Assembly (NCBI GenBank): GCA_030696525.1
Contig: JAUYSB010000187.1
Location: 290-64,289 of the forward strand
DNA: 64,000 bases
Origin: Hydrogenophaga sp.
Lineage (GTDB): Bacteria; Pseudomonadota; Gammaproteobacteria; Burkholderiales; Burkholderiaceae_C
Direction: 5' to 3'
Part shown: piece after piece, positions 1 to 64,000 of the stretch
Numbering within the stretch: the first letter of the stretch is position 1
How the letters are laid out: the number at the start of each line of letters is the position of its first letter
Made by a program: the position numbers and the translations under genes
Notes under the pieces: generated by a model
The model's input: only the letters and a program-made list of their open reading frames with translations
What the model was told of the DNA's origin: nothing
Database searches by the model: none

Positions 1-187
1 ATTGGTTCGGAGGCGAATGGATGCCGTCTTCCCGGGGGGCGAAGATTTCCTCGCCGAGCTGGATGCGTTCTTCCTGGCTCAGCGGCGCCAAAATGCACTC
101 TAGACTCATGATTCCATACTCTTTTTCCTCCTCCGCTGTTAGCGTGGGAAGTGGCGAGTCGCACGTGATTTTTTTGCTTTTGATCAT
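1..187 (-). CDS. Possible hypothetical protein, 5' part only (runs off the left edge)
   Basis: Open frame from ATG at 187: MIKSKKITCDSPLPTLTAEEEKEYG... to the window edge; no recognisable motif. Confidence 0.25.
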   Translation of the reverse strand, partial: MIKSKKITCDSPLPTLTAEEEKEYGIMSLECILAPLSQEERIQLGEEIFAPREDGIHSPPNQ

Positions 188-511
188 TTTTTGCTCGGTT
201 CCAGCGGTGACACCGATTTGAAAGAGAACTTCTAGGGTAATACGCCCGAAAAACCTCGGTCAGAGAGGTAGATTCATGCGGCCATCGCCAACAGTTTTTT
301 TGGGGTAATGACCTGCCACCCAAGACCATGGTTGGGAGTTCATAGTTGTACACACACATACATACAGTTGGTGGCGTACAGCCTGACCTCATCGAGGTCG
401 TGTCAACGGCACTGTGACGTTGATAGAGGCGAGGAGCAGTAGAGACAAGTCGAACGCTTTGAGCGCTGCGTGCGACTTACCGGCACCTTCAGTTCAAGGA
501 TGGCCACCCAG

Positions 512-1540
512 ATGTCACACGCCTTTGCCCTCGCTCCAATGGTTGCCCCCTACAAAGACAACACCGACCCGAACGAAAAAGTCGTCGCCTGGATAGACTG
601 GAAAGCCTTGATGCGCATCGTGGGCTAGGACATGGTGAGCCCGAGTGATGACGACAAGCGCCGCAATGAGCTGCTTCAACAACTGGTCAAGCGCGGGCAA
701 GGTGGCAGCCGCTTTGTCAAGGCGCCTTCACTCAATGCCGTTCATGCGCTGCACCAGCGTTTTCCCCACTTTGTGGAGGTGATTGACCACGTGCTGGGCG
801 AGTTGGCTCTGCTGGCTTCGTCGGGTGCGCGGCCACGCCGTTTGACGCCCCTGCTGCTGCTGGGCAATCCGGGTATTGGCAAAACCCGCTTTGTGCACGA
901 TCTCGCCACGGCGCTGGCTGTCCCCTTCACCGTGGTGCCCATGAACACGGCCACGGGCGGCTTTCTGCTCTCTGGACTGGACCGCTCATGGAGCGGCGCC
1001 AAACCGGGTATGGTGTTCGACATGCTCATGAACCACCGCTGCGTCAATCCGGTGGTGTTGCTCGACGAGCTCGAAAAGGCCCAACATGACGGCAAGTACG
1101 ACCCCTTGGCGCCGATGTACCAGTTGCTGGAAACCAGCACCGCGCGCCGCTTTGTGGATGAGTACGTACAGGTGCCGGTCAACGCGGGGCTGATCACTTG
1201 GGTGGCCACTGCCAACACCATCGACAAATTGCCTCCGGCCATCGTCTCCCGCCTGCGTGTGTTCGAAGTCAACACGCCCACCCCGCAACAGATGCGCCCG
1301 GTGGTGGATGGACTCTTGCAGACCTTGCGTCATGACGCCCCGGCACTGTCTCACGACGTCCCGTCTGAGGCATTGGATCGCCTGTGCCAGTTGACACCTC
1401 GCGCTGCCGCCAGCGCGTTGAGCATGGCAGCCGGTCGCGCTGCTCTGCGCGCACGCCTGGCCCGCCAAGGGCTGATTGAACTGCGTGTGTGTGACTTTGA
1501 GGCAGGGGCACCGCCGCGTCCACGCATGGGTTTTTACTGA
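512..1540 (+). CDS. Lon-like AAA+ ATPase without a protease domain; in-frame TAG at 626-628 (intact ORF 632-1540)
   Basis: Walker A GNPGIGKT, Walker B VVLLDELEK, WVATAN sensor, C-terminal RMGF. ATG at 512 with AAGGA upstream is in frame but interrupted by TAG. Confidence 0.8.
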
Positions 1541-1586
1541 GACCTGCTCGCTGGCGGGGGGCTAAAGCGCGCGGATATGCGCCGCT

Positions 1587-2999
1587 ATGATCTGCCTCGG
1601 TGCCACCTTCGGCACCCTGGCCGCACAGCGCGACATGACTTTTTGGACCGAATTGTTGGCGCAAATCCTGCGCGAATGTCTTCGCCGAATCTGGCTGGGA
1701 TCGGTGGTGGGCGCGGTGTTTGTCTGGCTGCTGCTCACCAGCAGCGCCTGGAAAGCGGCGTCCATCGCCATGGCCCATGCCGATATGGCCGCCAGCGCCT
1801 GGGTGGCTTCCGTGGTTCGCCGGCCTCCACCCACAGAGGTCATCACGGTAGGGATCGGCACCGATGCGTACCAAACTGAATTTGGCGGCCAATCCCCTTT
1901 GGACAGGCATGTGCTGGCGCGCCACGTCCAATCCCTGCTGGCCGCTCTGCCGACCCGCACCCTGCTGGTGATCGATCTTGACGTTAGCCCATCGCTCAAC
2001 ATCCCTTCTGAGCAAGGTGATGCACTGGACCGCCTCTGGGTCGCCAACGCCGGGCGCGTTGTGCTCTCACAGCCTGTACTCAACCCTGGCAGCGCCACTT
2101 CTGAATGGCAGCGTCTGTTGGAACACCAGGGCGTGGTGTTTGGCTCGCCTGCGATAGAGCGCTCATTTGGGCTGCTTGACCCTGGACACGACTACGCCGG
2201 ATCCTTGAGCGAAGTCGCTGTTCGGCGGCTTCACGCTGAGGGGGCAAAGGGCAACCTAAAGCCACCGAAGTCCACCAATCGAAGTGCATTGACCCCGGCC
2301 CTGCTTGCCGCCCCTGTGGTGCTGCCCCTGGGCGGATTTGACCTCGACACGCTCAGCGCGCTACAACCGCGAGCGGTGGTGTTCGGCGGCATGTGGCCCG
2401 GTGCCGACATCTTCGACACACCTTTTGGGCCCAGAAATGGCGCCGTGGTGCATGCCGCCAAACTGGCAGGCTACCTGAATGCAAGGCATACCCTGCCTTC
2501 GCTGGTGCAAGTGCTGGCGGCCATCCTCGCAGCTGCCATCTGCGTGACGGTGGCGCGCCGTGCAGCGCGCCGACTTGTGCCAGCCGGTGGATTGCCAGCC
2601 AACGATCCACTGACTCAGTTCGCCCGCAGTCAACTCAGGCGCCTGTGCGTCGTAGCGGTGGTTCTGCTTTGCCTGGTGGCATTGTTGCTGGTCACCGCTT
2701 TGCTGCGCCACCTGGGCTGGGGCTTGTCCAGCCTGATGCTGCTGGGGTTTTCACTGCTGTCGGTGGTGGGCGCATGGGTCAGCGACATCACACGTGATTT
2801 GCAGGACACCCCGCCACCAGTGGCTCCGGCGATCAAGTTCAATTGGAAGGCGGAGTTTTGGGCACCCGTCCGAGCTGCTTTTTCTGCGCCCGCGCCAGGG
2901 GCACCGGCCGGCTGGCGCCGTATCTTGCTGCTGCTCGCCTTTGTCACAGGCAGGATGTTGCTCCCTCTGGGTGCCATCATCTACCTGAGCACCCATTGA
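1587..2999 (+). CDS. CHASE2-domain membrane sensor with no cytoplasmic output domain
   Basis: N-terminal TM; CHASE2-like motifs (VITVGI, SPLDR..LA, VIDLD, DIFDTPFG..NGAVVHA); several C-terminal TM helices. Start could be ATG 1635. Confidence 0.7.
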   Translation: MICLGATFGTLAAQRDMTFWTELLAQILRECLRRIWLGSVVGAVFVWLLLTSSAWKAASIAMAHADMAASAWVASVVRRPPPTEVITVGIGTDAYQTEFGGQSPLDRHVLARHVQSLLAALPTRTLLVIDLDVSPSLNIPSEQGDALDRLWVANAGRVVLSQPVLNPGSATSEWQRLLEHQGVVFGSPAIERSFGLLDPGHDYAGSLSEVAVRRLHAEGAKGNLKPPKSTNRSALTPALLAAPVVLPLGGFDLDTLSALQPRAVVFGGMWPGADIFDTPFGPRNGAVVHAAKLAGYLNARHTLPSLVQVLAAILAAAICVTVARRAARRLVPAGGLPANDPLTQFARSQLRRLCVVAVVLLCLVALLLVTALLRHLGWGLSSLMLLGFSLLSVVGAWVSDITRDLQDTPPPVAPAIKFNWKAEFWAPVRAAFSAPAPGAPAGWRRILLLLAFVTGRMLLPLGAIIYLSTH

Positions 3000-3004
3000 A
3001 AACT

Positions 3005-3796
3005 ATGCATTTCAGCTGTCCGTACCTGCAAGTGTCGCTTTCCGTCGTGCTGGCGGTGGCCCTTGGCGGCCCCGCACGGGCGTTTTGTGTGGTGACAGGC
3101 ACCAGCGACGCCCGGGTTCGATACGGCGACCGCCTGCTCGCGCCTGTGGCCTGGGTGGATCACTGTGCCGATCTGCGCCTGGTGGCGGGGCAAGCACGAG
3201 CCGTGTGGACCACCGATACCGGGCACGGTGCCTCCGGCCCTGTGCTTGCAGACAGCCCACCGGTCGGCTACCCAAGCGAAGCGCGTCGCCACAACGGATC
3301 GACTCAACGCCTTCGCCAGTGGTGGGCGTCACTCGTGGGTGAGAGGCGCAGCACACTCGACGGCGCATTGCGCTCCCAGCTGATGCTGGAGGCGCCCATG
3401 CACGTCTACGTGCCGCCAGGGTCGCTGCGCTTGGGCTTGCCGTTGGAGGCCGAGCACCATTTGAAGCTCACCACCCAGTACGGTCGCCCCGTTTGGGAAG
3501 CCCATTTCCCCACAGGCACACCCGCCGCGATTGCAAGCCAATGGCTACCGCCCGAACAAGGTCGCGTGCTGTATTGGCAGCAATCCGGTGGACCCGGACA
3601 GCGCTGGGTGTTGATGCCGCTGCCAACCGATGCATCGAAGCAAGTGGCTAACGAGCTGTCTGCCAATGGTTTGCTCGATGCGCCCACCACTGCCGAGAGC
3701 GCCTTGGCCATGGCTCTCCTGTTCGAACGCAATGGCGCGGCTTTCAACGCAATTCTGGCGCTGCGCAGCCTGCTGCCGGCCGCGGGTCAACGCTGA
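3005..3796 (+). CDS. Secreted protein, DUF928-like
   Basis: Signal peptide (VSLSVVLAVALGGPARA); GALRS motif; C-terminal ALLFERNGAAFNAILAL resembles the DUF928 C-terminus; starts 5 bp after the CHASE2 gene. Confidence 0.5.
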   Translation: MHFSCPYLQVSLSVVLAVALGGPARAFCVVTGTSDARVRYGDRLLAPVAWVDHCADLRLVAGQARAVWTTDTGHGASGPVLADSPPVGYPSEARRHNGSTQRLRQWWASLVGERRSTLDGALRSQLMLEAPMHVYVPPGSLRLGLPLEAEHHLKLTTQYGRPVWEAHFPTGTPAAIASQWLPPEQGRVLYWQQSGGPGQRWVLMPLPTDASKQVANELSANGLLDAPTTAESALAMALLFERNGAAFNAILALRSLLPAAGQR

Positions 3797-5205
3797 GGAA
3801 CGGTTGGCATGCCTTTCATCAAAGCATCCAGCAAATCCTTCCCGACCCTCTGCAAGTCTTCTTGTGATCTGCCCTGTTCCAGGCTCACTTGGGCCAGATT
3901 GAGCCGAGCGCGGGTGTAGCCCGTTTGTGCAGCGGCTTCGAACAAGCTGCGGGCTCGCGCAACATCTCTGTCTACACCCCGGCCGCCGTAATACATCTCG
4001 CCCAACTCCGTCTGCGCGATCGCAAAACCCGACGCTGCGGCGCGCTGCAGCCACCGCACAGCCATGGTGTTGTTGGCACCACTGCGTCGCACCTGGGTAC
4101 TTGGCCCGGTGGTTTTGTCCAGGCCCTGACGGTATGCCAAACCCAAGGTGGTCATGGCCAAGACATTGCCCGCCTGAGCCTTGCGCTCGATCAACGGAAC
4201 TTCGTCACGGGTAAAGTGCTTGGTGCGCTGTTGAAGCTCCCAGTCCAGTTCGTTCCACTCCTGGACGGTCAGTCGATCGAACCATTGGGGCTCACTCTGC
4301 AGAGACCGGCTGCTAGCCACCGCGACCGGTTTCCCCGAGGGCCACCCACTGGGAGCCACCTTGACCCCATGGGGTGGAACGAAGAAAAATTCTTCGTTCA
4401 CGGACGACTCAAACCATGGGATTTGATCGTCTTTGGTGGCTTTGCGCACCGTTTCGCTCACCCGCTTGAACACCACCTCCAGCGGCAGACCGGGCTGTTT
4501 CAGGGCATCTGCCAAGGTCCGGGTGTAGAGACTGTTTTCTCCACTGCCATCGGCGGCGAGTTCACCCGGCGCAGTGGAATACGCAATCAACGTGCCGCGG
4601 GGGGATTGCACGGGCGCCCAGCCCTCCACCCTCCAGTTACGGTAACGAACCGGTTTTTCTGGCTCGAACGGGTTGTTGCGGCAAGCATCCATCACTACGA
4701 TGTTCAACGCCGACTTTGACAGCGACAAGTGCTCCAACAAAGTGGACAAAGCATAGGCGTTGAGGGGAACTGACTGCTCACGGTCCATCGGTGTGTCCAC
4801 CGGCATCAGGTAGTTTTTGCCTTGCACCTGCACACCATGCCCCGCGTAGTAAACCAGTGCCACCGAGTCTTTGGGCAGTCCCAGACCAAACTTCTCTACC
4901 GCTTGACGCATGTCTTGTCTCGACATGTCGGTTTTCTGCGTGACCACAAAGCCAAGATTGCGCAGTGTCTGAGCCATCAAGGCTGCATCGCGAACTGGAT
5001 TGAGCAAATCGCGAGCGCGCCCCGAGTAATCCGCGTTACCAATCACCAGTGCGTGATATGCCTGGCTTGCAGCCGCTGGCGAAGCGATAGGCGGAGACAC
5101 GGTGGTGGCCCTCGCCGTCCCCATGACCCAAAATAGCGCAAGTTCTATCCAAAGGCACCATACCATGGATATGGGATACGGCATTTTTGCAACGTCGAAT
5201 TTCAT
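3787..5205 (-). CDS. Exported caspase-family (peptidase C14) protease with C-terminal Sel1-like repeats
   Basis: ALVIGNADY, LLNPVRDA, catalytic His in YYAGHG and Cys in MDACRN; Sel1 repeats (AQTELGEMYYGGRGVDRD); hydrophobic N-terminal signal. Confidence 0.9.
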   Translation of the reverse strand: MKFDVAKMPYPISMVWCLWIELALFWVMGTARATTVSPPIASPAAASQAYHALVIGNADYSGRARDLLNPVRDAALMAQTLRNLGFVVTQKTDMSRQDMRQAVEKFGLGLPKDSVALVYYAGHGVQVQGKNYLMPVDTPMDREQSVPLNAYALSTLLEHLSLSKSALNIVVMDACRNNPFEPEKPVRYRNWRVEGWAPVQSPRGTLIAYSTAPGELAADGSGENSLYTRTLADALKQPGLPLEVVFKRVSETVRKATKDDQIPWFESSVNEEFFFVPPHGVKVAPSGWPSGKPVAVASSRSLQSEPQWFDRLTVQEWNELDWELQQRTKHFTRDEVPLIERKAQAGNVLAMTTLGLAYRQGLDKTTGPSTQVRRSGANNTMAVRWLQRAAASGFAIAQTELGEMYYGGRGVDRDVARARSLFEAAAQTGYTRARLNLAQVSLEQGRSQEDLQRVGKDLLDALMKGMPTVPQR

Positions 5206-5223
5206 GCGAACAAACTCGCGAAG

Positions 5224-5910
5224 TTGAATTCAGTATATTGCTTGTCCAACATCGCGAATCCAACGTTCGCTCTTCACACAACCACTACCCCTTCACCCCA
5301 CGTGAAGTCTATCGACCCCACCCCCGACGAGCTGCGCAACTTGCTTCAGCGGGTGGCCCGACGGGATGCTGCGGCGTTTGAGTCCATCGTCAAACGCTAT
5401 AACGGCCGATTGACGCGATACGCGTCATTCAAGCTGAACGATCCGCACGAAATCAACGACGTAATCAATGACACCCTGCTGGCCGTATGGGACAACCCCA
5501 CCGCGTACCAGTCTCAATCGGGCTTTTTCACCTATCTGATCAGCATCATGAACCGCAAAGTCGTCGACAAGTACCGGCAGAAAGGCCGGCAGATTGAGAC
5601 CTGGGTCGACGAATCCGGCGAATGGATGGACGACACCCCAAGCGGTGATGCGGAGACGGGACACGGAGACCCCGCTTTTTGGCTCCATCAATCGCAAGCC
5701 ATCCAACGCTTTGCAGATTGCAAAGACAAGCTTTCGCTCGAGCAGCAAGCAGTGTTGTTTTGGCTGTTTGAGATGGAAGCCACCGAAACCGAAGCGGCCG
5801 CACATTGCCAATGCCCCGTGGGCACAGTCAAATCACGCTATGCCGCAGCGCGCAACGCCATCAAGCGTTGTCTGATGGGCTGGCACCGACAAACAACAAG
5901 CCATGGCTGA
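5224..5910 (+). CDS. ECF-type RNA polymerase sigma factor
   Basis: Region 2 (DAAAFESIV...DVINDTLLAVW...FFTYLISI) and region 4 (CPVGTVKSR). True start may be GTG 5302. Confidence 0.9.
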   Translation: MNSVYCLSNIANPTFALHTTTTPSPHVKSIDPTPDELRNLLQRVARRDAAAFESIVKRYNGRLTRYASFKLNDPHEINDVINDTLLAVWDNPTAYQSQSGFFTYLISIMNRKVVDKYRQKGRQIETWVDESGEWMDDTPSGDAETGHGDPAFWLHQSQAIQRFADCKDKLSLEQQAVLFWLFEMEATETEAAAHCQCPVGTVKSRYAAARNAIKRCLMGWHRQTTSHG

Positions 5911-6559
5911 AATCCACACCGCCCAGCGCTTCGCGGATCAGCTGCCCTACCTGCTGAATGGAACGCTGGACGACAACGATGCGGCGTGGATGACCGATTA
6001 CCTGCAGAACCACCCCGAGGCCCAACAAGAATGGGCGTTGGCGGTGTCACTACGTCAAGCCAGCCTGGTCACCGAAGACCCCAGTGCCAACGAACTCCGG
6101 TGGCGAAGCCTGCGCCCCCACCTGGCCAACGTTGAAATGGCACCGGCAGCCCGAGCACTGTGGCAACGATTATGGAACTGGCGGTTACCTGCACCCGCCA
6201 TCGTCAGCGTGTGCCTTGCTGTGGCTATCGGCATGCTGTGGTGGCCCACCGTAGAAGCGCCTTCGCACCCCGAAAGTCGTGCACTTGAAGGGACTCCAGC
6301 CTCCATCGCCACCCCATGCCAACAGCAATGGCGTGCCCGCGTGGTCTTTGGGGAGCAGGTGTCTGTGCAGGAGGCCGCAATCCAAATACGGGCCGCTGGC
6401 GCAAGCCGGATCAGCCTGCCCACGCCATTGGGCGAATGGTGGCTGTATTGGGCCACGGAAGAGGGCAAGCGTTTGGGACTGCAGTCGCTTCAGAAGGGAC
6501 AAATGACAGAGTCCCTGCTCGCGCCGGGCACCGAAACCGACATCGGCTGTATTCGTTGA
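5903..6559 (+). CDS. Membrane-anchored anti-sigma factor
   Basis: Overlaps the sigma stop; N-terminal anti-sigma-like DQLPYLLNGTL (zinc ligands degenerate); single TM; C-terminal extracytoplasmic domain (RVVF...PTPLGEW). Confidence 0.8.
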   Translation: MAEIHTAQRFADQLPYLLNGTLDDNDAAWMTDYLQNHPEAQQEWALAVSLRQASLVTEDPSANELRWRSLRPHLANVEMAPAARALWQRLWNWRLPAPAIVSVCLAVAIGMLWWPTVEAPSHPESRALEGTPASIATPCQQQWRARVVFGEQVSVQEAAIQIRAAGASRISLPTPLGEWWLYWATEEGKRLGLQSLQKGQMTESLLAPGTETDIGCIR

Positions 6560-6579
6560 GATTGAGAAGGAACACTTTG

Positions 6580-7626
6580 ATGAACAGACCAAAATACCAT
6601 GCCCAAGCTGGAGTGCACCAATCCGTTGCATTTTGCCTATGGGTCGCCATCCTGTTTTTTGTCACTGTAAGCGGAGCGCAGGCAGAGTCCAAGGCGACAA
6701 CAAACCACGGGCGAAACGACTACACATCCCGGTTCACGAATGGTCTTGCTTTCCATCTCTCGCAACCCCTTGAAATAAAGGAAGGCAATCTTTGCAAACA
6801 AACAACGCAAAGATACCGGCAACAGTCGATGAGCATCAGCGTGACGGGATACCGAACCTGGGAGCCCGATTGCACAACGATAGAAGGAAAAATGACTGTC
6901 GTTGACAAGAACTTCAAAGAAGTACTACCGCCCGTGTGCGAGACCACATGGAACAACTTGACTGAACAAGCGAACAGCGCAGGCACCTACCAATTGGTGG
7001 CCTGCCGGTCAAACAAGCTATGGGGCGTCTTGAATCTCAAACAAGAATGGTTGTTTCCAGCAGAATACTCGAGCATCTCGTTCACGAGCGAACCAACGTA
7101 CGACTCAAAAACCTGGGAAGAGAATACGATCAATAGCTATCGCACTGGAAAACCCAAAAACAAGATCGGTACCGCTCGAAAAGCGCTCAGCGAGAATTAC
7201 TTCTTCAAAACTATGGTCGTTAACGACATTATTTTGTCGAATGGCACACTCACATTGGTGCCGCATGCCAAATACATCGAACCACAGTTCAATAACCCCT
7301 ACGCTTATCCTGTGATTGTGGCAACCAATTATCTTTTTAACGGCATAAGCAATATTGACCCGGACAACATCTGGGCGCCATTGATCGGAAAATATCCTTT
7401 TCATTTAATCGGCTTGATTGCCGGCATCAGCATCGCCGTGCTGGCTCGCTTCTATTTCAAAAGCAAGGGCTGGAACACGTTACAAATCGCGCTCGCAGCC
7501 CCCGCCACAGGCATCGTGGGTGGTGCCGCCACAGGGCTGGCAGCCTACGTGCTGTTTTGGGCAGCAGTGGCACTTTTCGCCGTGGCCATCGCAGGTGCAG
7601 TAATGACGGCGCTGGCGCGCAGATAA
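6580..7626 (+). CDS. Exported/membrane protein with a WG-repeat-like motif
   Basis: GAGAAGGA RBS before ATG 6580; signal/TM; KLWGVLNLKQEWLFPAEY is WG-repeat-like; C-terminal TM helices. Confidence 0.6.
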   Translation: MNRPKYHAQAGVHQSVAFCLWVAILFFVTVSGAQAESKATTNHGRNDYTSRFTNGLAFHLSQPLEIKEGNLCKQTTQRYRQQSMSISVTGYRTWEPDCTTIEGKMTVVDKNFKEVLPPVCETTWNNLTEQANSAGTYQLVACRSNKLWGVLNLKQEWLFPAEYSSISFTSEPTYDSKTWEENTINSYRTGKPKNKIGTARKALSENYFFKTMVVNDIILSNGTLTLVPHAKYIEPQFNNPYAYPVIVATNYLFNGISNIDPDNIWAPLIGKYPFHLIGLIAGISIAVLARFYFKSKGWNTLQIALAAPATGIVGGAATGLAAYVLFWAAVALFAVAIAGAVMTALARR

Positions 7627-7744
7627 GCTGGCTCCTCACTGTCAAAGAACATCCAGCAACGATCAGGCAAACACCCCTACAGCGACAAAAATCTCGCCGA
7701 ACTGCATATCGACCCACCCCAGTCAAAAAAACGAGCCAACGCTG

Positions 7745-8203
7745 ATGTCTGCACAAGAAACAATCACCAAGGATGGTGTTCGAACCACAAGGAATGGATC
7801 AATGTGCGCCTACTTACGCAGAGCAATTACGTTGTCCGTTCGATTTGCAACCAAAGACACCATCGTCCAGACACTGGAAGGCCCGGTGTCATGCGTGGAA
7901 GGCGATGCCATCGTGACAGGAATCAGAGGCGAAAATTGGCCAATCCAGCGCCCTCGCTTTCTTGCAACCTATCAACCCGCTACAGCCGATATGTCAATGG
8001 GCAGCGACGGCTTGTACCAGAGAATATCTTTTTCTGTCCAAGCACGCCAACTGGAAAAAGATGAGTCTTTGCCGTTGGGAGGTGGCCGTGGCACCTTGGC
8101 CGGAAGCCGTGGCGATTGGCTGGTTCAGGATGCAGAGGGAGATTGCTGGATTGTTGCAAATGGTATTTTTCAGGAAACTTACGAGCCACACAAAAACAAC
8201 TGA
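7745..8203 (+). CDS. PGDYG-domain protein
   Basis: TLEGPVSCVEGDAIVTGIRGENWPIQRPRFLATY plus a second internal copy GDWLVQDAEGDCWIVANGIFQETY. Confidence 0.75.
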   Translation: MSAQETITKDGVRTTRNGSMCAYLRRAITLSVRFATKDTIVQTLEGPVSCVEGDAIVTGIRGENWPIQRPRFLATYQPATADMSMGSDGLYQRISFSVQARQLEKDESLPLGGGRGTLAGSRGDWLVQDAEGDCWIVANGIFQETYEPHKNN

Positions 8204-8227
8204 CAACACCATTCCGAGAGATGCAGA

Positions 8228-10279
8228 ATGCAGTTTCTTCGTAAATACAGCACCCAGCTCCTTATTCTGTCGGCACTGTTGACCCTTGCAAGCGGCTCAT
8301 TGGGTTATTGGCTCAACCGCGGCAATGACACCGCAAACCGCAGTGTGGTGTTAGACGGACTCAATGCGTTCCTCAGCGCCTTCGGGCACTTGGCCTTGGG
8401 TGGTTTTGACAAACCCGGACCAGATAACGGTGAGTTCAACCACGCTCAACTGTCTCTTTTAATCAGCAGGCTGGCTGGCTTGGCTTTCGTATTTTTTGGG
8501 GCGGAAAGACTGCTCCGCACGCTCAGTGCGAACTACGCACATTTACTTTTTAGTTTACGAATCTTAGGCTCGCAGCCATTGTATGTGGTCATAGGCATGG
8601 GCTGGTATGGCCGCACATTTATCGCCAATTTTGACCAATCAGAACAGGCCAACGCAAACCCCAAGATGGGCGCTACGAGGGCAAGAGCAACACCGAAAAA
8701 TACTCTGTTTATCGACGTTGCACCATCTGATACGGCGATCCAAGAATGTGAGCAAAAAAAAATAATTTGGAGACAAGCGACGGGAACATCATCCAAGTTT
8801 CTGTCTTCGATCCCGTGGCATCGTGTGAAAAAGCTCTTTGTCGTCACAGGGTCAGATCTGGAAAATTCCCACGTTGTGCGGATGGTCAATGAGCAAATAA
8901 ATAAAGAGCATCCATGGACTGGGCGCCAAAAGGATGACCCTTTACGTTGTGTGGTACCCGTTGAATCACCGGTGGCTTTTGAAGCCATGATTTCAGGCAG
9001 CCGATCAACAACATCATCCATCGAGCTTTGTACTTTTAACATTTACAACACCACAGCGCGGATGCTGTTGGAAAACCAAGTCGCGGCACGAACTTTTAAA
9101 CAGAACATTCATTCTCGTCTGGTGCTTATCGGACAAGGAAATATGGCAAAAGCCTTGCTAGAGCAGTGGCTGGTAACACAGATTTTTGAGTTCAAAGTCA
9201 ACTCTTGCATTGACGTGGTACATCCAGATCCAGATTCTGCGATCTTCGAATTTTGTGAGAGCTATCCTTGCTATACCCACAACCCCTGCGATGAGCCTTC
9301 ATCGAAAAACACGCTACGCACTGCCTCTCCTGACTCAGTCTGGGTCACAGAGAAAATCTTGCCAATTGTGAAATTTCACAAACTGCCAAGTGCGATCAGT
9401 GGTCCGATAGAGTGGGCAGAATCACATCTTTCAAAAGAAGACCAATTTTCAAGATGTACAACCATGGCGGTTGTTTTTGACGATTTGGCAACAAGCATAC
9501 AAGTTGCAAAAACCCTGCGGACAGCCATTCAAAGACAATACCCCCTTCGCGAAGAAGGCGCTGGCCTTTTGTGGTGGGTCTACCTCAACACTCAAGAGGC
9601 TGCACTCAGTAAGAGCCTGCGCGACCACTTGGACTTGCGAAATCCGGGTGAAGGACTCGATGTCGGATTCCAAGATTTTCTTGGAAAGTGTTCGATTGAC
9701 AGCATCTCTGACGACCACATTGAACGCGCAGGCATGGCTGTCCACCGTGTTTACAACCGTGAGCCGCAATTGACTCCTGAGACCTTGTGGTTCTCGGGCG
9801 ACTTGGTAGCCGAAAATCCAATTTCTCCACCGAGCCCTTGGGACAAAGAGTCCAGTCGACTCTGTGGCTTGCACACCTGGGTGAAAGAAAGCATCATCGA
9901 AAGGCTGAGTTCGAACGACCAAGGCCACAAGAACAAGCAAAAAAAGGTGGCAGGCACAATCATTAGAGAACTGGCCAAAATCGAGCACCGGCGCTGGTGC
10001 GCCGTTCACTTGTTGCGTGGCTGGCGCCCGCTTCTGCCACTTGAGAATGGTGCCATCCCAGACTCAGCATACGCTGTCGTACGTGAGTGGTACACGCCCG
10101 CTGGTAAGCGGTCCTATCGTTCTCAATACAAGCATCTTTGTTTGATGCCCTATGAATCGCTAAAAGGTTTGAACCGGGTTATTGAGGGAAAGGGCTCTGC
10201 AGAGCAGCGCAAGGACAGAAGAATTGTTCTTTCGACACGTCGGATCATTGCCTATGCAGAGGGTCCGGGCATCAGCTAA
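8228..10279 (+). CDS. Putative ligand-gated channel: 2TM + two RCK/TrkA-N-like Rossmann domains + C-terminal RyR (ryanodine-receptor repeat) domain
   Basis: TM-helix-TM N-terminus; VVIGMGWYG (GxGxxG); LVLIGQGNMA; RyR signature LAKIEHRRW...GW...KHLCLMPYESL...KDR. Confidence 0.75.
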   Translation: MQFLRKYSTQLLILSALLTLASGSLGYWLNRGNDTANRSVVLDGLNAFLSAFGHLALGGFDKPGPDNGEFNHAQLSLLISRLAGLAFVFFGAERLLRTLSANYAHLLFSLRILGSQPLYVVIGMGWYGRTFIANFDQSEQANANPKMGATRARATPKNTLFIDVAPSDTAIQECEQKKIIWRQATGTSSKFLSSIPWHRVKKLFVVTGSDLENSHVVRMVNEQINKEHPWTGRQKDDPLRCVVPVESPVAFEAMISGSRSTTSSIELCTFNIYNTTARMLLENQVAARTFKQNIHSRLVLIGQGNMAKALLEQWLVTQIFEFKVNSCIDVVHPDPDSAIFEFCESYPCYTHNPCDEPSSKNTLRTASPDSVWVTEKILPIVKFHKLPSAISGPIEWAESHLSKEDQFSRCTTMAVVFDDLATSIQVAKTLRTAIQRQYPLREEGAGLLWWVYLNTQEAALSKSLRDHLDLRNPGEGLDVGFQDFLGKCSIDSISDDHIERAGMAVHRVYNREPQLTPETLWFSGDLVAENPISPPSPWDKESSRLCGLHTWVKESIIERLSSNDQGHKNKQKKVAGTIIRELAKIEHRRWCAVHLLRGWRPLLPLENGAIPDSAYAVVREWYTPAGKRSYRSQYKHLCLMPYESLKGLNRVIEGKGSAEQRKDRRIVLSTRRIIAYAEGPGIS

Positions 10280-10305
10280 CCACCCTATTTTTAGACGTCT
10301 AGAAA

Positions 10306-11880
10306 ATGAAAAAGTCTGTATTCATATCCCATGCAAGCAAGAATTTCAAGCTCGCCGATTCATTTCGAGCATGGCTGGAAGAGAAGGGCGTTTCATGCTG
10401 GATTGCCCCGCGTGACATTCCGAAAGGCGGCCAATACGGCGCATCCATCGTCGACGCGATCAAAGACTGCTCTGTTTTTTTATTGATCTTGACCAAGGAG
10501 TCAAACATCTCGGCAGCTGTGGCAAACGAGGTTGAGCGCGCATTTTCATACCAAAAAACGATTGTTCCAGTTCGGGTTGATGATATTCGTCCCCAGAAGG
10601 AAATAGAGTTTTTCGTTTCCAACGCGCAGTGGATGGATGCTATTCATACACCATTGAAAAGTCGAACCGATGAAATTGCGCAGATTGTTCATGCCATCGA
10701 AATGGGGGCTGCGGCACCTAAACCCAAAGAAGAGGTTGTGACCGCATGGTCCCGCGTTGATCGTTGGCTTGAGTCGGCATTCCGCCACAAGGCGCTTACT
10801 TTTGCTGTTATATTTTTGCTATTGATGACTGCGTCATTTGCTGCATTATATGTACAAGCTGATTCGGCAAAAAATATCGCCACCATCAAAGATGGCGTGT
10901 CCAGCATCGAGGTCAAAACTGATTCTATCGACACCACCGTCAAGGATTTGCACCGAATGGAGAAGGATGCGGAGGCAGAATACAAAAAGCAAATGGAACA
11001 GATCGAATTGCTGCCCAACCGTGTGGGTGGTGTCAACATCGATTCAACTCAAAATATCGGCAATGACATTTTGTTGCTGCGTGTTTCGGCAGCACCCGAG
11101 CCTCCCAGAAACTGGAAGGGGGTGAGTGTGACACTGAAATCCGGATCAACTCAGCATTTCATTGATTTGACACAGGAGTTTTCCGCCAAAAACGAACCAA
11201 CGAGGCGGGAAGTTGCTGTTCACATCAAAGGCAAACCAACCGATCTGATGGTTTGTTTTAGGCTTTTCGACACTCACAGAAATCGAGAGATTATTTTGAC
11301 CCGCAGCTTTCAGGTAACACACGGCTCCAGCAGCCAAGGTGCTCAGTTGCAAGCCGCCAACGAGTTGGCTGTCATTGAAACTGCAAAATTTTCCGAAATT
11401 TGTGGCGATGCGGAGAAATTTCCCAACCGCGCCCATCAATTGACTGGCGAAGAGGCGCCACACCTGTTCTTTTCAACCTATTTGATCATCCCCCCAGAAA
11501 AGTTCAGCAATAGTTCAAAATGGATTTATGCCTTAAAAAATGGTGCCTTTCACCCAACAATTGCACAAGCTCTGAGTGAACGCAAGCTCACCATGCGACT
11601 TACTGCGTACAACGGTAATAAAAAGCGGTTGTCTGCCAATATTGCCGACGATATCGAGCAGTCTGGTGGTGCGTTCAGACTACGTACCGATGTCATGGGT
11701 GAGCTTGTCCTTTTTTGCATGGCCGGGCCAAATATTGTGGATGTAACCAAAAAGTCCTACTTTATCCAGCCATTTAATTTCAGGACTGAGAACAACGGCA
11801 AGGTTTGGAAGGCGATTGAAACCACCAAAACAGAAGCGAAGTTTGTTTCAGAAGCTGAGTTTTCGGAAATGTGCATGTGA
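10306..11880 (+). CDS. TIR-domain protein with one TM and an extracytoplasmic C-terminal region
   Basis: VFISHAS...CWIAPRDIPKG...VANEVERA (TIR_2 with putative catalytic Glu); TM ALTFAVIFLLLMTASFAALYV. Confidence 0.88.
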   Translation: MKKSVFISHASKNFKLADSFRAWLEEKGVSCWIAPRDIPKGGQYGASIVDAIKDCSVFLLILTKESNISAAVANEVERAFSYQKTIVPVRVDDIRPQKEIEFFVSNAQWMDAIHTPLKSRTDEIAQIVHAIEMGAAAPKPKEEVVTAWSRVDRWLESAFRHKALTFAVIFLLLMTASFAALYVQADSAKNIATIKDGVSSIEVKTDSIDTTVKDLHRMEKDAEAEYKKQMEQIELLPNRVGGVNIDSTQNIGNDILLLRVSAAPEPPRNWKGVSVTLKSGSTQHFIDLTQEFSAKNEPTRREVAVHIKGKPTDLMVCFRLFDTHRNREIILTRSFQVTHGSSSQGAQLQAANELAVIETAKFSEICGDAEKFPNRAHQLTGEEAPHLFFSTYLIIPPEKFSNSSKWIYALKNGAFHPTIAQALSERKLTMRLTAYNGNKKRLSANIADDIEQSGGAFRLRTDVMGELVLFCMAGPNIVDVTKKSYFIQPFNFRTENNGKVWKAIETTKTEAKFVSEAEFSEMCM

Positions 11881-11943
11881 TTTTTGATTCGTTCATCGTG
11901 AACATATTTTCATGCGATCAAGTTCAAGCACCTAAGTTTTTGA

Positions 11944-13107
11944 ATGAATACAACTGCAACGCGTCCATTCAGTACCGAGCAATACCGAGCACCACAGCCA
12001 CAAAAGCGCCTACTAGCCATCGATGGCGGCGGCATGCGGGGCATGTTTGCGCTCAAGGTGCTGGGCAGGATCGAACAACTGCTGCGCGAGAAGCACCAGA
12101 ATGATCAGCTGGTGCTGAGCGAGTTTTTTGACTACGTGGCGGGCACCAGTACAGGCGGCATCATCGCCACTGGCATTTCACTTGGCCTGTCGATCCAGGA
12201 GTTGGAAGCCTTTTATCAGTTTCAAGCGCCATTGATGTTTCGCAAGACGAGCAACATCGTGAAGCGCATTTTTTACTCCAAATACGACTACGAGCCCCTG
12301 ACTGCCAAAATCAAGGAGATCGTAGGCGCCAAGACAGAGTTAGGTGACTCCAGGCTCAAGACATTGTTAATGTTGGTGCTGATGAATGCCAGCACCGCTT
12401 CACCGTGGCCTGTGTCCAGCAACCCGCGGGCTATGTACAACGACACCGCATTGGGTGAGCATTCCAATTTGAAGTTGCCCTTGTGGCAACTGGTGCGGGC
12501 CACCACCGCAGCGCCTTACTTTTTTGAACCCGAGATCATCAATATCGGAGATAAGCGTTTTGTCTTTTACGACGGCGCCCTCACCTCGCTGAACAACCCC
12601 GCCTTCAAGCTTTTGCAGATGGCCACTTCGCCCGCCTACCGCTTGGGCTGGCCCACGGGCAAGGAAAACATCCTTCTGGTGTCCGTGGGCACCGGGCTGG
12701 TGCCGCGCGAAGTTAAGCACATCCGACTACGTGACAAACAGTTTGGCAGCTTGCTGCTGAACTCGATGGAAGCGCTGATGTATTCAGCATCGACCGAAAC
12801 CGATCTGCTGTGCCGCTCTGTATCGCATGTGGTGGCCGGCGAACCGGTGGACAGCGAGGTGGGCGATTTCATTGCCACCCCCGCCATCGGCAACACACCG
12901 CTGTGCACCTATGCCCGCTTCAATGCGGTGCTCAATCCCCGCGGGCTTGCGCGTTACGGTTGTGAAGACTTGCTCAAGCGGACCCAATTTGCGCTGGACG
13001 ACACCGCGTCGATCGAAGCCTGCGCCATGCTGGGCACGGCGGTGGCCCAAGCTCAAGTACAGCCCGCCTTGTTTAATGGGTTCGGATTGCGCCCCCCAGC
13101 CAGTTGA
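11944..13107 (+). CDS. Patatin-like phospholipase
   Basis: IDGGGMRG oxyanion loop, GTSTG nucleophile, TAAPYFF, catalytic DGA. Confidence 0.92.
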   Translation: MNTTATRPFSTEQYRAPQPQKRLLAIDGGGMRGMFALKVLGRIEQLLREKHQNDQLVLSEFFDYVAGTSTGGIIATGISLGLSIQELEAFYQFQAPLMFRKTSNIVKRIFYSKYDYEPLTAKIKEIVGAKTELGDSRLKTLLMLVLMNASTASPWPVSSNPRAMYNDTALGEHSNLKLPLWQLVRATTAAPYFFEPEIINIGDKRFVFYDGALTSLNNPAFKLLQMATSPAYRLGWPTGKENILLVSVGTGLVPREVKHIRLRDKQFGSLLLNSMEALMYSASTETDLLCRSVSHVVAGEPVDSEVGDFIATPAIGNTPLCTYARFNAVLNPRGLARYGCEDLLKRTQFALDDTASIEACAMLGTAVAQAQVQPALFNGFGLRPPAS

Positions 13108-13174
13108 ATCGCAACGCTGTGCTTTCGAGCCACCTTGGAACGCAGTCGTTTGGCCTCTCGCCTTCACCAAAACC

Positions 13175-16100
13175 ATGAAAATCTTTTTCAGTTACCCGCA
13201 CGACGACAACTCTGAGCTGGTCAAGCGGCTCAAGGTGGATCTGAAAAACCGCGGGCACGAAGTCTGGTTTGATGCAGAGAAGATCAAGGAGGGCGACGAG
13301 TGGCGCGCTCGCATCACCCAAGGGATCCTTGACAGCCAGCAAGTTGTCGCTTTCCTGTCCAAACACTCGGTCCGCGATCCGGGTGTCTGCCTGAATGAAA
13401 TCGCCATTGCGCTGGCCGACAAGGGCGAGGCGATGGTCACCGTGCTGGTCGAACCCGAACATGAGGTCCAGGCCCCGGTCTCCATCACCCACATCCAGTG
13501 GTTGCGCATGGAGCAGTGGGAACAAAAGCTCCTGGAGGACGATGGCTGGTACCGCAGTCAGCTCGACAAGCTCGTTCAAGCCATTGAGAACCCCAGCAAT
13601 GCGGGGCGGCACGAGGAGTTGGAAACCTTGCGCCTGGCGCTCGACCCCATGAGCTTCTATGCCGAGATGGCGCCACACATTCCCAACTTTACCGGGCGAC
13701 AGTGGATCATCGACCGCTACCGGAATTGGTTGGCCGAAGACGCCAAAAGCCGGGTGCTGCGCATTGAGGGCGGCCCCGGCTTGGGCAAGACCGCCGTCGC
13801 CAGCTATCTGGCTCACAGCACCAAGAGCAGCGTGCTGGCCGCGCACCTTTGTCAGTACAACAAGGGCGAGAGCCGCAACCCCTTGCGCTTTGTGCGCACC
13901 CTGGCCTACCAACTGGCCACGCGGTTGCCCGACTACCGGGTCCGACTGCTCAAAACGGTGGCCATTCAGCGGCCCGAGACCATGCAGGGCAAAGATGCTG
14001 CCTCGTTGTGGAGCGACCTCATCAGCAGCCCGCTGGCAGGCAGCGGCGACAGGGGCGTGATCGATCGTCAGCGCTTGGCCATCATCGTGGACGGACTGGA
14101 CGAAGCCACCGTCGATGGCAAGAACCCCATCGTTGAACTGCTGGCCAGCGAAATCAACCAACTTCCCAAGTGGATAGGCGTGGTCCTGACCGGCCGGCCC
14201 GATCCGGAACTCACCCAGCGCCTGGCGCGCTTTCAGCCGCTGGTGCTGCGTGACGATGATCCTGCCAACCTTGCCGACCTCAAGGACTACTGCGATAAGT
14301 GGCTCGCTGACGAAGTCAAGAGTGACAGGCTCACCCAGGCCCAGGCCACCGCTGCCAGCCAGACCCTGCTCAAGGACAGCCGTGGTGCGTTCCTGTACCT
14401 TCGCCACGCACGCATTGCCGTGGCGGAAGGCATGCTCGACCTGACGAAGCCCGACAGCTTCCCCTCGGGCCTGACCGGGATCTACCAGCGCTTCTTTGAG
14501 CGCCGCTTCCCCGATGCGTGGGACGATACTGGGACCTACAAACACAAGGTGCGCCCGTTTCTGGCGTTGGTGCTCGCAAGCCCGGAGCCCTTGCCACTGC
14601 CCTTGGCCGCCCGCATCCTGCAATGGGGCGAGTACGACGCCAGCAGCCTGCTGCGCAGCTTGGGCAGCCTCGTCAAACATACCAAGGGCAGTAGAGGCAC
14701 TCCGGAAAGCGAGGACGAAGAATTCGTGGCGCCATTTCACTACAGCGTGCGCGAATGGCTGCGAAACCCAGACGCCGCAGGAGATTTCTACGTGGGCATC
14801 CAAAGCGCCAGATTTAAGCTCACCGCGGCGGTGTGGCAACGCTACCTGGAGAGTGGTGAACAAGACGCGTATGCCTGGGCGGTGTTGCCCGATTTGCTGG
14901 CGTCACTGACGCAGGCCGACCAAGACCACTTGTTTGGCGAGCCCCGCTGGGATACGAGCCAAGTGCTTTATCGGCTCGCCAAGAGCCAGGCGCCCAAAAT
15001 GCGGCTCAAAGACGCGGAATTGGCTTGGAAAACGCAAATCAGGCAGAGCGAGCGGCTGGCGGCCGCTGCGCCGGAAAACACCGAATACCTGCGTGATCTG
15101 GCATTCAGTCACACCATGCTGGGTGACATTGTGGTGTTGTTCGGCAATCCAGAGAGAGCGAGACAACACTTTCGCGATGGACTTGCGATCGCAGATCGGT
15201 TGACGGCCGCCTCTCCAGAAAACGCAGACTTTGCACGCGTTCACGCCATCGTCTATGAGCGACTGGGTGACACGGAAATGACACTGGGTCAAGTGCGCGG
15301 GGCGCAGGCTTACTACCAGCGTTCACTAGAGATGCATGAGCGCGAGTACGCACTGTCACCGGAAAATGCCACAGACTCGCCCGACCTGTGCATAAGCTAT
15401 CTCAAGTTGGGCGACAGTGAGGTTAGGCTCGGCCACCCTGATAACGCACAAGCGTACTTTCTGCGAGGGCTTGCTGTAGCAGAACGACTGACTGCCACGT
15501 CATCTGACAATAAAGAGTTCCTGCGCCCACATGCGCTCGCTTACGAGCGGTTGGGTGATACGGAAATGACGCTGGGGAACCTGGACAAGGCGCAGGCGAA
15601 TTACCGGCTTTCACTTGACCTACGCCAGCGTCTCTACGTTTTGGAACCGAAGAACGCCGATTTCTCGCGCGACCTGTGCGTAGCCTATCTCAAGTTGGTC
15701 GACAGTGAAATCAGGCTCGGCCAACCACACACGGCACAAGAGTACTTTCTCAGAATGCTTGAAATCGCGGAGCGGTTGTCCGCAGCCTCTGCAGAAAGCA
15801 CATTGTTTTTGCGCGACCATTCAGTTGCTTACGAGCGGTTGGGTGATGTGGAAATGATGCTTGGAGACCTGCATCAGGCGAAAGCACATTACCAATGTTC
15901 ACTCGAGATACATGAACGGCTGTACGCTTTAGCACAGGCGAACGCCGAGTTCACACGCGACCTCGTCGTGTGCCACATCAAGCTGGGCGACGTTGACATC
16001 AGGCTCGCTCAACCAGAGCAGGCAAAAGCCCACTTTTTACAAGGACTTGTGATTGCAGAGCGACTGGTCACGGCGTCCCCGGAGAACACACTCTTTCTTG

Positions 16101-17332
16101 GCGATCTGAAGACAGTCCACAACAGGTTGGGTGACTTTGAAGCGGGGCAAGGGCAGCCGCAAGGTGCAGTGGTGCATTACCAAGATGCTCTGTCAATTGC
16201 GGAGACACTGGCAACCAATGCGCCAGAAAATCTTGAGTACGTGCGTGATCTGTGGTTCTGTCACGACCGCATTGGGAGTACATTGTTGCGCTTGGATGAA
16301 CCTACCCGAACTCATGGGCACTTCGTTCAAGGGCTGGCTCAACTTGAGAAACTTGTTGCGGCTGCACCTCAAAATCAGATATACGCCCGCGATCTGGAGG
16401 TCGCCCTCAATAAGTTGGGCGATTTTGAAGTTGGGCAAGGGCAACCGCAGCAGGCACTGGCACATTACCGAGATGCTCTGCCGATCGCAGAGGGTCTGAC
16501 AACAGCTGCGCCAGAAAGTCTTGAGTACGTGCGTGATCTGTGGTTCTGCCACGACCGCATTGGGAGTACATTGTTGGGCTTGGGTGAAGCTACCAGAGCT
16601 CATGAGCACTTCGCTCAAGGACTGAGTCAACTTGAAAAAATTGTTGCGGCTGCACCGCACAATCAGAACCATGCCCGTAATCTAAAGCTCGCCCTTAACA
16701 AATTGGGGGACTTTGAACTTGGGCGAGGGAAACCTCAGCAGGCGCTGGCGTATTACCGAGAAGCTCTGGCGATTGCGGAGAGCCTGGCAGCAGTTGCGCC
16801 TGAAAACCTTGAATTCTCGCTTGATCTGTCTCTCAGCTACTTCAAGCTGTTCGAGATTGAAGATGCGGAGGGGCAAATCCAACAGGCGCTTGATTACCAT
16901 TGGAAGAGTTTGGCGATATCTGAGCAGCTTGTTGCCGCCTCGCCCAACAACACTCAGTTTGCCAGCCTACTGTGTTCCGTTTACCTCAGATCAGGCCTCA
17001 TCGAGGAAGCGCTGGGGCAACCACAAAAGGCACAGACATATTACCTCAAGGCTCTCTCGATCACAGAAAGGCTGATCGCCATTGCGCCCGAAAGTACCCA
17101 GATCACACATTCAATTTCCTTCATTTATTTCCAGTTGGGCTCTACCGAGGAGGCGCTGGGTCAACCACAAGAGGCGCGCGCACATTACCTCAAGGGGCTG
17201 GCCATCACCGAGCGGCTGACCAAAGCCGAACCTGAAAATACCAACTTTCAACAGTTTTTGAAAGATTTTCAGACGAGCATTAGATCTTTGGATAGGCACT
17301 ATGCATCCCACCGACATTGTCAAAGCTCATAA
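13175..17332 (+). CDS. TIR-NACHT(STAND)-TPR NLR-like protein
   Basis: Start at MKIFFSYPHDD; TIR with CLNEI; Walker A GGPGLGKT; Walker B IIVDGLDE; FHYSVREWL; C-terminal 48-aa helical repeats. Confidence 0.9.
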   Translation: MKIFFSYPHDDNSELVKRLKVDLKNRGHEVWFDAEKIKEGDEWRARITQGILDSQQVVAFLSKHSVRDPGVCLNEIAIALADKGEAMVTVLVEPEHEVQAPVSITHIQWLRMEQWEQKLLEDDGWYRSQLDKLVQAIENPSNAGRHEELETLRLALDPMSFYAEMAPHIPNFTGRQWIIDRYRNWLAEDAKSRVLRIEGGPGLGKTAVASYLAHSTKSSVLAAHLCQYNKGESRNPLRFVRTLAYQLATRLPDYRVRLLKTVAIQRPETMQGKDAASLWSDLISSPLAGSGDRGVIDRQRLAIIVDGLDEATVDGKNPIVELLASEINQLPKWIGVVLTGRPDPELTQRLARFQPLVLRDDDPANLADLKDYCDKWLADEVKSDRLTQAQATAASQTLLKDSRGAFLYLRHARIAVAEGMLDLTKPDSFPSGLTGIYQRFFERRFPDAWDDTGTYKHKVRPFLALVLASPEPLPLPLAARILQWGEYDASSLLRSLGSLVKHTKGSRGTPESEDEEFVAPFHYSVREWLRNPDAAGDFYVGIQSARFKLTAAVWQRYLESGEQDAYAWAVLPDLLASLTQADQDHLFGEPRWDTSQVLYRLAKSQAPKMRLKDAELAWKTQIRQSERLAAAAPENTEYLRDLAFSHTMLGDIVVLFGNPERARQHFRDGLAIADRLTAASPENADFARVHAIVYERLGDTEMTLGQVRGAQAYYQRSLEMHEREYALSPENATDSPDLCISYLKLGDSEVRLGHPDNAQAYFLRGLAVAERLTATSSDNKEFLRPHALAYERLGDTEMTLGNLDKAQANYRLSLDLRQRLYVLEPKNADFSRDLCVAYLKLVDSEIRLGQPHTAQEYFLRMLEIAERLSAASAESTLFLRDHSVAYERLGDVEMMLGDLHQAKAHYQCSLEIHERLYALAQANAEFTRDLVVCHIKLGDVDIRLAQPEQAKAHFLQGLVIAERLVTASPENTLFLGDLKTVHNRLGDFEAGQGQPQGAVVHYQDALSIAETLATNAPENLEYVRDLWFCHDRIGSTLLRLDEPTRTHGHFVQGLAQLEKLVAAAPQNQIYARDLEVALNKLGDFEVGQGQPQQALAHYRDALPIAEGLTTAAPESLEYVRDLWFCHDRIGSTLLGLGEATRAHEHFAQGLSQLEKIVAAAPHNQNHARNLKLALNKLGDFELGRGKPQQALAYYREALAIAESLAAVAPENLEFSLDLSLSYFKLFEIEDAEGQIQQALDYHWKSLAISEQLVAASPNNTQFASLLCSVYLRSGLIEEALGQPQKAQTYYLKALSITERLIAIAPESTQITHSISFIYFQLGSTEEALGQPQEARAHYLKGLAITERLTKAEPENTNFQQFLKDFQTSIRSLDRHYASHRHCQSS
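15071..17230 (+). repeat. 15 tandem 144-bp (48-aa) TPR-like coding repeats
   Basis: Units start PEN/PQN at an exact 144-bp period from 15071 to 17231; near-identical DNA at 16232 and 16520 (288 bp apart). Confidence 0.9.
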
Positions 17333-17417
17333 GTGTTTCACGAAAAACATAGAGTGTATGCATCGCGCTACTCCGGCGATATGCAGCATTTTAAAGCAGC
17401 CCAAAGGGAAAATATTT

Positions 17418-18011
17418 ATGCTTAAGCGCTCAATATCGGTTTTTATTTTCGGGATATTTTGTATTTTCGGCTCGATAGCCGCGCAAGACCTCGTTGTGCC
17501 GGCGAATCTTCAAGGCAACTACCAAGGCAAGCTGTTTTTGATGGAGGGCTTGAAGCATTGGGAACCAAGAGGTAACAATGTTACTTTTTACACTTATCTC
17601 AAGGTAGATGTTGATGCAGATGGTCGCATTGACGGCGCCGTGACTTACCGCTGCGGAGTGAATGGCTCAGAGATCCACTGCCCCGAATCGCTCGTACTGA
17701 ATACAATTGAAGGCTGCACTGTGAGCGGGCAGATTCAGACACGAAAAGCCGAGGGGGAAAATATTTACTTTCAAGGTACGGGCAGCTTGGCCGGCTGCGC
17801 GGATGCGCGTGCAAACTTTTCGAATGGTATGGTCCGCGGCTACATCAAGGGTGTAAGAGATGCCTCCGTTTTGACACTGGCCTTCTCTTCGAAAAAATTC
17901 GATCCGACGCAGCCTGGCAATCGAGTGGTGATTCAGTCAGTTGAAATTTGGAAAAGTTTGAATGGGCAGCCACGCCAGGCAGGCAATCATTGGAGCTCAA
18001 ATCCGCGCTAA
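17418..18011 (+). CDS. Secreted hypothetical protein
   Basis: Signal peptide MLKRSISVFIFGIFCIFGSIAA; four Cys in the mature part; co-oriented after the NLR gene. Confidence 0.6.
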   Translation: MLKRSISVFIFGIFCIFGSIAAQDLVVPANLQGNYQGKLFLMEGLKHWEPRGNNVTFYTYLKVDVDADGRIDGAVTYRCGVNGSEIHCPESLVLNTIEGCTVSGQIQTRKAEGENIYFQGTGSLAGCADARANFSNGMVRGYIKGVRDASVLTLAFSSKKFDPTQPGNRVVIQSVEIWKSLNGQPRQAGNHWSSNPR

Positions 18012-18084
18012 GGATAGTGTTCAAAACCCCGGTCACGCGCTGTACCGCGAGTTTGCTGGCCTCTCCAGTGTCGAGTGCATCCCC

Positions 18085-18351
18085 GCGCTTGGTTTTATGC
18101 TACATGACAATGGCTCGGGTAGCCACCTGATCGCCGTGGGACACGTCTCGGACCTTGAGTGAAACAAGGTCACATCCGCGCAGCTTGCTGTCGATACCAA
18201 GGTTGAAGAGTGCGAGCTCGCGGACCCGGCCCTCCATCTGCAGACGTACGCGCAGGGCCCAGATGTCCTTCACCTTAAAGGGGGCCTTTTGCCCGACGAT
18301 CTTGCCCCTGTTCCACGGCTCGTGATGAACAGTATTGCCTGAGGTTTCCAT
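18085..18351 (-). pseudogene. Truncated tyrosine recombinase/integrase (PWNKG-type N-terminus)
   Basis: PWNRGKIVGQK...LFNLGIDSKLRGCDLV...RAIVM*HKTKR; nonsense codon at 18100-18102, then similarity stops; no C-terminal HxxR/Y catalytic part. Confidence 0.85.
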
Positions 18352-18590
18352 GATGGTCTCCCATCGAGTTGAGGGACCCAGAGCATGCGCTTTTGGAGCA
18401 CCGGTATGTTGTGCGCTGCATCAAGGCGGAAAGGCGCAGTGCGGCGGTACGGGTGACTGCGATTGGGCAAAGCGGCCAACCTGTACTTTCGGCTAGGAGC
18501 GGCCAGCGGCCGTGCTGCACCGGTTGGCTCTTGGAGGCAGAGTGTTGCCGTTCAGAGTGAGAGATTGAGCGGCAGCTAACTCCACGCTGG

Positions 18591-19115
18591 TCACGCATGG
18601 TAGATGGTCTGTACCGAGGGCGGCTCTCGCAGTGTGCTCATGACCACGCAGCAGCGTTCCGCCGCGACGCGCAGCTTCTCCACCATCTCGGGGGGTGTCC
18701 CTGCCCGGGCTTGCAGGTGGACCTCGGAGGTGATGGACTGGAAACCGACAGGAACGTCCTTTTGAATACCCAGGGCGCCGCGCACGTCCACCGTGGCCCG
18801 GACGTTGACCTGCAGCGCGGTCAGTTCAATGCCCATGTTGGCTGCGACCAGCCGGATGGATGAGTCCTGACAGGCGGCCAGTGCGGCGCACAGCAGATCG
18901 CCGGGGCATGGCGCGTCGTAGGGTCCACCCACGGCGCTGTGCACGCCCACGGTCACGGCCGTGTCGCCGCCGGTCTTGGGTATGACCAGTGAATGAAACG
19001 GATCGGCCAGGTCGGTGCTGCGGGTGCTGGCATGGTCTGTGACCATGGCCAGGGCCGGGTTGGCCTTGTACTGGGCGCGCAGGCTGGCCTGGGCTTCTTG
19101 TAGGCTGTGGGTCAT
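18591..19115 (-). CDS. OsmC-family protein
   Basis: PCPGDLLCAALAAC and ERCCVV Cys motifs; DVRGALG; GGAGA RBS before ATG 19115. Confidence 0.85.
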   Translation of the reverse strand: MTHSLQEAQASLRAQYKANPALAMVTDHASTRSTDLADPFHSLVIPKTGGDTAVTVGVHSAVGGPYDAPCPGDLLCAALAACQDSSIRLVAANMGIELTALQVNVRATVDVRGALGIQKDVPVGFQSITSEVHLQARAGTPPEMVEKLRVAAERCCVVMSTLREPPSVQTIYHA

Positions 19116-19173
19116 GTCGTTTCTCCGTAAGGGTTGGGGTGGCTCCACCTTATCGACCGGGCCCGCGCAAGGC

Positions 19174-19206
19174 CTTTAAAGTTCCTAAAAATCGGCTAAA
19201 AGATGG
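19174..19206. promoter_or_regulatory. Three imperfect 11-bp direct repeats, candidate operator for the adjacent wHTH regulator
   Basis: ctttaaagttc / ctaaaaatcgg / ctaaaagatgg in the divergent intergenic region; 11-bp phasing fits OmpR/PhoB-type wHTH binding. Confidence 0.4.
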
Positions 19207-19233
19207 CAAGGGCGCTCGCCCTGAGGTACCCAC

Positions 19234-20763
19234 ATGCAGGATCGCTATCCGTTTGACCGCTTCGAAGTCCGACCGACCGAGCGCCTGTTGCTGGTCGATG
19301 GCCAGCCAGCTGAGGTGGGCGCCCGGGCGTTTGACCTTCTGCTGTGCCTGCTGGCCAACCGCGAGCGGGTGATGACCAAAAGCGAGCTGCTGGACCTGGT
19401 CTGGCCGGGCCTGGTGGTGGAGGAGAACAACCTGTCGGTGCAGGTGTCTGCGCTGCGCAAGCTGCTCGGGCCCCACGCGATTGCCACCATTGCCGGGCGT
19501 GGCTACCGGTTTGTGCTCGACGTCAAACCGGGCAACGTGGCGCTGCAAGACGAGGCCCATCGCCCCCCGGTCATCGCCACACGGCCCACCATCGCGGTGC
19601 TGCCGTTCAGCGTGTTGTCGGGCGATCCGTTGTTGCCGTTCTTGGCCGACGGTCTGGCCGAGGACGTCATTGCGCTGCTGGCGCGGGTTCCGGGCTTCAC
19701 CCTGATTTCGCGCGCGTCGTCCTTTGCCTTTCGCGGCCATGCGGTCACGGTGCCGGAAGTGGCGCAGCAGCTCGGCGTCCGGTTTGTGGTGGAGGGCAGC
19801 GTGCGGCTGCGCAACGACGCGCTGCGGATTGCCACCCAGTTGATAGACGCCGCCACCGGCCACGTGTTGTGGAGTGGCCGCTTCGATCGGCGGCGCGATG
19901 AGGCGGTGGATCTGCAGGAGGACATTGCGCGAGGCATCCTCTCGGAACTGGAACCCGAACTCACCCGGGCCGAGATGGCGCACATCCGCCGCCAGCGCCC
20001 GGAGAACCAAGACGTCTGGGCCCATTACCACCAGGCGGTGGGCTCGCTGGCGCTGCAGGGCTGGAGCCGGGATGCCCTGGCCGAGGCGCGGCAGCGCCTT
20101 CAGACCAGTGTGGGGCTGGATCCCACGTTTGGCCTGGGCCACGCGCACTATGCGCTGCTGACGGCTTTGTCCATGAACATTGGCGCGCTGCCCAACGAGC
20201 CGGGCCTGGCGCAAGAGGCGCTGTTTGCCGCGCGCCACGCCATGGTGCTGGACGATGGCAGCTCGGAAGTGCTGGGCTATGCCGGCTGTGCGCTGTGCGA
20301 CCTGGGTCACCACGAGCAGGGCGTGGAGGTGTTGCTCCGGGCGCTGGAGATCGACCCCAGCAACGCCCAGGCCCATGTGGCGCTGGGTGCTTCGTGGGTG
20401 CTGAGTGGCCAGCTCGAAGCCGGCATCGAGAAGATGCGCTACGGCATGAAGATCAGCCCGCGCGACCGCCGCCTGGGCTTCTGGGGCTGGGCGTTGGGCA
20501 CCTTTTTGCTGCGGGCCGAGCGATTGGACGAGGCGCTCTCGGAAGCGCGCGCATCGAGCCGCCGCGATCCCCAGTTTCCGCTGCCGCGCGTGCTGGAGGC
20601 GGCCATCCTCGACCGCCAGGGTCAGGCCGCAGAGGCCCGGGCGGCGCTGGCCTGGGCCCGCCAGCTGAGCCCGACACTCAGCCTAGACGCCGTTGCCCTG
20701 ACCCACGGCCGCCACGTGGGCAAACGCCTGGCCTTGTTGTGGGTGGCGGGCAATACCCCCTGA
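19234..20763 (+). CDS. Transcriptional regulator: OmpR-type wHTH + TolB-like + TPR
   Basis: RAFDLL...ELLDLVWPGLVVEENNLSVQVSALRK...GRGYRF; IAVLPF; LGVRFVVEGSVR; TPRs. Confidence 0.9.
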   Translation: MQDRYPFDRFEVRPTERLLLVDGQPAEVGARAFDLLLCLLANRERVMTKSELLDLVWPGLVVEENNLSVQVSALRKLLGPHAIATIAGRGYRFVLDVKPGNVALQDEAHRPPVIATRPTIAVLPFSVLSGDPLLPFLADGLAEDVIALLARVPGFTLISRASSFAFRGHAVTVPEVAQQLGVRFVVEGSVRLRNDALRIATQLIDAATGHVLWSGRFDRRRDEAVDLQEDIARGILSELEPELTRAEMAHIRRQRPENQDVWAHYHQAVGSLALQGWSRDALAEARQRLQTSVGLDPTFGLGHAHYALLTALSMNIGALPNEPGLAQEALFAARHAMVLDDGSSEVLGYAGCALCDLGHHEQGVEVLLRALEIDPSNAQAHVALGASWVLSGQLEAGIEKMRYGMKISPRDRRLGFWGWALGTFLLRAERLDEALSEARASSRRDPQFPLPRVLEAAILDRQGQAAEARAALAWARQLSPTLSLDAVALTHGRHVGKRLALLWVAGNTP

Positions 20764-21243
20764 AGGTAGTTCGCCCGGACTGCCAAGTCCGTTGCGCGGG
20801 AAAACAGACTATCCCGACTGAGCACGCGGTGCTGCAACGCCCACATGGACCATCCGCTACTTGACACCGACCACTTGATCATCGGTATGGCGACACAGTG
20901 TTCTCGCGTGTGAGCTGGGAGCTGAGTTGACGCTGTCGCTCGACTTCGTGAAGTTTTCTTCACCAGTGGTCTGTGACGTCGGTCGACGATCTCGACGCAC
21001 GTCAAAGGGCAATGAAGCCCCAAAACTGTTGGAGCATATTGAACGGCCGCTGTAAGCCGTACTGCCGCCATTCACAACTGGTGATTCGACCGATCGCTCC
21101 CGCTGCATAAGCGACCTTCGGCTGCCCCAGATAGCGGGCTCACATGAGCCCACCGCAAACGGCCTCCGAACGCCAGCACCTACCGCCCCACGGCACAATG
21201 GCTCCGCACCCACCGGGCGGTGCACAGATCAGAGAGGTTTCAC

Positions 21244-21588
21244 ATGGGCTGGTTTTCCAAGAGCGACAAAGACTTTTTCCTGTCCACCACCACACCCGAG
21301 GGCATCACGCGCGGGCAGTACCTGGGCGTGGTCAACGGCGAGGCGGTGATTGGCGCCAACATCTTCCGCGACATGTTTGCCTCGGTGCGCGACGTGGTGG
21401 GCGGGCGCGCCGGTGGTTACGAGCGCGCGCTGTCGGGCGCGCGCGATGCGGCCATTGAAGGCCTGATCGAAGCCGCCAAAGAGATGGGCGCCAATGGCGT
21501 GATTGGTATCGACTTCGACTACGAGGTGCTGGGCGAGACCAACGGCATGATGATGGTGGCCGTCAGCGGAACGGCGGTGAAGCTCTGA
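21244..21588 (+). CDS. YbjQ/UPF0145 family protein
   Basis: GVVNGEAVIGANIFRDMFASVRDVVGGR...GANGVIGIDFDYE...SGTAV. Confidence 0.92.
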   Translation: MGWFSKSDKDFFLSTTTPEGITRGQYLGVVNGEAVIGANIFRDMFASVRDVVGGRAGGYERALSGARDAAIEGLIEAAKEMGANGVIGIDFDYEVLGETNGMMMVAVSGTAVKL

Positions 21589-22130
21589 TGACCCGCGCGC
21601 TTCTCGTTATCGACGTCCAGCAAGGCCTGTGCGAAGGCGAGGGCGCGGCCTGGGATTGCGCCAACGTCATCGTCCGCATCAACCGCGTGGCCGCACAAGC
21701 ACGCAGCATCGGGGTGCCCGTGGTCTTTATCCAGCACGAAGACGTCACCGAACTGGGTCACGGCAGCCGCGCATGGCAACTGGCCGATGGCCTGCTGGCC
21801 GAGCCTGGCGACCTGCGTGTGCGCAAGACCACGCCCGACAGCTTTTTGCGCACCGACTTGCAAGCCTTGTTGGCGGCCAGGGGCGTGAGTGAACTCATCG
21901 TGTGTGGCATGCACAGCGAGTTCTGTGTGGACACCACCACGCGCCGCGCGCTGGCCCTGGGCTACCCCGTCACGCTGGTGGCCGACGCCCACACCTCGGC
22001 CGGCAACGCGGCGCTCACACCGCAGCAGGTGATCGCTCACCACAACGCCACGCTGACCAACATCGCCAGCTTCGGCCCGCGCGTGCGGGTGGTGCCGTGT
22101 GATGAACTGGTCGCGACCCCGCTGCACTGA
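21588..22130 (+). CDS. Isochorismatase-family cysteine hydrolase
   Basis: ALLVIDVQ, KTTPDSF, SEFCVDTT. Confidence 0.92.
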   Translation: MTRALLVIDVQQGLCEGEGAAWDCANVIVRINRVAAQARSIGVPVVFIQHEDVTELGHGSRAWQLADGLLAEPGDLRVRKTTPDSFLRTDLQALLAARGVSELIVCGMHSEFCVDTTTRRALALGYPVTLVADAHTSAGNAALTPQQVIAHHNATLTNIASFGPRVRVVPCDELVATPLH

Positions 22131-22133
22131 GAT

Positions 22134-25100
22134 TCAGTGCAGCGGCGTCTGCCCTCGCACATACCCCACCTCCAGCAGCCCGCGCATGGCGTCTTTGGCG
22201 ACGGGTTGTGGGTAGTAGTAGCCCTGGGCCTTGTGCAGGCCGTGGCCGACCAGGAAGTCCACGTGTTCGGCGCTGCTCACGCCTTCGCACACCACGTCGA
22301 GCTGCAGGCTTTCGGCCAGTTTGATGATCATCTCGATGGTGGTGCGGCGCCCGGCGTCTTCGGTGATGCCTTCGACGAAGTAGCGGTCGATCTTGAGCCG
22401 CTTGGCCAGGGTGGCGTGCAGCCGGTGCAGCGATGACATGCCGACGCCGAAGTCGTCGATGCACAACATGATGCCCGCGTTGCGCAGCGCCTGCAGGTTG
22501 TGCTGTGTGGCCTGGTCGTCTTCGATGGCGGTCGATTCGGTGATTTCCACCGCCAGCTGTTCGGCGCGTATGCCATGGCGTTTCATGGCGTCGGCCAGCC
22601 GCTGGGCGTAGTCGGCGCGCTGGATTTCGATGGGCGAGGCGTTGATGCTGACCGAGCGGTTGTTCATCAGGCCCGACCACGAGGACATGGCCCGCAGCGC
22701 TTCTTCAACCAGCCAGTGGCCGAGCTCGTCGATCAGGCCGAATTCTTCGGCCACCTCCACCAGCTGGCTGGCGGGCACGTTGCCACGCGCCGGGTGCTGC
22801 CAGCGCACCAGCGCCTCGGCGCCCAGCAGCCGGTTGTCCCGCATGTCCACCACCGGCTGGTAGACCAGGTGCAGGCCGGTGTTGGCCAGCGCCCAGCGCA
22901 GGTCGCGTGCCAGCATCTCGCGGTCGAACAGGCGGCCGTGCAGTGAGGGGTCGAACACCGCCAGGGCGTGGCCACCGCGCCGGGGCAGCGTGGCCAGCGA
23001 GGCCTCGGCGTCGTGCAGCAGGGCGGCAGCTGGCGTGGCGCCGTCGTCTGGGCGCACGCCCGCGTCCAGGCTGAGCACACCTTGCGCCGCCGCCGGCAGG
23101 CTGGCGGCGACACGCGCAAACAGGGCGTGCACCTGCTTGGTCAGCGCGTCACGGCGCCAGCCGGTGAGCACCAGGCCGAGCACGTCGCGGTCCAGCCGGG
23201 CCAGGCCGGCCACGTGTGGGTCCAGGCGCAGCAGGGCGCGTGCGGCCGTGCTCAAGGCGGCGGCAAAGCCGTCCTCGGGCTGCTGGTCCAGGGCCACGAT
23301 GCTGCGAAAGCGCAGCACCAGCACCTGCATGTCGCGCGCCTCGCCACGGCTGCGCGCCATGGCCAGCTCGATCATGCCCAGCAGGGCCGTTCGGTTGGGC
23401 AGCCCGGTCTGAGCGTCGGTCAGCGATGTGGTGTCCAGTCGGGCCGCCAGGTCCGACAGGCGCATCTCATCGACCAGGGACTGCACGTGGCGCGGCCACT
23501 GCGCGTGCCACTGGCCGAAGGGGTCGGGTGCGCCGACGTGCTCCAGGTAGGCGGCGCCCAGCATCACGTCGCCGTGCCGCAGCGGCACGGCCACACCTGG
23601 CGCTGCGGCGGTGCTGTGGGAGGGCACGTGTGTGGCCCAGGTGGGCCAGGGCTGGTGGGCCAGATCGACCGCTTCGCCCCGCTCCGTCACGGCAGTGAGC
23701 AGGCGCAGGGGCAGCGTTTTTTCGACCTCCGGGGTGGCTGGCAGCCGCGCCACATGGGTGCCGCCATCGTTGTGCCGGGTGACGGACAGCACACTGGCTG
23801 ATGGCTTGTGGTAGAGCACCAGTCGGCGCGCGTGCAGCGCGTTGAGTGCCGCCTCGCCCTTGTCTTCCAGTGCCATGCCCAGGGTGATGGCGTGGGCGGC
23901 GTGTTCGTTGGTGTCTTGCGCCAGATTCAGGGCCACCATGCGGGTGCGCAGGCGTTGTGCCACCGCCGTGGCGCCCCAGGCCTGGTAGCCCTCGCAGGCT
24001 TCGGTGAGACGTTGCCGCGCGAGGTCGCGCAAACCCAGTTGGTGGCAGCAGGTGCCAGCACGCTCGCGGATCAAGGCCAGGTCGTGTTGCGCGCCGCTTT
24101 GGGTCGCCCACTCGCCGGCCGCCTCATAACGCTGAAGCGCAGCGGCCACATCGCCCATGACGCGCGCGCGTTCGGCCTGCAGCAGCAGGAACTTGTGTTT
24201 GTAGTTCGCCGGTGCCTGCTCGGCGGCGGCCCCGAGCTGCAAGGACAGGTCGGTGGTGGCCTGTATGGCCCGCCAGTTGGCGGTGACGTCGGCCACCGGA
24301 AAGTCCACCAGTTGGCCCAGGGCGTTGAACAGGCGAAGGTCCATGGACAGCAGGGTGGCGCTGCCGGTCATGGCGTGGCGCTCGGCGTTGGCGCAGGCCT
24401 GCCGCAGCTCACGCCAGTCGCCCCGGTGCCAGGCCAGCACGGCTTGCAGCGTGTGGCTGGTGAACAGGGAGAAGCTGTTGTGGGCCGCTTCCAGCCGGGC
24501 AATGTCCTGGCGCTCGTCAAAGTGCGCGCCCTGCAACAGCAAGGCGGTGTCGGCGTCCGGGTCTTGCAAGGCGGCCAGGAACTGCTGCCAGACCTGGCAA
24601 TGGCGCAGGGAAAAGTCGTGACCGAACTGCTCGACCAGACGGGTGTGCGCCGTGTGCACGTTGGCGAGTTCGTTCAGCGCCTGTGTGCCCCAGGCCTTGT
24701 CGCAATAGAGGAAGGCGCCGTAGCCCAGGTACTCCTGGTCGCCGCTGAGCAGGCAGTTTTCGATGGTGGCCAGCAGGGGTGTGAGGCTCTCGGTCACCGG
24801 ACGCGACCAGTGGCGCAAAAAGCCGTAGGCCAGGGTCTGCACCTTGCAGCGCCGGGTTTCATCCGTGTCGGGTTCGCTCAGGGCCAATGCCAGCGTGCTG
24901 GCGTCGAACCCGGCCTGCCATTGCCCGGTGCCACACAACACCAGCCCGAAGTTGGTGTAGCTCAGTGCGGTCAGGGGCGAGGCGGGGTGGGCACGGGCCA
25001 GCCCGACCATGGTGAGGATGACGCGGATGTAGCTGTCGAACGAGGTCACGTAGGCGCAGGGCGTGAGCCAGACCAGCACGCGCAAGGCGGCTTCCACGCG

Positions 25101-27707
25101 CGCGTCGGGCTGTCCGTCCAGCCGCAGTTCGCCCAGGCGGGGCACGGCGGGCCAATCGGTGGGCGGGGCCAGCGGCAACAAGGGCACGTCCAGGCGTGCC
25201 AGCGCCTGTTCGCCCAGTTGCAGGGCGGGCGCCATCTGGTTGCGCGCCATCAGCCCCTGTATGCGCAGCTCCAGCACGCGGGTGTGGTCCAGCACGTCCA
25301 GCGGCAGGGCGTCAAGCTGGTCCAGCAAGCCGTCGAGCGCGCTGAAGTCGGCCGCCAGGTAGGCCGCCTCGGCCGCCTCCAGCAGCAGCGGGAAGTGGTG
25401 CGCATCGGTGGCCCCCCCTGTCGGGGACGTGGCCAGCGCCAGGGCATGGCGGAAGTGGCCCAGCGCGGCGCGGGCGGCACCGCTTTGCCGGGCTTTGCGT
25501 GCGGCCTCGGTGGTGAGGCTGAGCAGCAGCTTGCGCTCGCGCACGGCCATCAGCGTGGGCGGCGCCAGGTGGAACTGCTGCACGATCTCGAACACATGTT
25601 CGTGCAAGGCGCCTTCGTCGCGGTATTTGGCCACCAGCGCGCGGCCTATGCCCATGTGGCGCTCGGCGCGGCCGCTGTCGCTCAGCTGCCGGAAGGCGGC
25701 CTGCTGCACAAAGTCGTGCACGGCGCGCAGGGCCAGCAGCGAGCGTGGCGCCAGGCCTTCGTCCAGCAGCACCAGCAGGCCTGCCTGCAGCGCCGGCCGC
25801 AGGGTGGACAGTGTTTCGTCGGCCGTGTGGCCATGCACGGCCGCCAGCGCCTCCAGGTCCATCACCGCGCCCAGCAGCGCGCCGGCGGCCAGCAGGTCCT
25901 GGCAGGCTTGTGGCAATTGCTGCAGTTGTTGGCTGGCCAGTGCCACCGGGGTGGCGGCCTCCAGGGCGTGTTGTGCCAGCGCCGGGGCCACGCGCCAGCC
26001 GGCGGTGGCGGCGTCAAAGTGCAAGGCCTGGGCCTGCTGCAGCACGCGCAAGGCCTGCAGCACGGCAAAGGGGTTGCCTGCGGTGGCGCGCGCCAGCGCC
26101 GGGGCCAGCGCGTACGCCTCGTCGTTGGCCTGCACGCCCGTCAGTGCCAGCAGCGCGGCGATGTCGGCTTCGCCCCAAGGCTGCATCGTGATCTGCCGCA
26201 AGCGTGCGTGGGTGTGCTGCAGGTCCAGGATCAGGTGGGTGACACCGTGGGCCGCGTCCACCGCCTCGCTGCGGTACACGCCCACCACCAGCAGGTTGTG
26301 GATGCTGGGACTGCGCACCAGGCCGCGCAGCAGCCGCAGCGTGGCGTTGTCGGCCCACTGGATGTCGTCGATCACCAGCACCAGCGGCGAGGCGCGTGTA
26401 GCCAGGGCCTCGATGAGCCGGCCCACCATGAGTTCGAAGCGCACACGGCTGGCTTCGCCGGGCAGCCGGGTCGGCTCGGGCTGTTGGCCCAGCAGCAGGG
26501 CCAGACGCGGCAGGAAGTCGAACAGCACCGCCGCCTGTTGGCCCAGCGCCCGCACGATGCGCTCGACCGCGGCTTGCCGCTGTGCGGGCGTGTCGGCCAG
26601 CAGGCCGGCGAGCACGCTGTCCAGTGCCTGCGCCAGCGCGCTCAAGGGGCGGCTGTCACCAAACTGGTTGAATTTGCCGGCGGCTACGGTGGCACCGTGG
26701 CGGCGCATGGCTTCGGCGGCGTCCTGCACCACGGCCGATTTGCCGCTGCCGGCCAGGCCATCGACGAGCACCAGCACCGGCTGGCCCTTGCGTGCCAACC
26801 CCGCACCATGTGCGCCGCCGCCGCCGTTGGCACCGCGTTCGCTGGCCTCGCCGTAGGCGGCCAGCAGGTCGGCCACCTGTTTGTCGCGCCCCAACCGGTG
26901 GGCGGGCAAGGGCAGGTCCAGCGGGGCGCCCAGGGCGTCGGCGCGCAGGGTTCCGCCGCCCCACAGGGCCTGCAGGTCGGTCACCGCTGCGGCCGCGCTG
27001 CGGTGTCCGCCCGGCAGGCCGGCAAAACACAGGCGCGCCATGGTGTCCAGGTGGGCGAGCGACAGGCCGGCAATCGCCTGCGGATGCCAGAACGCGCTGG
27101 TGGCCTCCTGTGCCCGGGGATTGGGGTCCGGCATGGCCTGGCCGGTGGACAGCTGGTAGAACAGCGCACCCAGGGCACGCAGGTCGCCCAGCGGGGTGGC
27201 GGGTGGGGTGTTGTCGCTGGCCGCTGTGCCGGCGATGGCGACACAGCGCACAAAGCGGGCCTCGCCAAAATCCAGCAGCGACACCGCACGGCTGGGGGCG
27301 TGCCACAGCACGTGCTCGGCGTTGACCGCGCCGTGCGCGATGCTCTGTGCCTCCAAGGCCGCCAGCACCCGTGCCACGCCCAGCGCGATGGTCTGCGCCA
27401 GGGCCGGCGCAGCGCGCGGGGCGCCCGCCTGCAGCAGGCTTTGTGCGAGCGACGTGCCTGGCTGCCAGGGCAGGCGCAGCACCAGGTCGTCGCCGTCTTT
27501 TTCCAGACCCCAGGGGCTGGCCACGCCGGACAGGTCCAGTCCTGACGTGATCAGGTAGTGGTTGCGCAGGCGCCTGCGCAGCGGCGCAAATTCGGCTTGT
27601 GGCCCTGCCCGTTTTTCCACCCACAAACGGCCTGCGCCGTCACATCGCGCAGGCGCTTGGCGTTCGGCCAGCGGCAATGGCCCATGCTCCGCATGGATTG
27701 ATTTCAT
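22134..27707 (-). CDS. Multidomain signalling protein: pseudokinase + STAND/AAA ATPase + helical region + GAF-like + degenerate GGDEF + EAL
   Basis: HGAVNAEHVL and LLDFG; GLAGSGKS; LVIDDIQWAD; TGLPNR with DRDVL in place of GGDEF; EALVRW, EITE, DDFGVG, LKID, EGV. Confidence 0.85.
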   Translation of the reverse strand: MKSIHAEHGPLPLAERQAPARCDGAGRLWVEKRAGPQAEFAPLRRRLRNHYLITSGLDLSGVASPWGLEKDGDDLVLRLPWQPGTSLAQSLLQAGAPRAAPALAQTIALGVARVLAALEAQSIAHGAVNAEHVLWHAPSRAVSLLDFGEARFVRCVAIAGTAASDNTPPATPLGDLRALGALFYQLSTGQAMPDPNPRAQEATSAFWHPQAIAGLSLAHLDTMARLCFAGLPGGHRSAAAAVTDLQALWGGGTLRADALGAPLDLPLPAHRLGRDKQVADLLAAYGEASERGANGGGGAHGAGLARKGQPVLVLVDGLAGSGKSAVVQDAAEAMRRHGATVAAGKFNQFGDSRPLSALAQALDSVLAGLLADTPAQRQAAVERIVRALGQQAAVLFDFLPRLALLLGQQPEPTRLPGEASRVRFELMVGRLIEALATRASPLVLVIDDIQWADNATLRLLRGLVRSPSIHNLLVVGVYRSEAVDAAHGVTHLILDLQHTHARLRQITMQPWGEADIAALLALTGVQANDEAYALAPALARATAGNPFAVLQALRVLQQAQALHFDAATAGWRVAPALAQHALEAATPVALASQQLQQLPQACQDLLAAGALLGAVMDLEALAAVHGHTADETLSTLRPALQAGLLVLLDEGLAPRSLLALRAVHDFVQQAAFRQLSDSGRAERHMGIGRALVAKYRDEGALHEHVFEIVQQFHLAPPTLMAVRERKLLLSLTTEAARKARQSGAARAALGHFRHALALATSPTGGATDAHHFPLLLEAAEAAYLAADFSALDGLLDQLDALPLDVLDHTRVLELRIQGLMARNQMAPALQLGEQALARLDVPLLPLAPPTDWPAVPRLGELRLDGQPDARVEAALRVLVWLTPCAYVTSFDSYIRVILTMVGLARAHPASPLTALSYTNFGLVLCGTGQWQAGFDASTLALALSEPDTDETRRCKVQTLAYGFLRHWSRPVTESLTPLLATIENCLLSGDQEYLGYGAFLYCDKAWGTQALNELANVHTAHTRLVEQFGHDFSLRHCQVWQQFLAALQDPDADTALLLQGAHFDERQDIARLEAAHNSFSLFTSHTLQAVLAWHRGDWRELRQACANAERHAMTGSATLLSMDLRLFNALGQLVDFPVADVTANWRAIQATTDLSLQLGAAAEQAPANYKHKFLLLQAERARVMGDVAAALQRYEAAGEWATQSGAQHDLALIRERAGTCCHQLGLRDLARQRLTEACEGYQAWGATAVAQRLRTRMVALNLAQDTNEHAAHAITLGMALEDKGEAALNALHARRLVLYHKPSASVLSVTRHNDGGTHVARLPATPEVEKTLPLRLLTAVTERGEAVDLAHQPWPTWATHVPSHSTAAAPGVAVPLRHGDVMLGAAYLEHVGAPDPFGQWHAQWPRHVQSLVDEMRLSDLAARLDTTSLTDAQTGLPNRTALLGMIELAMARSRGEARDMQVLVLRFRSIVALDQQPEDGFAAALSTAARALLRLDPHVAGLARLDRDVLGLVLTGWRRDALTKQVHALFARVAASLPAAAQGVLSLDAGVRPDDGATPAAALLHDAEASLATLPRRGGHALAVFDPSLHGRLFDREMLARDLRWALANTGLHLVYQPVVDMRDNRLLGAEALVRWQHPARGNVPASQLVEVAEEFGLIDELGHWLVEEALRAMSSWSGLMNNRSVSINASPIEIQRADYAQRLADAMKRHGIRAEQLAVEITESTAIEDDQATQHNLQALRNAGIMLCIDDFGVGMSSLHRLHATLAKRLKIDRYFVEGITEDAGRRTTIEMIIKLAESLQLDVVCEGVSSAEHVDFLVGHGLHKAQGYYYPQPVAKDAMRGLLEVGYVRGQTPLH

Positions 27708-27830
27708 CCTGACCCCCTGACTGTTTTTGGTATCGCCAAAACAGTGTAGGTGTGCTTGGGCGCTTTGTCAGGTATTGTGAAATTGTGGGTCGAAACCGTG
27801 CATATTTGCCATTTTTGAGTGGCGCCAGGG

Positions 27831-29012
27831 TCATCCGCGCAAGGCTTTCAAGAGCTTTTGCCCGGCGCGGCCCGTGGCCTCAACACCCAGCCGGGATTGT
27901 TCGGCCCGGATGGCGGCGCGGCTCTTGTCGCCCAGCATGCCGTCCACGGTGCCGATGTCGTGGCCGCGCAGCAGCAACAGGCTTTGGATTTCGCGGCGTT
28001 CGGCGCGCGACAGGCCCGGGTCGTCGGTGGGCCAGGGCGTGGCAAAGGGCGCGCCGCCGCGCAGGCGGTCGGACAGGTGGGCGATGGCCAGGCCGTAGCT
28101 CTCGGCCGCGTTGTAGCTGTAGACGGCATCGAAGTTGCGGGTGACCAGGAAGGCCGGGCCGCTGGGGCCCGCCAGTGCCATGAGGCCCGCGCTGCCTTGG
28201 GTCGGCAAGGGGCTGCCGTCCACGCGTTTGAGGCCCTTGGCGGCCCACTCGCCCATGGGGCGTTTGCTGCGCCGGCCTTCGCCGCTGGTGCTGAAGCCGG
28301 CCGGCAGCTTGACTTCAAAACCCCAGGTCTGCCCCGTTTGCCAACCGGCTTTTTGCAGAAAGTTCGCGGTGGAGGCCAGCGCGTCGGCGGTGCTGTCCAT
28401 CAGGTCGCGTTTGCCGTCGCCGTCGAAGTCCACCGCCAGGCGCTCGAAGGTGCTGGGCATGAACTGGGTGTGGCCAAAGGCGCCGGCCCAGGAGCCCACC
28501 AGGCGCTCGGGCGCGATGTGGCCGGCCTGCAGGATGCGCAGCGTGGCAAAAAACTCGCCCCTGAAGTAACTCTGGCGCCGGCCGAAACACGACAGCGTGC
28601 CCAGCGCCTGCACCAGCGGGTAGCTGCCAAAACTCTGGCCGAAGTTGCTCTCCACGCCCCACACCGCCACCACGGTGGCCGGGTCCACGCCGTAGCGGGC
28701 CTCGACCTGGGCCAGCGTGTCGCGGTGCTGGGCCAGCAGGGCTCGGCCTTGTTCCACACGTTCGTCGTCCACCAGGCCGGCCATGTAGTCCCAGATGGGG
28801 GTGCGGAATTCAGGCTGGTTGTCCAGCTTCTCGATCACGCTCATGTCGGGCGCCAGGCCCTGGGTGTGGCGGGCAAAGCTGGCCTCGCTCACGCCGGCGG
28901 CGCGGGCCGGGGCGCGCAGCTCGCTCAGGCAGCTTCCGAAGCCGTTGGCGGTTTGCGCCCAGGCGGTGGACAGGGCCAGGGTCAGGGATGTGGCAATCAG
29001 CAGGTGTCGCAT
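27831..29012 (-). CDS. Lytic murein transglycosylase (MltB/SLT_2 family) with peptidoglycan-binding domain
   Basis: VWGVESNFG, GSWAGAFGHTQFMPS, VDFDGDGKRD. Confidence 0.92.
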   Translation of the reverse strand: MRHLLIATSLTLALSTAWAQTANGFGSCLSELRAPARAAGVSEASFARHTQGLAPDMSVIEKLDNQPEFRTPIWDYMAGLVDDERVEQGRALLAQHRDTLAQVEARYGVDPATVVAVWGVESNFGQSFGSYPLVQALGTLSCFGRRQSYFRGEFFATLRILQAGHIAPERLVGSWAGAFGHTQFMPSTFERLAVDFDGDGKRDLMDSTADALASTANFLQKAGWQTGQTWGFEVKLPAGFSTSGEGRRSKRPMGEWAAKGLKRVDGSPLPTQGSAGLMALAGPSGPAFLVTRNFDAVYSYNAAESYGLAIAHLSDRLRGGAPFATPWPTDDPGLSRAERREIQSLLLLRGHDIGTVDGMLGDKSRAAIRAEQSRLGVEATGRAGQKLLKALRG

Positions 29013-29018
29013 GTCGGG

Positions 29019-29678
29019 TCAACTTTCGGTGATGCCTTGCGCGCTCAGGCGCAGCAGGCGGTTGGTGCGTGTCGCCGCGTGGTCGGAGTGGGTGACCAGC
29101 ACCAGGGCGGCACCGTGTTCGCGGGTCTGGGCCAGCAGCAGGTCCAGCACCTGGGTGGCGGTGGTGGGGTCGAGGTTGCCGGTGGGCTCGTCGGCCAGTA
29201 TGAGCGCCGGGCGGTGCACCAGCGCGCGGGCGATGGCCACGCGCTGCAGTTGCCCGCCCGAGAGTTGCTGCGGCAGACGCGCACCCAAGGCGCCGAGGCC
29301 GACGGCGCGCAGCACCTCGGCCACGCGGGCGCCGTCGGGGCGCTGTTGCAACAGCAGCGGCAGGGCCACGTTCTGTGCCACGTCGAGGTGGGGCAGCACG
29401 TGAAAGGCCTGGAAGACGAAGCCCACGCGGTCGCGGCGCAGCAGGGCGCGGGCGGTGTCGTCCAGTGCGCTCAAGGGCTGGCCACACAGGCGCACCTCGC
29501 CAGCGTCCCAGCTGTCGAGCCCGGCCAGGCAGTTGAGCAGGGTGGATTTGCCCACGCCCGATTCGCCCACGATGGCCACACTCTCTCCGGCCATCACGCG
29601 CAGGTTCACGCTGTCAAACACCGTGCCTTCGCCATAGCGTTTGGCCAGGCCGCTCACGTCCACGACGGGCTCAGCCAT
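29019..29678 (-). CDS. ABC transporter ATP-binding protein (LolD/YbbA-like)
   Basis: [23 protein letters not shown]. Confidence 0.9.
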
Positions 29679-30618
29679 GGCCATCCAGGTGTTGGGCCGC
29701 GTGTTGCAGCACCTGCGCCAACGCGTCGGGCGCTTCGCAGGCAATGGCGCTGCGCTGCGGCATGCTGCGCAGCCACGTGATCTGGCGTTTGGCCAGCTGG
29801 CGCGTGGCCGCAATGCCTTGTTCGCGCAGCGTTTGCAAGGCGGCGGGTGTGCCGGCCTCCAGTGCGTCCCAGGCCTGGCGGTAGCCCACGCAGCGCATGC
29901 TGGGCAGGTCGGGGTGCAGGTCGCCACGCGCGCGCAGCGCCCGCACTTCGTCCAGAAAACCGGCCGTCAGCATGGCGTCGAAACGCTGGGCGATGCGCTC
30001 GTGCAACCAGGGGCGGTCGGTGGGTTCCAGCGACAGCAGCGCGCCCGCCGGCAGCGGCCAGGCACCTTTGCGTGCGCCCTGTTGCAGGGCCGAGATGGGC
30101 TGGCCGCTGACGCGGAAGACCTCCAGTGCGCGCGAGATGCGCTGCGAATCGTTGGGGGCCAGGCGGGCGGCGGTGGCGGGGTCCACCACGGCGAGCGCGG
30201 CGTGCATCGCCGGCCAGCCTTGTGCCTGTGCTTCGGCCTCGATGGCGGCGCGCACGGCGGGCTGGGCCGGTGGCATGTCGTCCAGGCCGTCGAACAAGGC
30301 CTTGAGGTAGAGCATGGTGCCGCCCACCAGCAGCGGCACGCGGCCACGCGCGGTGATGTCGTCGCGCAGTCGGGTGGCGTCGCGCACGAATTCGGCCGCG
30401 CTGTAGGCGTCCAGCGGGTCGCGGATGTCGATCAGGTGGTGCGGCACGGCCGCCAGTTCGGCGGCGCTGGGCTTGGCGGTGCCAATGTCCATGCCCCGGT
30501 AGACCAGGGCCGAATCGACGCTGATGATTTCCACCGGCCAGCGCTGTGCAATGGCCAGCGCGGCGGCGGTTTTGCCGCTGGCGGTGGGGCCGGTGAGGGC
30601 CAGCCAAGGCCTTGTCAT
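29671..30618 (-). CDS. miaA: tRNA dimethylallyltransferase
   Basis: [41 protein letters not shown]. Confidence 0.97.
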
Positions 30619-31874
30619 GGTGCGGCCGCCTCGGTCACGCGCTGGGGTGGCGCGTTGGGTTCGCCAAAGCGCCACACCAGCGTCCAGGCGGTGAGGGCGA
30701 TGGTGGCGGCCCAGAACCAGATGCCGTTGGTGAGCGGCAACACCGAGCCGCCATCGCCCATCTGCATGTGGCGACCCAGCCAGCCGCCCATGGCAAAGGC
30801 CACCACGGTGATGAGAAAGCCGCTGAGCGCCGACGCCGCACCCGCCGCTTGCGGGAACGGCCCCACGGCGCCACTCTGGCCGCAGGGCTGGTGCACGCCG
30901 TGGGCGATCATGAACAGGTAGAAAGGCAGGACGACGGCCCACACATTGCGCACGTCCAGCAGCGGCAACACGCCCACCAGGGTGCCGCCGGTGAGGGTGA
31001 GTGCGCCCGCCACGGCCACCGTGCGACGCACGCCCAGGTGCGGCAGCAGGCGGCGGCAGACAAAGGTGCCGGCGATGTAGGCCAGCGAGACCGTGCTCAT
31101 CACCAGGCCGTAGGCGGTTTTGCTCAGGCCCAGCACCTGGATGAACACAAAGGAGGACGCGGCCAGGAAGGTGAACAGGCCACCATACGATGCGGCGGTG
31201 AGCAGCGCATAGGCCCAGAAGCCGGGGTGGCGCAGGATCAACGCCCAGGTGCGCAGCAGCGTGCCCGGTTCCAGGGCGCGGGGGTTCTTGGCGGGCAGGG
31301 TTTCTTCAAAGCGCCAGACGATGAGCGCCAGCCCCGCCGCGCCAAAAATGGCCAGCGCCAGCAGCGCCACGCGCCAGCCAAAGGCCTCGGACAGCAGGCC
31401 GCCCAGCGGCGGGCTCAGAAAGGCGATCACGCCCAGGCCCGACAGGCCCTTGGACATGGCGCGTGCGCCGTCAACCGGCTTATAGAGATCGCGCACGATG
31501 GCGCGAGCGCACATCACGCCCGCGCCCATGGCCGCGCCCTGCACCGTGCGCCAGACGATGAGTTGCTCCATGCTGTTGGCGATGGTGCAGCCCACCGAGG
31601 CCAGCACATAGGCGGCCATGCCGGCCAGCAGCACCGGGCGGCGGCCAAAACGGTCAGACAGCGGGCCCCAGACCAGCTGCGACAGACCAAAGGCGAGCAG
31701 CAACGCCGTGAGCGTGAGCTGGGCCTGCGACATCGGGGCGCCAAACCCCTGGGTGAGGGCGGGCAGGGCGGGCAGGTAGAGGTCGGTGGTGATGGGCTGC
31801 AGGCCCAGCATCAGCGTGAGCACCAGCACCACCATACCCGTTGACATGGCGTTTGAATTGGGCAAAGAAGGCAT
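30615..31874 (-). CDS. Bcr/CflA-family MFS efflux transporter
   Basis: [30 protein letters not shown]; start uncertain (31874 or 31847). Confidence 0.9.
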
Positions 31875-31924
31875 CCGGCTGAGGTTAGCAGATGCGGACG
31901 CAACCATTGCCCCGCCGGGCGCGC

Positions 31925-32767
31925 TCAACGCAAGCCAAACAGATCGGCGATCGCCACCCGGTACTGCGCCTGGCCCACGGCGTTGGTGTTGTGGTGCGAG
32001 CCGCCTTCAACCAGCACAAAGGCCTTTTTGCCCGTGGCAGCGTCAAACAGGCGCTGGCCCAGGGTGGGCGGGATCAGCCGGTCGGCGCCGCCGTGAACCA
32101 CCAGCAGCGGCGAGCCGATGCCGGCCACGCGCTTGACCGCCTCGAAGCGCTGCGTGATGAAAGGCGTGACCGGCAGCCAGCCCCATTTGAAGGAGCTGAC
32201 CACGTCAGGGATGGAGGTGAAAGTGCCTTCGACCAGGGTGCCAGCCTCGTCGCCCACCTGCGCGGCCAGCTCAATGGCAATGGCCCCACCCAGCGAATGG
32301 CCGAAGATGTAGCGCGGCCGGCCGGGGTAGGTTTTGCCCAGCCAGTCCCAGGCGGCGCGGGCGTCTTCGTAGGCCATGGTCTCGGACGGCAGGTCGGCGG
32401 TGCTCTTGCCGAAGCCCCGGTAGTCGATGCCCAGCACCGAAAAGCCCAGCTCCTGCATGCGCTGCATGCGAAAGGCCGAGCCGGTCACGTTCCAGCGCGC
32501 GCCATGCAGGTAGAGCAGGATGGGCGCGTCGGCGCGGCGCTCAAAGTCAGCGTGCGGCGCCCACAGGCCGTGCAGCTTGACCGGCTGGCCGCTCTCGCGG
32601 GAGTCGAAGTCGATCCACACATCGGCCATGCCGGTGGCAGCCTCGGCGCCGCGCGACCAACTGCGGTCGGACGGCTGGAAGATCCACTGGCGCTGTTTTT
32701 CGTCCAGCGTGGCGCAGCCGGCCAGCAGGCCCAGCGCGGCGATCAACACAAAAAGCAGGCGTTTCAT
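31925..32767 (-). CDS. Alpha/beta hydrolase, probable lipoprotein
   Basis: LAGC lipobox, YLHG, DYRGFG, GHSLGG, HG..D, SHHN. Confidence 0.88.
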   Translation of the reverse strand: MKRLLFVLIAALGLLAGCATLDEKQRQWIFQPSDRSWSRGAEAATGMADVWIDFDSRESGQPVKLHGLWAPHADFERRADAPILLYLHGARWNVTGSAFRMQRMQELGFSVLGIDYRGFGKSTADLPSETMAYEDARAAWDWLGKTYPGRPRYIFGHSLGGAIAIELAAQVGDEAGTLVEGTFTSIPDVVSSFKWGWLPVTPFITQRFEAVKRVAGIGSPLLVVHGGADRLIPPTLGQRLFDAATGKKAFVLVEGGSHHNTNAVGQAQYRVAIADLFGLR

Positions 32768-32844
32768 GGGGAGGTCCGAGCCGCTGGCGGGCGAAAAGTT
32801 CAGGGCAGAATGGCCGCCATGCCCGCAGTCACAGCACACGCATC

Positions 32845-33252
32845 ATGACCGACAGTGTCTTCACCCGCATCGTCCGCCGCGAAATCCCTGCCGCCATCGT
32901 GTTCGAAGACGGACAGGTGATCGCCTTCATGGACGCCGGCCAGGTCAACCCTGGCCACGTGCTGGTGGCCACCAAACGCCAGGTGGAAACCGTGATGGAG
33001 CTGACCGAAGCCGAGGCGGCTCACCTGTTCGCCATCGCCACCCGCGTGGCCAAGGCGGTGCAGGCCGAGTTCCAACCCGAGGGCATGACCCTGCTGCAGA
33101 CCAACAAGCCCGCCGGCTGGCAGACCGTGCCCCACGTGCATGTCCACGTGCTGCCGCGCCACACGGATGACGGCGCCGACCTGGTCTGGCCCCGCAAAGA
33201 TCCGCCGCTGGCCGAACTGCAGGCGTTGGCGGCGCGCCTGCGGTTGGCGTGA
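32845..33252 (+). CDS. HIT-family protein
   Basis: QTVPHVHVHVLPR histidine triad. Confidence 0.95.
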   Translation: MTDSVFTRIVRREIPAAIVFEDGQVIAFMDAGQVNPGHVLVATKRQVETVMELTEAEAAHLFAIATRVAKAVQAEFQPEGMTLLQTNKPAGWQTVPHVHVHVLPRHTDDGADLVWPRKDPPLAELQALAARLRLA

Positions 33253-33312
33253 CCTCAGGCTGAGGCCGACCGTTCCACGACCGGCCACGGTGGCTGGGTC
33301 CAGGCCCCAAGC

Positions 33313-34665
33313 TCAGCGCAGAATTGTGATGGCCAGCCCGGCCGCTGCGCAGGCGCCCAGCAGGGAAAAAACGCCGGTTTTGAAGCGGAACAAGGCCACC
33401 GTGGCGGCCACGGTGATCAGGGCCGAGACAAGGTCGAAGGTGCCGCCAAACCCTTGCGGCCACCACACGTGGTACGCAAAAAACAGCGCCAGGTTGAGGA
33501 TGACGCCGACCACCGCCGCCGTGATGGCCGACAGCGGCGCGGTGAAGCCCAGCTTGCCGTGGGTGGCTTCCACCAGCGGGCCGCCGGCCAGGATGAAAAC
33601 GAAGGAGGGCAGGAAGGTGAAGAAGGTGACCACCGTGGCGGCCAGCGCGGCACCGGCGAACAGCGCGTCGGGTCCCAGCACGGCCTGCTGCCAGCCACCC
33701 ACAAAACCCACGAAGGCCACCACCATGATCAGCGGCCCCGGTGTGGTTTCGCCCAGAGCCAGGCCGTCGATCATCTGCGCGCCGCTGAGCCACTGGAAGG
33801 TCTCGACCGCGCCCTGGTACACATAGGGCAATACCGCGTAGGCGCCGCCAAAGGTCAGCAGCGCGGCCTTGGTGAAAAACCAGCCCATCTGCGTCAGCGT
33901 GGTGTCCCAACCCTGCCAGGCCACCAGCGAGCCCATGGCGAGCAGCCACAGGCCGGCACCGGCGGCCAGCACCTTGAGCAGGTGGGCGCGCGAAAAACGC
34001 GCGTGGTCCGGCGTGGGGGTGTCGTCGTCGATCAGGGCCGGGCCGTAGCCGGTGTGGGCGCTGCCGTGGCCACCGCCCAGCGCGAACACGGCGGGCGCGT
34101 GGCGCGAGCCCAGCCAGCCGATCAGCGCGGCCACCGCCACGATGGCAGGAAAGGGTGTGTCGAAAGCGAAGATAGCCACGAAGGACGCTGCCGCGATGGC
34201 CCACATCCAGCCGTTCTTGAGTGCGCGCGTGCCGATGCGGTGGGCCGCGTGCAACACCAGGGCCGTCACGGCCGGCTTGATGCCGTAGAACAGGCCGGCC
34301 ACCACCGGCACGTTGCCAAACGCCAGGTAAATCCACGACAGCGCGATCAGGATGAACAAGGAGGGCAGCACGAACAAAGCACCGGCCACGAAACCGCCCC
34401 AGCTGCGGTGCAGCAGCCAGCCGATGTAGGTGGCCAGCTGCTGGGCCTCGGGGCCAGGCAACAACATGCAGTAGTTGAGCGCGTGCAGAAAGCGCTTCTC
34501 GCTGATCCAGCGGCGGCGCTCCACCAGCTCGGTGTGCATGATGGCGATCTGCCCGGCCGGGCCGCCAAAGCTGATGAAGCCCAGCTTGAGCCAGAAGCGC
34601 AAGGCTTGGGCAAAACTCACCGGGGCAGGGGCAGGGGCAGGGGCGGAGGTTGGAGACCGGTGCAT
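33313..34665 (-). CDS. chrA: Chromate efflux transporter
   Basis: SFGGPAGQI, LPGPEAQQL, TFGGAYAVL, TPGP. Confidence 0.93.
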   Translation of the reverse strand: MHRSPTSAPAPAPAPVSFAQALRFWLKLGFISFGGPAGQIAIMHTELVERRRWISEKRFLHALNYCMLLPGPEAQQLATYIGWLLHRSWGGFVAGALFVLPSLFILIALSWIYLAFGNVPVVAGLFYGIKPAVTALVLHAAHRIGTRALKNGWMWAIAAASFVAIFAFDTPFPAIVAVAALIGWLGSRHAPAVFALGGGHGSAHTGYGPALIDDDTPTPDHARFSRAHLLKVLAAGAGLWLLAMGSLVAWQGWDTTLTQMGWFFTKAALLTFGGAYAVLPYVYQGAVETFQWLSGAQMIDGLALGETTPGPLIMVVAFVGFVGGWQQAVLGPDALFAGAALAATVVTFFTFLPSFVFILAGGPLVEATHGKLGFTAPLSAITAAVVGVILNLALFFAYHVWWPQGFGGTFDLVSALITVAATVALFRFKTGVFSLLGACAAAGLAITILR

Positions 34666-34696
34666 GGACTCGCATTCTCCCGCACACTGCTCAGCG

Positions 34697-36040
34697 TCAG
34701 ATCACACCTTGAGCCAGCATCGCGTCGGCCACTTTGACGAAACCGGCGATGTTGGCGCCATCGACGTAGCTGACGCTGCCGTCGGCGCGCTGGCCGTGCT
34801 GCAGGCAGGCCTGGTGGATGCCCACCATGATGCCGTGCAGGCGCTGGTCCACTTCGTCGCGCGGCCAACTGAGTCGCATGGCGTTCTGGCTCATTTCCAG
34901 GCCCGACGTGGCCACGCCGCCGGCGTTGCTGGCCTTGCCAGGTGCGTACAGCACACCGGCGCTTTCAAACAGCTTGGCTGCTTCGATGGTGGTGGGCATG
35001 TTGGCGCCTTCGGCCACACATTTGACGCCATGCTTGACCAGCAGCGCGGCGTCGGCGGCGTCCAGCTCGTTCTGCGTGGCGCAGGGCAGGGCCACGTCCA
35101 CCGGCACGCTCCATGGCCTGATGCCGGCCTCGAAACGTGTTTTGGTGCGGGCGGCGTAGTCGCTCACGCGGCCGTACAGGTGGTTTTTGACTTCCATGAG
35201 CTCGGCCAGCTTGACCGGGGTGAAACCGTCTTCGTCGATGAGGGTGCCGCTGGAATCGGACACGGTGACGACCTTGGCGCCCATGGCCATGGCCTTTTCC
35301 ACCGCGTACTGGGCGACGTTGCCCGACCCCGAGACGCTCACGCGCAGGCCGTCGAAGGACATGCCTTTTTGTTTCAGCATTTCCTGCGCGAAGTACACCG
35401 TGCCGTAGCCCGTGGCCTCGGGCCGAATCAGCGAGCCACCAAAACTCAGCCCCTTGCCGGTGAACACACAGTCGGCACGGTTGCTGAGCTTTTTCATCAT
35501 GCCGGCCATGTAGCCCACCTCGCGGCCGCCCACGCCGATGTCACCGGCAGGCACGTCGGTGTCGGCGCCCACGTGCCGGAACAGCTCGCTCACCAGCGCC
35601 TGGCAAAAACGCATCACCTCGCCTGGGCTTTTGCCTTTCGGGTCGAAGTCCGAGCCGCCCTTGCCACCACCCATGGGCAGGGTGGTCAAGGCGTTTTTGA
35701 AAGTCTGCTCAAAGGCCAGGAATTTGAGGATGGACAGGTTGACGGAGGGGTGGAACCGCATGCCGCCTTTGTAGGGGCCGATGGCCGAGCTGTGCTGGGT
35801 GCGGTAGCCCCGGTTGACCTGCACGTCGCCGTGGTCGTTGACCCACGAGATGCGGAACATGACCGTGCGTTCGGGCTCGACCAGTCGGTCCAGCAGGCCT
35901 TGTTCGGCGTACTTCGGATGGCTCTGGATGAAGGGCCACAGGCTTTCCATCACCTCGGTGACGGCCTGGTGGAATTCGGGCTGGCCTGGGTTGCGCTGGG
36001 CAACCTGCTCAAGAAATGGGTGAACCGAGGCGTACTTCAA
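34697..36040 (-). CDS. gdhA: NADP-specific glutamate dehydrogenase
   Basis: GPYKGGMRFHP, GGGKGGSDF, DVPAGDIGVG, GSGNVA; TTG start at 36040 with GGAG RBS. Confidence 0.96.
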   Translation of the reverse strand: MKYASVHPFLEQVAQRNPGQPEFHQAVTEVMESLWPFIQSHPKYAEQGLLDRLVEPERTVMFRISWVNDHGDVQVNRGYRTQHSSAIGPYKGGMRFHPSVNLSILKFLAFEQTFKNALTTLPMGGGKGGSDFDPKGKSPGEVMRFCQALVSELFRHVGADTDVPAGDIGVGGREVGYMAGMMKKLSNRADCVFTGKGLSFGGSLIRPEATGYGTVYFAQEMLKQKGMSFDGLRVSVSGSGNVAQYAVEKAMAMGAKVVTVSDSSGTLIDEDGFTPVKLAELMEVKNHLYGRVSDYAARTKTRFEAGIRPWSVPVDVALPCATQNELDAADAALLVKHGVKCVAEGANMPTTIEAAKLFESAGVLYAPGKASNAGGVATSGLEMSQNAMRLSWPRDEVDQRLHGIMVGIHQACLQHGQRADGSVSYVDGANIAGFVKVADAMLAQGVI

Positions 36041-36108
36041 TGTCGTGCTCCAAAACAATGCATGACATTATGCGAAACACGCATTCCGCTAACCGAAATG
36101 GAGCATGA

Positions 36109-36156
36109 AGCACTTCAGTGGTGCAAAAGTTGGTGATATCGCTTTGTTTTGGTGCG
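36109..36156. promoter_or_regulatory. Tandem NtrC-like binding sites upstream of gdhA
   Basis: AGCACTTCAGTGGTGCA (36109-36125) and weaker CGCTTTGTTTTGGTGCG (36140-36156), 31 bp apart; NtrC consensus TGCACCA-N3-TGGTGCA. Confidence 0.6.
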
Positions 36157-36157
36157 G

Positions 36158-38062
36158 CTAGCGCCCGCGCAAAAAGAGGCCATCGAGCTCGCGCATGGAC
36201 AGCTGGCGCCAGGTGGGCCGCCCGTGGTTGCACTGGTCGGCGCGGTCTGTCACTTCCATCTGGCGCAGCAGGGCGTTCATCTCTTCCAGCGTGAGCCGGC
36301 GGTTGGCGCGCACCGCGCCGTGGCAGGCCATGGTGGCCAGCAGCTCGTTGCGGGCACGCTGCACCACGGTGCTGGCATCAACCTGGCCCAGTTCGGCCAA
36401 CACGCTGCGCGCCAGCGCCACGGCATCACCGCTGGCCAGGGTGGCCGGCACGGCGCGCACGGCCAGGGTCTGGGGCGAAAACGGCGTGATCTCCAGCCCC
36501 AGTTGTTGCAACGCCTCGGCACCGGCTTCGGCGCTGGCCACCTCGGCCGGGGTGGCGGCAAAGGTGGCCGGGATCAGCAGCGGCTGGCTGGACAGCGCGG
36601 CCTCGGGGCCGGCGTCGAGCTGTTGCTTGAGCCGCTCATAGACGATGCGCTCGTGGGCCGCGTGCATGTCCACCAGCACCAGGCCCTGGGCGTTTTCGGC
36701 CAGGATGTAGACGCCGTGCAACTGCGCGATGGCACGGCCCAGGGGCCAGGTGTCGGCGGGCGGCGCTTCGGGGGCGGGCGCAGCCGCTTCAGGGGCTGAT
36801 GTGCGGGTTGAAACCGACCACAGGGCGCCCAGATCGCTCACGCGGTGCCCCCCCTCGGGCGAGGGGGTGGGCCGGTACAGGAAGGGGCTGGGCGCGGGCC
36901 GCTCGGCCAGCGGCAGCGGGCTTTGCCAGGCGGGCGAGGTCAGGCTCACCACGGGCGCCACGGCCGAGGTGGACGCCACGGGCTGGCCGGCACGGGACGC
37001 GGCCAGCGTGTCCTCCACCGCGTGGCGCACCGCCTGGTGCACCTCGCGGCTGTCGCGAAAACGCACCTCGATTTTGGTCGGGTGCACGTTCACGTCCACC
37101 CGGCGTGGGTTGATCTCGATGAACAGCGCGTACACCGGCTGGCGCTGGCCGTGCAACACGTCTTCAAACGCAGCGCGGGCGGCGTGGCTCACCACCTTGT
37201 CGCGCACAAAGCGGCCGTTCACGTAGGCAAACTGCTGGTCGGCGCGGGCACGGGCAAAGTCGGGCAGGCCCACGCGGCCCCACACCCGCATGGGGTGCGG
37301 GTGCTCGCTGCTGCTCTGCCAGGCCACCGGCAGGCTGTTGTCCAGAAACTCGCGGCCCAGCACATCGCCCAGGCGTTGCGCCATGCCGTCTTCGGGCGTG
37401 GCGCCGGGGGGCGCGGCACGCCACTGTTCCACCAGCTTGCCTTCGTGCCAGATGGCAAAACCCACATCGGGCCGGGCCAGCGCATGGCGGCGCACGGCCT
37501 CGATGCAATGCGCCAGCTCGGTGGCGTCGGTCTTGAGGAACTTGCGCCGCGCGGGCGTGGCGTAGAACAGCTCGCGCACCTCCACGCTGGTGCCCACACC
37601 GCGCGGCGCCGGGCTCAGTTCGCCGGTGCGGCCGTTGAGCAGCCAGGCGTGATCGGCGTCCATGCCGTCTGCGGCGGGCGTGCGCGAGAGCAAACTGAGT
37701 TCGGCCACCGAGGCTATTGCAGCCAGCGCCTCGCCCCGAAACCCCATGGTGCCCACCGATTCGAGGTCGTCGAGCGAGCGGATCTTGCTGGTGGCGTGGC
37801 GTTTGAGGGCCACCGGCAGCTCGGTGCGCGGAATGCCCTGGCCGTCGTCTTCCACCGCGATCAGGCGCACGCCGCCGGCCAGCAGCCGCACCGTCACCTG
37901 GCGCGCGCCGGCGTCCAGCGCGTTGTCCACCAGCTCGCGCACCACCGAGGCGGGGCGCTCCACCACCTCGCCGGCCGCAATCTGGCTGATCAGCTCGTCG
38001 GGGAGTTCGAGGATGGGGCAGCGCTGCCCGGGCTGGGCTGGGAGGTCATGGGGGGCGTTCAC
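36158..38062 (-). CDS. mutL: DNA mismatch repair protein MutL
   Basis: IAAGEVVERP, GFRGEAL, DVNVHPTK, DMHAAHER, ACH, CNHGRP. Confidence 0.98.
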   Translation of the reverse strand: MNAPHDLPAQPGQRCPILELPDELISQIAAGEVVERPASVVRELVDNALDAGARQVTVRLLAGGVRLIAVEDDGQGIPRTELPVALKRHATSKIRSLDDLESVGTMGFRGEALAAIASVAELSLLSRTPAADGMDADHAWLLNGRTGELSPAPRGVGTSVEVRELFYATPARRKFLKTDATELAHCIEAVRRHALARPDVGFAIWHEGKLVEQWRAAPPGATPEDGMAQRLGDVLGREFLDNSLPVAWQSSSEHPHPMRVWGRVGLPDFARARADQQFAYVNGRFVRDKVVSHAARAAFEDVLHGQRQPVYALFIEINPRRVDVNVHPTKIEVRFRDSREVHQAVRHAVEDTLAASRAGQPVASTSAVAPVVSLTSPAWQSPLPLAERPAPSPFLYRPTPSPEGGHRVSDLGALWSVSTRTSAPEAAAPAPEAPPADTWPLGRAIAQLHGVYILAENAQGLVLVDMHAAHERIVYERLKQQLDAGPEAALSSQPLLIPATFAATPAEVASAEAGAEALQQLGLEITPFSPQTLAVRAVPATLASGDAVALARSVLAELGQVDASTVVQRARNELLATMACHGAVRANRRLTLEEMNALLRQMEVTDRADQCNHGRPTWRQLSMRELDGLFLRGR

Positions 38063-38097
38063 AGGGCAATTTTAGGTCGCCGCGATAATCGCCACCC

Positions 38098-38751
38098 ATG
38101 GACATCATTGCGACCCTGATCGACTTCATCCTGCACGTGGACGCCCACCTGGAGGCCTTTGTGCAAGCCTACGGCGCCTGGGTCTATGCCCTGCTGTTTC
38201 TCATCATTTTTGTGGAAACCGGCGTGGTGGTCATGCCCTTTCTGCCCGGCGATTCGCTCTTGTTTGTGGTGGGCGCGCTGTGTGGTGCCGGTTTCATGAG
38301 CCTGCCGCTGGCCATGGTGCTGCTGGTGCTGGCCGCCATCCTGGGCGACCAGCTCAACTACACCATAGGCCGCTACTTCGGCCCCAAGGTGTTTCAGTGG
38401 GAGGACTCGCGCTTGTTCAACCGCAAGGCCTTCGACCGCGCGCACAACTTCTACGAAAAATACGGTGGCATCACGGTCATCCTGGCCCGCTTCATGCCCT
38501 TTGTGCGCACCTTTGTGCCTTTTGTGGCCGGTGTGGCCGAGATGACGCGCAGCACCTTCACGTTCTACAACGTGATCGGCGCGCTGATCTGGGTGGTGGG
38601 CCTGACCGGTGCCGGCTACCTGTTCGGCAACCTGCCCTGGGTGCAGGCCAACCTGAGCAAAATCATCTGGGCCATGATCATCGTGCCGGGGTTGATTGCC
38701 ATGTTTGGGGCTTGGCGGGCCGGGCGCGCCGAGGCGAAGTCGGCGGCCTGA
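38098..38751 (+). CDS. DedA-family membrane protein
   Basis: FVETG...PFLPGDSLLF, ARFMPFVRTF. Confidence 0.93.
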   Translation: MDIIATLIDFILHVDAHLEAFVQAYGAWVYALLFLIIFVETGVVVMPFLPGDSLLFVVGALCGAGFMSLPLAMVLLVLAAILGDQLNYTIGRYFGPKVFQWEDSRLFNRKAFDRAHNFYEKYGGITVILARFMPFVRTFVPFVAGVAEMTRSTFTFYNVIGALIWVVGLTGAGYLFGNLPWVQANLSKIIWAMIIVPGLIAMFGAWRAGRAEAKSAA

Positions 38752-38764
38752 ACTCTGTGGCTTT

Positions 38765-39076
38765 TCAAGACTTGGGGTTCAACAAGCGCTGTAGTGCCGA
38801 GCGGTAGGCCAACATGTCCTCACGTTTGTCAACTGCCAGAACCAGTACCACCAATTCGCCGTTGTCTATTTGGTAAACCAAACGATAACCCTGCTTGAGC
38901 AGCTTGAGCAGCTTGATCTTGTAGCAGTCTTTCAGGTCGCCATGCAGCTCGGCACCTGGCAGGCGGGGTTGTAACAGCCGTTTTTTGAGGGCCTTTCGCA
39001 ACACCGTCTTGACGCTGCCATCCAATGCGTTTCACTCCGCCCAGGCGGCTGGAACAAATTTCAGGCGGTAAGCCAC
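38765..39076 (-). pseudogene. RelE/StbE-type toxin, inactivated
   Basis: GTG 39076: AYRLKFVPAAWAE*NALDGSVK with in-frame TGA at 39032-39034; 9-bp duplication giving KLLKLLK; GYRLVY...AVDKRE RelE motifs. Confidence 0.85.
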
Positions 39077-39089
39077 ACCCGACACTTGA

Positions 39090-39341
39090 TCAGATGTGGT
39101 CGATGTCCACTTCGATGGCCTCGTGTTTGCTGGCCAGGCGCTGGCGCACCAGCGCGGTCAACTGTTTGTCCGCCAGTTCGTCCAGCATGGCCTCGAACAA
39201 CACTGGCGTGACCATGTAGAACGCCGGGCGGTTGTGGTTGAGGACTGCCACGGGTTTGTCGCCCGCGTCCCGGAGCACCTGAGCGGGGTTTTTTTTGAAC
39301 TCCGACATGCTGATGGAATGGTCGGCGAGTATGGCTTGCAT
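39090..39341 (-). CDS. Phd/YefM (StbD-like) antitoxin
   Basis: SISMSEFKKNP...PVAVLNHNRPAFY. Confidence 0.92.
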   Translation of the reverse strand: MQAILADHSISMSEFKKNPAQVLRDAGDKPVAVLNHNRPAFYMVTPVLFEAMLDELADKQLTALVRQRLASKHEAIEVDIDHI

Positions 39342-39410
39342 GGTGGCGCGTTGAAAAAACAAAAATATAGAGCTGATTATGGCGCTGATTTTGAGCGGCA
39401 GCCGTGCCGT

Positions 39411-40751
39411 TCAAGACACCTGCCGCGTCCTCGCCAGCGGTGGGTTTTTGGCGAAGTAGCGCACGATGCCGCGCAGCAGGGCGTCGGCCAGCTGGTTCTG
39501 GTAGGCCGGGTCGAGCAGGCGCTTTTCTTCGTCGGGGTTGCTGATGAAGGCGGTTTCCACCAGCACGCTGGGGATGTCGGGGGCGCGCAGCACGGCAAAG
39601 CCGGCCTGCTCCACGCGGGGCTTGTGCAGTTTGCCCACGCGGCCGATTTCGCCCAGCACCGCGCTACCGAATTTGAGGCTGTCGTTGATCTGGGCCGTGG
39701 TGCTCATGTCCAGCAGCACGCGGCGCACACCGGCGTCTTGCGCACCGAGGTTGATGCCGCCCACCAGATCGGCCTTGTTTTCTTTCGCGGCCATCCAGCG
39801 CGCGGCCGCACTCGATGCACCCCGGTCGCTCAGCGCGTACACGCTGGCGCCTTGCGGGCGTGGGGTGTAGAAGGCGTCGGCGTGCAGGCTCACAAACAAA
39901 TCGGCTTGCACACGCCGCGCCTTGTCCACCCGCACGTGCAGCGGCACAAAGAAGTCGGCGTCGCGCGTCATGAAGGCGCGCAGCTGGTTGCCGTTGACCT
40001 GGGTGCCGTTGATGCGCGCGCGCAGGCGCTGCGCGATCTGCAGCACCACGTCTTTTTCAAACGTGCCGCCGGGGCCGATGGCGCCTGGGTCTTCGCCGCC
40101 GTGGCCGGGGTCCAGCGCCACGATGATCAGGCGGTCGGTCGCGGCGGCGCGCGCGGGCTCACGCGGGGTGGCGCTGGGCGAAAGCGCGGATGCCGGGGGG
40201 GCGCTCGGGGTCTTGGCCGGCGCGGTCTTTTGCGCGATCAGGTCGCCCAGCGGGTCGGTCTGGGGCGCGGGCGATTCGGTCACGCCGGGCGCCAGGTCTT
40301 TGAGGCGCTGGGCAATGAAGTCTTCCAGCGGGTCAGGCGGTGTGGCGGGGTAGAGGTCGAACACCAGGCGGTGCTGGTAGGCGGCCACCGGCTCCAGGCT
40401 GAAGACCTGGGGCGTGATGGGCTTCTTGAGATCGATCACCAGGCGCACCACGTTGGGCGCGTTCTGTGCCACCCGCAGGCCGGCGATGTTGGGGTCGTCG
40501 GAGCGCACCTGGCCCAGCAGCTCGCGCAGGCCGGGCAGCAGGTCGATGCCCTCGATGTCCACCGCCAGGCGCGGCGGGTCGGTGACAAAAAACTGGCGAG
40601 CGGTCAGCGCGCCGTCGGATTCGATGGTGACGCGGGTGTAGTCGCGGGCCGGCCAGATGCGCACCGCCACCACCGAGGCGCCGCGCGCGATCTGGTGGGC
40701 GCCGATGAGCAACACCAGCGCACCCTTGCCGATCAGGTCGCGCCGCTTCAT
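39411..40751 (-). CDS. amiC: N-acetylmuramoyl-L-alanine amidase with AMIN domain
   Basis: Tat-like KRRDL; RVTIES; LDPGHGGEDPGA, SLHAD, LVETAFISN; downstream of tsaE. Confidence 0.9.
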   Translation of the reverse strand: MKRRDLIGKGALVLLIGAHQIARGASVVAVRIWPARDYTRVTIESDGALTARQFFVTDPPRLAVDIEGIDLLPGLRELLGQVRSDDPNIAGLRVAQNAPNVVRLVIDLKKPITPQVFSLEPVAAYQHRLVFDLYPATPPDPLEDFIAQRLKDLAPGVTESPAPQTDPLGDLIAQKTAPAKTPSAPPASALSPSATPREPARAAATDRLIIVALDPGHGGEDPGAIGPGGTFEKDVVLQIAQRLRARINGTQVNGNQLRAFMTRDADFFVPLHVRVDKARRVQADLFVSLHADAFYTPRPQGASVYALSDRGASSAAARWMAAKENKADLVGGINLGAQDAGVRRVLLDMSTTAQINDSLKFGSAVLGEIGRVGKLHKPRVEQAGFAVLRAPDIPSVLVETAFISNPDEEKRLLDPAYQNQLADALLRGIVRYFAKNPPLARTRQVS

Positions 40752-41248
40752 GGGCGCACGGCTTCCAGCAGTTGTTGGCCCAGCGGCGTGCGGGCCATGA
40801 AGGTGAAGCGGCGGCTCAGTTCGTGGTCGTCCATGGGTTGCAGGCTCAGGTCGGCGTCGGGCGGGGGCATCGCGCCCTGGGCCTTTTCGGGCCACTCCAC
40901 GAGCTTGAGACCGGGCTGGGCGAAAAGTTCGCGAAAGCCCGCGTCTTCCCACTCGCGCGGGTCGCTGAAGCGGTAGAAGTCGAAGTGCCAGATGTTCAGT
41001 GTGGCGCTGGGTGCATCCGGCCAGGCGGCCGGCCAGGGCGCCTCATGCGGCTCCACCACGGTGTAGGTCGGGCTCTTGATGCGCCCTTGAACGCCCAGTG
41101 CACGCAGCAGGTGGCGCACCAGCGTGGTCTTGCCCGCACCCAGGTCGCCATGCAGGGCAAGCACCGCGTTGGCCAGCGCGGGTGAGCGTGCCAGCGTTTC
41201 CGCCAGCGCCTGGGTCTGCGTCTCGTCCTGCAGCAGCGTGCGCCACAC
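40748..41248 (-). CDS. tsaE: tRNA threonylcarbamoyladenosine biosynthesis ATPase
   Basis: GDLGAGKTT, KSPTY, HFDFYR, VEWP; start approximate. Confidence 0.93.
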   Translation of the reverse strand: MWRTLLQDETQTQALAETLARSPALANAVLALHGDLGAGKTTLVRHLLRALGVQGRIKSPTYTVVEPHEAPWPAAWPDAPSATLNIWHFDFYRFSDPREWEDAGFRELFAQPGLKLVEWPEKAQGAMPPPDADLSLQPMDDHELSRRFTFMARTPLGQQLLEAVRP

Positions 41249-41284
41249 GCTGTCGGGTGTGGGGGCGCTGCCTACAATGCTGGT

Positions 41285-42373
41285 GTGTCCGATGCTGCTC
41301 AACTCGTCTCGCAAATACAGGCCTGGGGCCGGGAACTGGGATTTTCCCAAATTGGCGTGACGGGTGTCGATCTTTCGAGCGCCGAGACTGGTTTGTTGGC
41401 CTGGCTGGCCGCCGGTTGCCATGGCGAGATGGGCTACATGGCCCAGCATGGCCTCAAACGCGCACGGCCCGCCGAGCTGTTGCCGGGCACACTCAGCGTG
41501 ATCACCGCGCGACTGGACTACCTGCCCACCCACACGCCCGAGGCCTGGCCCGCGCTGGAACTGGCGCGCCAGCAGCGCCCCGGCGAAGCCGTCATTTCGC
41601 TCTACGCCCGGGGCCGCGACTACCACAAGGTCTTTCGCCAACGCCTGCAAAAACTGGGCGAACGCATCGCGCAGGCGGTCGCACCCCTGGCCCACCGCGC
41701 TTTCACCGACTCGGCCCCGGTGCTGGAGGCCGAGCTGGCGGTGCGCAGTGGCCTGGGCTGGCGGGGCAAACACACGCTGGTGCTGCAGCGCGAGGCGGGT
41801 TCCATGTTCTTTTTGGGTGAGGTGTTTGTGGACATGGCCTTGCCGCCCACCGCGCCCACCAGCGCGCACTGCGGCCAGTGTTCGGCCTGCATCACGGCCT
41901 GCCCCACGGGCGCCATCGTCGCGCCTTACCAACTGGATGCACGCCGTTGCATTTCTTACCTCACCATCGAACACGCCGGCCCCATCCCGCTTGAGTTGCG
42001 TCCGCTGCTGGGTAACCGCATCTACGGCTGCGACGACTGCCAGCTGGTCTGTCCCTGGAACAAGTTTGCGCAGCGCAGCCCGCTGCCCGATTTCGAGCCG
42101 CGCGCCGGTTTGAGCGGTGCCACGCTGGTGGACCTGTTTGCCTGGGAGGAGGCCGAATTTCTGCAACGCACCGAAGGCAGCGCCATCCGCCGCATCGGGC
42201 ACGAACGCTGGCTGCGCAACATCGCCGTGGCGCTGGGCAACGCGCTGGCGGCGGGCGAGGCGGCCGCGCCCTTGGAGGCCGCCTTGCACAGCCGCAGCGC
42301 CCACCCCAGCGCGCTGGTGCGCGAACACGTGGCGTGGGCGCTGGCGCAGGGCTCCGATACCATGCGTTCATGA
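41285..42373 (+). CDS. queG: Epoxyqueuosine reductase
   Basis: YARGRDYHK, CGQCSACITACPTGA, CISYLTIE, GCDDCQLVCPWN. Confidence 0.96.
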   Translation: MSDAAQLVSQIQAWGRELGFSQIGVTGVDLSSAETGLLAWLAAGCHGEMGYMAQHGLKRARPAELLPGTLSVITARLDYLPTHTPEAWPALELARQQRPGEAVISLYARGRDYHKVFRQRLQKLGERIAQAVAPLAHRAFTDSAPVLEAELAVRSGLGWRGKHTLVLQREAGSMFFLGEVFVDMALPPTAPTSAHCGQCSACITACPTGAIVAPYQLDARRCISYLTIEHAGPIPLELRPLLGNRIYGCDDCQLVCPWNKFAQRSPLPDFEPRAGLSGATLVDLFAWEEAEFLQRTEGSAIRRIGHERWLRNIAVALGNALAAGEAAAPLEAALHSRSAHPSALVREHVAWALAQGSDTMRS

Positions 42374-43185
42374 GCACCGAGCCGCTGCCCCTGCTGACCT
42401 TGCGCGACCTCGGCCGCGCCGCGTTGCGCTGGAGCGCGCAGTGGGTCTACATCGCACGGCTGGCGGCGCAGATCATGGCCTGGGCCTTGTCGCCGGGCAG
42501 CTACCCGCGCGCCTTGCGACCGGTGATGGCGCGCCACCTCTACCAGTCGGCCGGGCCCTCGCTGCTGTGGTACGTGCTCATGTTTGGCCTGTTCAGCCTG
42601 GTGCTGGTGCGCATCGTGGTGGTGTCGGCGCAAAGCTATGGTCTGTCGCGTTACGCGCTGGAGATGGTGGTGCGCGTGCTGGTGCTGGAGCTGCTGCCGC
42701 TCGCCGCTGCGCTGTTTGTGGCCATGCGTTGTGCCATCCCTTACGGCTCGGAAGTGGCTTCCCTGCGCGCCAGTGGCCGTTTCGACACCTTGAGCAAACA
42801 AGGCGTGGACCCCATGCGCCAGGAGGTGTTGCCGCGTGTGGTGGCCGGCGTGTTCGCGGTGTGGCTGTTCACCGCGTTCAGCGCGGTGGTCACGCTGGTG
42901 GTGAGTTACCTGGTGGTCTACGGTTACACGCCCTTTGGCTGGCTGCCTTACACCCGCACCGTGGGCCAGGTGTTCGGGCCGGCCGTCACCCTGGTGTTTG
43001 TGGTCAAGACGCTGCTGTTCAGCCTGGCCGTGGCGGTGGTGCCCATGGCGGCCGCCACCTGGACGCCGCCGCCCGGGCGCGCCGCGCAGGGTGCGGCCGC
43101 CAGCGCCGAGCTGCAGGGCCTGGTGCGCATGTTCATGATGCTGTTGCTGTTCGAGGGCCTGTCCCTGCTCGGCAACTACTATTGA
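42370..43185 (+). CDS. MlaE-family ABC permease
   Basis: ELLPLAAALFVA...GSEVASLR...GVDP...VLPR. Confidence 0.82.
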   Translation: MSTEPLPLLTLRDLGRAALRWSAQWVYIARLAAQIMAWALSPGSYPRALRPVMARHLYQSAGPSLLWYVLMFGLFSLVLVRIVVVSAQSYGLSRYALEMVVRVLVLELLPLAAALFVAMRCAIPYGSEVASLRASGRFDTLSKQGVDPMRQEVLPRVVAGVFAVWLFTAFSAVVTLVVSYLVVYGYTPFGWLPYTRTVGQVFGPAVTLVFVVKTLLFSLAVAVVPMAAATWTPPPGRAAQGAAASAELQGLVRMFMMLLLFEGLSLLGNYY

Positions 43186-43210
43186 GTCCCTGACACCGCC
43201 TGGGCAACAC

Positions 43211-44203
43211 GTGGCTTCCTCATCCTCCCCTTCACCCGGCAAGGCACCACCCGGCCTGTCGCGCATCGAGTTCAAGGCCGCCTTGCTCATGCTGCTGTTC
43301 GTGCTGTTGGTCGTGGGCTCTGGCCTGTACCTGCTCTACGCGCGCGGCGCCTTCGAGGCCCAGCAAACCGTGGTGCTGGTGGCCGACGACTCCGAGGGCG
43401 TGACCGTCGGCATGGACCTGACCTTTTCGGGTTTCCCGATAGGGCGCGTGCGCCGCATCGAGCTGTCCGAAGAGGGCAACGCGCGCATCCTGATCGCTGT
43501 GCCCGTGCGCGATGCCCGCTGGCTGCGCCAAAGCAGCATCTTCACCATGGAGCGCAGCGTGGTGGGCAGCGTGCGCCTGCGCGCCTTCAGCGGCGTGCTC
43601 GACGACCCGCCGCTGCCCGATGGCGCCGAGCGCCGCGTGCTGCTGGGCGACGCCACCGCCGAGATCCCGCAGGTGGTGGCCACCGCGCGCGAGCTGCTCA
43701 ACAACCTCACCACCATGACCAACGCGCAGTCGGCGCTCAACACCACACTGCAGCAGACGCAGCTGCTGACCGAAAAGCTCAACGGCCCACAAGGCGCGCT
43801 GGGCGTGCTGGCCGGCAACGACGCCGACCGCCAGCGCCTGGCCGCCACACTGGCCCAGGCGGACACGCTGATGAAGCGCCTCAACAGCCTGACCCAACGC
43901 ACCGAGGGACTGGTGGCCAACGCCGACCGCCGCGTGCTGGGCGAGGGCGGCCTGGTGACCGACGTGCAGGCCCTGGTGCAGCAGATGAACACCGCCTTGG
44001 GCGAGGCCCGGCAGAGCTTGAAGAAGGTCGATGCGGTGCTGGTGGAGGCCCAAGGCATTGCCAGCAACACCCGCGAAGCCACCGTGGACCTGGGCGCCCT
44101 GCGCACCGAGGTGGAGGCCAGCTTGCGCAAGGTCGAAGCCCTGGTCAACGAGGTCAACCGCAAATGGCCGTTCGCGCGCGACACCGACATCAAATTGCCA
44201 TGA
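43211..44203 (+). CDS. MlaD/MCE-family protein
   Basis: TM, then GVTVGMDLTFSGFPIGRV (MCE domain), then a helical C-terminus. Confidence 0.85.
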   Translation: MASSSSPSPGKAPPGLSRIEFKAALLMLLFVLLVVGSGLYLLYARGAFEAQQTVVLVADDSEGVTVGMDLTFSGFPIGRVRRIELSEEGNARILIAVPVRDARWLRQSSIFTMERSVVGSVRLRAFSGVLDDPPLPDGAERRVLLGDATAEIPQVVATARELLNNLTTMTNAQSALNTTLQQTQLLTEKLNGPQGALGVLAGNDADRQRLAATLAQADTLMKRLNSLTQRTEGLVANADRRVLGEGGLVTDVQALVQQMNTALGEARQSLKKVDAVLVEAQGIASNTREATVDLGALRTEVEASLRKVEALVNEVNRKWPFARDTDIKLP

Positions 44204-44883
44204 CACGTTTCATCCTGCCTTTGCTGGCCGCTGCGTTGACCGCGTGCAGCAGCACCCCACCCCCGCCCGACTGGGCGGTGAACGCACAGGGCTCGCTCGC
44301 GCGTTCGGTGGACGCCTACCTCAGCGGCAACGCGCGCGTGGCCACACTGGAGCTGGAGCGCGCCCGCGCCGAGGTGGCCCGCACCGGCGCGCCCGAGCGG
44401 CTGGCGCGCCTGGAACTGGTGCACTGCGCGGCCGAGGTGGCCAGCCTGGAATTCAATGCCTGCCCCAATTACCGGGCGCTGGCTCCGGACGCCGCCGCGC
44501 CCGAACAGGCCTACGCCCGCTACCTGCTGGCGCAGGCTGCACCCGCTGATGCGGCGCAATTGCCCGAGGCGCACCGCGCCCTCCTTGCTTTGGCGCCGGC
44601 CGATGCGCCTGCGCGGCTGGCCGCCATCGCCGACCCGCTGTCGCGCCTGGTGGCTGCGGGCGTGCTCTTGCGTGCCGAACGCGCCACGCCGGGTGTGTTC
44701 ACAGTGGCCGTGGACACCGCCAGTGCACAAGGCTGGCGCCGCCCCTTGCTGGCCTGGCTGCAGCTGGCGCAGCAGCGCGCCCAGGCGGCCGGGCAGACGG
44801 AGGAAGCGGCGCGCCTGCAGCGGCGGCTTGAACTGGTGACGCGGGGCGGGCGCGCCGGTGGGGCCTCAGCCCCGGCCCAATGA
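44200..44883 (+). CDS. Putative lipoprotein
   Basis: LTAC lipobox; ATGA overlap with the MlaD-family gene. Confidence 0.75.
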   Translation: MTRFILPLLAAALTACSSTPPPPDWAVNAQGSLARSVDAYLSGNARVATLELERARAEVARTGAPERLARLELVHCAAEVASLEFNACPNYRALAPDAAAPEQAYARYLLAQAAPADAAQLPEAHRALLALAPADAPARLAAIADPLSRLVAAGVLLRAERATPGVFTVAVDTASAQGWRRPLLAWLQLAQQRAQAAGQTEEAARLQRRLELVTRGGRAGGASAPAQ

Positions 44884-45786
44884 GCCCAGCACGCCCAGCG
44901 CAAACGGCAGGCTCAGCATGCCCAGCAGCGTGGACAGCGTGACCAGCCCGGCCACGTAGGCGCCGTTGTAGCCCATGCGCGCGGCCAGCACATAGCAGCT
45001 GGAGGCGGTGGGCACGGCCGAAAACATCAGCAGCACCAAGGTTTGGGTGGCGTCGAGCGCGAACAGGCGCGACATGCCAAAGGCCACCAGCGGCAGCACA
45101 AAGTGCTTGAGCGACAGCACCGCCACGCCCAGCGCCTTGGCGCTGGCCAGGCTGCCCAGCTGCATGCCGGCGCCGGCGGCCATCAGGCCCAGCGCCAGCG
45201 AGGCCTGGCCGATGCGGTTGACCGTGGGATCCAGCCAGGGCGGGATCTGCAAACCCATCAGGTTGGCCGTCAGGCCGCTGGCGGTGGCAATGATCAGCGG
45301 GTTGCGCAGCAGCTCGCGCCCAAAGCCGCGCTGCGCATGGCGGGCCATGGGCCAGACCGCGCCCATGTTGAACAGCGGCACACAAAAACCGATCAGCACG
45401 GCGATCAGCTGCAGGCCCTGGGGACCGACCACCTTGTCGGCCAGGGCCAGGGCGATGAAGGAGTTGAAACGAAAGCCCACCTGGGCACTGGCGGCGTGCA
45501 GGCGCGGGTCCAGATGCTTGCCCAGCCCCGGCCAGCGCGGCAGCGAATACGACAGCGCGATCGCCACCAGCGCCATCGAGATGCCGGCGCCGATCAGCCC
45601 CGAGGTGGCACTCAGGTCCAGCGGGCTCTTGACGATGGAGCGGAACAGCAGGACCGGGAACAGGAAGAGATACACCAGGCTGTCCACCTGCTCCCAGACC
45701 TTGCGGTTGAGGGCGGTCAGGCGGCACAGCAGGTAGCCGATCAGGATCAGCGAGAAGTCGGGAAACAGCAGTTGGGCAAAGTTCAC
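44866..45786 (-). CDS. AEC-family transporter
   Basis: [33 protein letters not shown]; many TMs. Confidence 0.88.
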
Positions 45787-45927
45787 CGGCGCGAGGATAC
45801 AAGGGTTTGCCCGTGGGGGATTCCATGCGGTCGGGAACCTTCACCCTTCATTTATATTCGCAGCTGGTTGCGGTGCAGCAGATTGGGCGCCGCGTGCTGT
45901 TTTTTCATCTCATCAGGAGACCCCGAC

Positions 45928-46896
45928 ATGATGTTTCGCCGTGAAGTGCTGACCCTTGCCGCCCTGGCCACCCTCAGTGGCGCCGCGTTTGCCCAGGCTT
46001 ACCCGAACCGCCCCGTCAAGCTGCAGGTGCCATTCGCGCCCGGCGGCACCACCGACATCATCGCGCGTGTGATGTCCGAGCCGCTGGGCAAGGAGCTGGG
46101 CCAGTCGGTGGTGGTGGAAAACAAGGCCGGTGGCGGCGGTGTGGTGGGCGCCACCGAACTCGCCCGTGCCGCGCCCGACGGTTATCTGCTGGGCATGGCC
46201 ACCGTGTCCACCACGGCGGCCAACCCGGCCATCAACGCCAAGATCAGCTACAACCCGCTGACCGATTTCATCGCCATCACCAACATCGCGGCCACGCCCA
46301 ACGTGATCGCGGTGCACCCCAGCTTTCCGGCCAAGGACTACGCCGGCTTCATTGCCGAGCTGAAGAAGAACCCGGGCAAATACTCCTACGCATCGTCGGG
46401 CACCGGCGGCATTGGCCACCTGCAGACCGAGCTGTTCAAGAGCCTGGCCGGCGTCTTCATGACGCACATCCCCTACCGCGGTGCGGGCCCGGCCCTCAAC
46501 GACACCGTGGCCGGCCAGGTGCCCATCATTTTCGACAACCTGCCGTCTGCACTGCCCTTCATCAACACCGGCAAGCTGGTGCCCATCGTGGTGGCTGCGC
46601 CCCAGCGTCTGGCCGCGCTGCCCAACGTGCCCACCTTCAAGGACGTGGGCCTGGAGCCGGTCAACCGCATGGCCTACTACGGCCTGCTGGCGCCCAAGGG
46701 CACGCCCGCCGACATCGTGAACAAGGTGCACGGCGCCGCCATGAAGGCCCTGGCCGATCCGGCGGTGCGCAAGCGCATCGAAGACACGGGTTCGCTGATC
46801 GTGGCCAACACGCCAGCCCAGTTCTCTGAGCAGATCAAGGCCGAACTCGCTGTCTACAAGCAGGTGGTGGACAAGCAGAAGCTCAAGCTTGACTGA
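45928..46896 (+). CDS. Bug/TctC tripartite tricarboxylate transporter substrate-binding protein
   Basis: [33 protein letters not shown]; AGGAGA RBS. Confidence 0.93.
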
Positions 46897-47815
46897 GCCT
46901 GACCCGGCGCTGGTGGCCGCCACCCTGTCTGCGGTGGACGCGGACGCCAGCGCCTTTGTCGACGCCCTCTGGCTGGAAGAGGGCTTGTCGCGCAACACGC
47001 TCGATGCCTACCGGCGCGATCTGGTCCTGCTGGGCCAGTGGCTGGCCGGGCAGGGCAAACGGCTGCAGGATTGCCGTGAGGCCGATCTGAACGGCTACTT
47101 CGCCGCCCGCCACGCCCAGACCCGCGCCACCACCGCCAATCGGCGCCTCACCGTCTTCAAGCGCTACTTCCGCTGGGCGCTGCGCGAGCGCCTCATCACC
47201 GCCGACCCCACCTTGCGCCTGCAGGCCGCCAAGCAGCCTATGCGCGTGCCCAAGACCCTGACCGAAGCCCAGGTCGAGGCCTTGCTCAACGCGCCCGACG
47301 TGGGCACGCCGCTGGGCCTGCGCGACCGCGCCATGCTGGAGCTGATGTACGCCAGCGGCCTGCGCGTGAGCGATCTGGTGGAGCTGCGCACCTTCCAGGT
47401 CAGCCAGAGCGAACACGTGCTGCGCGTGACCGGCAAAGGCAACAAGGAACGCCTGGTGCCCTTTGGCCTGCTGGCGGGCGAGTGGCTGCAGCGCTATCTG
47501 GCAGAAGCCCGCAGCGCCATTTTGGGCGGGCAGCAGACCGAGGACTTGTTCGTGACCGCGCGCGGCGCCGGCATGACGCGCGTGATGTTCTGGACCCTGG
47601 TGAAAAAACACGCGCTGACCGCCGACATCCGCAGCCCCTTGTCGCCACACACCTTGCGCCACGCGTTTGCCACCCACCTGCTCAACCACGGTGCCGATTT
47701 GCGCGCCGTGCAACTGCTGCTGGGCCACGCCGACATTTCCACCACCACCATCTACACCCACGTGGCGCGCGAACGGCTCAAAGACCTGCATGCGCAGCAC
47801 CACCCGCGTGGCTGA
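46889..47815 (+). CDS. xerD: Site-specific tyrosine recombinase XerD
   Basis: [64 protein letters not shown]. Confidence 0.95.
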
Positions 47816-47819
47816 GGCC

Positions 47820-47844
47820 TTGCCCCTGTCGGTGGCAGGGGCAA
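47820..47844. terminator. GC-rich hairpin after xerD
   Basis: ttgcccctg-N7-caggggcaa perfect 9-bp stem; no clear U-tract. Confidence 0.4.
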
Positions 47845-47928
47845 CACACACCGGGGGCCGGTGGGTGTAGTGTGCTGTCGGCGGCTGGGTTGCCGCGCGG
47901 CGTTCCTTTTTTCCGACGGAGTTTCACC

Positions 47929-48165
47929 ATGAAAAAGTTGCTGGTGGCCATCGCGGCCACGCTGGTGTCGTCATGGGCCCTGGCCCACAACTGCCCCAAC
48001 GAAATGAAGGCCATCGACGCCAAGCTGCCCAGCGTGCAGCTCAGCGCCGACAACATGACCAAGGTCAAGGGCTTGCGCGCCCAGGGCGAGAAGTTGCACA
48101 AGGAAGGCAAACACACCGAGTCGATGGCGGCGCTGGCCGAAGCCAAGAAGATGCTTGGGATGTGA
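47929..48165 (+). CDS. Small secreted protein
   Basis: GGAG RBS; signal peptide MKKLLVAIAATLVSSWALA; HNCP...GEKLHKEGKH. Confidence 0.75.
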   Translation: MKKLLVAIAATLVSSWALAHNCPNEMKAIDAKLPSVQLSADNMTKVKGLRAQGEKLHKEGKHTESMAALAEAKKMLGM

Positions 48166-48205
48166 GGGCGCGGCAGGGGGCGCGGCAGGGGGCGCGGGAG
48201 GGGCG
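48166..48205. repeat. About three copies of a 12-bp G-rich tandem repeat (GGGGCGCGGCAG)
   Basis: gggcgcggcag-ggggcgcggcag-ggggcgcgggag-gggcg, intergenic upstream of the LysR gene. Confidence 0.7.
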
Positions 48206-48237
48206 GTGCACAATGCCGCACCACCTGTTCCGCCGCC

Positions 48238-49128
48238 ATGCTCCCCGATCTCGTTTCCCTTCAGCTGTTCCAACGCACGGTCGAACTGCGCAGCCTGTCG
48301 CGGGCGGCCGCACTGTGCCACCTGTCGCTGTCGGCCGCGAGCCGGCGCATCGCCGCACTTGAGCACCACTTCCACACGCCGCTGCTGGAGCGCGCCCACA
48401 ACGGTGTGGCGCCCACGCCGGCCGGCGAGGCGCTGGCCCGCCATGCCCAGACGCTGATGCGCGATGTGGACCTGATGCAAGGCGATCTGTCGGACTACGC
48501 GCGTGGCACCGTGGGGCGCGTGCGCCTCTACGTCAACACCTCGGCCCTGAGCCAGGACTTGCCGGAGCGGCTGGCGCAATGGACCACCCAACACCCCGAC
48601 ATCAAGGTCGATGTGCAGGAGGTGCGCAGCGGGCGCATCGTGGACGCGGTGCGCGAAGGCTTGGCCGACATCGGCATCGTCACCACCGCACCCGTGCCCG
48701 ACCTGCGCTTTGAACCTTATGGCCACGACCGCCTGTGTGTGGTGGTGTCGCAGCGCCACCCGCTCAAGGCGCGCTCGGTCGCCTTTGAAGCGCTGCTGGA
48801 ACACGAGTTCGTGGGCCTGGACAACTCGGCCGCGCTGACCCAGGCCATGAAGCAGGCGGCCGAAGCGGCGGGCAAGTTCCTGCGGCTCCGCATCCAGGTG
48901 CAGTCCTTCGAGGGTGTGTGCCGCCTGGTGGCGGCGGGGCAGGGCATTGCGGTGTTGCCCGAAGGCGCGGTCGAGGCGTTCCGCGTGCCGTTGAAGCTGC
49001 GCTTCATGCGGCTGACCGATGGCTGGGCCGACCGGCCCATGCACGTGTGTGTCAAGCCCGGCGTGTTGCAGGCACCCACGCGGCGCCTGCTGCGGTTTCT
49101 GACCGGGGTGGCACAAGGGGCCACTTGA
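48238..49128 (+). CDS. LysR-family transcriptional regulator
   Basis: SLSRAA...SAASRRIAALE...PTPAGEAL; substrate-binding domain. Confidence 0.95.
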   Translation: MLPDLVSLQLFQRTVELRSLSRAAALCHLSLSAASRRIAALEHHFHTPLLERAHNGVAPTPAGEALARHAQTLMRDVDLMQGDLSDYARGTVGRVRLYVNTSALSQDLPERLAQWTTQHPDIKVDVQEVRSGRIVDAVREGLADIGIVTTAPVPDLRFEPYGHDRLCVVVSQRHPLKARSVAFEALLEHEFVGLDNSAALTQAMKQAAEAAGKFLRLRIQVQSFEGVCRLVAAGQGIAVLPEGAVEAFRVPLKLRFMRLTDGWADRPMHVCVKPGVLQAPTRRLLRFLTGVAQGAT

Positions 49129-49202
49129 CTCACCGGCCGGCCAAGCGTGTACGCTGGCGGCAGGGCGCCACATTGGGGCGTTCGTCACAAGGGAAACACA
49201 CG

Positions 49203-50792
49203 ATGAACACCACATCCGGATTCTTCCGACTGGCCGCTGCGAGCGCCTGCCTTTTTGTGCTCCAGGCCCATGCGCAGTTCGACCCCGCCAAGGTCAGGCT
49301 GCAGCCACCGCCGGTGGAGGCGCGCTTTCCGCCTCCGGCCGTGATCTACGACACGCCCGCCTTTGATGCGCCGCAGGTCGGCTTCACGAGCTACGAACAA
49401 ATGATGGCGCGCTTGCAGGCCTTGCAGACGCGACCCAACGTTCGGCTGGAGACCGTGGGCACCAGCGAGCAGGGCCGGGCGCTGCCGCTGGTCTTGCTGG
49501 CGCACGGCGCGCGCTTTGATGCCGCCAAGCCGACCTTGATGCTGGTGGCCCAACAGCACGGCAACGAACCGGCGCCGGGCGAGGCCGTTCTGGTGCTGCT
49601 GGAGCGCTGGAGTGCGCCCGAGCGTGCGCAGCTGCTGCGGCAGGTCAATGTCGTTGCACTGCCTCGCGCCAACCCGGACGGGGCGGCTTTGTTCAAGCGC
49701 GCCAACGCCCACGACGTGGACCTCAACCGGGACCACCTGCTGTTGCGCACGCCCGAAGCACGCGCACTGGCCACGACGGCGGCGCGCTTTCGTCCGCAGG
49801 TGGTGCTGGACATGCACGAGTTCACCGCGGGCGACCGCTGGGTCACCCGCTATGGGGCCTGGTCCAAGCACGATGTGCTGTTGCAGGCGGCCACCACCGG
49901 CAACCTCGACAGCGGTGTTTACCAGGCCGGCATGGATGACTTTTTGCCAGCGATCCGACAGGCCGTGGCGGCGGCCGGTTTGAGCGAATCGTGGTACCAC
50001 ACCACCACGGCCGATCCGAAAGCGCCGGTGGCGATGGGCGGCGTGCAACCCGACACCTGGCGCAACATCGGCGGCTTGCGCAATGCGGTGAGCATCCTGC
50101 ACGAAACGCGCGGCGTGGGCATAGGCAAACAGAACCTGGCGCGGCGTGTCCATGCCCATGTGGTGGCGGCCGAAGCGCTGGTGCAACGCGTGGCAGCGCG
50201 CGGCCCATCGTTGGTGGATCTGGCGCGGCGAGCCGACCGCGACGTCTCGGCCCGGGCCTGCCAGGGCGACATCGTGGTGGCCGCGCAGCAGACACCGGAG
50301 CGGCGTGAGCTGAGCTTGGTGGACGCCCAGACCGGTGTCGACCGCGCGGAGTTGGTGGACTGGCGTTCGTCGCTGACGCTGAAGGTGGCGCAAACCCGGC
50401 CGCGCCCCTGCGGCTACTGGTTGGCGCCCACAGAGCTGCGCGCTGTTCAGACGCTGCGTGCGCTGGGCGTGCAGGTCAAGCCGCTGGCCAGCCAACACAC
50501 GGTGGCTGTCGAACGCTACGTTTTTGAAAACATCGAAGCCTCGCAGCGGCAGGATGGGCGCGGCGCCATTCAGGACGCTGGCGGTATCGTGAAGGCGAAG
50601 GTCAGCTTGCAGGCCACGCGTCAGCGCCTGCCCGCAGGCGGCTGGTACGTGAGCCTGGCGCAGCCGCTGTCTGGGCTGGTCACGGCCGCGCTCGAGCCCG
50701 ATTCGCAGAGCAGCTACGTGGCGGCGCGCTTGATTGCGGTGCCCCAGCCGGGCGAGAGCGACCGCCTGGTGCGCGTCATGCAGCGCTTGTGA
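49203..50792 (+). CDS. Secreted M14 zinc carboxypeptidase
   Basis: QHGNEP, NPDG, DLNRD, LDMHE; signal peptide. Confidence 0.9.
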   Translation: MNTTSGFFRLAAASACLFVLQAHAQFDPAKVRLQPPPVEARFPPPAVIYDTPAFDAPQVGFTSYEQMMARLQALQTRPNVRLETVGTSEQGRALPLVLLAHGARFDAAKPTLMLVAQQHGNEPAPGEAVLVLLERWSAPERAQLLRQVNVVALPRANPDGAALFKRANAHDVDLNRDHLLLRTPEARALATTAARFRPQVVLDMHEFTAGDRWVTRYGAWSKHDVLLQAATTGNLDSGVYQAGMDDFLPAIRQAVAAAGLSESWYHTTTADPKAPVAMGGVQPDTWRNIGGLRNAVSILHETRGVGIGKQNLARRVHAHVVAAEALVQRVAARGPSLVDLARRADRDVSARACQGDIVVAAQQTPERRELSLVDAQTGVDRAELVDWRSSLTLKVAQTRPRPCGYWLAPTELRAVQTLRALGVQVKPLASQHTVAVERYVFENIEASQRQDGRGAIQDAGGIVKAKVSLQATRQRLPAGGWYVSLAQPLSGLVTAALEPDSQSSYVAARLIAVPQPGESDRLVRVMQRL

Positions 50793-51888
50793 GGCCGTCT
50801 GTGCGGCTGGCCGCCACGGCCGCCGCGATGGCCTGGCCCACCTCCACGGTGTTGGCCGTGCCGCCCATGTCCCGCGTGCGCGGGCCGGTGGCGATCACGT
50901 CTTCGATGCACTGCACGATGCACGCGGCGGCGGCCTCGTGTTGTGCGTCGCCCCGGCCCAGGTGCTGCAGCATCAGCGCGGCCGACCAGATCTGGCCGAT
51001 GGGGTTGGCGATGCCTTGACCGGCGATGTCGGGCGCCGAGCCGTGCACCGGCTCGAACAGCGACGGAAAACGGCGCGTGGGGTTGAGGTTGGCCGAGGGC
51101 GCGATGCCGATGGTGCCGGTGCAGGCCGGGCCCAGGTCGGAGAGGATGTCGCCAAACAGGTTGCTGGCCACCACCACGTCGAACCAGTCCGGGTGCTGGA
51201 CGAAGTGGGCGCACAGGATGTCGATGTGGAATTTTTTCACGCTCACGTCGGGGTAGCGCTTGGCCATCTCGGCCAGGCGCTCGTCCCAGTAGGGCATGGT
51301 GATGGAGATGCCGTTGCTTTTGGTGGCGGCAGTCAGCGACTTGCGCGGGCGGCTGCGCGCCTGCTCGAAGGCGAACTGCAGGATGCGGTCCACGCCCCGG
51401 CGGGTGAAGATGGACTCCTGAATCGCCATCTCGTTCTCGCTGCCTTCGAACATGCGCCCGCCCACCGACGAGTATTCGCCCTCGGTGTTCTCACGCACCA
51501 CCAGGAAGTCGATGTCACCCGGTTGGCGGTGGGCCAGCGGCGCGGGCACGCCGCGCATCAGGCGCACGGGGCGCAGGTTGACGTACTGGTCGAAGTCGCG
51601 GCGGATCTTGATGATGGAGCCCCACACCGCTTCGTGGTCGGGCACGATGTCGGGCGTGCCCACGGCGCCGAAGAAGATGGCGTCGTGGCCGCCGATCTGT
51701 GCCTGCCAGTTGTCCGGCATCATGGTGCCGTGCTTGAGGTAGTGCGGGGTGCACCAGTCGTTGAAGTGATCGAACTGGAAGCTGATGCCGAACTTCTTGC
51801 CGGCGGCTTCGAGCACGCGCAGGCCTTCGGGCATGACTTCGGGGCCGATGCCGTCGCCGGGAATGACGGCGATGCGATGGGTGGGCAT
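50776..51888 (-). CDS. Tartrate/D-malate dehydrogenase (decarboxylating)
   Basis: GDGIGPEV, FDQYVNLRP, RENTEGEY, TKSNG, NLFGDILSD, EPVHGSAPDI. Confidence 0.9.
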   Translation of the reverse strand: MPTHRIAVIPGDGIGPEVMPEGLRVLEAAGKKFGISFQFDHFNDWCTPHYLKHGTMMPDNWQAQIGGHDAIFFGAVGTPDIVPDHEAVWGSIIKIRRDFDQYVNLRPVRLMRGVPAPLAHRQPGDIDFLVVRENTEGEYSSVGGRMFEGSENEMAIQESIFTRRGVDRILQFAFEQARSRPRKSLTAATKSNGISITMPYWDERLAEMAKRYPDVSVKKFHIDILCAHFVQHPDWFDVVVASNLFGDILSDLGPACTGTIGIAPSANLNPTRRFPSLFEPVHGSAPDIAGQGIANPIGQIWSAALMLQHLGRGDAQHEAAAACIVQCIEDVIATGPRTRDMGGTANTVEVGQAIAAAVAASRTDGLTSAA

Positions 51889-51966
51889 GGGAACTCCTGA
51901 AAAACGTGGGGGTGAGCCAGACCACCACCCTGGCGGTCCAGGGCGCTGGGCTGATGAAAAAGAAGA

Positions 51967-52842
51967 TCAGCCTTGGGCCAGCAGGCCCACCAACTCGGGC
52001 ACCAGCTTGCGCGGGCCGCCTTGTTGAACGGCGTGGTCGTAGGTGCCGGCCACGGCGTCGGCGATGGCGTGTTGCGCCGAGGCGTCGGTGGCCATGTTGA
52101 CGTAGTAGCCCAGGTCCTTGAGCGCGTTGCTCATGAAAAACTGCAGGCCGCTCGGGTCTTCGTTGAGCAGGTAGGGTTTGAGGCGCTCCAGCGCGATGCC
52201 GGCACCGCCGCCGGTGGCCAGCACCTCCACCAGCACCGGCATGGCAATGCCGCCGCGCTGGGCGCAGGCGGCGGCCTCGGCCAGCAGGGCCACCGAGCCC
52301 AGCGAGACGAAGTTGTGCAGCAGCTTCATGCGGTGGCCCGAGCCGGTGCCGCCGGTGCGCACGATGTTCTCAGCGAAACATTGCAGCACCGGCAAGACCT
52401 CGGTGATGTCGGCATCGGCGCCGCCCACCAGCAGGTTGAGCTTGCCGTCGTGCGCGTGTTGCACTGAGCGGGTCATGGGCGCGTCCACAAAGCGGCCGCC
52501 GCGCTCGTGCACCAGGGCTGCCATGCGTTCGCTGGAGGTGGGGATGGCGGTCGAGCAATCGACCACGATGGCGCCCGGGCGCAAGCCCGCGAGCACACCA
52601 TCGTCGCCGGTCAGCACCGCTTCCACTTCGGGCGAGCCGGTGACACACAGGATGAGCACATCGCTGGCCTGGGCCACGGCCCGGGCGCTGGCCTGGGTGG
52701 TGGCGCCGCCGGCCAGCAGTTCGGTCAGCGGCTGGTTGCCGGGGTGTTCGAGCGCGGTGAGGGCGAAGCCGTGCTTGAGCACGTTGCGCGCGATGCCATG
52801 CCCCATCATGCCCACGCCGATGATGCCTACTGTTGCTTTCAT
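51967..52842 (-). CDS. Beta-hydroxyacid dehydrogenase family oxidoreductase
   Basis: GIIGVGMMG, VDCST, DAPM, MKLLHN, KDL. Confidence 0.88.
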   Translation of the reverse strand: MKATVGIIGVGMMGHGIARNVLKHGFALTALEHPGNQPLTELLAGGATTQASARAVAQASDVLILCVTGSPEVEAVLTGDDGVLAGLRPGAIVVDCSTAIPTSSERMAALVHERGGRFVDAPMTRSVQHAHDGKLNLLVGGADADITEVLPVLQCFAENIVRTGGTGSGHRMKLLHNFVSLGSVALLAEAAACAQRGGIAMPVLVEVLATGGGAGIALERLKPYLLNEDPSGLQFFMSNALKDLGYYVNMATDASAQHAIADAVAGTYDHAVQQGGPRKLVPELVGLLAQG

Positions 52843-52962
52843 GTGTCTCCGTTCAACTGATCAGGTGTCAACCCAACACTGTACGGAGCCTGGCGTGGTC
52901 TGGCCAGTGCGACTTCGCGAACCGGTACTTGCAAAAAACGCAAGTCCCAGGTGCGACCGTGT

Positions 52963-53661
52963 TCAGACCAGGCCGGTGACCGGGATGGACGCGCCGTGGA
53001 TGGCGCGTGCGCCGTCGGAGCCGAGGAAGGTGATCACCTCGGCCAGGGCGGCCGGTGCCACCCACTGGCCGGGGTCGGCGTCCGGCATGGCGGCGCGGTT
53101 GTCGGCGGTGTCGATGATGGAGGGCAAGACGCAGTTGACGTTGATGCCCTGGCCCTTGAGCTCGGCAGACATCGATTCGGTCAGGCGTTGCAACGCGGCC
53201 TTGCTGGCCGCGTAGGCACCCATGTGCGCGCCGCCGCGTTGCGCCCCGAAGGCGCCCACGGTGACGATGCGTCCGCGCCCAGCCGCCAGCATGTGCGGCA
53301 CCACCGCTTCGCCGATGCGCAGAAAGGCCCACACGTTGAGGTCCAGCATGCGCTCCAGCGTTTGTTCGCTGGTGGCGTGCACCGGTTCGCCCATGCCAAA
53401 ACCGCCGGCCAGGTGGCACAAGACGTCGATGCGGCCCATCTGGCCGATGGCGGTTTGCACGGCCTGGCCGGTGCTGGTGGCGTCCAGCAAATCGGCCGTC
53501 AGGCAGAGCTGTTGTGCCGAGTCGGCGCCAAAGGCCTGGCGCAGTGCCTCCGGGTTGCGGTCGAGCAGCACCCGGCGCGCCCCCTGGGCGGCAAAGGCGG
53601 CGGCCACGGCGCGGCCCAGGTGACCGGCGGCGCCGGTGATCAGAACGGTGGGTGCGGTCAT
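52963..53661 (-). CDS. SDR-family oxidoreductase
   Basis: TGAAGHLG, YAASK, INVNCVLP. Confidence 0.92.
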   Translation of the reverse strand: MTAPTVLITGAAGHLGRAVAAAFAAQGARRVLLDRNPEALRQAFGADSAQQLCLTADLLDATSTGQAVQTAIGQMGRIDVLCHLAGGFGMGEPVHATSEQTLERMLDLNVWAFLRIGEAVVPHMLAAGRGRIVTVGAFGAQRGGAHMGAYAASKAALQRLTESMSAELKGQGINVNCVLPSIIDTADNRAAMPDADPGQWVAPAALAEVITFLGSDGARAIHGASIPVTGLV

Positions 53662-53662
53662 G

Positions 53663-54553
53663 TCAGGCTTTCTGCCGTTTGGCGGCGTGGTAGGCGCCGG
53701 TGCCCCGGCTGAACACCTGGTCGGTGGGCAGCACGTCGCCGGGTTGGTGTGCGGCGGCGGCCTGGGTGCGTTCGTACAACGGCGCGAAGTCGATGCGGGT
53801 GAATTCCAGCAACTCGTCCAGGTCGCGGATCACGAAGTAGCTCTCCTGGAAATCGTCGATGCGGTAGTGGGTGCGCATCACCCGCTCCAGGTCGAAACGG
53901 ATGCGGTTGGGGCTGGGGCTGTCCAGGCAGAACTGCGACTCGGTGAACGAGGACGCGATGCCGGCACCGTACAGCCGCAGGCCGTCGCCCTGCTGCAGCA
54001 GGCCAAATTCGATGGTGTACCAATACACGCGTGCCAATTGCGTGAGGTGGCCCAGTTGCTGTGCCCGCAGCCCACCCTGGCCGTAGGCCTGTATGAAATC
54101 GGCAATCGCCGGGTTCATCAGCATGGGCACGTGGCCGAACACGTCGTGGAACACGTCGGGCTCTTCCAGGTAGTCCAGCTCGTGCGGCTTGCGTATGAAG
54201 TTGCCCGACGGAAAACGGCGGTGCGCCAGGTGGTCGAAAAACACCTCGTCGGGCACGAGGCCGGGCACGGCCACCACCTGCCAGCCGGTGCGCTGTTGCA
54301 ACACCTCGTTGAGTTGCGCGAAGTTGGGGATTTCGTCGGCGCGCATGGGCAGGTCGCGCATGCCGGCCACGAACTCGTCGCAGGCGCGGCCCGGCAACAG
54401 CTTGCTCTGGCGTTCGAACAGGGTTTTCCAGGTCGCGTGGTCGGCGGCACTGTAACGTTCCCAGCCCTGGGGAATGGTCCAGTCAGGGCTGTTGGGGCGG
54501 CCGGCGTCGCCAGCAGCCAGACCGTGTTTTTCGACTTGAAGGTCGGCTTGCAT
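53663..54553 (-). CDS. phhA: Phenylalanine 4-monooxygenase
   Basis: DYLEEPDVFHDVFGHVP, YWYTIEFGL, YGAGIASS. Confidence 0.96.
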   Translation of the reverse strand: MQADLQVEKHGLAAGDAGRPNSPDWTIPQGWERYSAADHATWKTLFERQSKLLPGRACDEFVAGMRDLPMRADEIPNFAQLNEVLQQRTGWQVVAVPGLVPDEVFFDHLAHRRFPSGNFIRKPHELDYLEEPDVFHDVFGHVPMLMNPAIADFIQAYGQGGLRAQQLGHLTQLARVYWYTIEFGLLQQGDGLRLYGAGIASSFTESQFCLDSPSPNRIRFDLERVMRTHYRIDDFQESYFVIRDLDELLEFTRIDFAPLYERTQAAAAHQPGDVLPTDQVFSRGTGAYHAAKRQKA

Positions 54554-54566
54554 CGCGGGCTCCTGT

Positions 54567-54875
54567 TCAGGCGGCAGCGGCGCTGCGGCGTGCGAAAGCC
54601 TGGTCGGCCAGGCAGGCCCAGTCGATGTCCAGCGTGGACAAGCCACCGGCGTCGTGGGTGGTCAACGTCACGTCCAGGCGGTTGTAGACGTTGAACCACT
54701 CGGGGTGGTGGTTCATGCGCTCGGAGACGGTGGCCATTTCGGCCATGAAGCCGAAGGCCTGGGCGAAGTCGTCGAAGCGGAAGGTGCGCGTGATCTTGCC
54801 GGCGGCAAGGTCGGCGCGCCACAGGGGCAGGGTGGCCAGCAAAGCGGGTGCGCTGGCGGGATCGAGGGGGCTCAT
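54567..54875 (-). CDS. phhB: Pterin-4a-carbinolamine dehydratase
   Basis: AFGFM...NHHPEWFNVYN...LTTHDAGGLS; adjacent to phhA. Confidence 0.95.
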   Translation of the reverse strand: MSPLDPASAPALLATLPLWRADLAAGKITRTFRFDDFAQAFGFMAEMATVSERMNHHPEWFNVYNRLDVTLTTHDAGGLSTLDIDWACLADQAFARRSAAAA

Positions 54876-54980
54876 GGTCTGTCTCCGTGGACTGTTCAAT
54901 GGTGTGCAGTTTGCGCCGATTGGGGGACAATTTGTTTGCGTTCTGGGCCACATTGCCCCAATCACACAAAGGTTTCTCTC

Positions 54981-55478
54981 ATGAAAGAAGAAAAAAGCGA
55001 AGATTCCTTGCAGGACCGTGCACTGGACCGCGTGGACCGCCGCATCCTGGCCGCCTTGCAGGCCAATGGCCGCATCAGCAACCAGGAGCTGGCCGCCAGC
55101 GTGCACCTGTCGGCGGCGCAATGCAACCGGCGCCACCGCCGGCTCGAACGCCTGGGCTACGTGAAGTGCTACGAGGCGCGGCTGGACGCCGACCGCCTGG
55201 GCCTGGGCGTGACGGCCTTCGTCCACATCACCATGGAGCGCGGCCAGTTCAAGGAGGTGCTCAAATTCCAGCGCACCATCGAGCGCATGCCCGAAATCCT
55301 GGAGTGCCACGCCGTCACCGGCGACTTCGACTACGTTTGCAAGGTCGTGGCCAGCGACCTCAAGAGCCTGTCCAACTTTCTGCTCGGCACGCTGGCGCAG
55401 CTGCCCGGTGTCAACGGCGTGCGCTCCAGCATCTGCCTGAACGAACTCAAATGCACCAGTGCGTTGCCGCTGGAGTGA
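54981..55478 (+). CDS. Lrp/AsnC-family regulator, divergent from phhBA
   Basis: LDRVDRRILAALQANGRISNQELA; ECHAVTGDFDY. Confidence 0.93.
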   Translation: MKEEKSEDSLQDRALDRVDRRILAALQANGRISNQELAASVHLSAAQCNRRHRRLERLGYVKCYEARLDADRLGLGVTAFVHITMERGQFKEVLKFQRTIERMPEILECHAVTGDFDYVCKVVASDLKSLSNFLLGTLAQLPGVNGVRSSICLNELKCTSALPLE

Positions 55479-55544
55479 GGCGCCGGGGAACTTGACCGTT
55501 TCCTTGCGCTCCACCTGAATGTTCACTCCCCCACAGGCCCATTC

Positions 55545-56450
55545 GTGTTACGCAGAACCCTCTTGTCCGCCGGCGCCCTGAGCGCCATGGCCACCATGGC
55601 CACCCACACCAGCCCGCTCGCTGCCGCCACCTGGGACCACCTCAAAGCCTTGCCCCGGAGCCCGCGCCTGCCGGTGCTGTTCCTGGGCCATGGCAGCCCC
55701 ATGAACGCCATCGAGGACAACGCCTACCGGCGCAGCTGGCAGGCGCTCGGCGCGGCGTTTGGGGACAAGTACCCCCGGCCCAGCCTGGTGCTGTGTGTGT
55801 CGGCGCATTGGCTCACCCAGGGCTGGTGGCTGACCGGCATGGACCAACCCAAGACCATCCACGACTTCGGTGGTTTTCCGCAGGCCTTGTTCGATCAGCG
55901 GTTTCCCGCGCCCGGCGCACCGGCGGCCGCGCGCGAGATTGCGCGAGGCATCACTACGCCCGCCGTTGGCCTGGACACCCGCGAGTGGGGCTTCGATCAC
56001 GGCTCCTGGTCGGTGCTCAAGCCCATGTTCCCCAACGCCGACGTGCCGGTGATCCAGCTCAGCATGGACTACAGCCGCCCGCCCCACGAGCACTTCGCCC
56101 TGGGCCGCGAGCTCAAGGCCTTGCGCGAGCGGGGTGTGCTCATCGTCGGCAGCGGCAACATCGTGCACAACCTGCGCCGCACGCAGCGAGGTGCTTCGGC
56201 CATGCAGGCCCACGACTGGGCGCTGGACTTTGACCAGCGCTTGACGCGCCAGTTGCAGGACGGCGCGCTGGGCGCACTGGCGGATTTTCAGTCGTTCGGT
56301 GAAGTCGCCCGCCTGGCCCACCCGACCTGGGAACACTACCTGCCGCTGCTGCACGCCGCCGGCGCGGTGGATGCGGGCGAACCGCTGCGCTTCTTCAACA
56401 CCAGCTACCAGTCGGCGTCCATCTCCATGCGTTCGGTGGTGTGGGGCTGA
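55545..56450 (+). CDS. ygiD: 4,5-DOPA extradiol dioxygenase (LigB class III)
   Basis: FLGHGSPMNA, SAHW, HDFGGFP, GFDHG, GSGNIVHNL, HPTWEHYLPL. Confidence 0.88.
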   Translation: MLRRTLLSAGALSAMATMATHTSPLAAATWDHLKALPRSPRLPVLFLGHGSPMNAIEDNAYRRSWQALGAAFGDKYPRPSLVLCVSAHWLTQGWWLTGMDQPKTIHDFGGFPQALFDQRFPAPGAPAAAREIARGITTPAVGLDTREWGFDHGSWSVLKPMFPNADVPVIQLSMDYSRPPHEHFALGRELKALRERGVLIVGSGNIVHNLRRTQRGASAMQAHDWALDFDQRLTRQLQDGALGALADFQSFGEVARLAHPTWEHYLPLLHAAGAVDAGEPLRFFNTSYQSASISMRSVVWG

Positions 56451-56510
56451 AACGCCCTCGGTGGCAGGCCACCGGCAGGCCGCCACCCCATGGCCTTTAA
56501 AATCGGCGAG

Positions 56511-56603
56511 ATGTTTTCACAGCAAGCCCGCCTGAATTCGCCCGTCCACTTCCGTGGTTCGGCGCTCCCGCGCGGACACTTCCAGTCGGTCACGCCGCCT
56601 TGA
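56511..56603 (+). promoter_or_regulatory. Candidate leader peptide (30-aa uORF) upstream of the SulP gene
   Basis: ATG 56511 to TGA 56603: [30 protein letters not shown]; below the ORF-track length cutoff. Confidence 0.4.
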
Positions 56604-56715
56604 CGTCGCGCAGCGCGCTCTCGCGCGCTTGATCTGTGCGCGCCTGGCCGACGCCTGCCTCGCCGCGCCTTCTCCCTTTTTTGATTTTCCCCGCCCTGCA
56701 GCGGGGCGTTCCCGC

Positions 56716-58197
56716 ATGAACCTGCACACACTCCGACAGGACTGGTTGTCCAACGTCCGCAACGATCTGCTCGCCGGCCTGGTGGTCGCGCTGGCCCTGA
56801 TTCCCGAGGCGATTGCGTTTTCCATCATCGCCGGTGTTGACCCCAAAGTGGGCCTGTACGCCTCGTTCTGCATTGCGGTCGTGATCGCCGTCGTGGGCGG
56901 GCGCCCGGGCATGATCTCGGCCGCCACCGGTGCCATGGCGCTGGTCATGGTCACGCTGGTCAAGTCGCATGGCCTCGAGTACCTGCTGGCGGCCACGGTG
57001 CTCACCGGCGTGTTGCAGATCGTGGCTGGCTGGGTCAAGCTGGCCGAGCTGATGCGTTTTGTGTCGCGCTCGGTGGTCACGGGCTTTGTCAACGCGCTGG
57101 CCATCCTGATCTTCATGGCCCAGTTGCCCGAACTGACCAACGTGAGCTGGCATGTGTACGCCATGACTGCCGCGGGCCTGGCCATCATCTATGGTCTGCC
57201 CTACATCACCAAGGCCGTGCCCTCGCCGCTGGTGACCATCGTGGTGCTCACGGCGGTGGCCATCTACCTCGACCTGGACATCCGCACCGTGGGCGACATG
57301 GGCGAGCTGCCCGACAGCCTGCCGCTCTTCCTGCTGCCCAATGTGCCGCTGACGCTGGAGACCCTGTGGATCATCCTGCCCTATTCGCTCACGCTGATGG
57401 TGGTGGGCCTGCTGGAGTCGCTGATGACCGCCACCATCGTGGACGACCTGACCGACACCAAAAGCGACAAGGACCGCGAATGCCGTGGGCAGGGCATGGC
57501 CAACATCGCCGCCGGGTTTCTGGGCGGCATGGCGGGCTGCGCCATGATCGGTCAGTCTGTCATCAACGTGAAGTCGGGAGGGCGCGGGCGCCTGTCCACG
57601 TTCTCGGCGGGCGTGTTCCTGCTGTTGCTGTTGCTGTTCCTGAGCGACTGGGTGGCGCGCATCCCCATGGCCGCCCTGGTGGCGGTGATGATCATGGTGT
57701 CCATCGGCACCTTCAACTGGGGTTCCATCAAAAACCTGCGCGAGCACCCCACAAGCTCCAGCGTGGTCATGCTGGCCACCGTCGTCGTGACCGTGGCCAC
57801 CCACGACCTGGCCAAGGGCGTGCTCACCGGCGTGCTGCTCTCAGGCTTCTTTTTCGCGCACAAGGTGGGGCAGATCCTGCGGGTGCGCTCATTGGCCGAA
57901 GACGAGGGCCGAGCGCGCAGCTACCAGGTCAGCGGCCAGGTGTTTTTTGCCACCGCAGAGCGTTTCATCAACGCCTTTGACTACAAAGAGGTGATCGACC
58001 GCGTGCGCATTGATGTGAGCCGGGCGCACTTCTGGGACATCACCGCCGTGAGCGCGCTCGACAAGGTGGTGCTCAAGTTCCGGCGCGAAGGTGCGGAGGT
58101 CGAGGTGATCGGTCTGAACGAGGCCAGCGCCACCCTGGTCGACAAGTTCGGCGTGCACGACAAAGACGGCGCCGACGACGTGCTGATGGGCCACTGA
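56716..58197 (+). CDS. SulP-family anion transporter with STAS domain
   Basis: [34 protein letters not shown]; C-terminal STAS. Confidence 0.94.
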
Positions 58198-58210
58198 AAG
58201 GACACACACC

Positions 58211-59080
58211 ATGGACACGAAAAACGACAACAAGGTGCTGGCCTGTGTGGACCAGTCGCCCTACGCCGATGTGATCGGTGACTACGCCGCCTGGGCCGCC
58301 CAACGCATGGGGGCACCGCTGGAGTTGCTGCATGTGATCGACCGCCACCCCGAGGTGGGCAGTGGACACGACCACAGCGGCGCCATCGGGATCAACGCAC
58401 AGGAAAAACTGCTGGCCGAACTGGCGGCCGATGACCAGGCCAAAGCCCGCAGCGCGCGCGAGGCCGGGCGTGTGTTCCTCAACCGCTTGCGCCTGCGCGC
58501 GATAGACGCCGGTGTGGGCGTTGTGGACATGCGCCAGCGCTATGGCACGCTGGACGAGACCCTGGCCGAGCAGGAGGCCGGCGTGCGCCTGATCGTCATG
58601 GGCCGGCGCGGCGCCTCGGCCGACGCCTCCCAGCGCGACCTGGGCCGCAACGTGGAACGCACCGTGCGCGCCCTGCACAAACCCATCCTCACCGTTACCG
58701 AAGCCTTCACACCGCCGCGACGCGTGCTGATCGCGTTCGACGGCGGCGCCATGGCGCGCAAGGGTGTGGACATGGTGGCCGGGAGCCCGCTGTTCAGTGG
58801 CCTGCCCATCCACCTGCTGATGACCGGCCAGCCCGGCGCAGATGGCCCCCGGCAGATGGAATGGGCGCGCACGCAATTGCAAGCGGCGGGCTTTGAGGTG
58901 CATACGATGATCGAGCCTGGCGACACCGAAAGCACCATTGCGCGTGCCATCGACTCACACGGCATCGACCTGCTGGTGATGGGCGCCTACAGCCACTCGC
59001 CGCTGCGCAGTTGGCTGCGCGGCAGCAAGACCACCGATCTGCTGCGCGCCGCGCGCATTCCCACGCTGCTGTTGCGCTGA
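58211..59080 (+). CDS. Tandem universal stress protein
   Basis: [31 protein letters not shown]. Confidence 0.92.
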
Positions 59081-59098
59081 GCGTCCTGGCGTGTTCAC

Positions 59099-59476
59099 TC
59101 AGGGCTTGGCCAGGTGCCAGACCGAGCGCACGCCTTCGCCCTTGCGGTCGCCCGGCTGTTTGTCGTCCACCCACTGGAACAGCGGCATGGACTTGTAGGT
59201 CCATTGCCGCTTGCCGTCTTCGCGGGTGATGAAGCCTTGGTCGCCGGTGGCCTTGGCGTCGGCAGCAGCCAGGTAGGGTGTCCACAACATCAGGCAAGGG
59301 CCGTAGCACACGGTCTTGCCGGGCGTGGTCTTGTCGTTGTCGTTGCTGTAGAGGCTCATGCCGGCGGGGGTGGTCAACACGCCGTCTTTGGCCACCGGCT
59401 GCGCGCTCACAACCGGGGCGCACAACAGGGCAGACACAAGGCAAAGGCCGGGCAGCGAGGTGGGCAGCGTTTTCAT
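59099..59476 (-). CDS. Secreted repeat protein (COG4315-like)
   Basis: GMSLY..D.D, CYGPC..WTPY, REDGKRQWTYK..PL, D.KPGD..GEG..VW. Confidence 0.85.
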   Translation of the reverse strand: MKTLPTSLPGLCLVSALLCAPVVSAQPVAKDGVLTTPAGMSLYSNDNDKTTPGKTVCYGPCLMLWTPYLAAADAKATGDQGFITREDGKRQWTYKSMPLFQWVDDKQPGDRKGEGVRSVWHLAKP

Positions 59477-59539
59477 CGAAGTCTCCAGGGAAGGGGACTT
59501 CATCTTGTGCCTGTTGCGCCCTTCGGGCCTTGACACAGG

Positions 59540-61015
59540 TCAAGCGCATTTCAGCGCCTCCAGCACGCCTGCATCGAAGTGCGCCTCAATGAAGTCGGCC
59601 AGGCCGTCGAACACGCTGTCCAGCGTCGGCACGCTGGCGCCGAAGAGGGCGCGCAGCACCCTGGCGTCTTCGAACAGGCCGTGTTGGTAGATGCCCAGCA
59701 CGTTGCCGTGCCCGTTCTGCCAGGCCAGGGCGGGCACCACGGTGTGGGCCAGGTCGCCGGCCGCGGCCATGGCGGGGTGTTGCACGGTCTGGCCGTGGTG
59801 GATTTCGTAGCCGCTCAGGGTCACGCCCTGCAGCGCGCTCCAGGCGCCGCGCACCTCGCCCAGCGTGGTGTGGCTGGGGCGCACGGTTTTCTGTTGTTCG
59901 AACTGCGTGACCAGGGGCAGCAGCCCCAAGCCGGGTGCGTTGCCGTCGATCTGGTGCGGGTCCAGCAGTGCCTCGCCCAGCATCTGCAGGCCGCCGCAGA
60001 TGCCCAGCACGCGTCCGCCCGCTGCGGCGTGGGCGGCCACGGCCTGGTCCAGGCCTTGCGCGCGCAGCCAGGCCAGATCGGCGCTGGTGTGTTTGGAGCC
60101 CGGCAGCACGATCCAGTCGGCCCCGGCGCAGTCGGCCGGTGTGCGCGCCCAGCGCAGGCGCACGCCGGGCACGTTCTTGAGCGGCTGGAATTCGTCGAGG
60201 TTGCTGATGCGCGGGTAGGCAATCACCGCCACGGTGGTGTGCACCACGCCACTGGCGCGGGTGCGGTCGTCAAACACGCCGTCTTCTTCTGGCAGGCCAT
60301 GCTGCCACCACATGGGCAGGGTGGCCACGGTGGGCACGCCGGTGAGGTCTTGCAACATCTGCGGTGCCGGCGCCAGCAAGGCCGCATCGCCACGAAAGCG
60401 GTTGAGCACGAAGCCGTGGATGAGCGCGCGTTCCTCGGGCGGCAGCAGGGCCCAGGTTCCGTACAGGTGGGCGAAGGCGCCGCCGCGGTCGATGTCGGTG
60501 ACCAACAGGCTGCGGGCCTGGGCGTGGCGGGCCACGCGCATGTTGACGATGTCGCTGGCGTGCAGGTTGATCTCGGCTGGCGAGCCCGCGCCTTCGATCA
60601 CCACCACGTCGTTCTCGGCGCGCAGGGCATCGAGCGCGGCGGTGATGTGGGGCCACACATGCTCGCTGCGGCCGCGCCACGGCATGTCGCTGAGCGCGCG
60701 GCTGACCTCGCCCATCAGCACCACCTGGCTGCGGGTGTCGGCCTCGGGCTTGAGCAGCAGTGGGTTCATGCGCACCTCGGGCGCGGCGCGCGCGGCCAGG
60801 GCCTGGAAGTACTGGGCGCTGCCGATCTCGCCAAAGCCGCCATCGGGTGTGGCCACCACCCGCGCGTTGTTGCTCATGTTCTGCGCCTTGAAGGGCGCCA
60901 CGCGCAGGCCTTGGCGGGCGTAGTGGCGGCACAGTGCGGTGGCGAGCCAGCTTTTGCCGGCGCCGCTGGTGGTGCCCAGCACCATCACGCAGCGGGCCCA
61001 TCTTGGTTGGTTCAT
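59540..61015 (-). CDS. cobQ: Cobyric acid synthase
   Basis: GTTSGAGKS, PFKAQNMSNN, EGAGSPAEINL, GICGGLQMLG, GYEIH. Confidence 0.95.
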   Translation of the reverse strand: MNQPRWARCVMVLGTTSGAGKSWLATALCRHYARQGLRVAPFKAQNMSNNARVVATPDGGFGEIGSAQYFQALAARAAPEVRMNPLLLKPEADTRSQVVLMGEVSRALSDMPWRGRSEHVWPHITAALDALRAENDVVVIEGAGSPAEINLHASDIVNMRVARHAQARSLLVTDIDRGGAFAHLYGTWALLPPEERALIHGFVLNRFRGDAALLAPAPQMLQDLTGVPTVATLPMWWQHGLPEEDGVFDDRTRASGVVHTTVAVIAYPRISNLDEFQPLKNVPGVRLRWARTPADCAGADWIVLPGSKHTSADLAWLRAQGLDQAVAAHAAAGGRVLGICGGLQMLGEALLDPHQIDGNAPGLGLLPLVTQFEQQKTVRPSHTTLGEVRGAWSALQGVTLSGYEIHHGQTVQHPAMAAAGDLAHTVVPALAWQNGHGNVLGIYQHGLFEDARVLRALFGASVPTLDSVFDGLADFIEAHFDAGVLEALKCA

Positions 61016-61023
61016 GGTGTCGG

Positions 61024-61815
61024 TCAGCGTGGCAGGGCCACCCATTGGCTGTTCAGCGGGTGGATGGCGATGCGGTGCTCGAACACCGCTTCCAGTTGGC
61101 GGTGTGCGCTGGGGTCGGCACAGGGGCCGGCGTGTTCGACGCGGCCCTGGCGCATCACCACCAGGTCGTCGGCCATCAGCGCGATCGAAATTTCGTGCAG
61201 CACGCTGACCACCGTTTTGCCCTCGGCCACCAGGGCGCGCACCAGCGCGATCCAGTCGGCCTGGTGTGGCGGGTCCAGGTTGGCCAGGGGCTCGTCCATC
61301 AGCATCACGGGGGCTTGCACCGCCAGCAGGCGCGCCAGCAGCACGCGCTGGCGCTCGCCGCCCGAGAGCGCGCCCAGCGGGCGGGCGCGCCAATCCCAGG
61401 CCTGGGTCTGGCGCAGGGCGGCTTCCACGGCGGCATGGTCGGCGGCGCTGGGTGGGGCCAGCCAGGTCTGGTGGGGCAGACGGCCCAGCAGGGCGACGTC
61501 GAGGACCGTGAGGTCGTCGGCGCTGGCCTCGCCGGCACCGCTCTGGGCCAGCCAGGCCAGGGCGCGGGCCCGCTCGCGCGGGCTGAAAGTGGCCAGCGGC
61601 CGGCCCTGCAGCATCACCTCACCGGTGTTGGGCAGGAGTTGGGCCAGCGCCCGCAAGAGGGTGGACTTGCCGGCGCCGTTGGGGCCGACGATGGCCGTCC
61701 AGGCGCCGGCGCGCAGCGCCAGGTTCAGGTCGGCCAGCACCGGGCGGCGGGTGCTGCCGTGGCCCAGGCTGACCGAGAGATCGCGGGCCTGCAAGGCGGT
61801 GGTGTGGGTGGTCAC
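61024..61815 (-). CDS. Cobalamin/Fe-siderophore ABC transporter ATPase (BtuD-like)
   Basis: GPNGAGKST, LSGGERQR, MDEP, VLH. Confidence 0.9.
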   Translation of the reverse strand: MTTHTTALQARDLSVSLGHGSTRRPVLADLNLALRAGAWTAIVGPNGAGKSTLLRALAQLLPNTGEVMLQGRPLATFSPRERARALAWLAQSGAGEASADDLTVLDVALLGRLPHQTWLAPPSAADHAAVEAALRQTQAWDWRARPLGALSGGERQRVLLARLLAVQAPVMLMDEPLANLDPPHQADWIALVRALVAEGKTVVSVLHEISIALMADDLVVMRQGRVEHAGPCADPSAHRQLEAVFEHRIAIHPLNSQWVALPR

Positions 61816-61819
61816 GGTC

Positions 61820-62815
61820 TCAACCCACCCGCCGGTGCATCAGCCACAACAGGTAGCCGCCGCCCAGCACGGCGGTGAGCACGCCCACCGGCAGCTCCTG
61901 CGGCGCCAGCAGCCCACGCGCCAGGGTGTCGGCCAGCATCAGCAGCACGCCGCCCATCAGGCTGGACAGCAGCAGCAGCCAGGCGTGTGTGGTTTTGATG
62001 GCGCCGCGCACCAGGTGCGGCGCGGCCAGGCCCACAAAGGCGATCAGCCCGGTCTGGGCCACGGCGGTGCCGGTGGCCAGGGCCAGCACGGCCACCAGGG
62101 CGGCGCGCAGCGGCACCAGCGGCAGGCCCAGGCTCAGCGCGGTGGACTCGCCCAGGGCCAGGCCGTCCAGCGCCCGCGCCAGCGCCCAGGCCAGCAGCAG
62201 GCACAGCAGGCCGATGCCGCCCATGAGGGTGTTGCCGGCCCAGCCCACGGTGGCGGTGGTGCCCAGCATGAAGGCCTGCATGGCGGCCAGGGTTTCGGGC
62301 GCGGTGAGTGTGACCAGCGAGGTCAGCGCCCCCAGCACCACGCCCACCACCACACCGGCCAGCAGCAGGCGCAACGTGTGTTGCACACCCCGCGCCAGGG
62401 CCAGCGTGAGCAGCACGGCCAGCACCGCACCCGCAAAGGCGGCACCGGTGAGGCCCAGGCGCAGCAGCCACTGGCTGGCAAAAGGCGACACGCCCCAGCT
62501 GGCCAGCGCCAGCGCCACGCCCAGCGAGGCGCCCGAAGCGCTGCCGAGCAAAAACGGATCGGCCAGCGGGTTGCGGAACAGGCCTTGCGCCACTGCGCCG
62601 GCCAGGCCCAGCAAGGCACCGGCACAGAAGGCGGCCACGGTGCGTGGTGCGCGGATGTCCCACACAATTTGCGCGGCCACCGGGTCGGCCAGCATGACCC
62701 AGACCGCCTCCAGCCCGGTGCTGCCCACGCCCAGGCCGGCCAGCGCGAGCACGCCGCCGCACAGGATGAGTGCCGCCACCAGCCAGAGCGGACGGCGCGT
62801 GCGGGCCGTGGTCAA
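61820..62815 (-). CDS. FecCD/BtuC-family ABC permease
   Basis: IRAPR, QGLFRNPLADP, LGE..A.SLG, GLIAFVGLAAPH, ELPVG; TTG start overlaps the upstream stop. Confidence 0.9.
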   Translation of the reverse strand: MTTARTRRPLWLVAALILCGGVLALAGLGVGSTGLEAVWVMLADPVAAQIVWDIRAPRTVAAFCAGALLGLAGAVAQGLFRNPLADPFLLGSASGASLGVALALASWGVSPFASQWLLRLGLTGAAFAGAVLAVLLTLALARGVQHTLRLLLAGVVVGVVLGALTSLVTLTAPETLAAMQAFMLGTTATVGWAGNTLMGGIGLLCLLLAWALARALDGLALGESTALSLGLPLVPLRAALVAVLALATGTAVAQTGLIAFVGLAAPHLVRGAIKTTHAWLLLLSSLMGGVLLMLADTLARGLLAPQELPVGVLTAVLGGGYLLWLMHRRVG

Positions 62816-63720
62816 GGCGCCCTCTCCTGCAGGCAGCGCGCCATCAGGCGGGCGCCTTCGGCCAGGCGCGGGCCGGCGCGCATGAGCACGTCGGATTCGG
62901 TGGTGCTGAACACGCAGCGGCGTTGTTCGCGCATCGCGCGCATGGCAGGCCAGCCGGGGCGCTGGTTCATTTCTGCCGCGGCCAGGGCGCCGACCATGAT
63001 CACGTCGGGATTGGCGCGCACCACAAATTCGGGGTTGAGTTTGGGAAACGGCCCCAGCCCGGCGGGCACGACATTGACCGCACCCAGGCGGCTGAGCGTC
63101 TCGCCAATGAAGGAGCCGGGGCCGGCCGCATACGGTCCGCTGTTGACCTCGTAATAGACACGCAGCCCTTTGGCCCGGGCCGGCAGCGCCTGCGCCACGG
63201 CCGTGACTTCGGCATCGATGCGTTGCCACACGGCCTGCGCCGCTGGCGGCGCCTGGCCCAGCAGCAGGGCCACCTGTTGCAGCACACGCGACACGTCGGC
63301 ATGGGTGCGCGGTTCCAGCGCAACGACCTTCAGGCCCAGGCCTTCGAGCTGCGCGATCACACGCGCCGATTGCGCCAGCAAGACCACATCGGGGCGCAGC
63401 GCCAACACCGCTTCCACGCTTGGGTCCAGCCCGCCGCCCAAGCGCGGCAGGTGGGCGATCTGCGCCGGCCAGTTGGTGTAGCGGTCCACCCCCACCAGGC
63501 GTTGGCACTGGCCCAGCTCGCACACCGTTTCGGCCAGCGAGGGCAACAGCGTGACGATGCGTTGGGGTGGCGCGTTCAGGTGCACGGTGACGCCCCGGTC
63601 GTCGGTGATCTGCAGGCCTGCCGCCTGGACGGCGGCGCACAGCAGCAAGGCGCAGAGGCCGGCCAGCCTCCGCCAGGTATCAGGCACGCGTTGCGCCGCA
63701 GGACAGGGGCGCGCAGGCAA
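62812..63720 (-). CDS. BtuF-like periplasmic binding protein
   Basis: DDRG...PQRIVTLLPSLAETVCELG, EAVLALRPD, RAGPRL; operonic with cobQ, so likely cobalamin/cobinamide. Confidence 0.88.
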   Translation of the reverse strand: MPARPCPAAQRVPDTWRRLAGLCALLLCAAVQAAGLQITDDRGVTVHLNAPPQRIVTLLPSLAETVCELGQCQRLVGVDRYTNWPAQIAHLPRLGGGLDPSVEAVLALRPDVVLLAQSARVIAQLEGLGLKVVALEPRTHADVSRVLQQVALLLGQAPPAAQAVWQRIDAEVTAVAQALPARAKGLRVYYEVNSGPYAAGPGSFIGETLSRLGAVNVVPAGLGPFPKLNPEFVVRANPDVIMVGALAAAEMNQRPGWPAMRAMREQRRCVFSTTESDVLMRAGPRLAEGARLMARCLQERAP

Positions 63721-63741
63721 GGGGTGGAGAGCTGGTCATGA

Positions 63742-64000
<259 letters not shown>

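Follow-up and report, generated by a model that had tools for sequence, protein, structure and literature searches.

Do the five co-oriented genes that occupy nucleotides 7745 to 17332 of the 64-kb stretch of DNA analyzed here (the window) make up a signaling circuit, in which TIR enzymes produce a nucleotide messenger that neighboring membrane effectors read, or are they separate cassettes that share a defense island? The original prediction took the former position and described two sensors and two effectors, with a PGDYG protein as carrier or buffer of the signal. Part of that reading stands, namely, that TIR sensors, an RyR/Rossmann pore, and the patatin recur together across genomes, whereas the notion of one conserved unit is not supported. 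The locus is likely to be a Thoeris-like alarm circuit that belongs to a mix-and-match family built around the channel and has a putative immune role.

In the mechanism that we favor, and that has in our estimate an even prospect of being right, the TIRs would make an ADPR-derived messenger, the RyR pocket would read it, and the pore would open; the patatin would add a further output, and PGDYG would set a threshold. Specifically, the cytoplasmic TIR-NACHT-TPR sensor and the membrane-anchored TIR protein would both be activated and would convert NAD+ into a cyclic ADP-ribose-type messenger; binding of the latter to the RyR pocket of the neighboring RCK channel would open the channel, and the ion leak would arrest or kill the infected cell. 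The patatin would be a probable second membrane-damaging output, triggered either by that messenger or by ion flux through the channel, and PGDYG would probably bind the messenger and set a threshold against accidental firing. In this scheme, the genes, motifs, domain identities, conserved pocket residues, and recurring neighborhoods described below are observed, and the messenger, its binding, the gating and ion selectivity of the channel, and the phage trigger are inferred.

Layout and setting of the five genes

The ORF coordinates bear out the five co-oriented reading frames and the gaps of 24, 26, 63, and 67 nt between them that had been read from the sequence. The features of the locus are as follows:

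5224 to 7626, forward strand: ECF sigma factor, anti-sigma-like gene, and WG-repeat membrane protein, upstream of the five genes
7745 to 8203, forward strand: gene 1, PGDYG protein (PF14083), 152 aa; Pfam PGDYG, 57 bits
8228 to 10279, forward strand: gene 2, predicted RCK/RyR channel, 683 aa; from homologues, an AlphaFold2 model, and Foldseek
10306 to 11880, forward strand: gene 3, membrane TIR, 524 aa; Pfam TIR_2
11944 to 13107, forward strand: gene 4, patatin phospholipase, 387 aa; Pfam Patatin
13175 to 17332, forward strand: gene 5, TIR-NACHT/NPHP3_N-TPR, 1385 aa, with an ATG start codon at 13175; Pfam TIR_2, NPHP3_N/NACHT, and TPRs
17418 to 18011, forward strand: co-oriented ORF downstream of gene 5, with a hydrophobic N-terminus, no family, and a GC content of 0.50

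Pfam agrees with the domains originally named (PGDYG, TIR_2 twice, Patatin, NPHP3_N/NACHT, and TPRs), and the catalytic motifs, which had been described as intact, are all present in the translations, that is, E75 in both TIRs, S69 and D210 in the patatin, and Walker A and B in the NACHT domain. The island that had been noted is likewise apparent as a low-GC stretch, with a GC content of 0.47-0.57 in the five genes against 0.657 in the genome, in which 0.8% of the 2-kb windows have a GC content of at most 0.51. Inside the island, GC and GC3 jump from 0.47-0.51 and 0.49-0.52 in genes 1-3 to 0.57 and 0.67-0.71 in genes 4-5. The upstream genes share the low-GC stretch and the strand with the five genes (the membrane protein among them starts at 6580, and its WG repeat is weak), and the unit may extend to the downstream ORF as a sixth gene. 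No tRNA was detected in the 64-kb window, and a scan of 21 ORFs (632-30942) revealed no integrase; the right flank is non-collinear in five genomes of the genus. The CHASE2 and ECF sigma genes in the flanks fit signaling as well as defense.

The five-gene arrangement does not look like an assembly artifact. Positions 2000-18000 are covered at a depth of about 8-11 by the run that is the likely source, and the PGDYG-channel, channel-membrane TIR, membrane TIR-patatin, and patatin-NLR junctions are each bridged separately by contigs of two other studies. The contig of one related strain departs from the window sequence near the end of the patatin, with 338 nt unmatched. Read cover over the TPR region was missing in one run, which was not used as evidence.

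Neighborhoods of the channel family

The original prediction proposed that conservation of the neighborhood be examined across genomes, and the outcome is divided: the channel recurs with TIR, patatin, and PGDYG, but the complete set is not found in distant loci. A TIR-like domain (of the TIR_2, DUF4062, or CAP12 type) lies within about 5 kb of the channel in 20 of the 42 loci that contain the channel or its RyR part, 15 of these calls being made by Pfam and five by HMMs alone, which were seeded from the Pfam-called ones; among the channel loci of at least 6 kb, the count is 13/26. Three further loci, outside the count of 20, encode a STING-domain protein with an N-terminus that is TIR-like by eye. 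Ten of these genomes, 37.6 Mb in total, contain 21 TIR_2 matches, 11 of which map to the channel locus, and the other ten amount to about 0.27 per Mb, or about 0.3% per 10-kb span; because the genomes were chosen for their TIR-like neighbors, this background is all that can be used from them. A blind set of 400 genomes of the phylum yielded nine matches, seven of them channels, of which one was scored as having a TIR-like neighbor and one more was recognized by eye; in two, a STAND or WD40 gene is cut by the end of the contig or stretch, and at three (L059, L062, and L063) there is no TIR-like neighbor in 18-20 kb.

The other neighbors of the channel homologues are STING, SLOG-SLATT, STAND, and caspase genes, and several loci combine channel, patatin, and SLOG without TIR. 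The channel is accompanied by a TIR-like STAND gene in eight loci (L014, L016, L022, L024, L027, L036, L045, and L058); of these, L045 encodes the channel, a TIR-NPHP3_N-TPR protein, and PGDYG in an order other than that in the window, and L024 encodes a DUF4062-ATPase, PGDYG, and the channel. PGDYG adjoins the channel in L023, L024, L025, and L047 and is one gene away in L045. The patatin of the window belongs to a rare subfamily that is usually found beside RyR-domain genes: matches at E<=1e-30 occur in five of the 400 phylum genomes, in four of which the gene lies directly beside an RyR gene (a full channel in three and a lone RyR gene in the fourth), whereas in the fifth, it belongs to a cluster with two TIR genes. 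Patatin and channel are also found at L021, and because three of the four genomes represent one family, there are, with L021 and the window, about four separate cases.

The components are otherwise scarce, with PGDYG in 0/36 genomes of the genus and 2/399 of the class, the N-terminal half of the NLR in 0/130 of the genus, and the full channel in 2/400 of the order, where the matches at large (290/401) mostly cover the TM-RCK1 part alone and were treated as RCK proteins of the ordinary kind; one genome in that denominator is unpublished, and nothing claimed here depends on it. All five genes together occur in close relatives only, and the claim that they form one conserved unit is not supported: no distant locus has all five, GC differs between genes 1-3 and 4-5, and the outer domain of the membrane TIR has no homologue in any locus. 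Because the full set is confined to close relatives, we regard the locus as a member of a modular family rather than a fixed system, with the RyR channel and its exchangeable partners as the unit of conservation. The locus is useful because candidate receivers lie side by side with signal makers in it; in several relatives, TIR is missing.

These observations bear on the possibility, which appears unlikely to us, that the locus is a composite defense island, in which a self-sufficient NADase NLR of the Avs/bNACHT type sits next to a PGDYG-channel-membrane TIR block and a patatin that are separate cassettes. TIR-STAND proteins that act alone are established; the step in GC and GC3 between genes 1-3 and 4-5, the related-strain contig that departs near the patatin end with its 338 unmatched nucleotides, and the lack of all five genes in any distant locus all fit such an origin. 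Furthermore, a survey of Thoeris systems sets aside TIRs of the TIR-STAND type as NAD-depleting effectors (10.64898/2025.12.03.692087). However, the association of the channel with a TIR-like STAND gene recurs in the eight loci listed above and is fused into a single protein in P0037, and the recurrent pairing of the channel with the patatin subfamily spans the very GC step that would separate the cassettes.

The predicted channel and its RyR-type pocket

The receiver in the alarm circuit that we favor would be gene 2, the product of which is predicted to combine a 2TM pore with two RCK domains in tandem and, at its C-terminus, an RyR (Repeat12) domain. The protein has no Pfam match and, on its own, no PDB sequence match; the RCK and RyR labels originally given to it hold, nonetheless, through its homologues, an AlphaFold2 model, and the family profile. 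We found 114 channel homologues, 44 of which were scanned with Pfam, with TrkA_N detected in 39 and RyR (PF02026) in five. The model, built from 27 sequences (pLDDT 84), places a pore helix between TM1 and TM2, followed by two Rossmann domains and a helical tail, and its best structural matches are GsuK (Foldseek E 1e-6), MthK, and Slo1. The predicted parts are:

Residues 8-30: TM1
Residues 40-55: pore helix
Residues 72-112: TM2
GMGWYG at 123, and D163: two RCK/Rossmann domains
Nucleotides 9695 to 10276, forward strand: C-terminal RyR Repeat12-like domain, with H587, W590, H636, K662, and D663

The 2TM pore, the pore helix, and the tandem RCK domains, all present in the predicted model, are shared with GsuK, MthK, Slo1, and CASTOR; unlike these proteins, to which its identity is about 12%, the channel has no TxGYG, an added RyR domain, and immune-type neighbors. 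Its filter, GHLALGGFD, is non-canonical, TxG[YF]G occurs anywhere in just 7 of the 114 homologues, and the channel is probably not K+-selective. In the first RCK domain, GxGxxG is conserved together with an acidic residue across 91 of 98 aligned homologues, and this putative Rossmann site may add NAD or ADP sensing. Longer homologues have a SLOG-type domain at the N-terminus, and the channel also occurs joined to TIR-STING (P0034) or to DUF4062-STAND-TPR (P0037) within one protein. No channel homologue was found in plasmids, and a viral fold search with the channel gave no match at E<=0.001; word-indexed searches returned only two homologues apiece for the channel and PGDYG.

The profile of the channel-tail family matches 6uhi (E 2e-20), the bacterial RyR repeat structure 3nrt (E 9e-10), and Repeat12 of human RyR3 (9l90, E 1e-8), and the tail aligns with the phage protein RyR Tad at an hhalign probability of 96.9. 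RyR Tad is reported to bind 1''-3' gcADPR at 43 nM, with H129, W132, K147, H154, K170, and D171 as the binding residues (10.64898/2026.06.04.730250). Five of these six are identical in the channel, where H587, W590, H636, K662, and D663 correspond to H129, W132, H154, K170, and D171, respectively, and K147 is not kept in the channel of the window. The five positions are conserved at 86-100% (H in 110/111, W in 112/112, H in 99/112, K in 95/110, and D in 104/109) among aligned homologues that were collected with phmmer and not picked by the motif. Another phage RyR protein, RyDEP, binds and cleaves 2'/3'cADPR via H75, W78, H100, and D117, residues that we matched to the channel by motif spacing and not by sequence alignment, and six of eight RyDEP homologues are reported to bind this molecule (PMC13232231). 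The same source states that animal RyRs, which bind ATP and drugs, keep the general pocket signature (PMC13232231). Because this is a general signature of the RyR family, kept in animal RyRs as well, the pocket residues do not fix the ligand: they show what would be a nucleotide pocket, not which nucleotide it takes.

The channel thus shares the RyR domain and the pocket residues with RyR Tad and RyDEP (five of the six in RyR Tad); unlike these small, soluble phage sponges and hydrolases, it carries the domain as the tail of a host membrane protein and holds both repeat halves in one chain. The two 2026 preprints describe phage RyR domains that bind or cleave TIR-made cADPR isomers and, in the portions of their text available to us, name no host receptor, for which the RyR-RCK channel family is an obvious candidate. 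If the channel is gated by cADPR, a bacterial protein of 683 residues would make it testable whether cADPR acts directly on the RyR Repeat12 site, which is a long-standing question.

An inverted, guard-like logic, which we consider quite improbable, would have the RyR pocket destroy or hold the TIR product and the channel open upon a drop in NAD+ or in a constant decoy signal, such as would follow removal of the decoy by a phage sponge. Such an arrangement would accord with the conservation of the RCK1 site, with the presence of ADP and NAD in the solved structure of GsuK, the closest structural match, and with the absence of TIR from several channel-patatin-SLOG loci. Furthermore, RyDEP cleaves 2'/3'cADPR with an H/D dyad (H75/D117), and H587 and D663 are kept in the channel, but the other tested RyDEP homologues are reported not to cleave despite high conservation (PMC13232231). 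The sensor-type TIR fusions also suggest that the signal is made when triggered, not constantly.

Candidate signal makers, accessory proteins, and known systems

The messenger of the proposed alarm circuit would have two makers, genes 3 and 5, which account for the only TIR matches in the whole genome. The membrane TIR (gene 3) combines E75 with one TM helix (161-186) and a beta-rich outer part that is probably periplasmic; the N-in orientation is assumed because TIR needs NAD+, and the charge bias across the TM helix is slight (4 vs 3). The outer domain has no known family, no Atlas match, and no internal repeat, and no homologue of it was found in any channel locus; between related strains, it falls in diverged blocks, whereas the TIR part still aligns. 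Gene 5, with E75 in its TIR, Walker A (GGPGLGKT, 199-206), Walker B (IIVDGLDE, 303-310), and TPRs spaced by 48 aa, appears to encode an NLR-like sensor. The patatin has the motifs DGGGMRG, GTSTG (S69), and DGA (D210).

The PGDYG protein consists of two tandem copies of a phage-type unit of about 62 aa, the profile of which matches residues 23-78 (E 2.9e-13) and 110-148 (E 2e-7). In phages, the unit is encoded by itself, with matches to PHROGs 419, 1810, and 4502. Among 159 viral matches, the best 80 correspond to 51 distinct ORFs, 39 of them of 59-67 aa, and a profile made from the viral ORFs matches both halves of PGDYG. In two phages, a Tad2 domain is joined to the phage form of the unit (one of the 51 viral ORFs and a Latilactobacillus phage protein), which makes PGDYG a candidate signal binder; fusion to known sponges also led to Sequestin (10.1101/2025.07.12.664507). 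A third apparent fusion, in a Dorea phage (WAX12350.1), was dropped at a unit profile E of 0.56. A PGDYG-like fold (TM 0.74) is also present in a 113-member Atlas cluster that is 55% RyR, and was placed in DHH phosphoesterases as well. In Caballeronia, PGDYG follows a DUF4231 (SLATT-type) gene inside a TIR operon. Conversely, PGDYG matches 134 Ralstonia records and is widely distributed among Ralstonia chromids, of which the single region examined lacks TIR; it also occurs without TIR in L065 and L066, and five of its six longer forms are fusions to housekeeping enzymes. The Ralstonia spread and these fusions weaken the case for a dedicated role. The earlier suggestion of a signal buffer gains independent hints from the Tad2 fusion and the RyR-rich Atlas cluster, and we hold signal binding by PGDYG to be a tentative proposition, more doubtful than not. 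PGDYG was ruled out as Acb4 (PF13876) or Tad2 (PF11195), which are other Pfam families, and had no match to a solved sponge or in PDB; kinship to RyR Tad's N-terminal domain found no support. Co-folding of the channel with PGDYG (score 0.00) speaks neither for nor against a complex, and a single-sequence AlphaFold2 model of PGDYG reached a pLDDT of 35.5.

Like Tad2 and Acb4, the phage PGDYG unit is small and widespread, and it is fused to Tad2 (10.1101/2025.07.12.664507, PMC11722364), but PGDYG matches neither family. The link offers a first functional hypothesis for an uncharacterized Pfam family and a very common phage protein family. In the most far-reaching version of the scheme, which is rather unlikely, the locus would encode a bacterial cADPR-gated channel with an animal RyR-type pocket, fed by an NLR and a Toll-like membrane TIR, PGDYG would be a host single-chain sponge setting the threshold of the alarm, and its phage relatives of about 62 aa would be unrecognized anti-TIR sponges.

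PADLOC, proposed at the outset as a check, and NCBIfam yielded no Thoeris, Avs, or CBASS profile above its cut-off. Thoeris, especially type X, offers the closest parallel, in that a TIR enzyme, with the catalytic glutamate present as E75 in both of our TIRs, has next to it a membrane effector that would be expected to respond to a signal derived from NAD; unlike Thoeris, with its small TIR and single effector, the locus has one TIR joined to a NACHT-TPR sensor and the other to a TM/outer domain, contains PGDYG in addition to two candidate effectors, and gives weak ThsB-type matches (PADLOC E 1e-4 and 7.5e-3; NCBIfam ThcB4 at 16.7 and 24.5 bits vs a cut-off of 220). The Thoeris survey describes types I-XI, among which type X, a TIR with the ion-channel effector ThsK, is validated, and lists phospholipases among 29 putative effector types; its main text mentions no RyR, TrkA, patatin, or PGDYG, and its Figure 1C and Table S1 may include this channel (10.64898/2025.12.03.692087). 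Gene 5 has the TIR-STAND-TPR layout and the intact Walker motifs of Avs/bNACHT proteins with a TIR effector but matches no named Avs or bNACHT profile in PADLOC or NCBIfam, and it sits in an operon with candidate signal receivers. The patatin resembles CapV of CBASS in fold and catalytic motifs (NF041079, E 1e-33), but its CBASS_lipase score is 116.7 bits against a cut-off of 200, and the operon lacks a cyclase, with no CD-NTase among the flanking ORFs scanned. By analogy, then, the locus would work like Thoeris, yet it falls outside ThsB-type membership, and it is not CBASS.

A non-immune role, in which the membrane TIR would respond to a cue from the envelope or the environment, with the messenger tuning ion flux and lipid turnover alongside ECF sigma and CHASE2, has in its favor the ECF/anti-sigma and CHASE2 genes upstream, the outward-facing domain without known family, the Ralstonia chromids, and the lack of known defense systems among nine genes scanned, but is made improbable by the rarity, patchiness, and low GC of the locus, by the STING, SLOG-SLATT, STAND, and caspase neighbors of its homologues, and by an outer domain that diverges more between strains than the TIR.

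No description of the locus was found in print, in a literature search that covered few subscription papers; PGDYG as a whole word, PF14083, and phrog 419 returned no papers (substring matches were plant papers judged unrelated), and only the two phage RyR preprints proved relevant to RyR in combination with TIR, SLOG, RCK, patatin, or Thoeris. The survey of SLOG/SLATT/TIR systems by Burroughs et al. (2015) may already list parts of these neighborhoods. DS-2, also considered, was set aside as a variant of CBASS (PMC13092281). The sole SMODS match of the genome lies on another contig (C128), near a patatin of its own.

Genes around the five-gene operon

In the window, three genes precede the island and an ECF sigma block lies upstream of the five genes; a large protein is encoded elsewhere in the window, outside the island.

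632-1540, Lon-like AAA+ ATPase without a protease domain
1587-2999, CHASE2-like membrane protein
3787-5205, minus strand, caspase-Sel1 protein
5224-7626, co-oriented with the PGDYG gene, ECF sigma, anti-sigma-like gene and 348-aa membrane protein
22134-27707, protein of 1857 aa that combines an AAA_16 ATPase and an EAL domain with a weak kinase-like stretch and a weak match to GGDEF

The genes at 632-5205 are covered by relatives in other sequencing runs, and a caspase also adjoins the channel in another locus, L057. The ECF sigma block, which ends 118 nt ahead of the PGDYG gene, could drive expression of the five-gene operon.

RyR channels and RyR domains in other loci

TIR-STING or NDT-like-STING genes adjoin SLOG-fused or long RyR channels in L020, L028, L030, L037, L014 and L044, with no cyclase seen among the scanned neighbors, and a single chain, P0034, joins SLOG, channel, RyR, TIR and STING. 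In another genome, L045 (G123:C199) carries two RyR channels inside 6 kb, surrounded by four TIR-like fusion genes (TIR-WD40, TIR-NACHT-TPR, and fusions to ROK and FGE-sulfatase), along with an ATP-grasp gene and a phosphotransferase gene. Two genomes of the order have a GNAT acetyltransferase immediately 5' of an RyR channel or of the PGDYG gene that goes with it (L045:17100-17666 and L047:11795-12385). The 840-aa protein at L061:8541-11063, a RelA/SpoT-type nucleotidyltransferase with a RyR domain fused at the C-terminus, is possibly an alarmone synthetase regulated by a signal.

Patatin relatives and phage PGDYG-type units

The patatin closest to that of the window (44%) belongs to a cluster, L067:607-10212, that also includes ThsB-like TIR, TIR-TGT, PfkB, TPR-S and pentapeptide genes and is adjoined by a type IV secretion region. 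Elsewhere in the window's own genome, one contig carries another patatin together with a match to a SMODS-type cyclase (G000:C128, about 21.7-26.6 kb), probably a CBASS locus.

The PGDYG-type unit family (PHROGs 419, 1810 and 4502) may represent a new family of sponges. Single units are fused to the Tad2 sponge domain in two phage proteins, at L111:901-1341 and in WCZ55007.1 (OQ240260.1 13702-14250).
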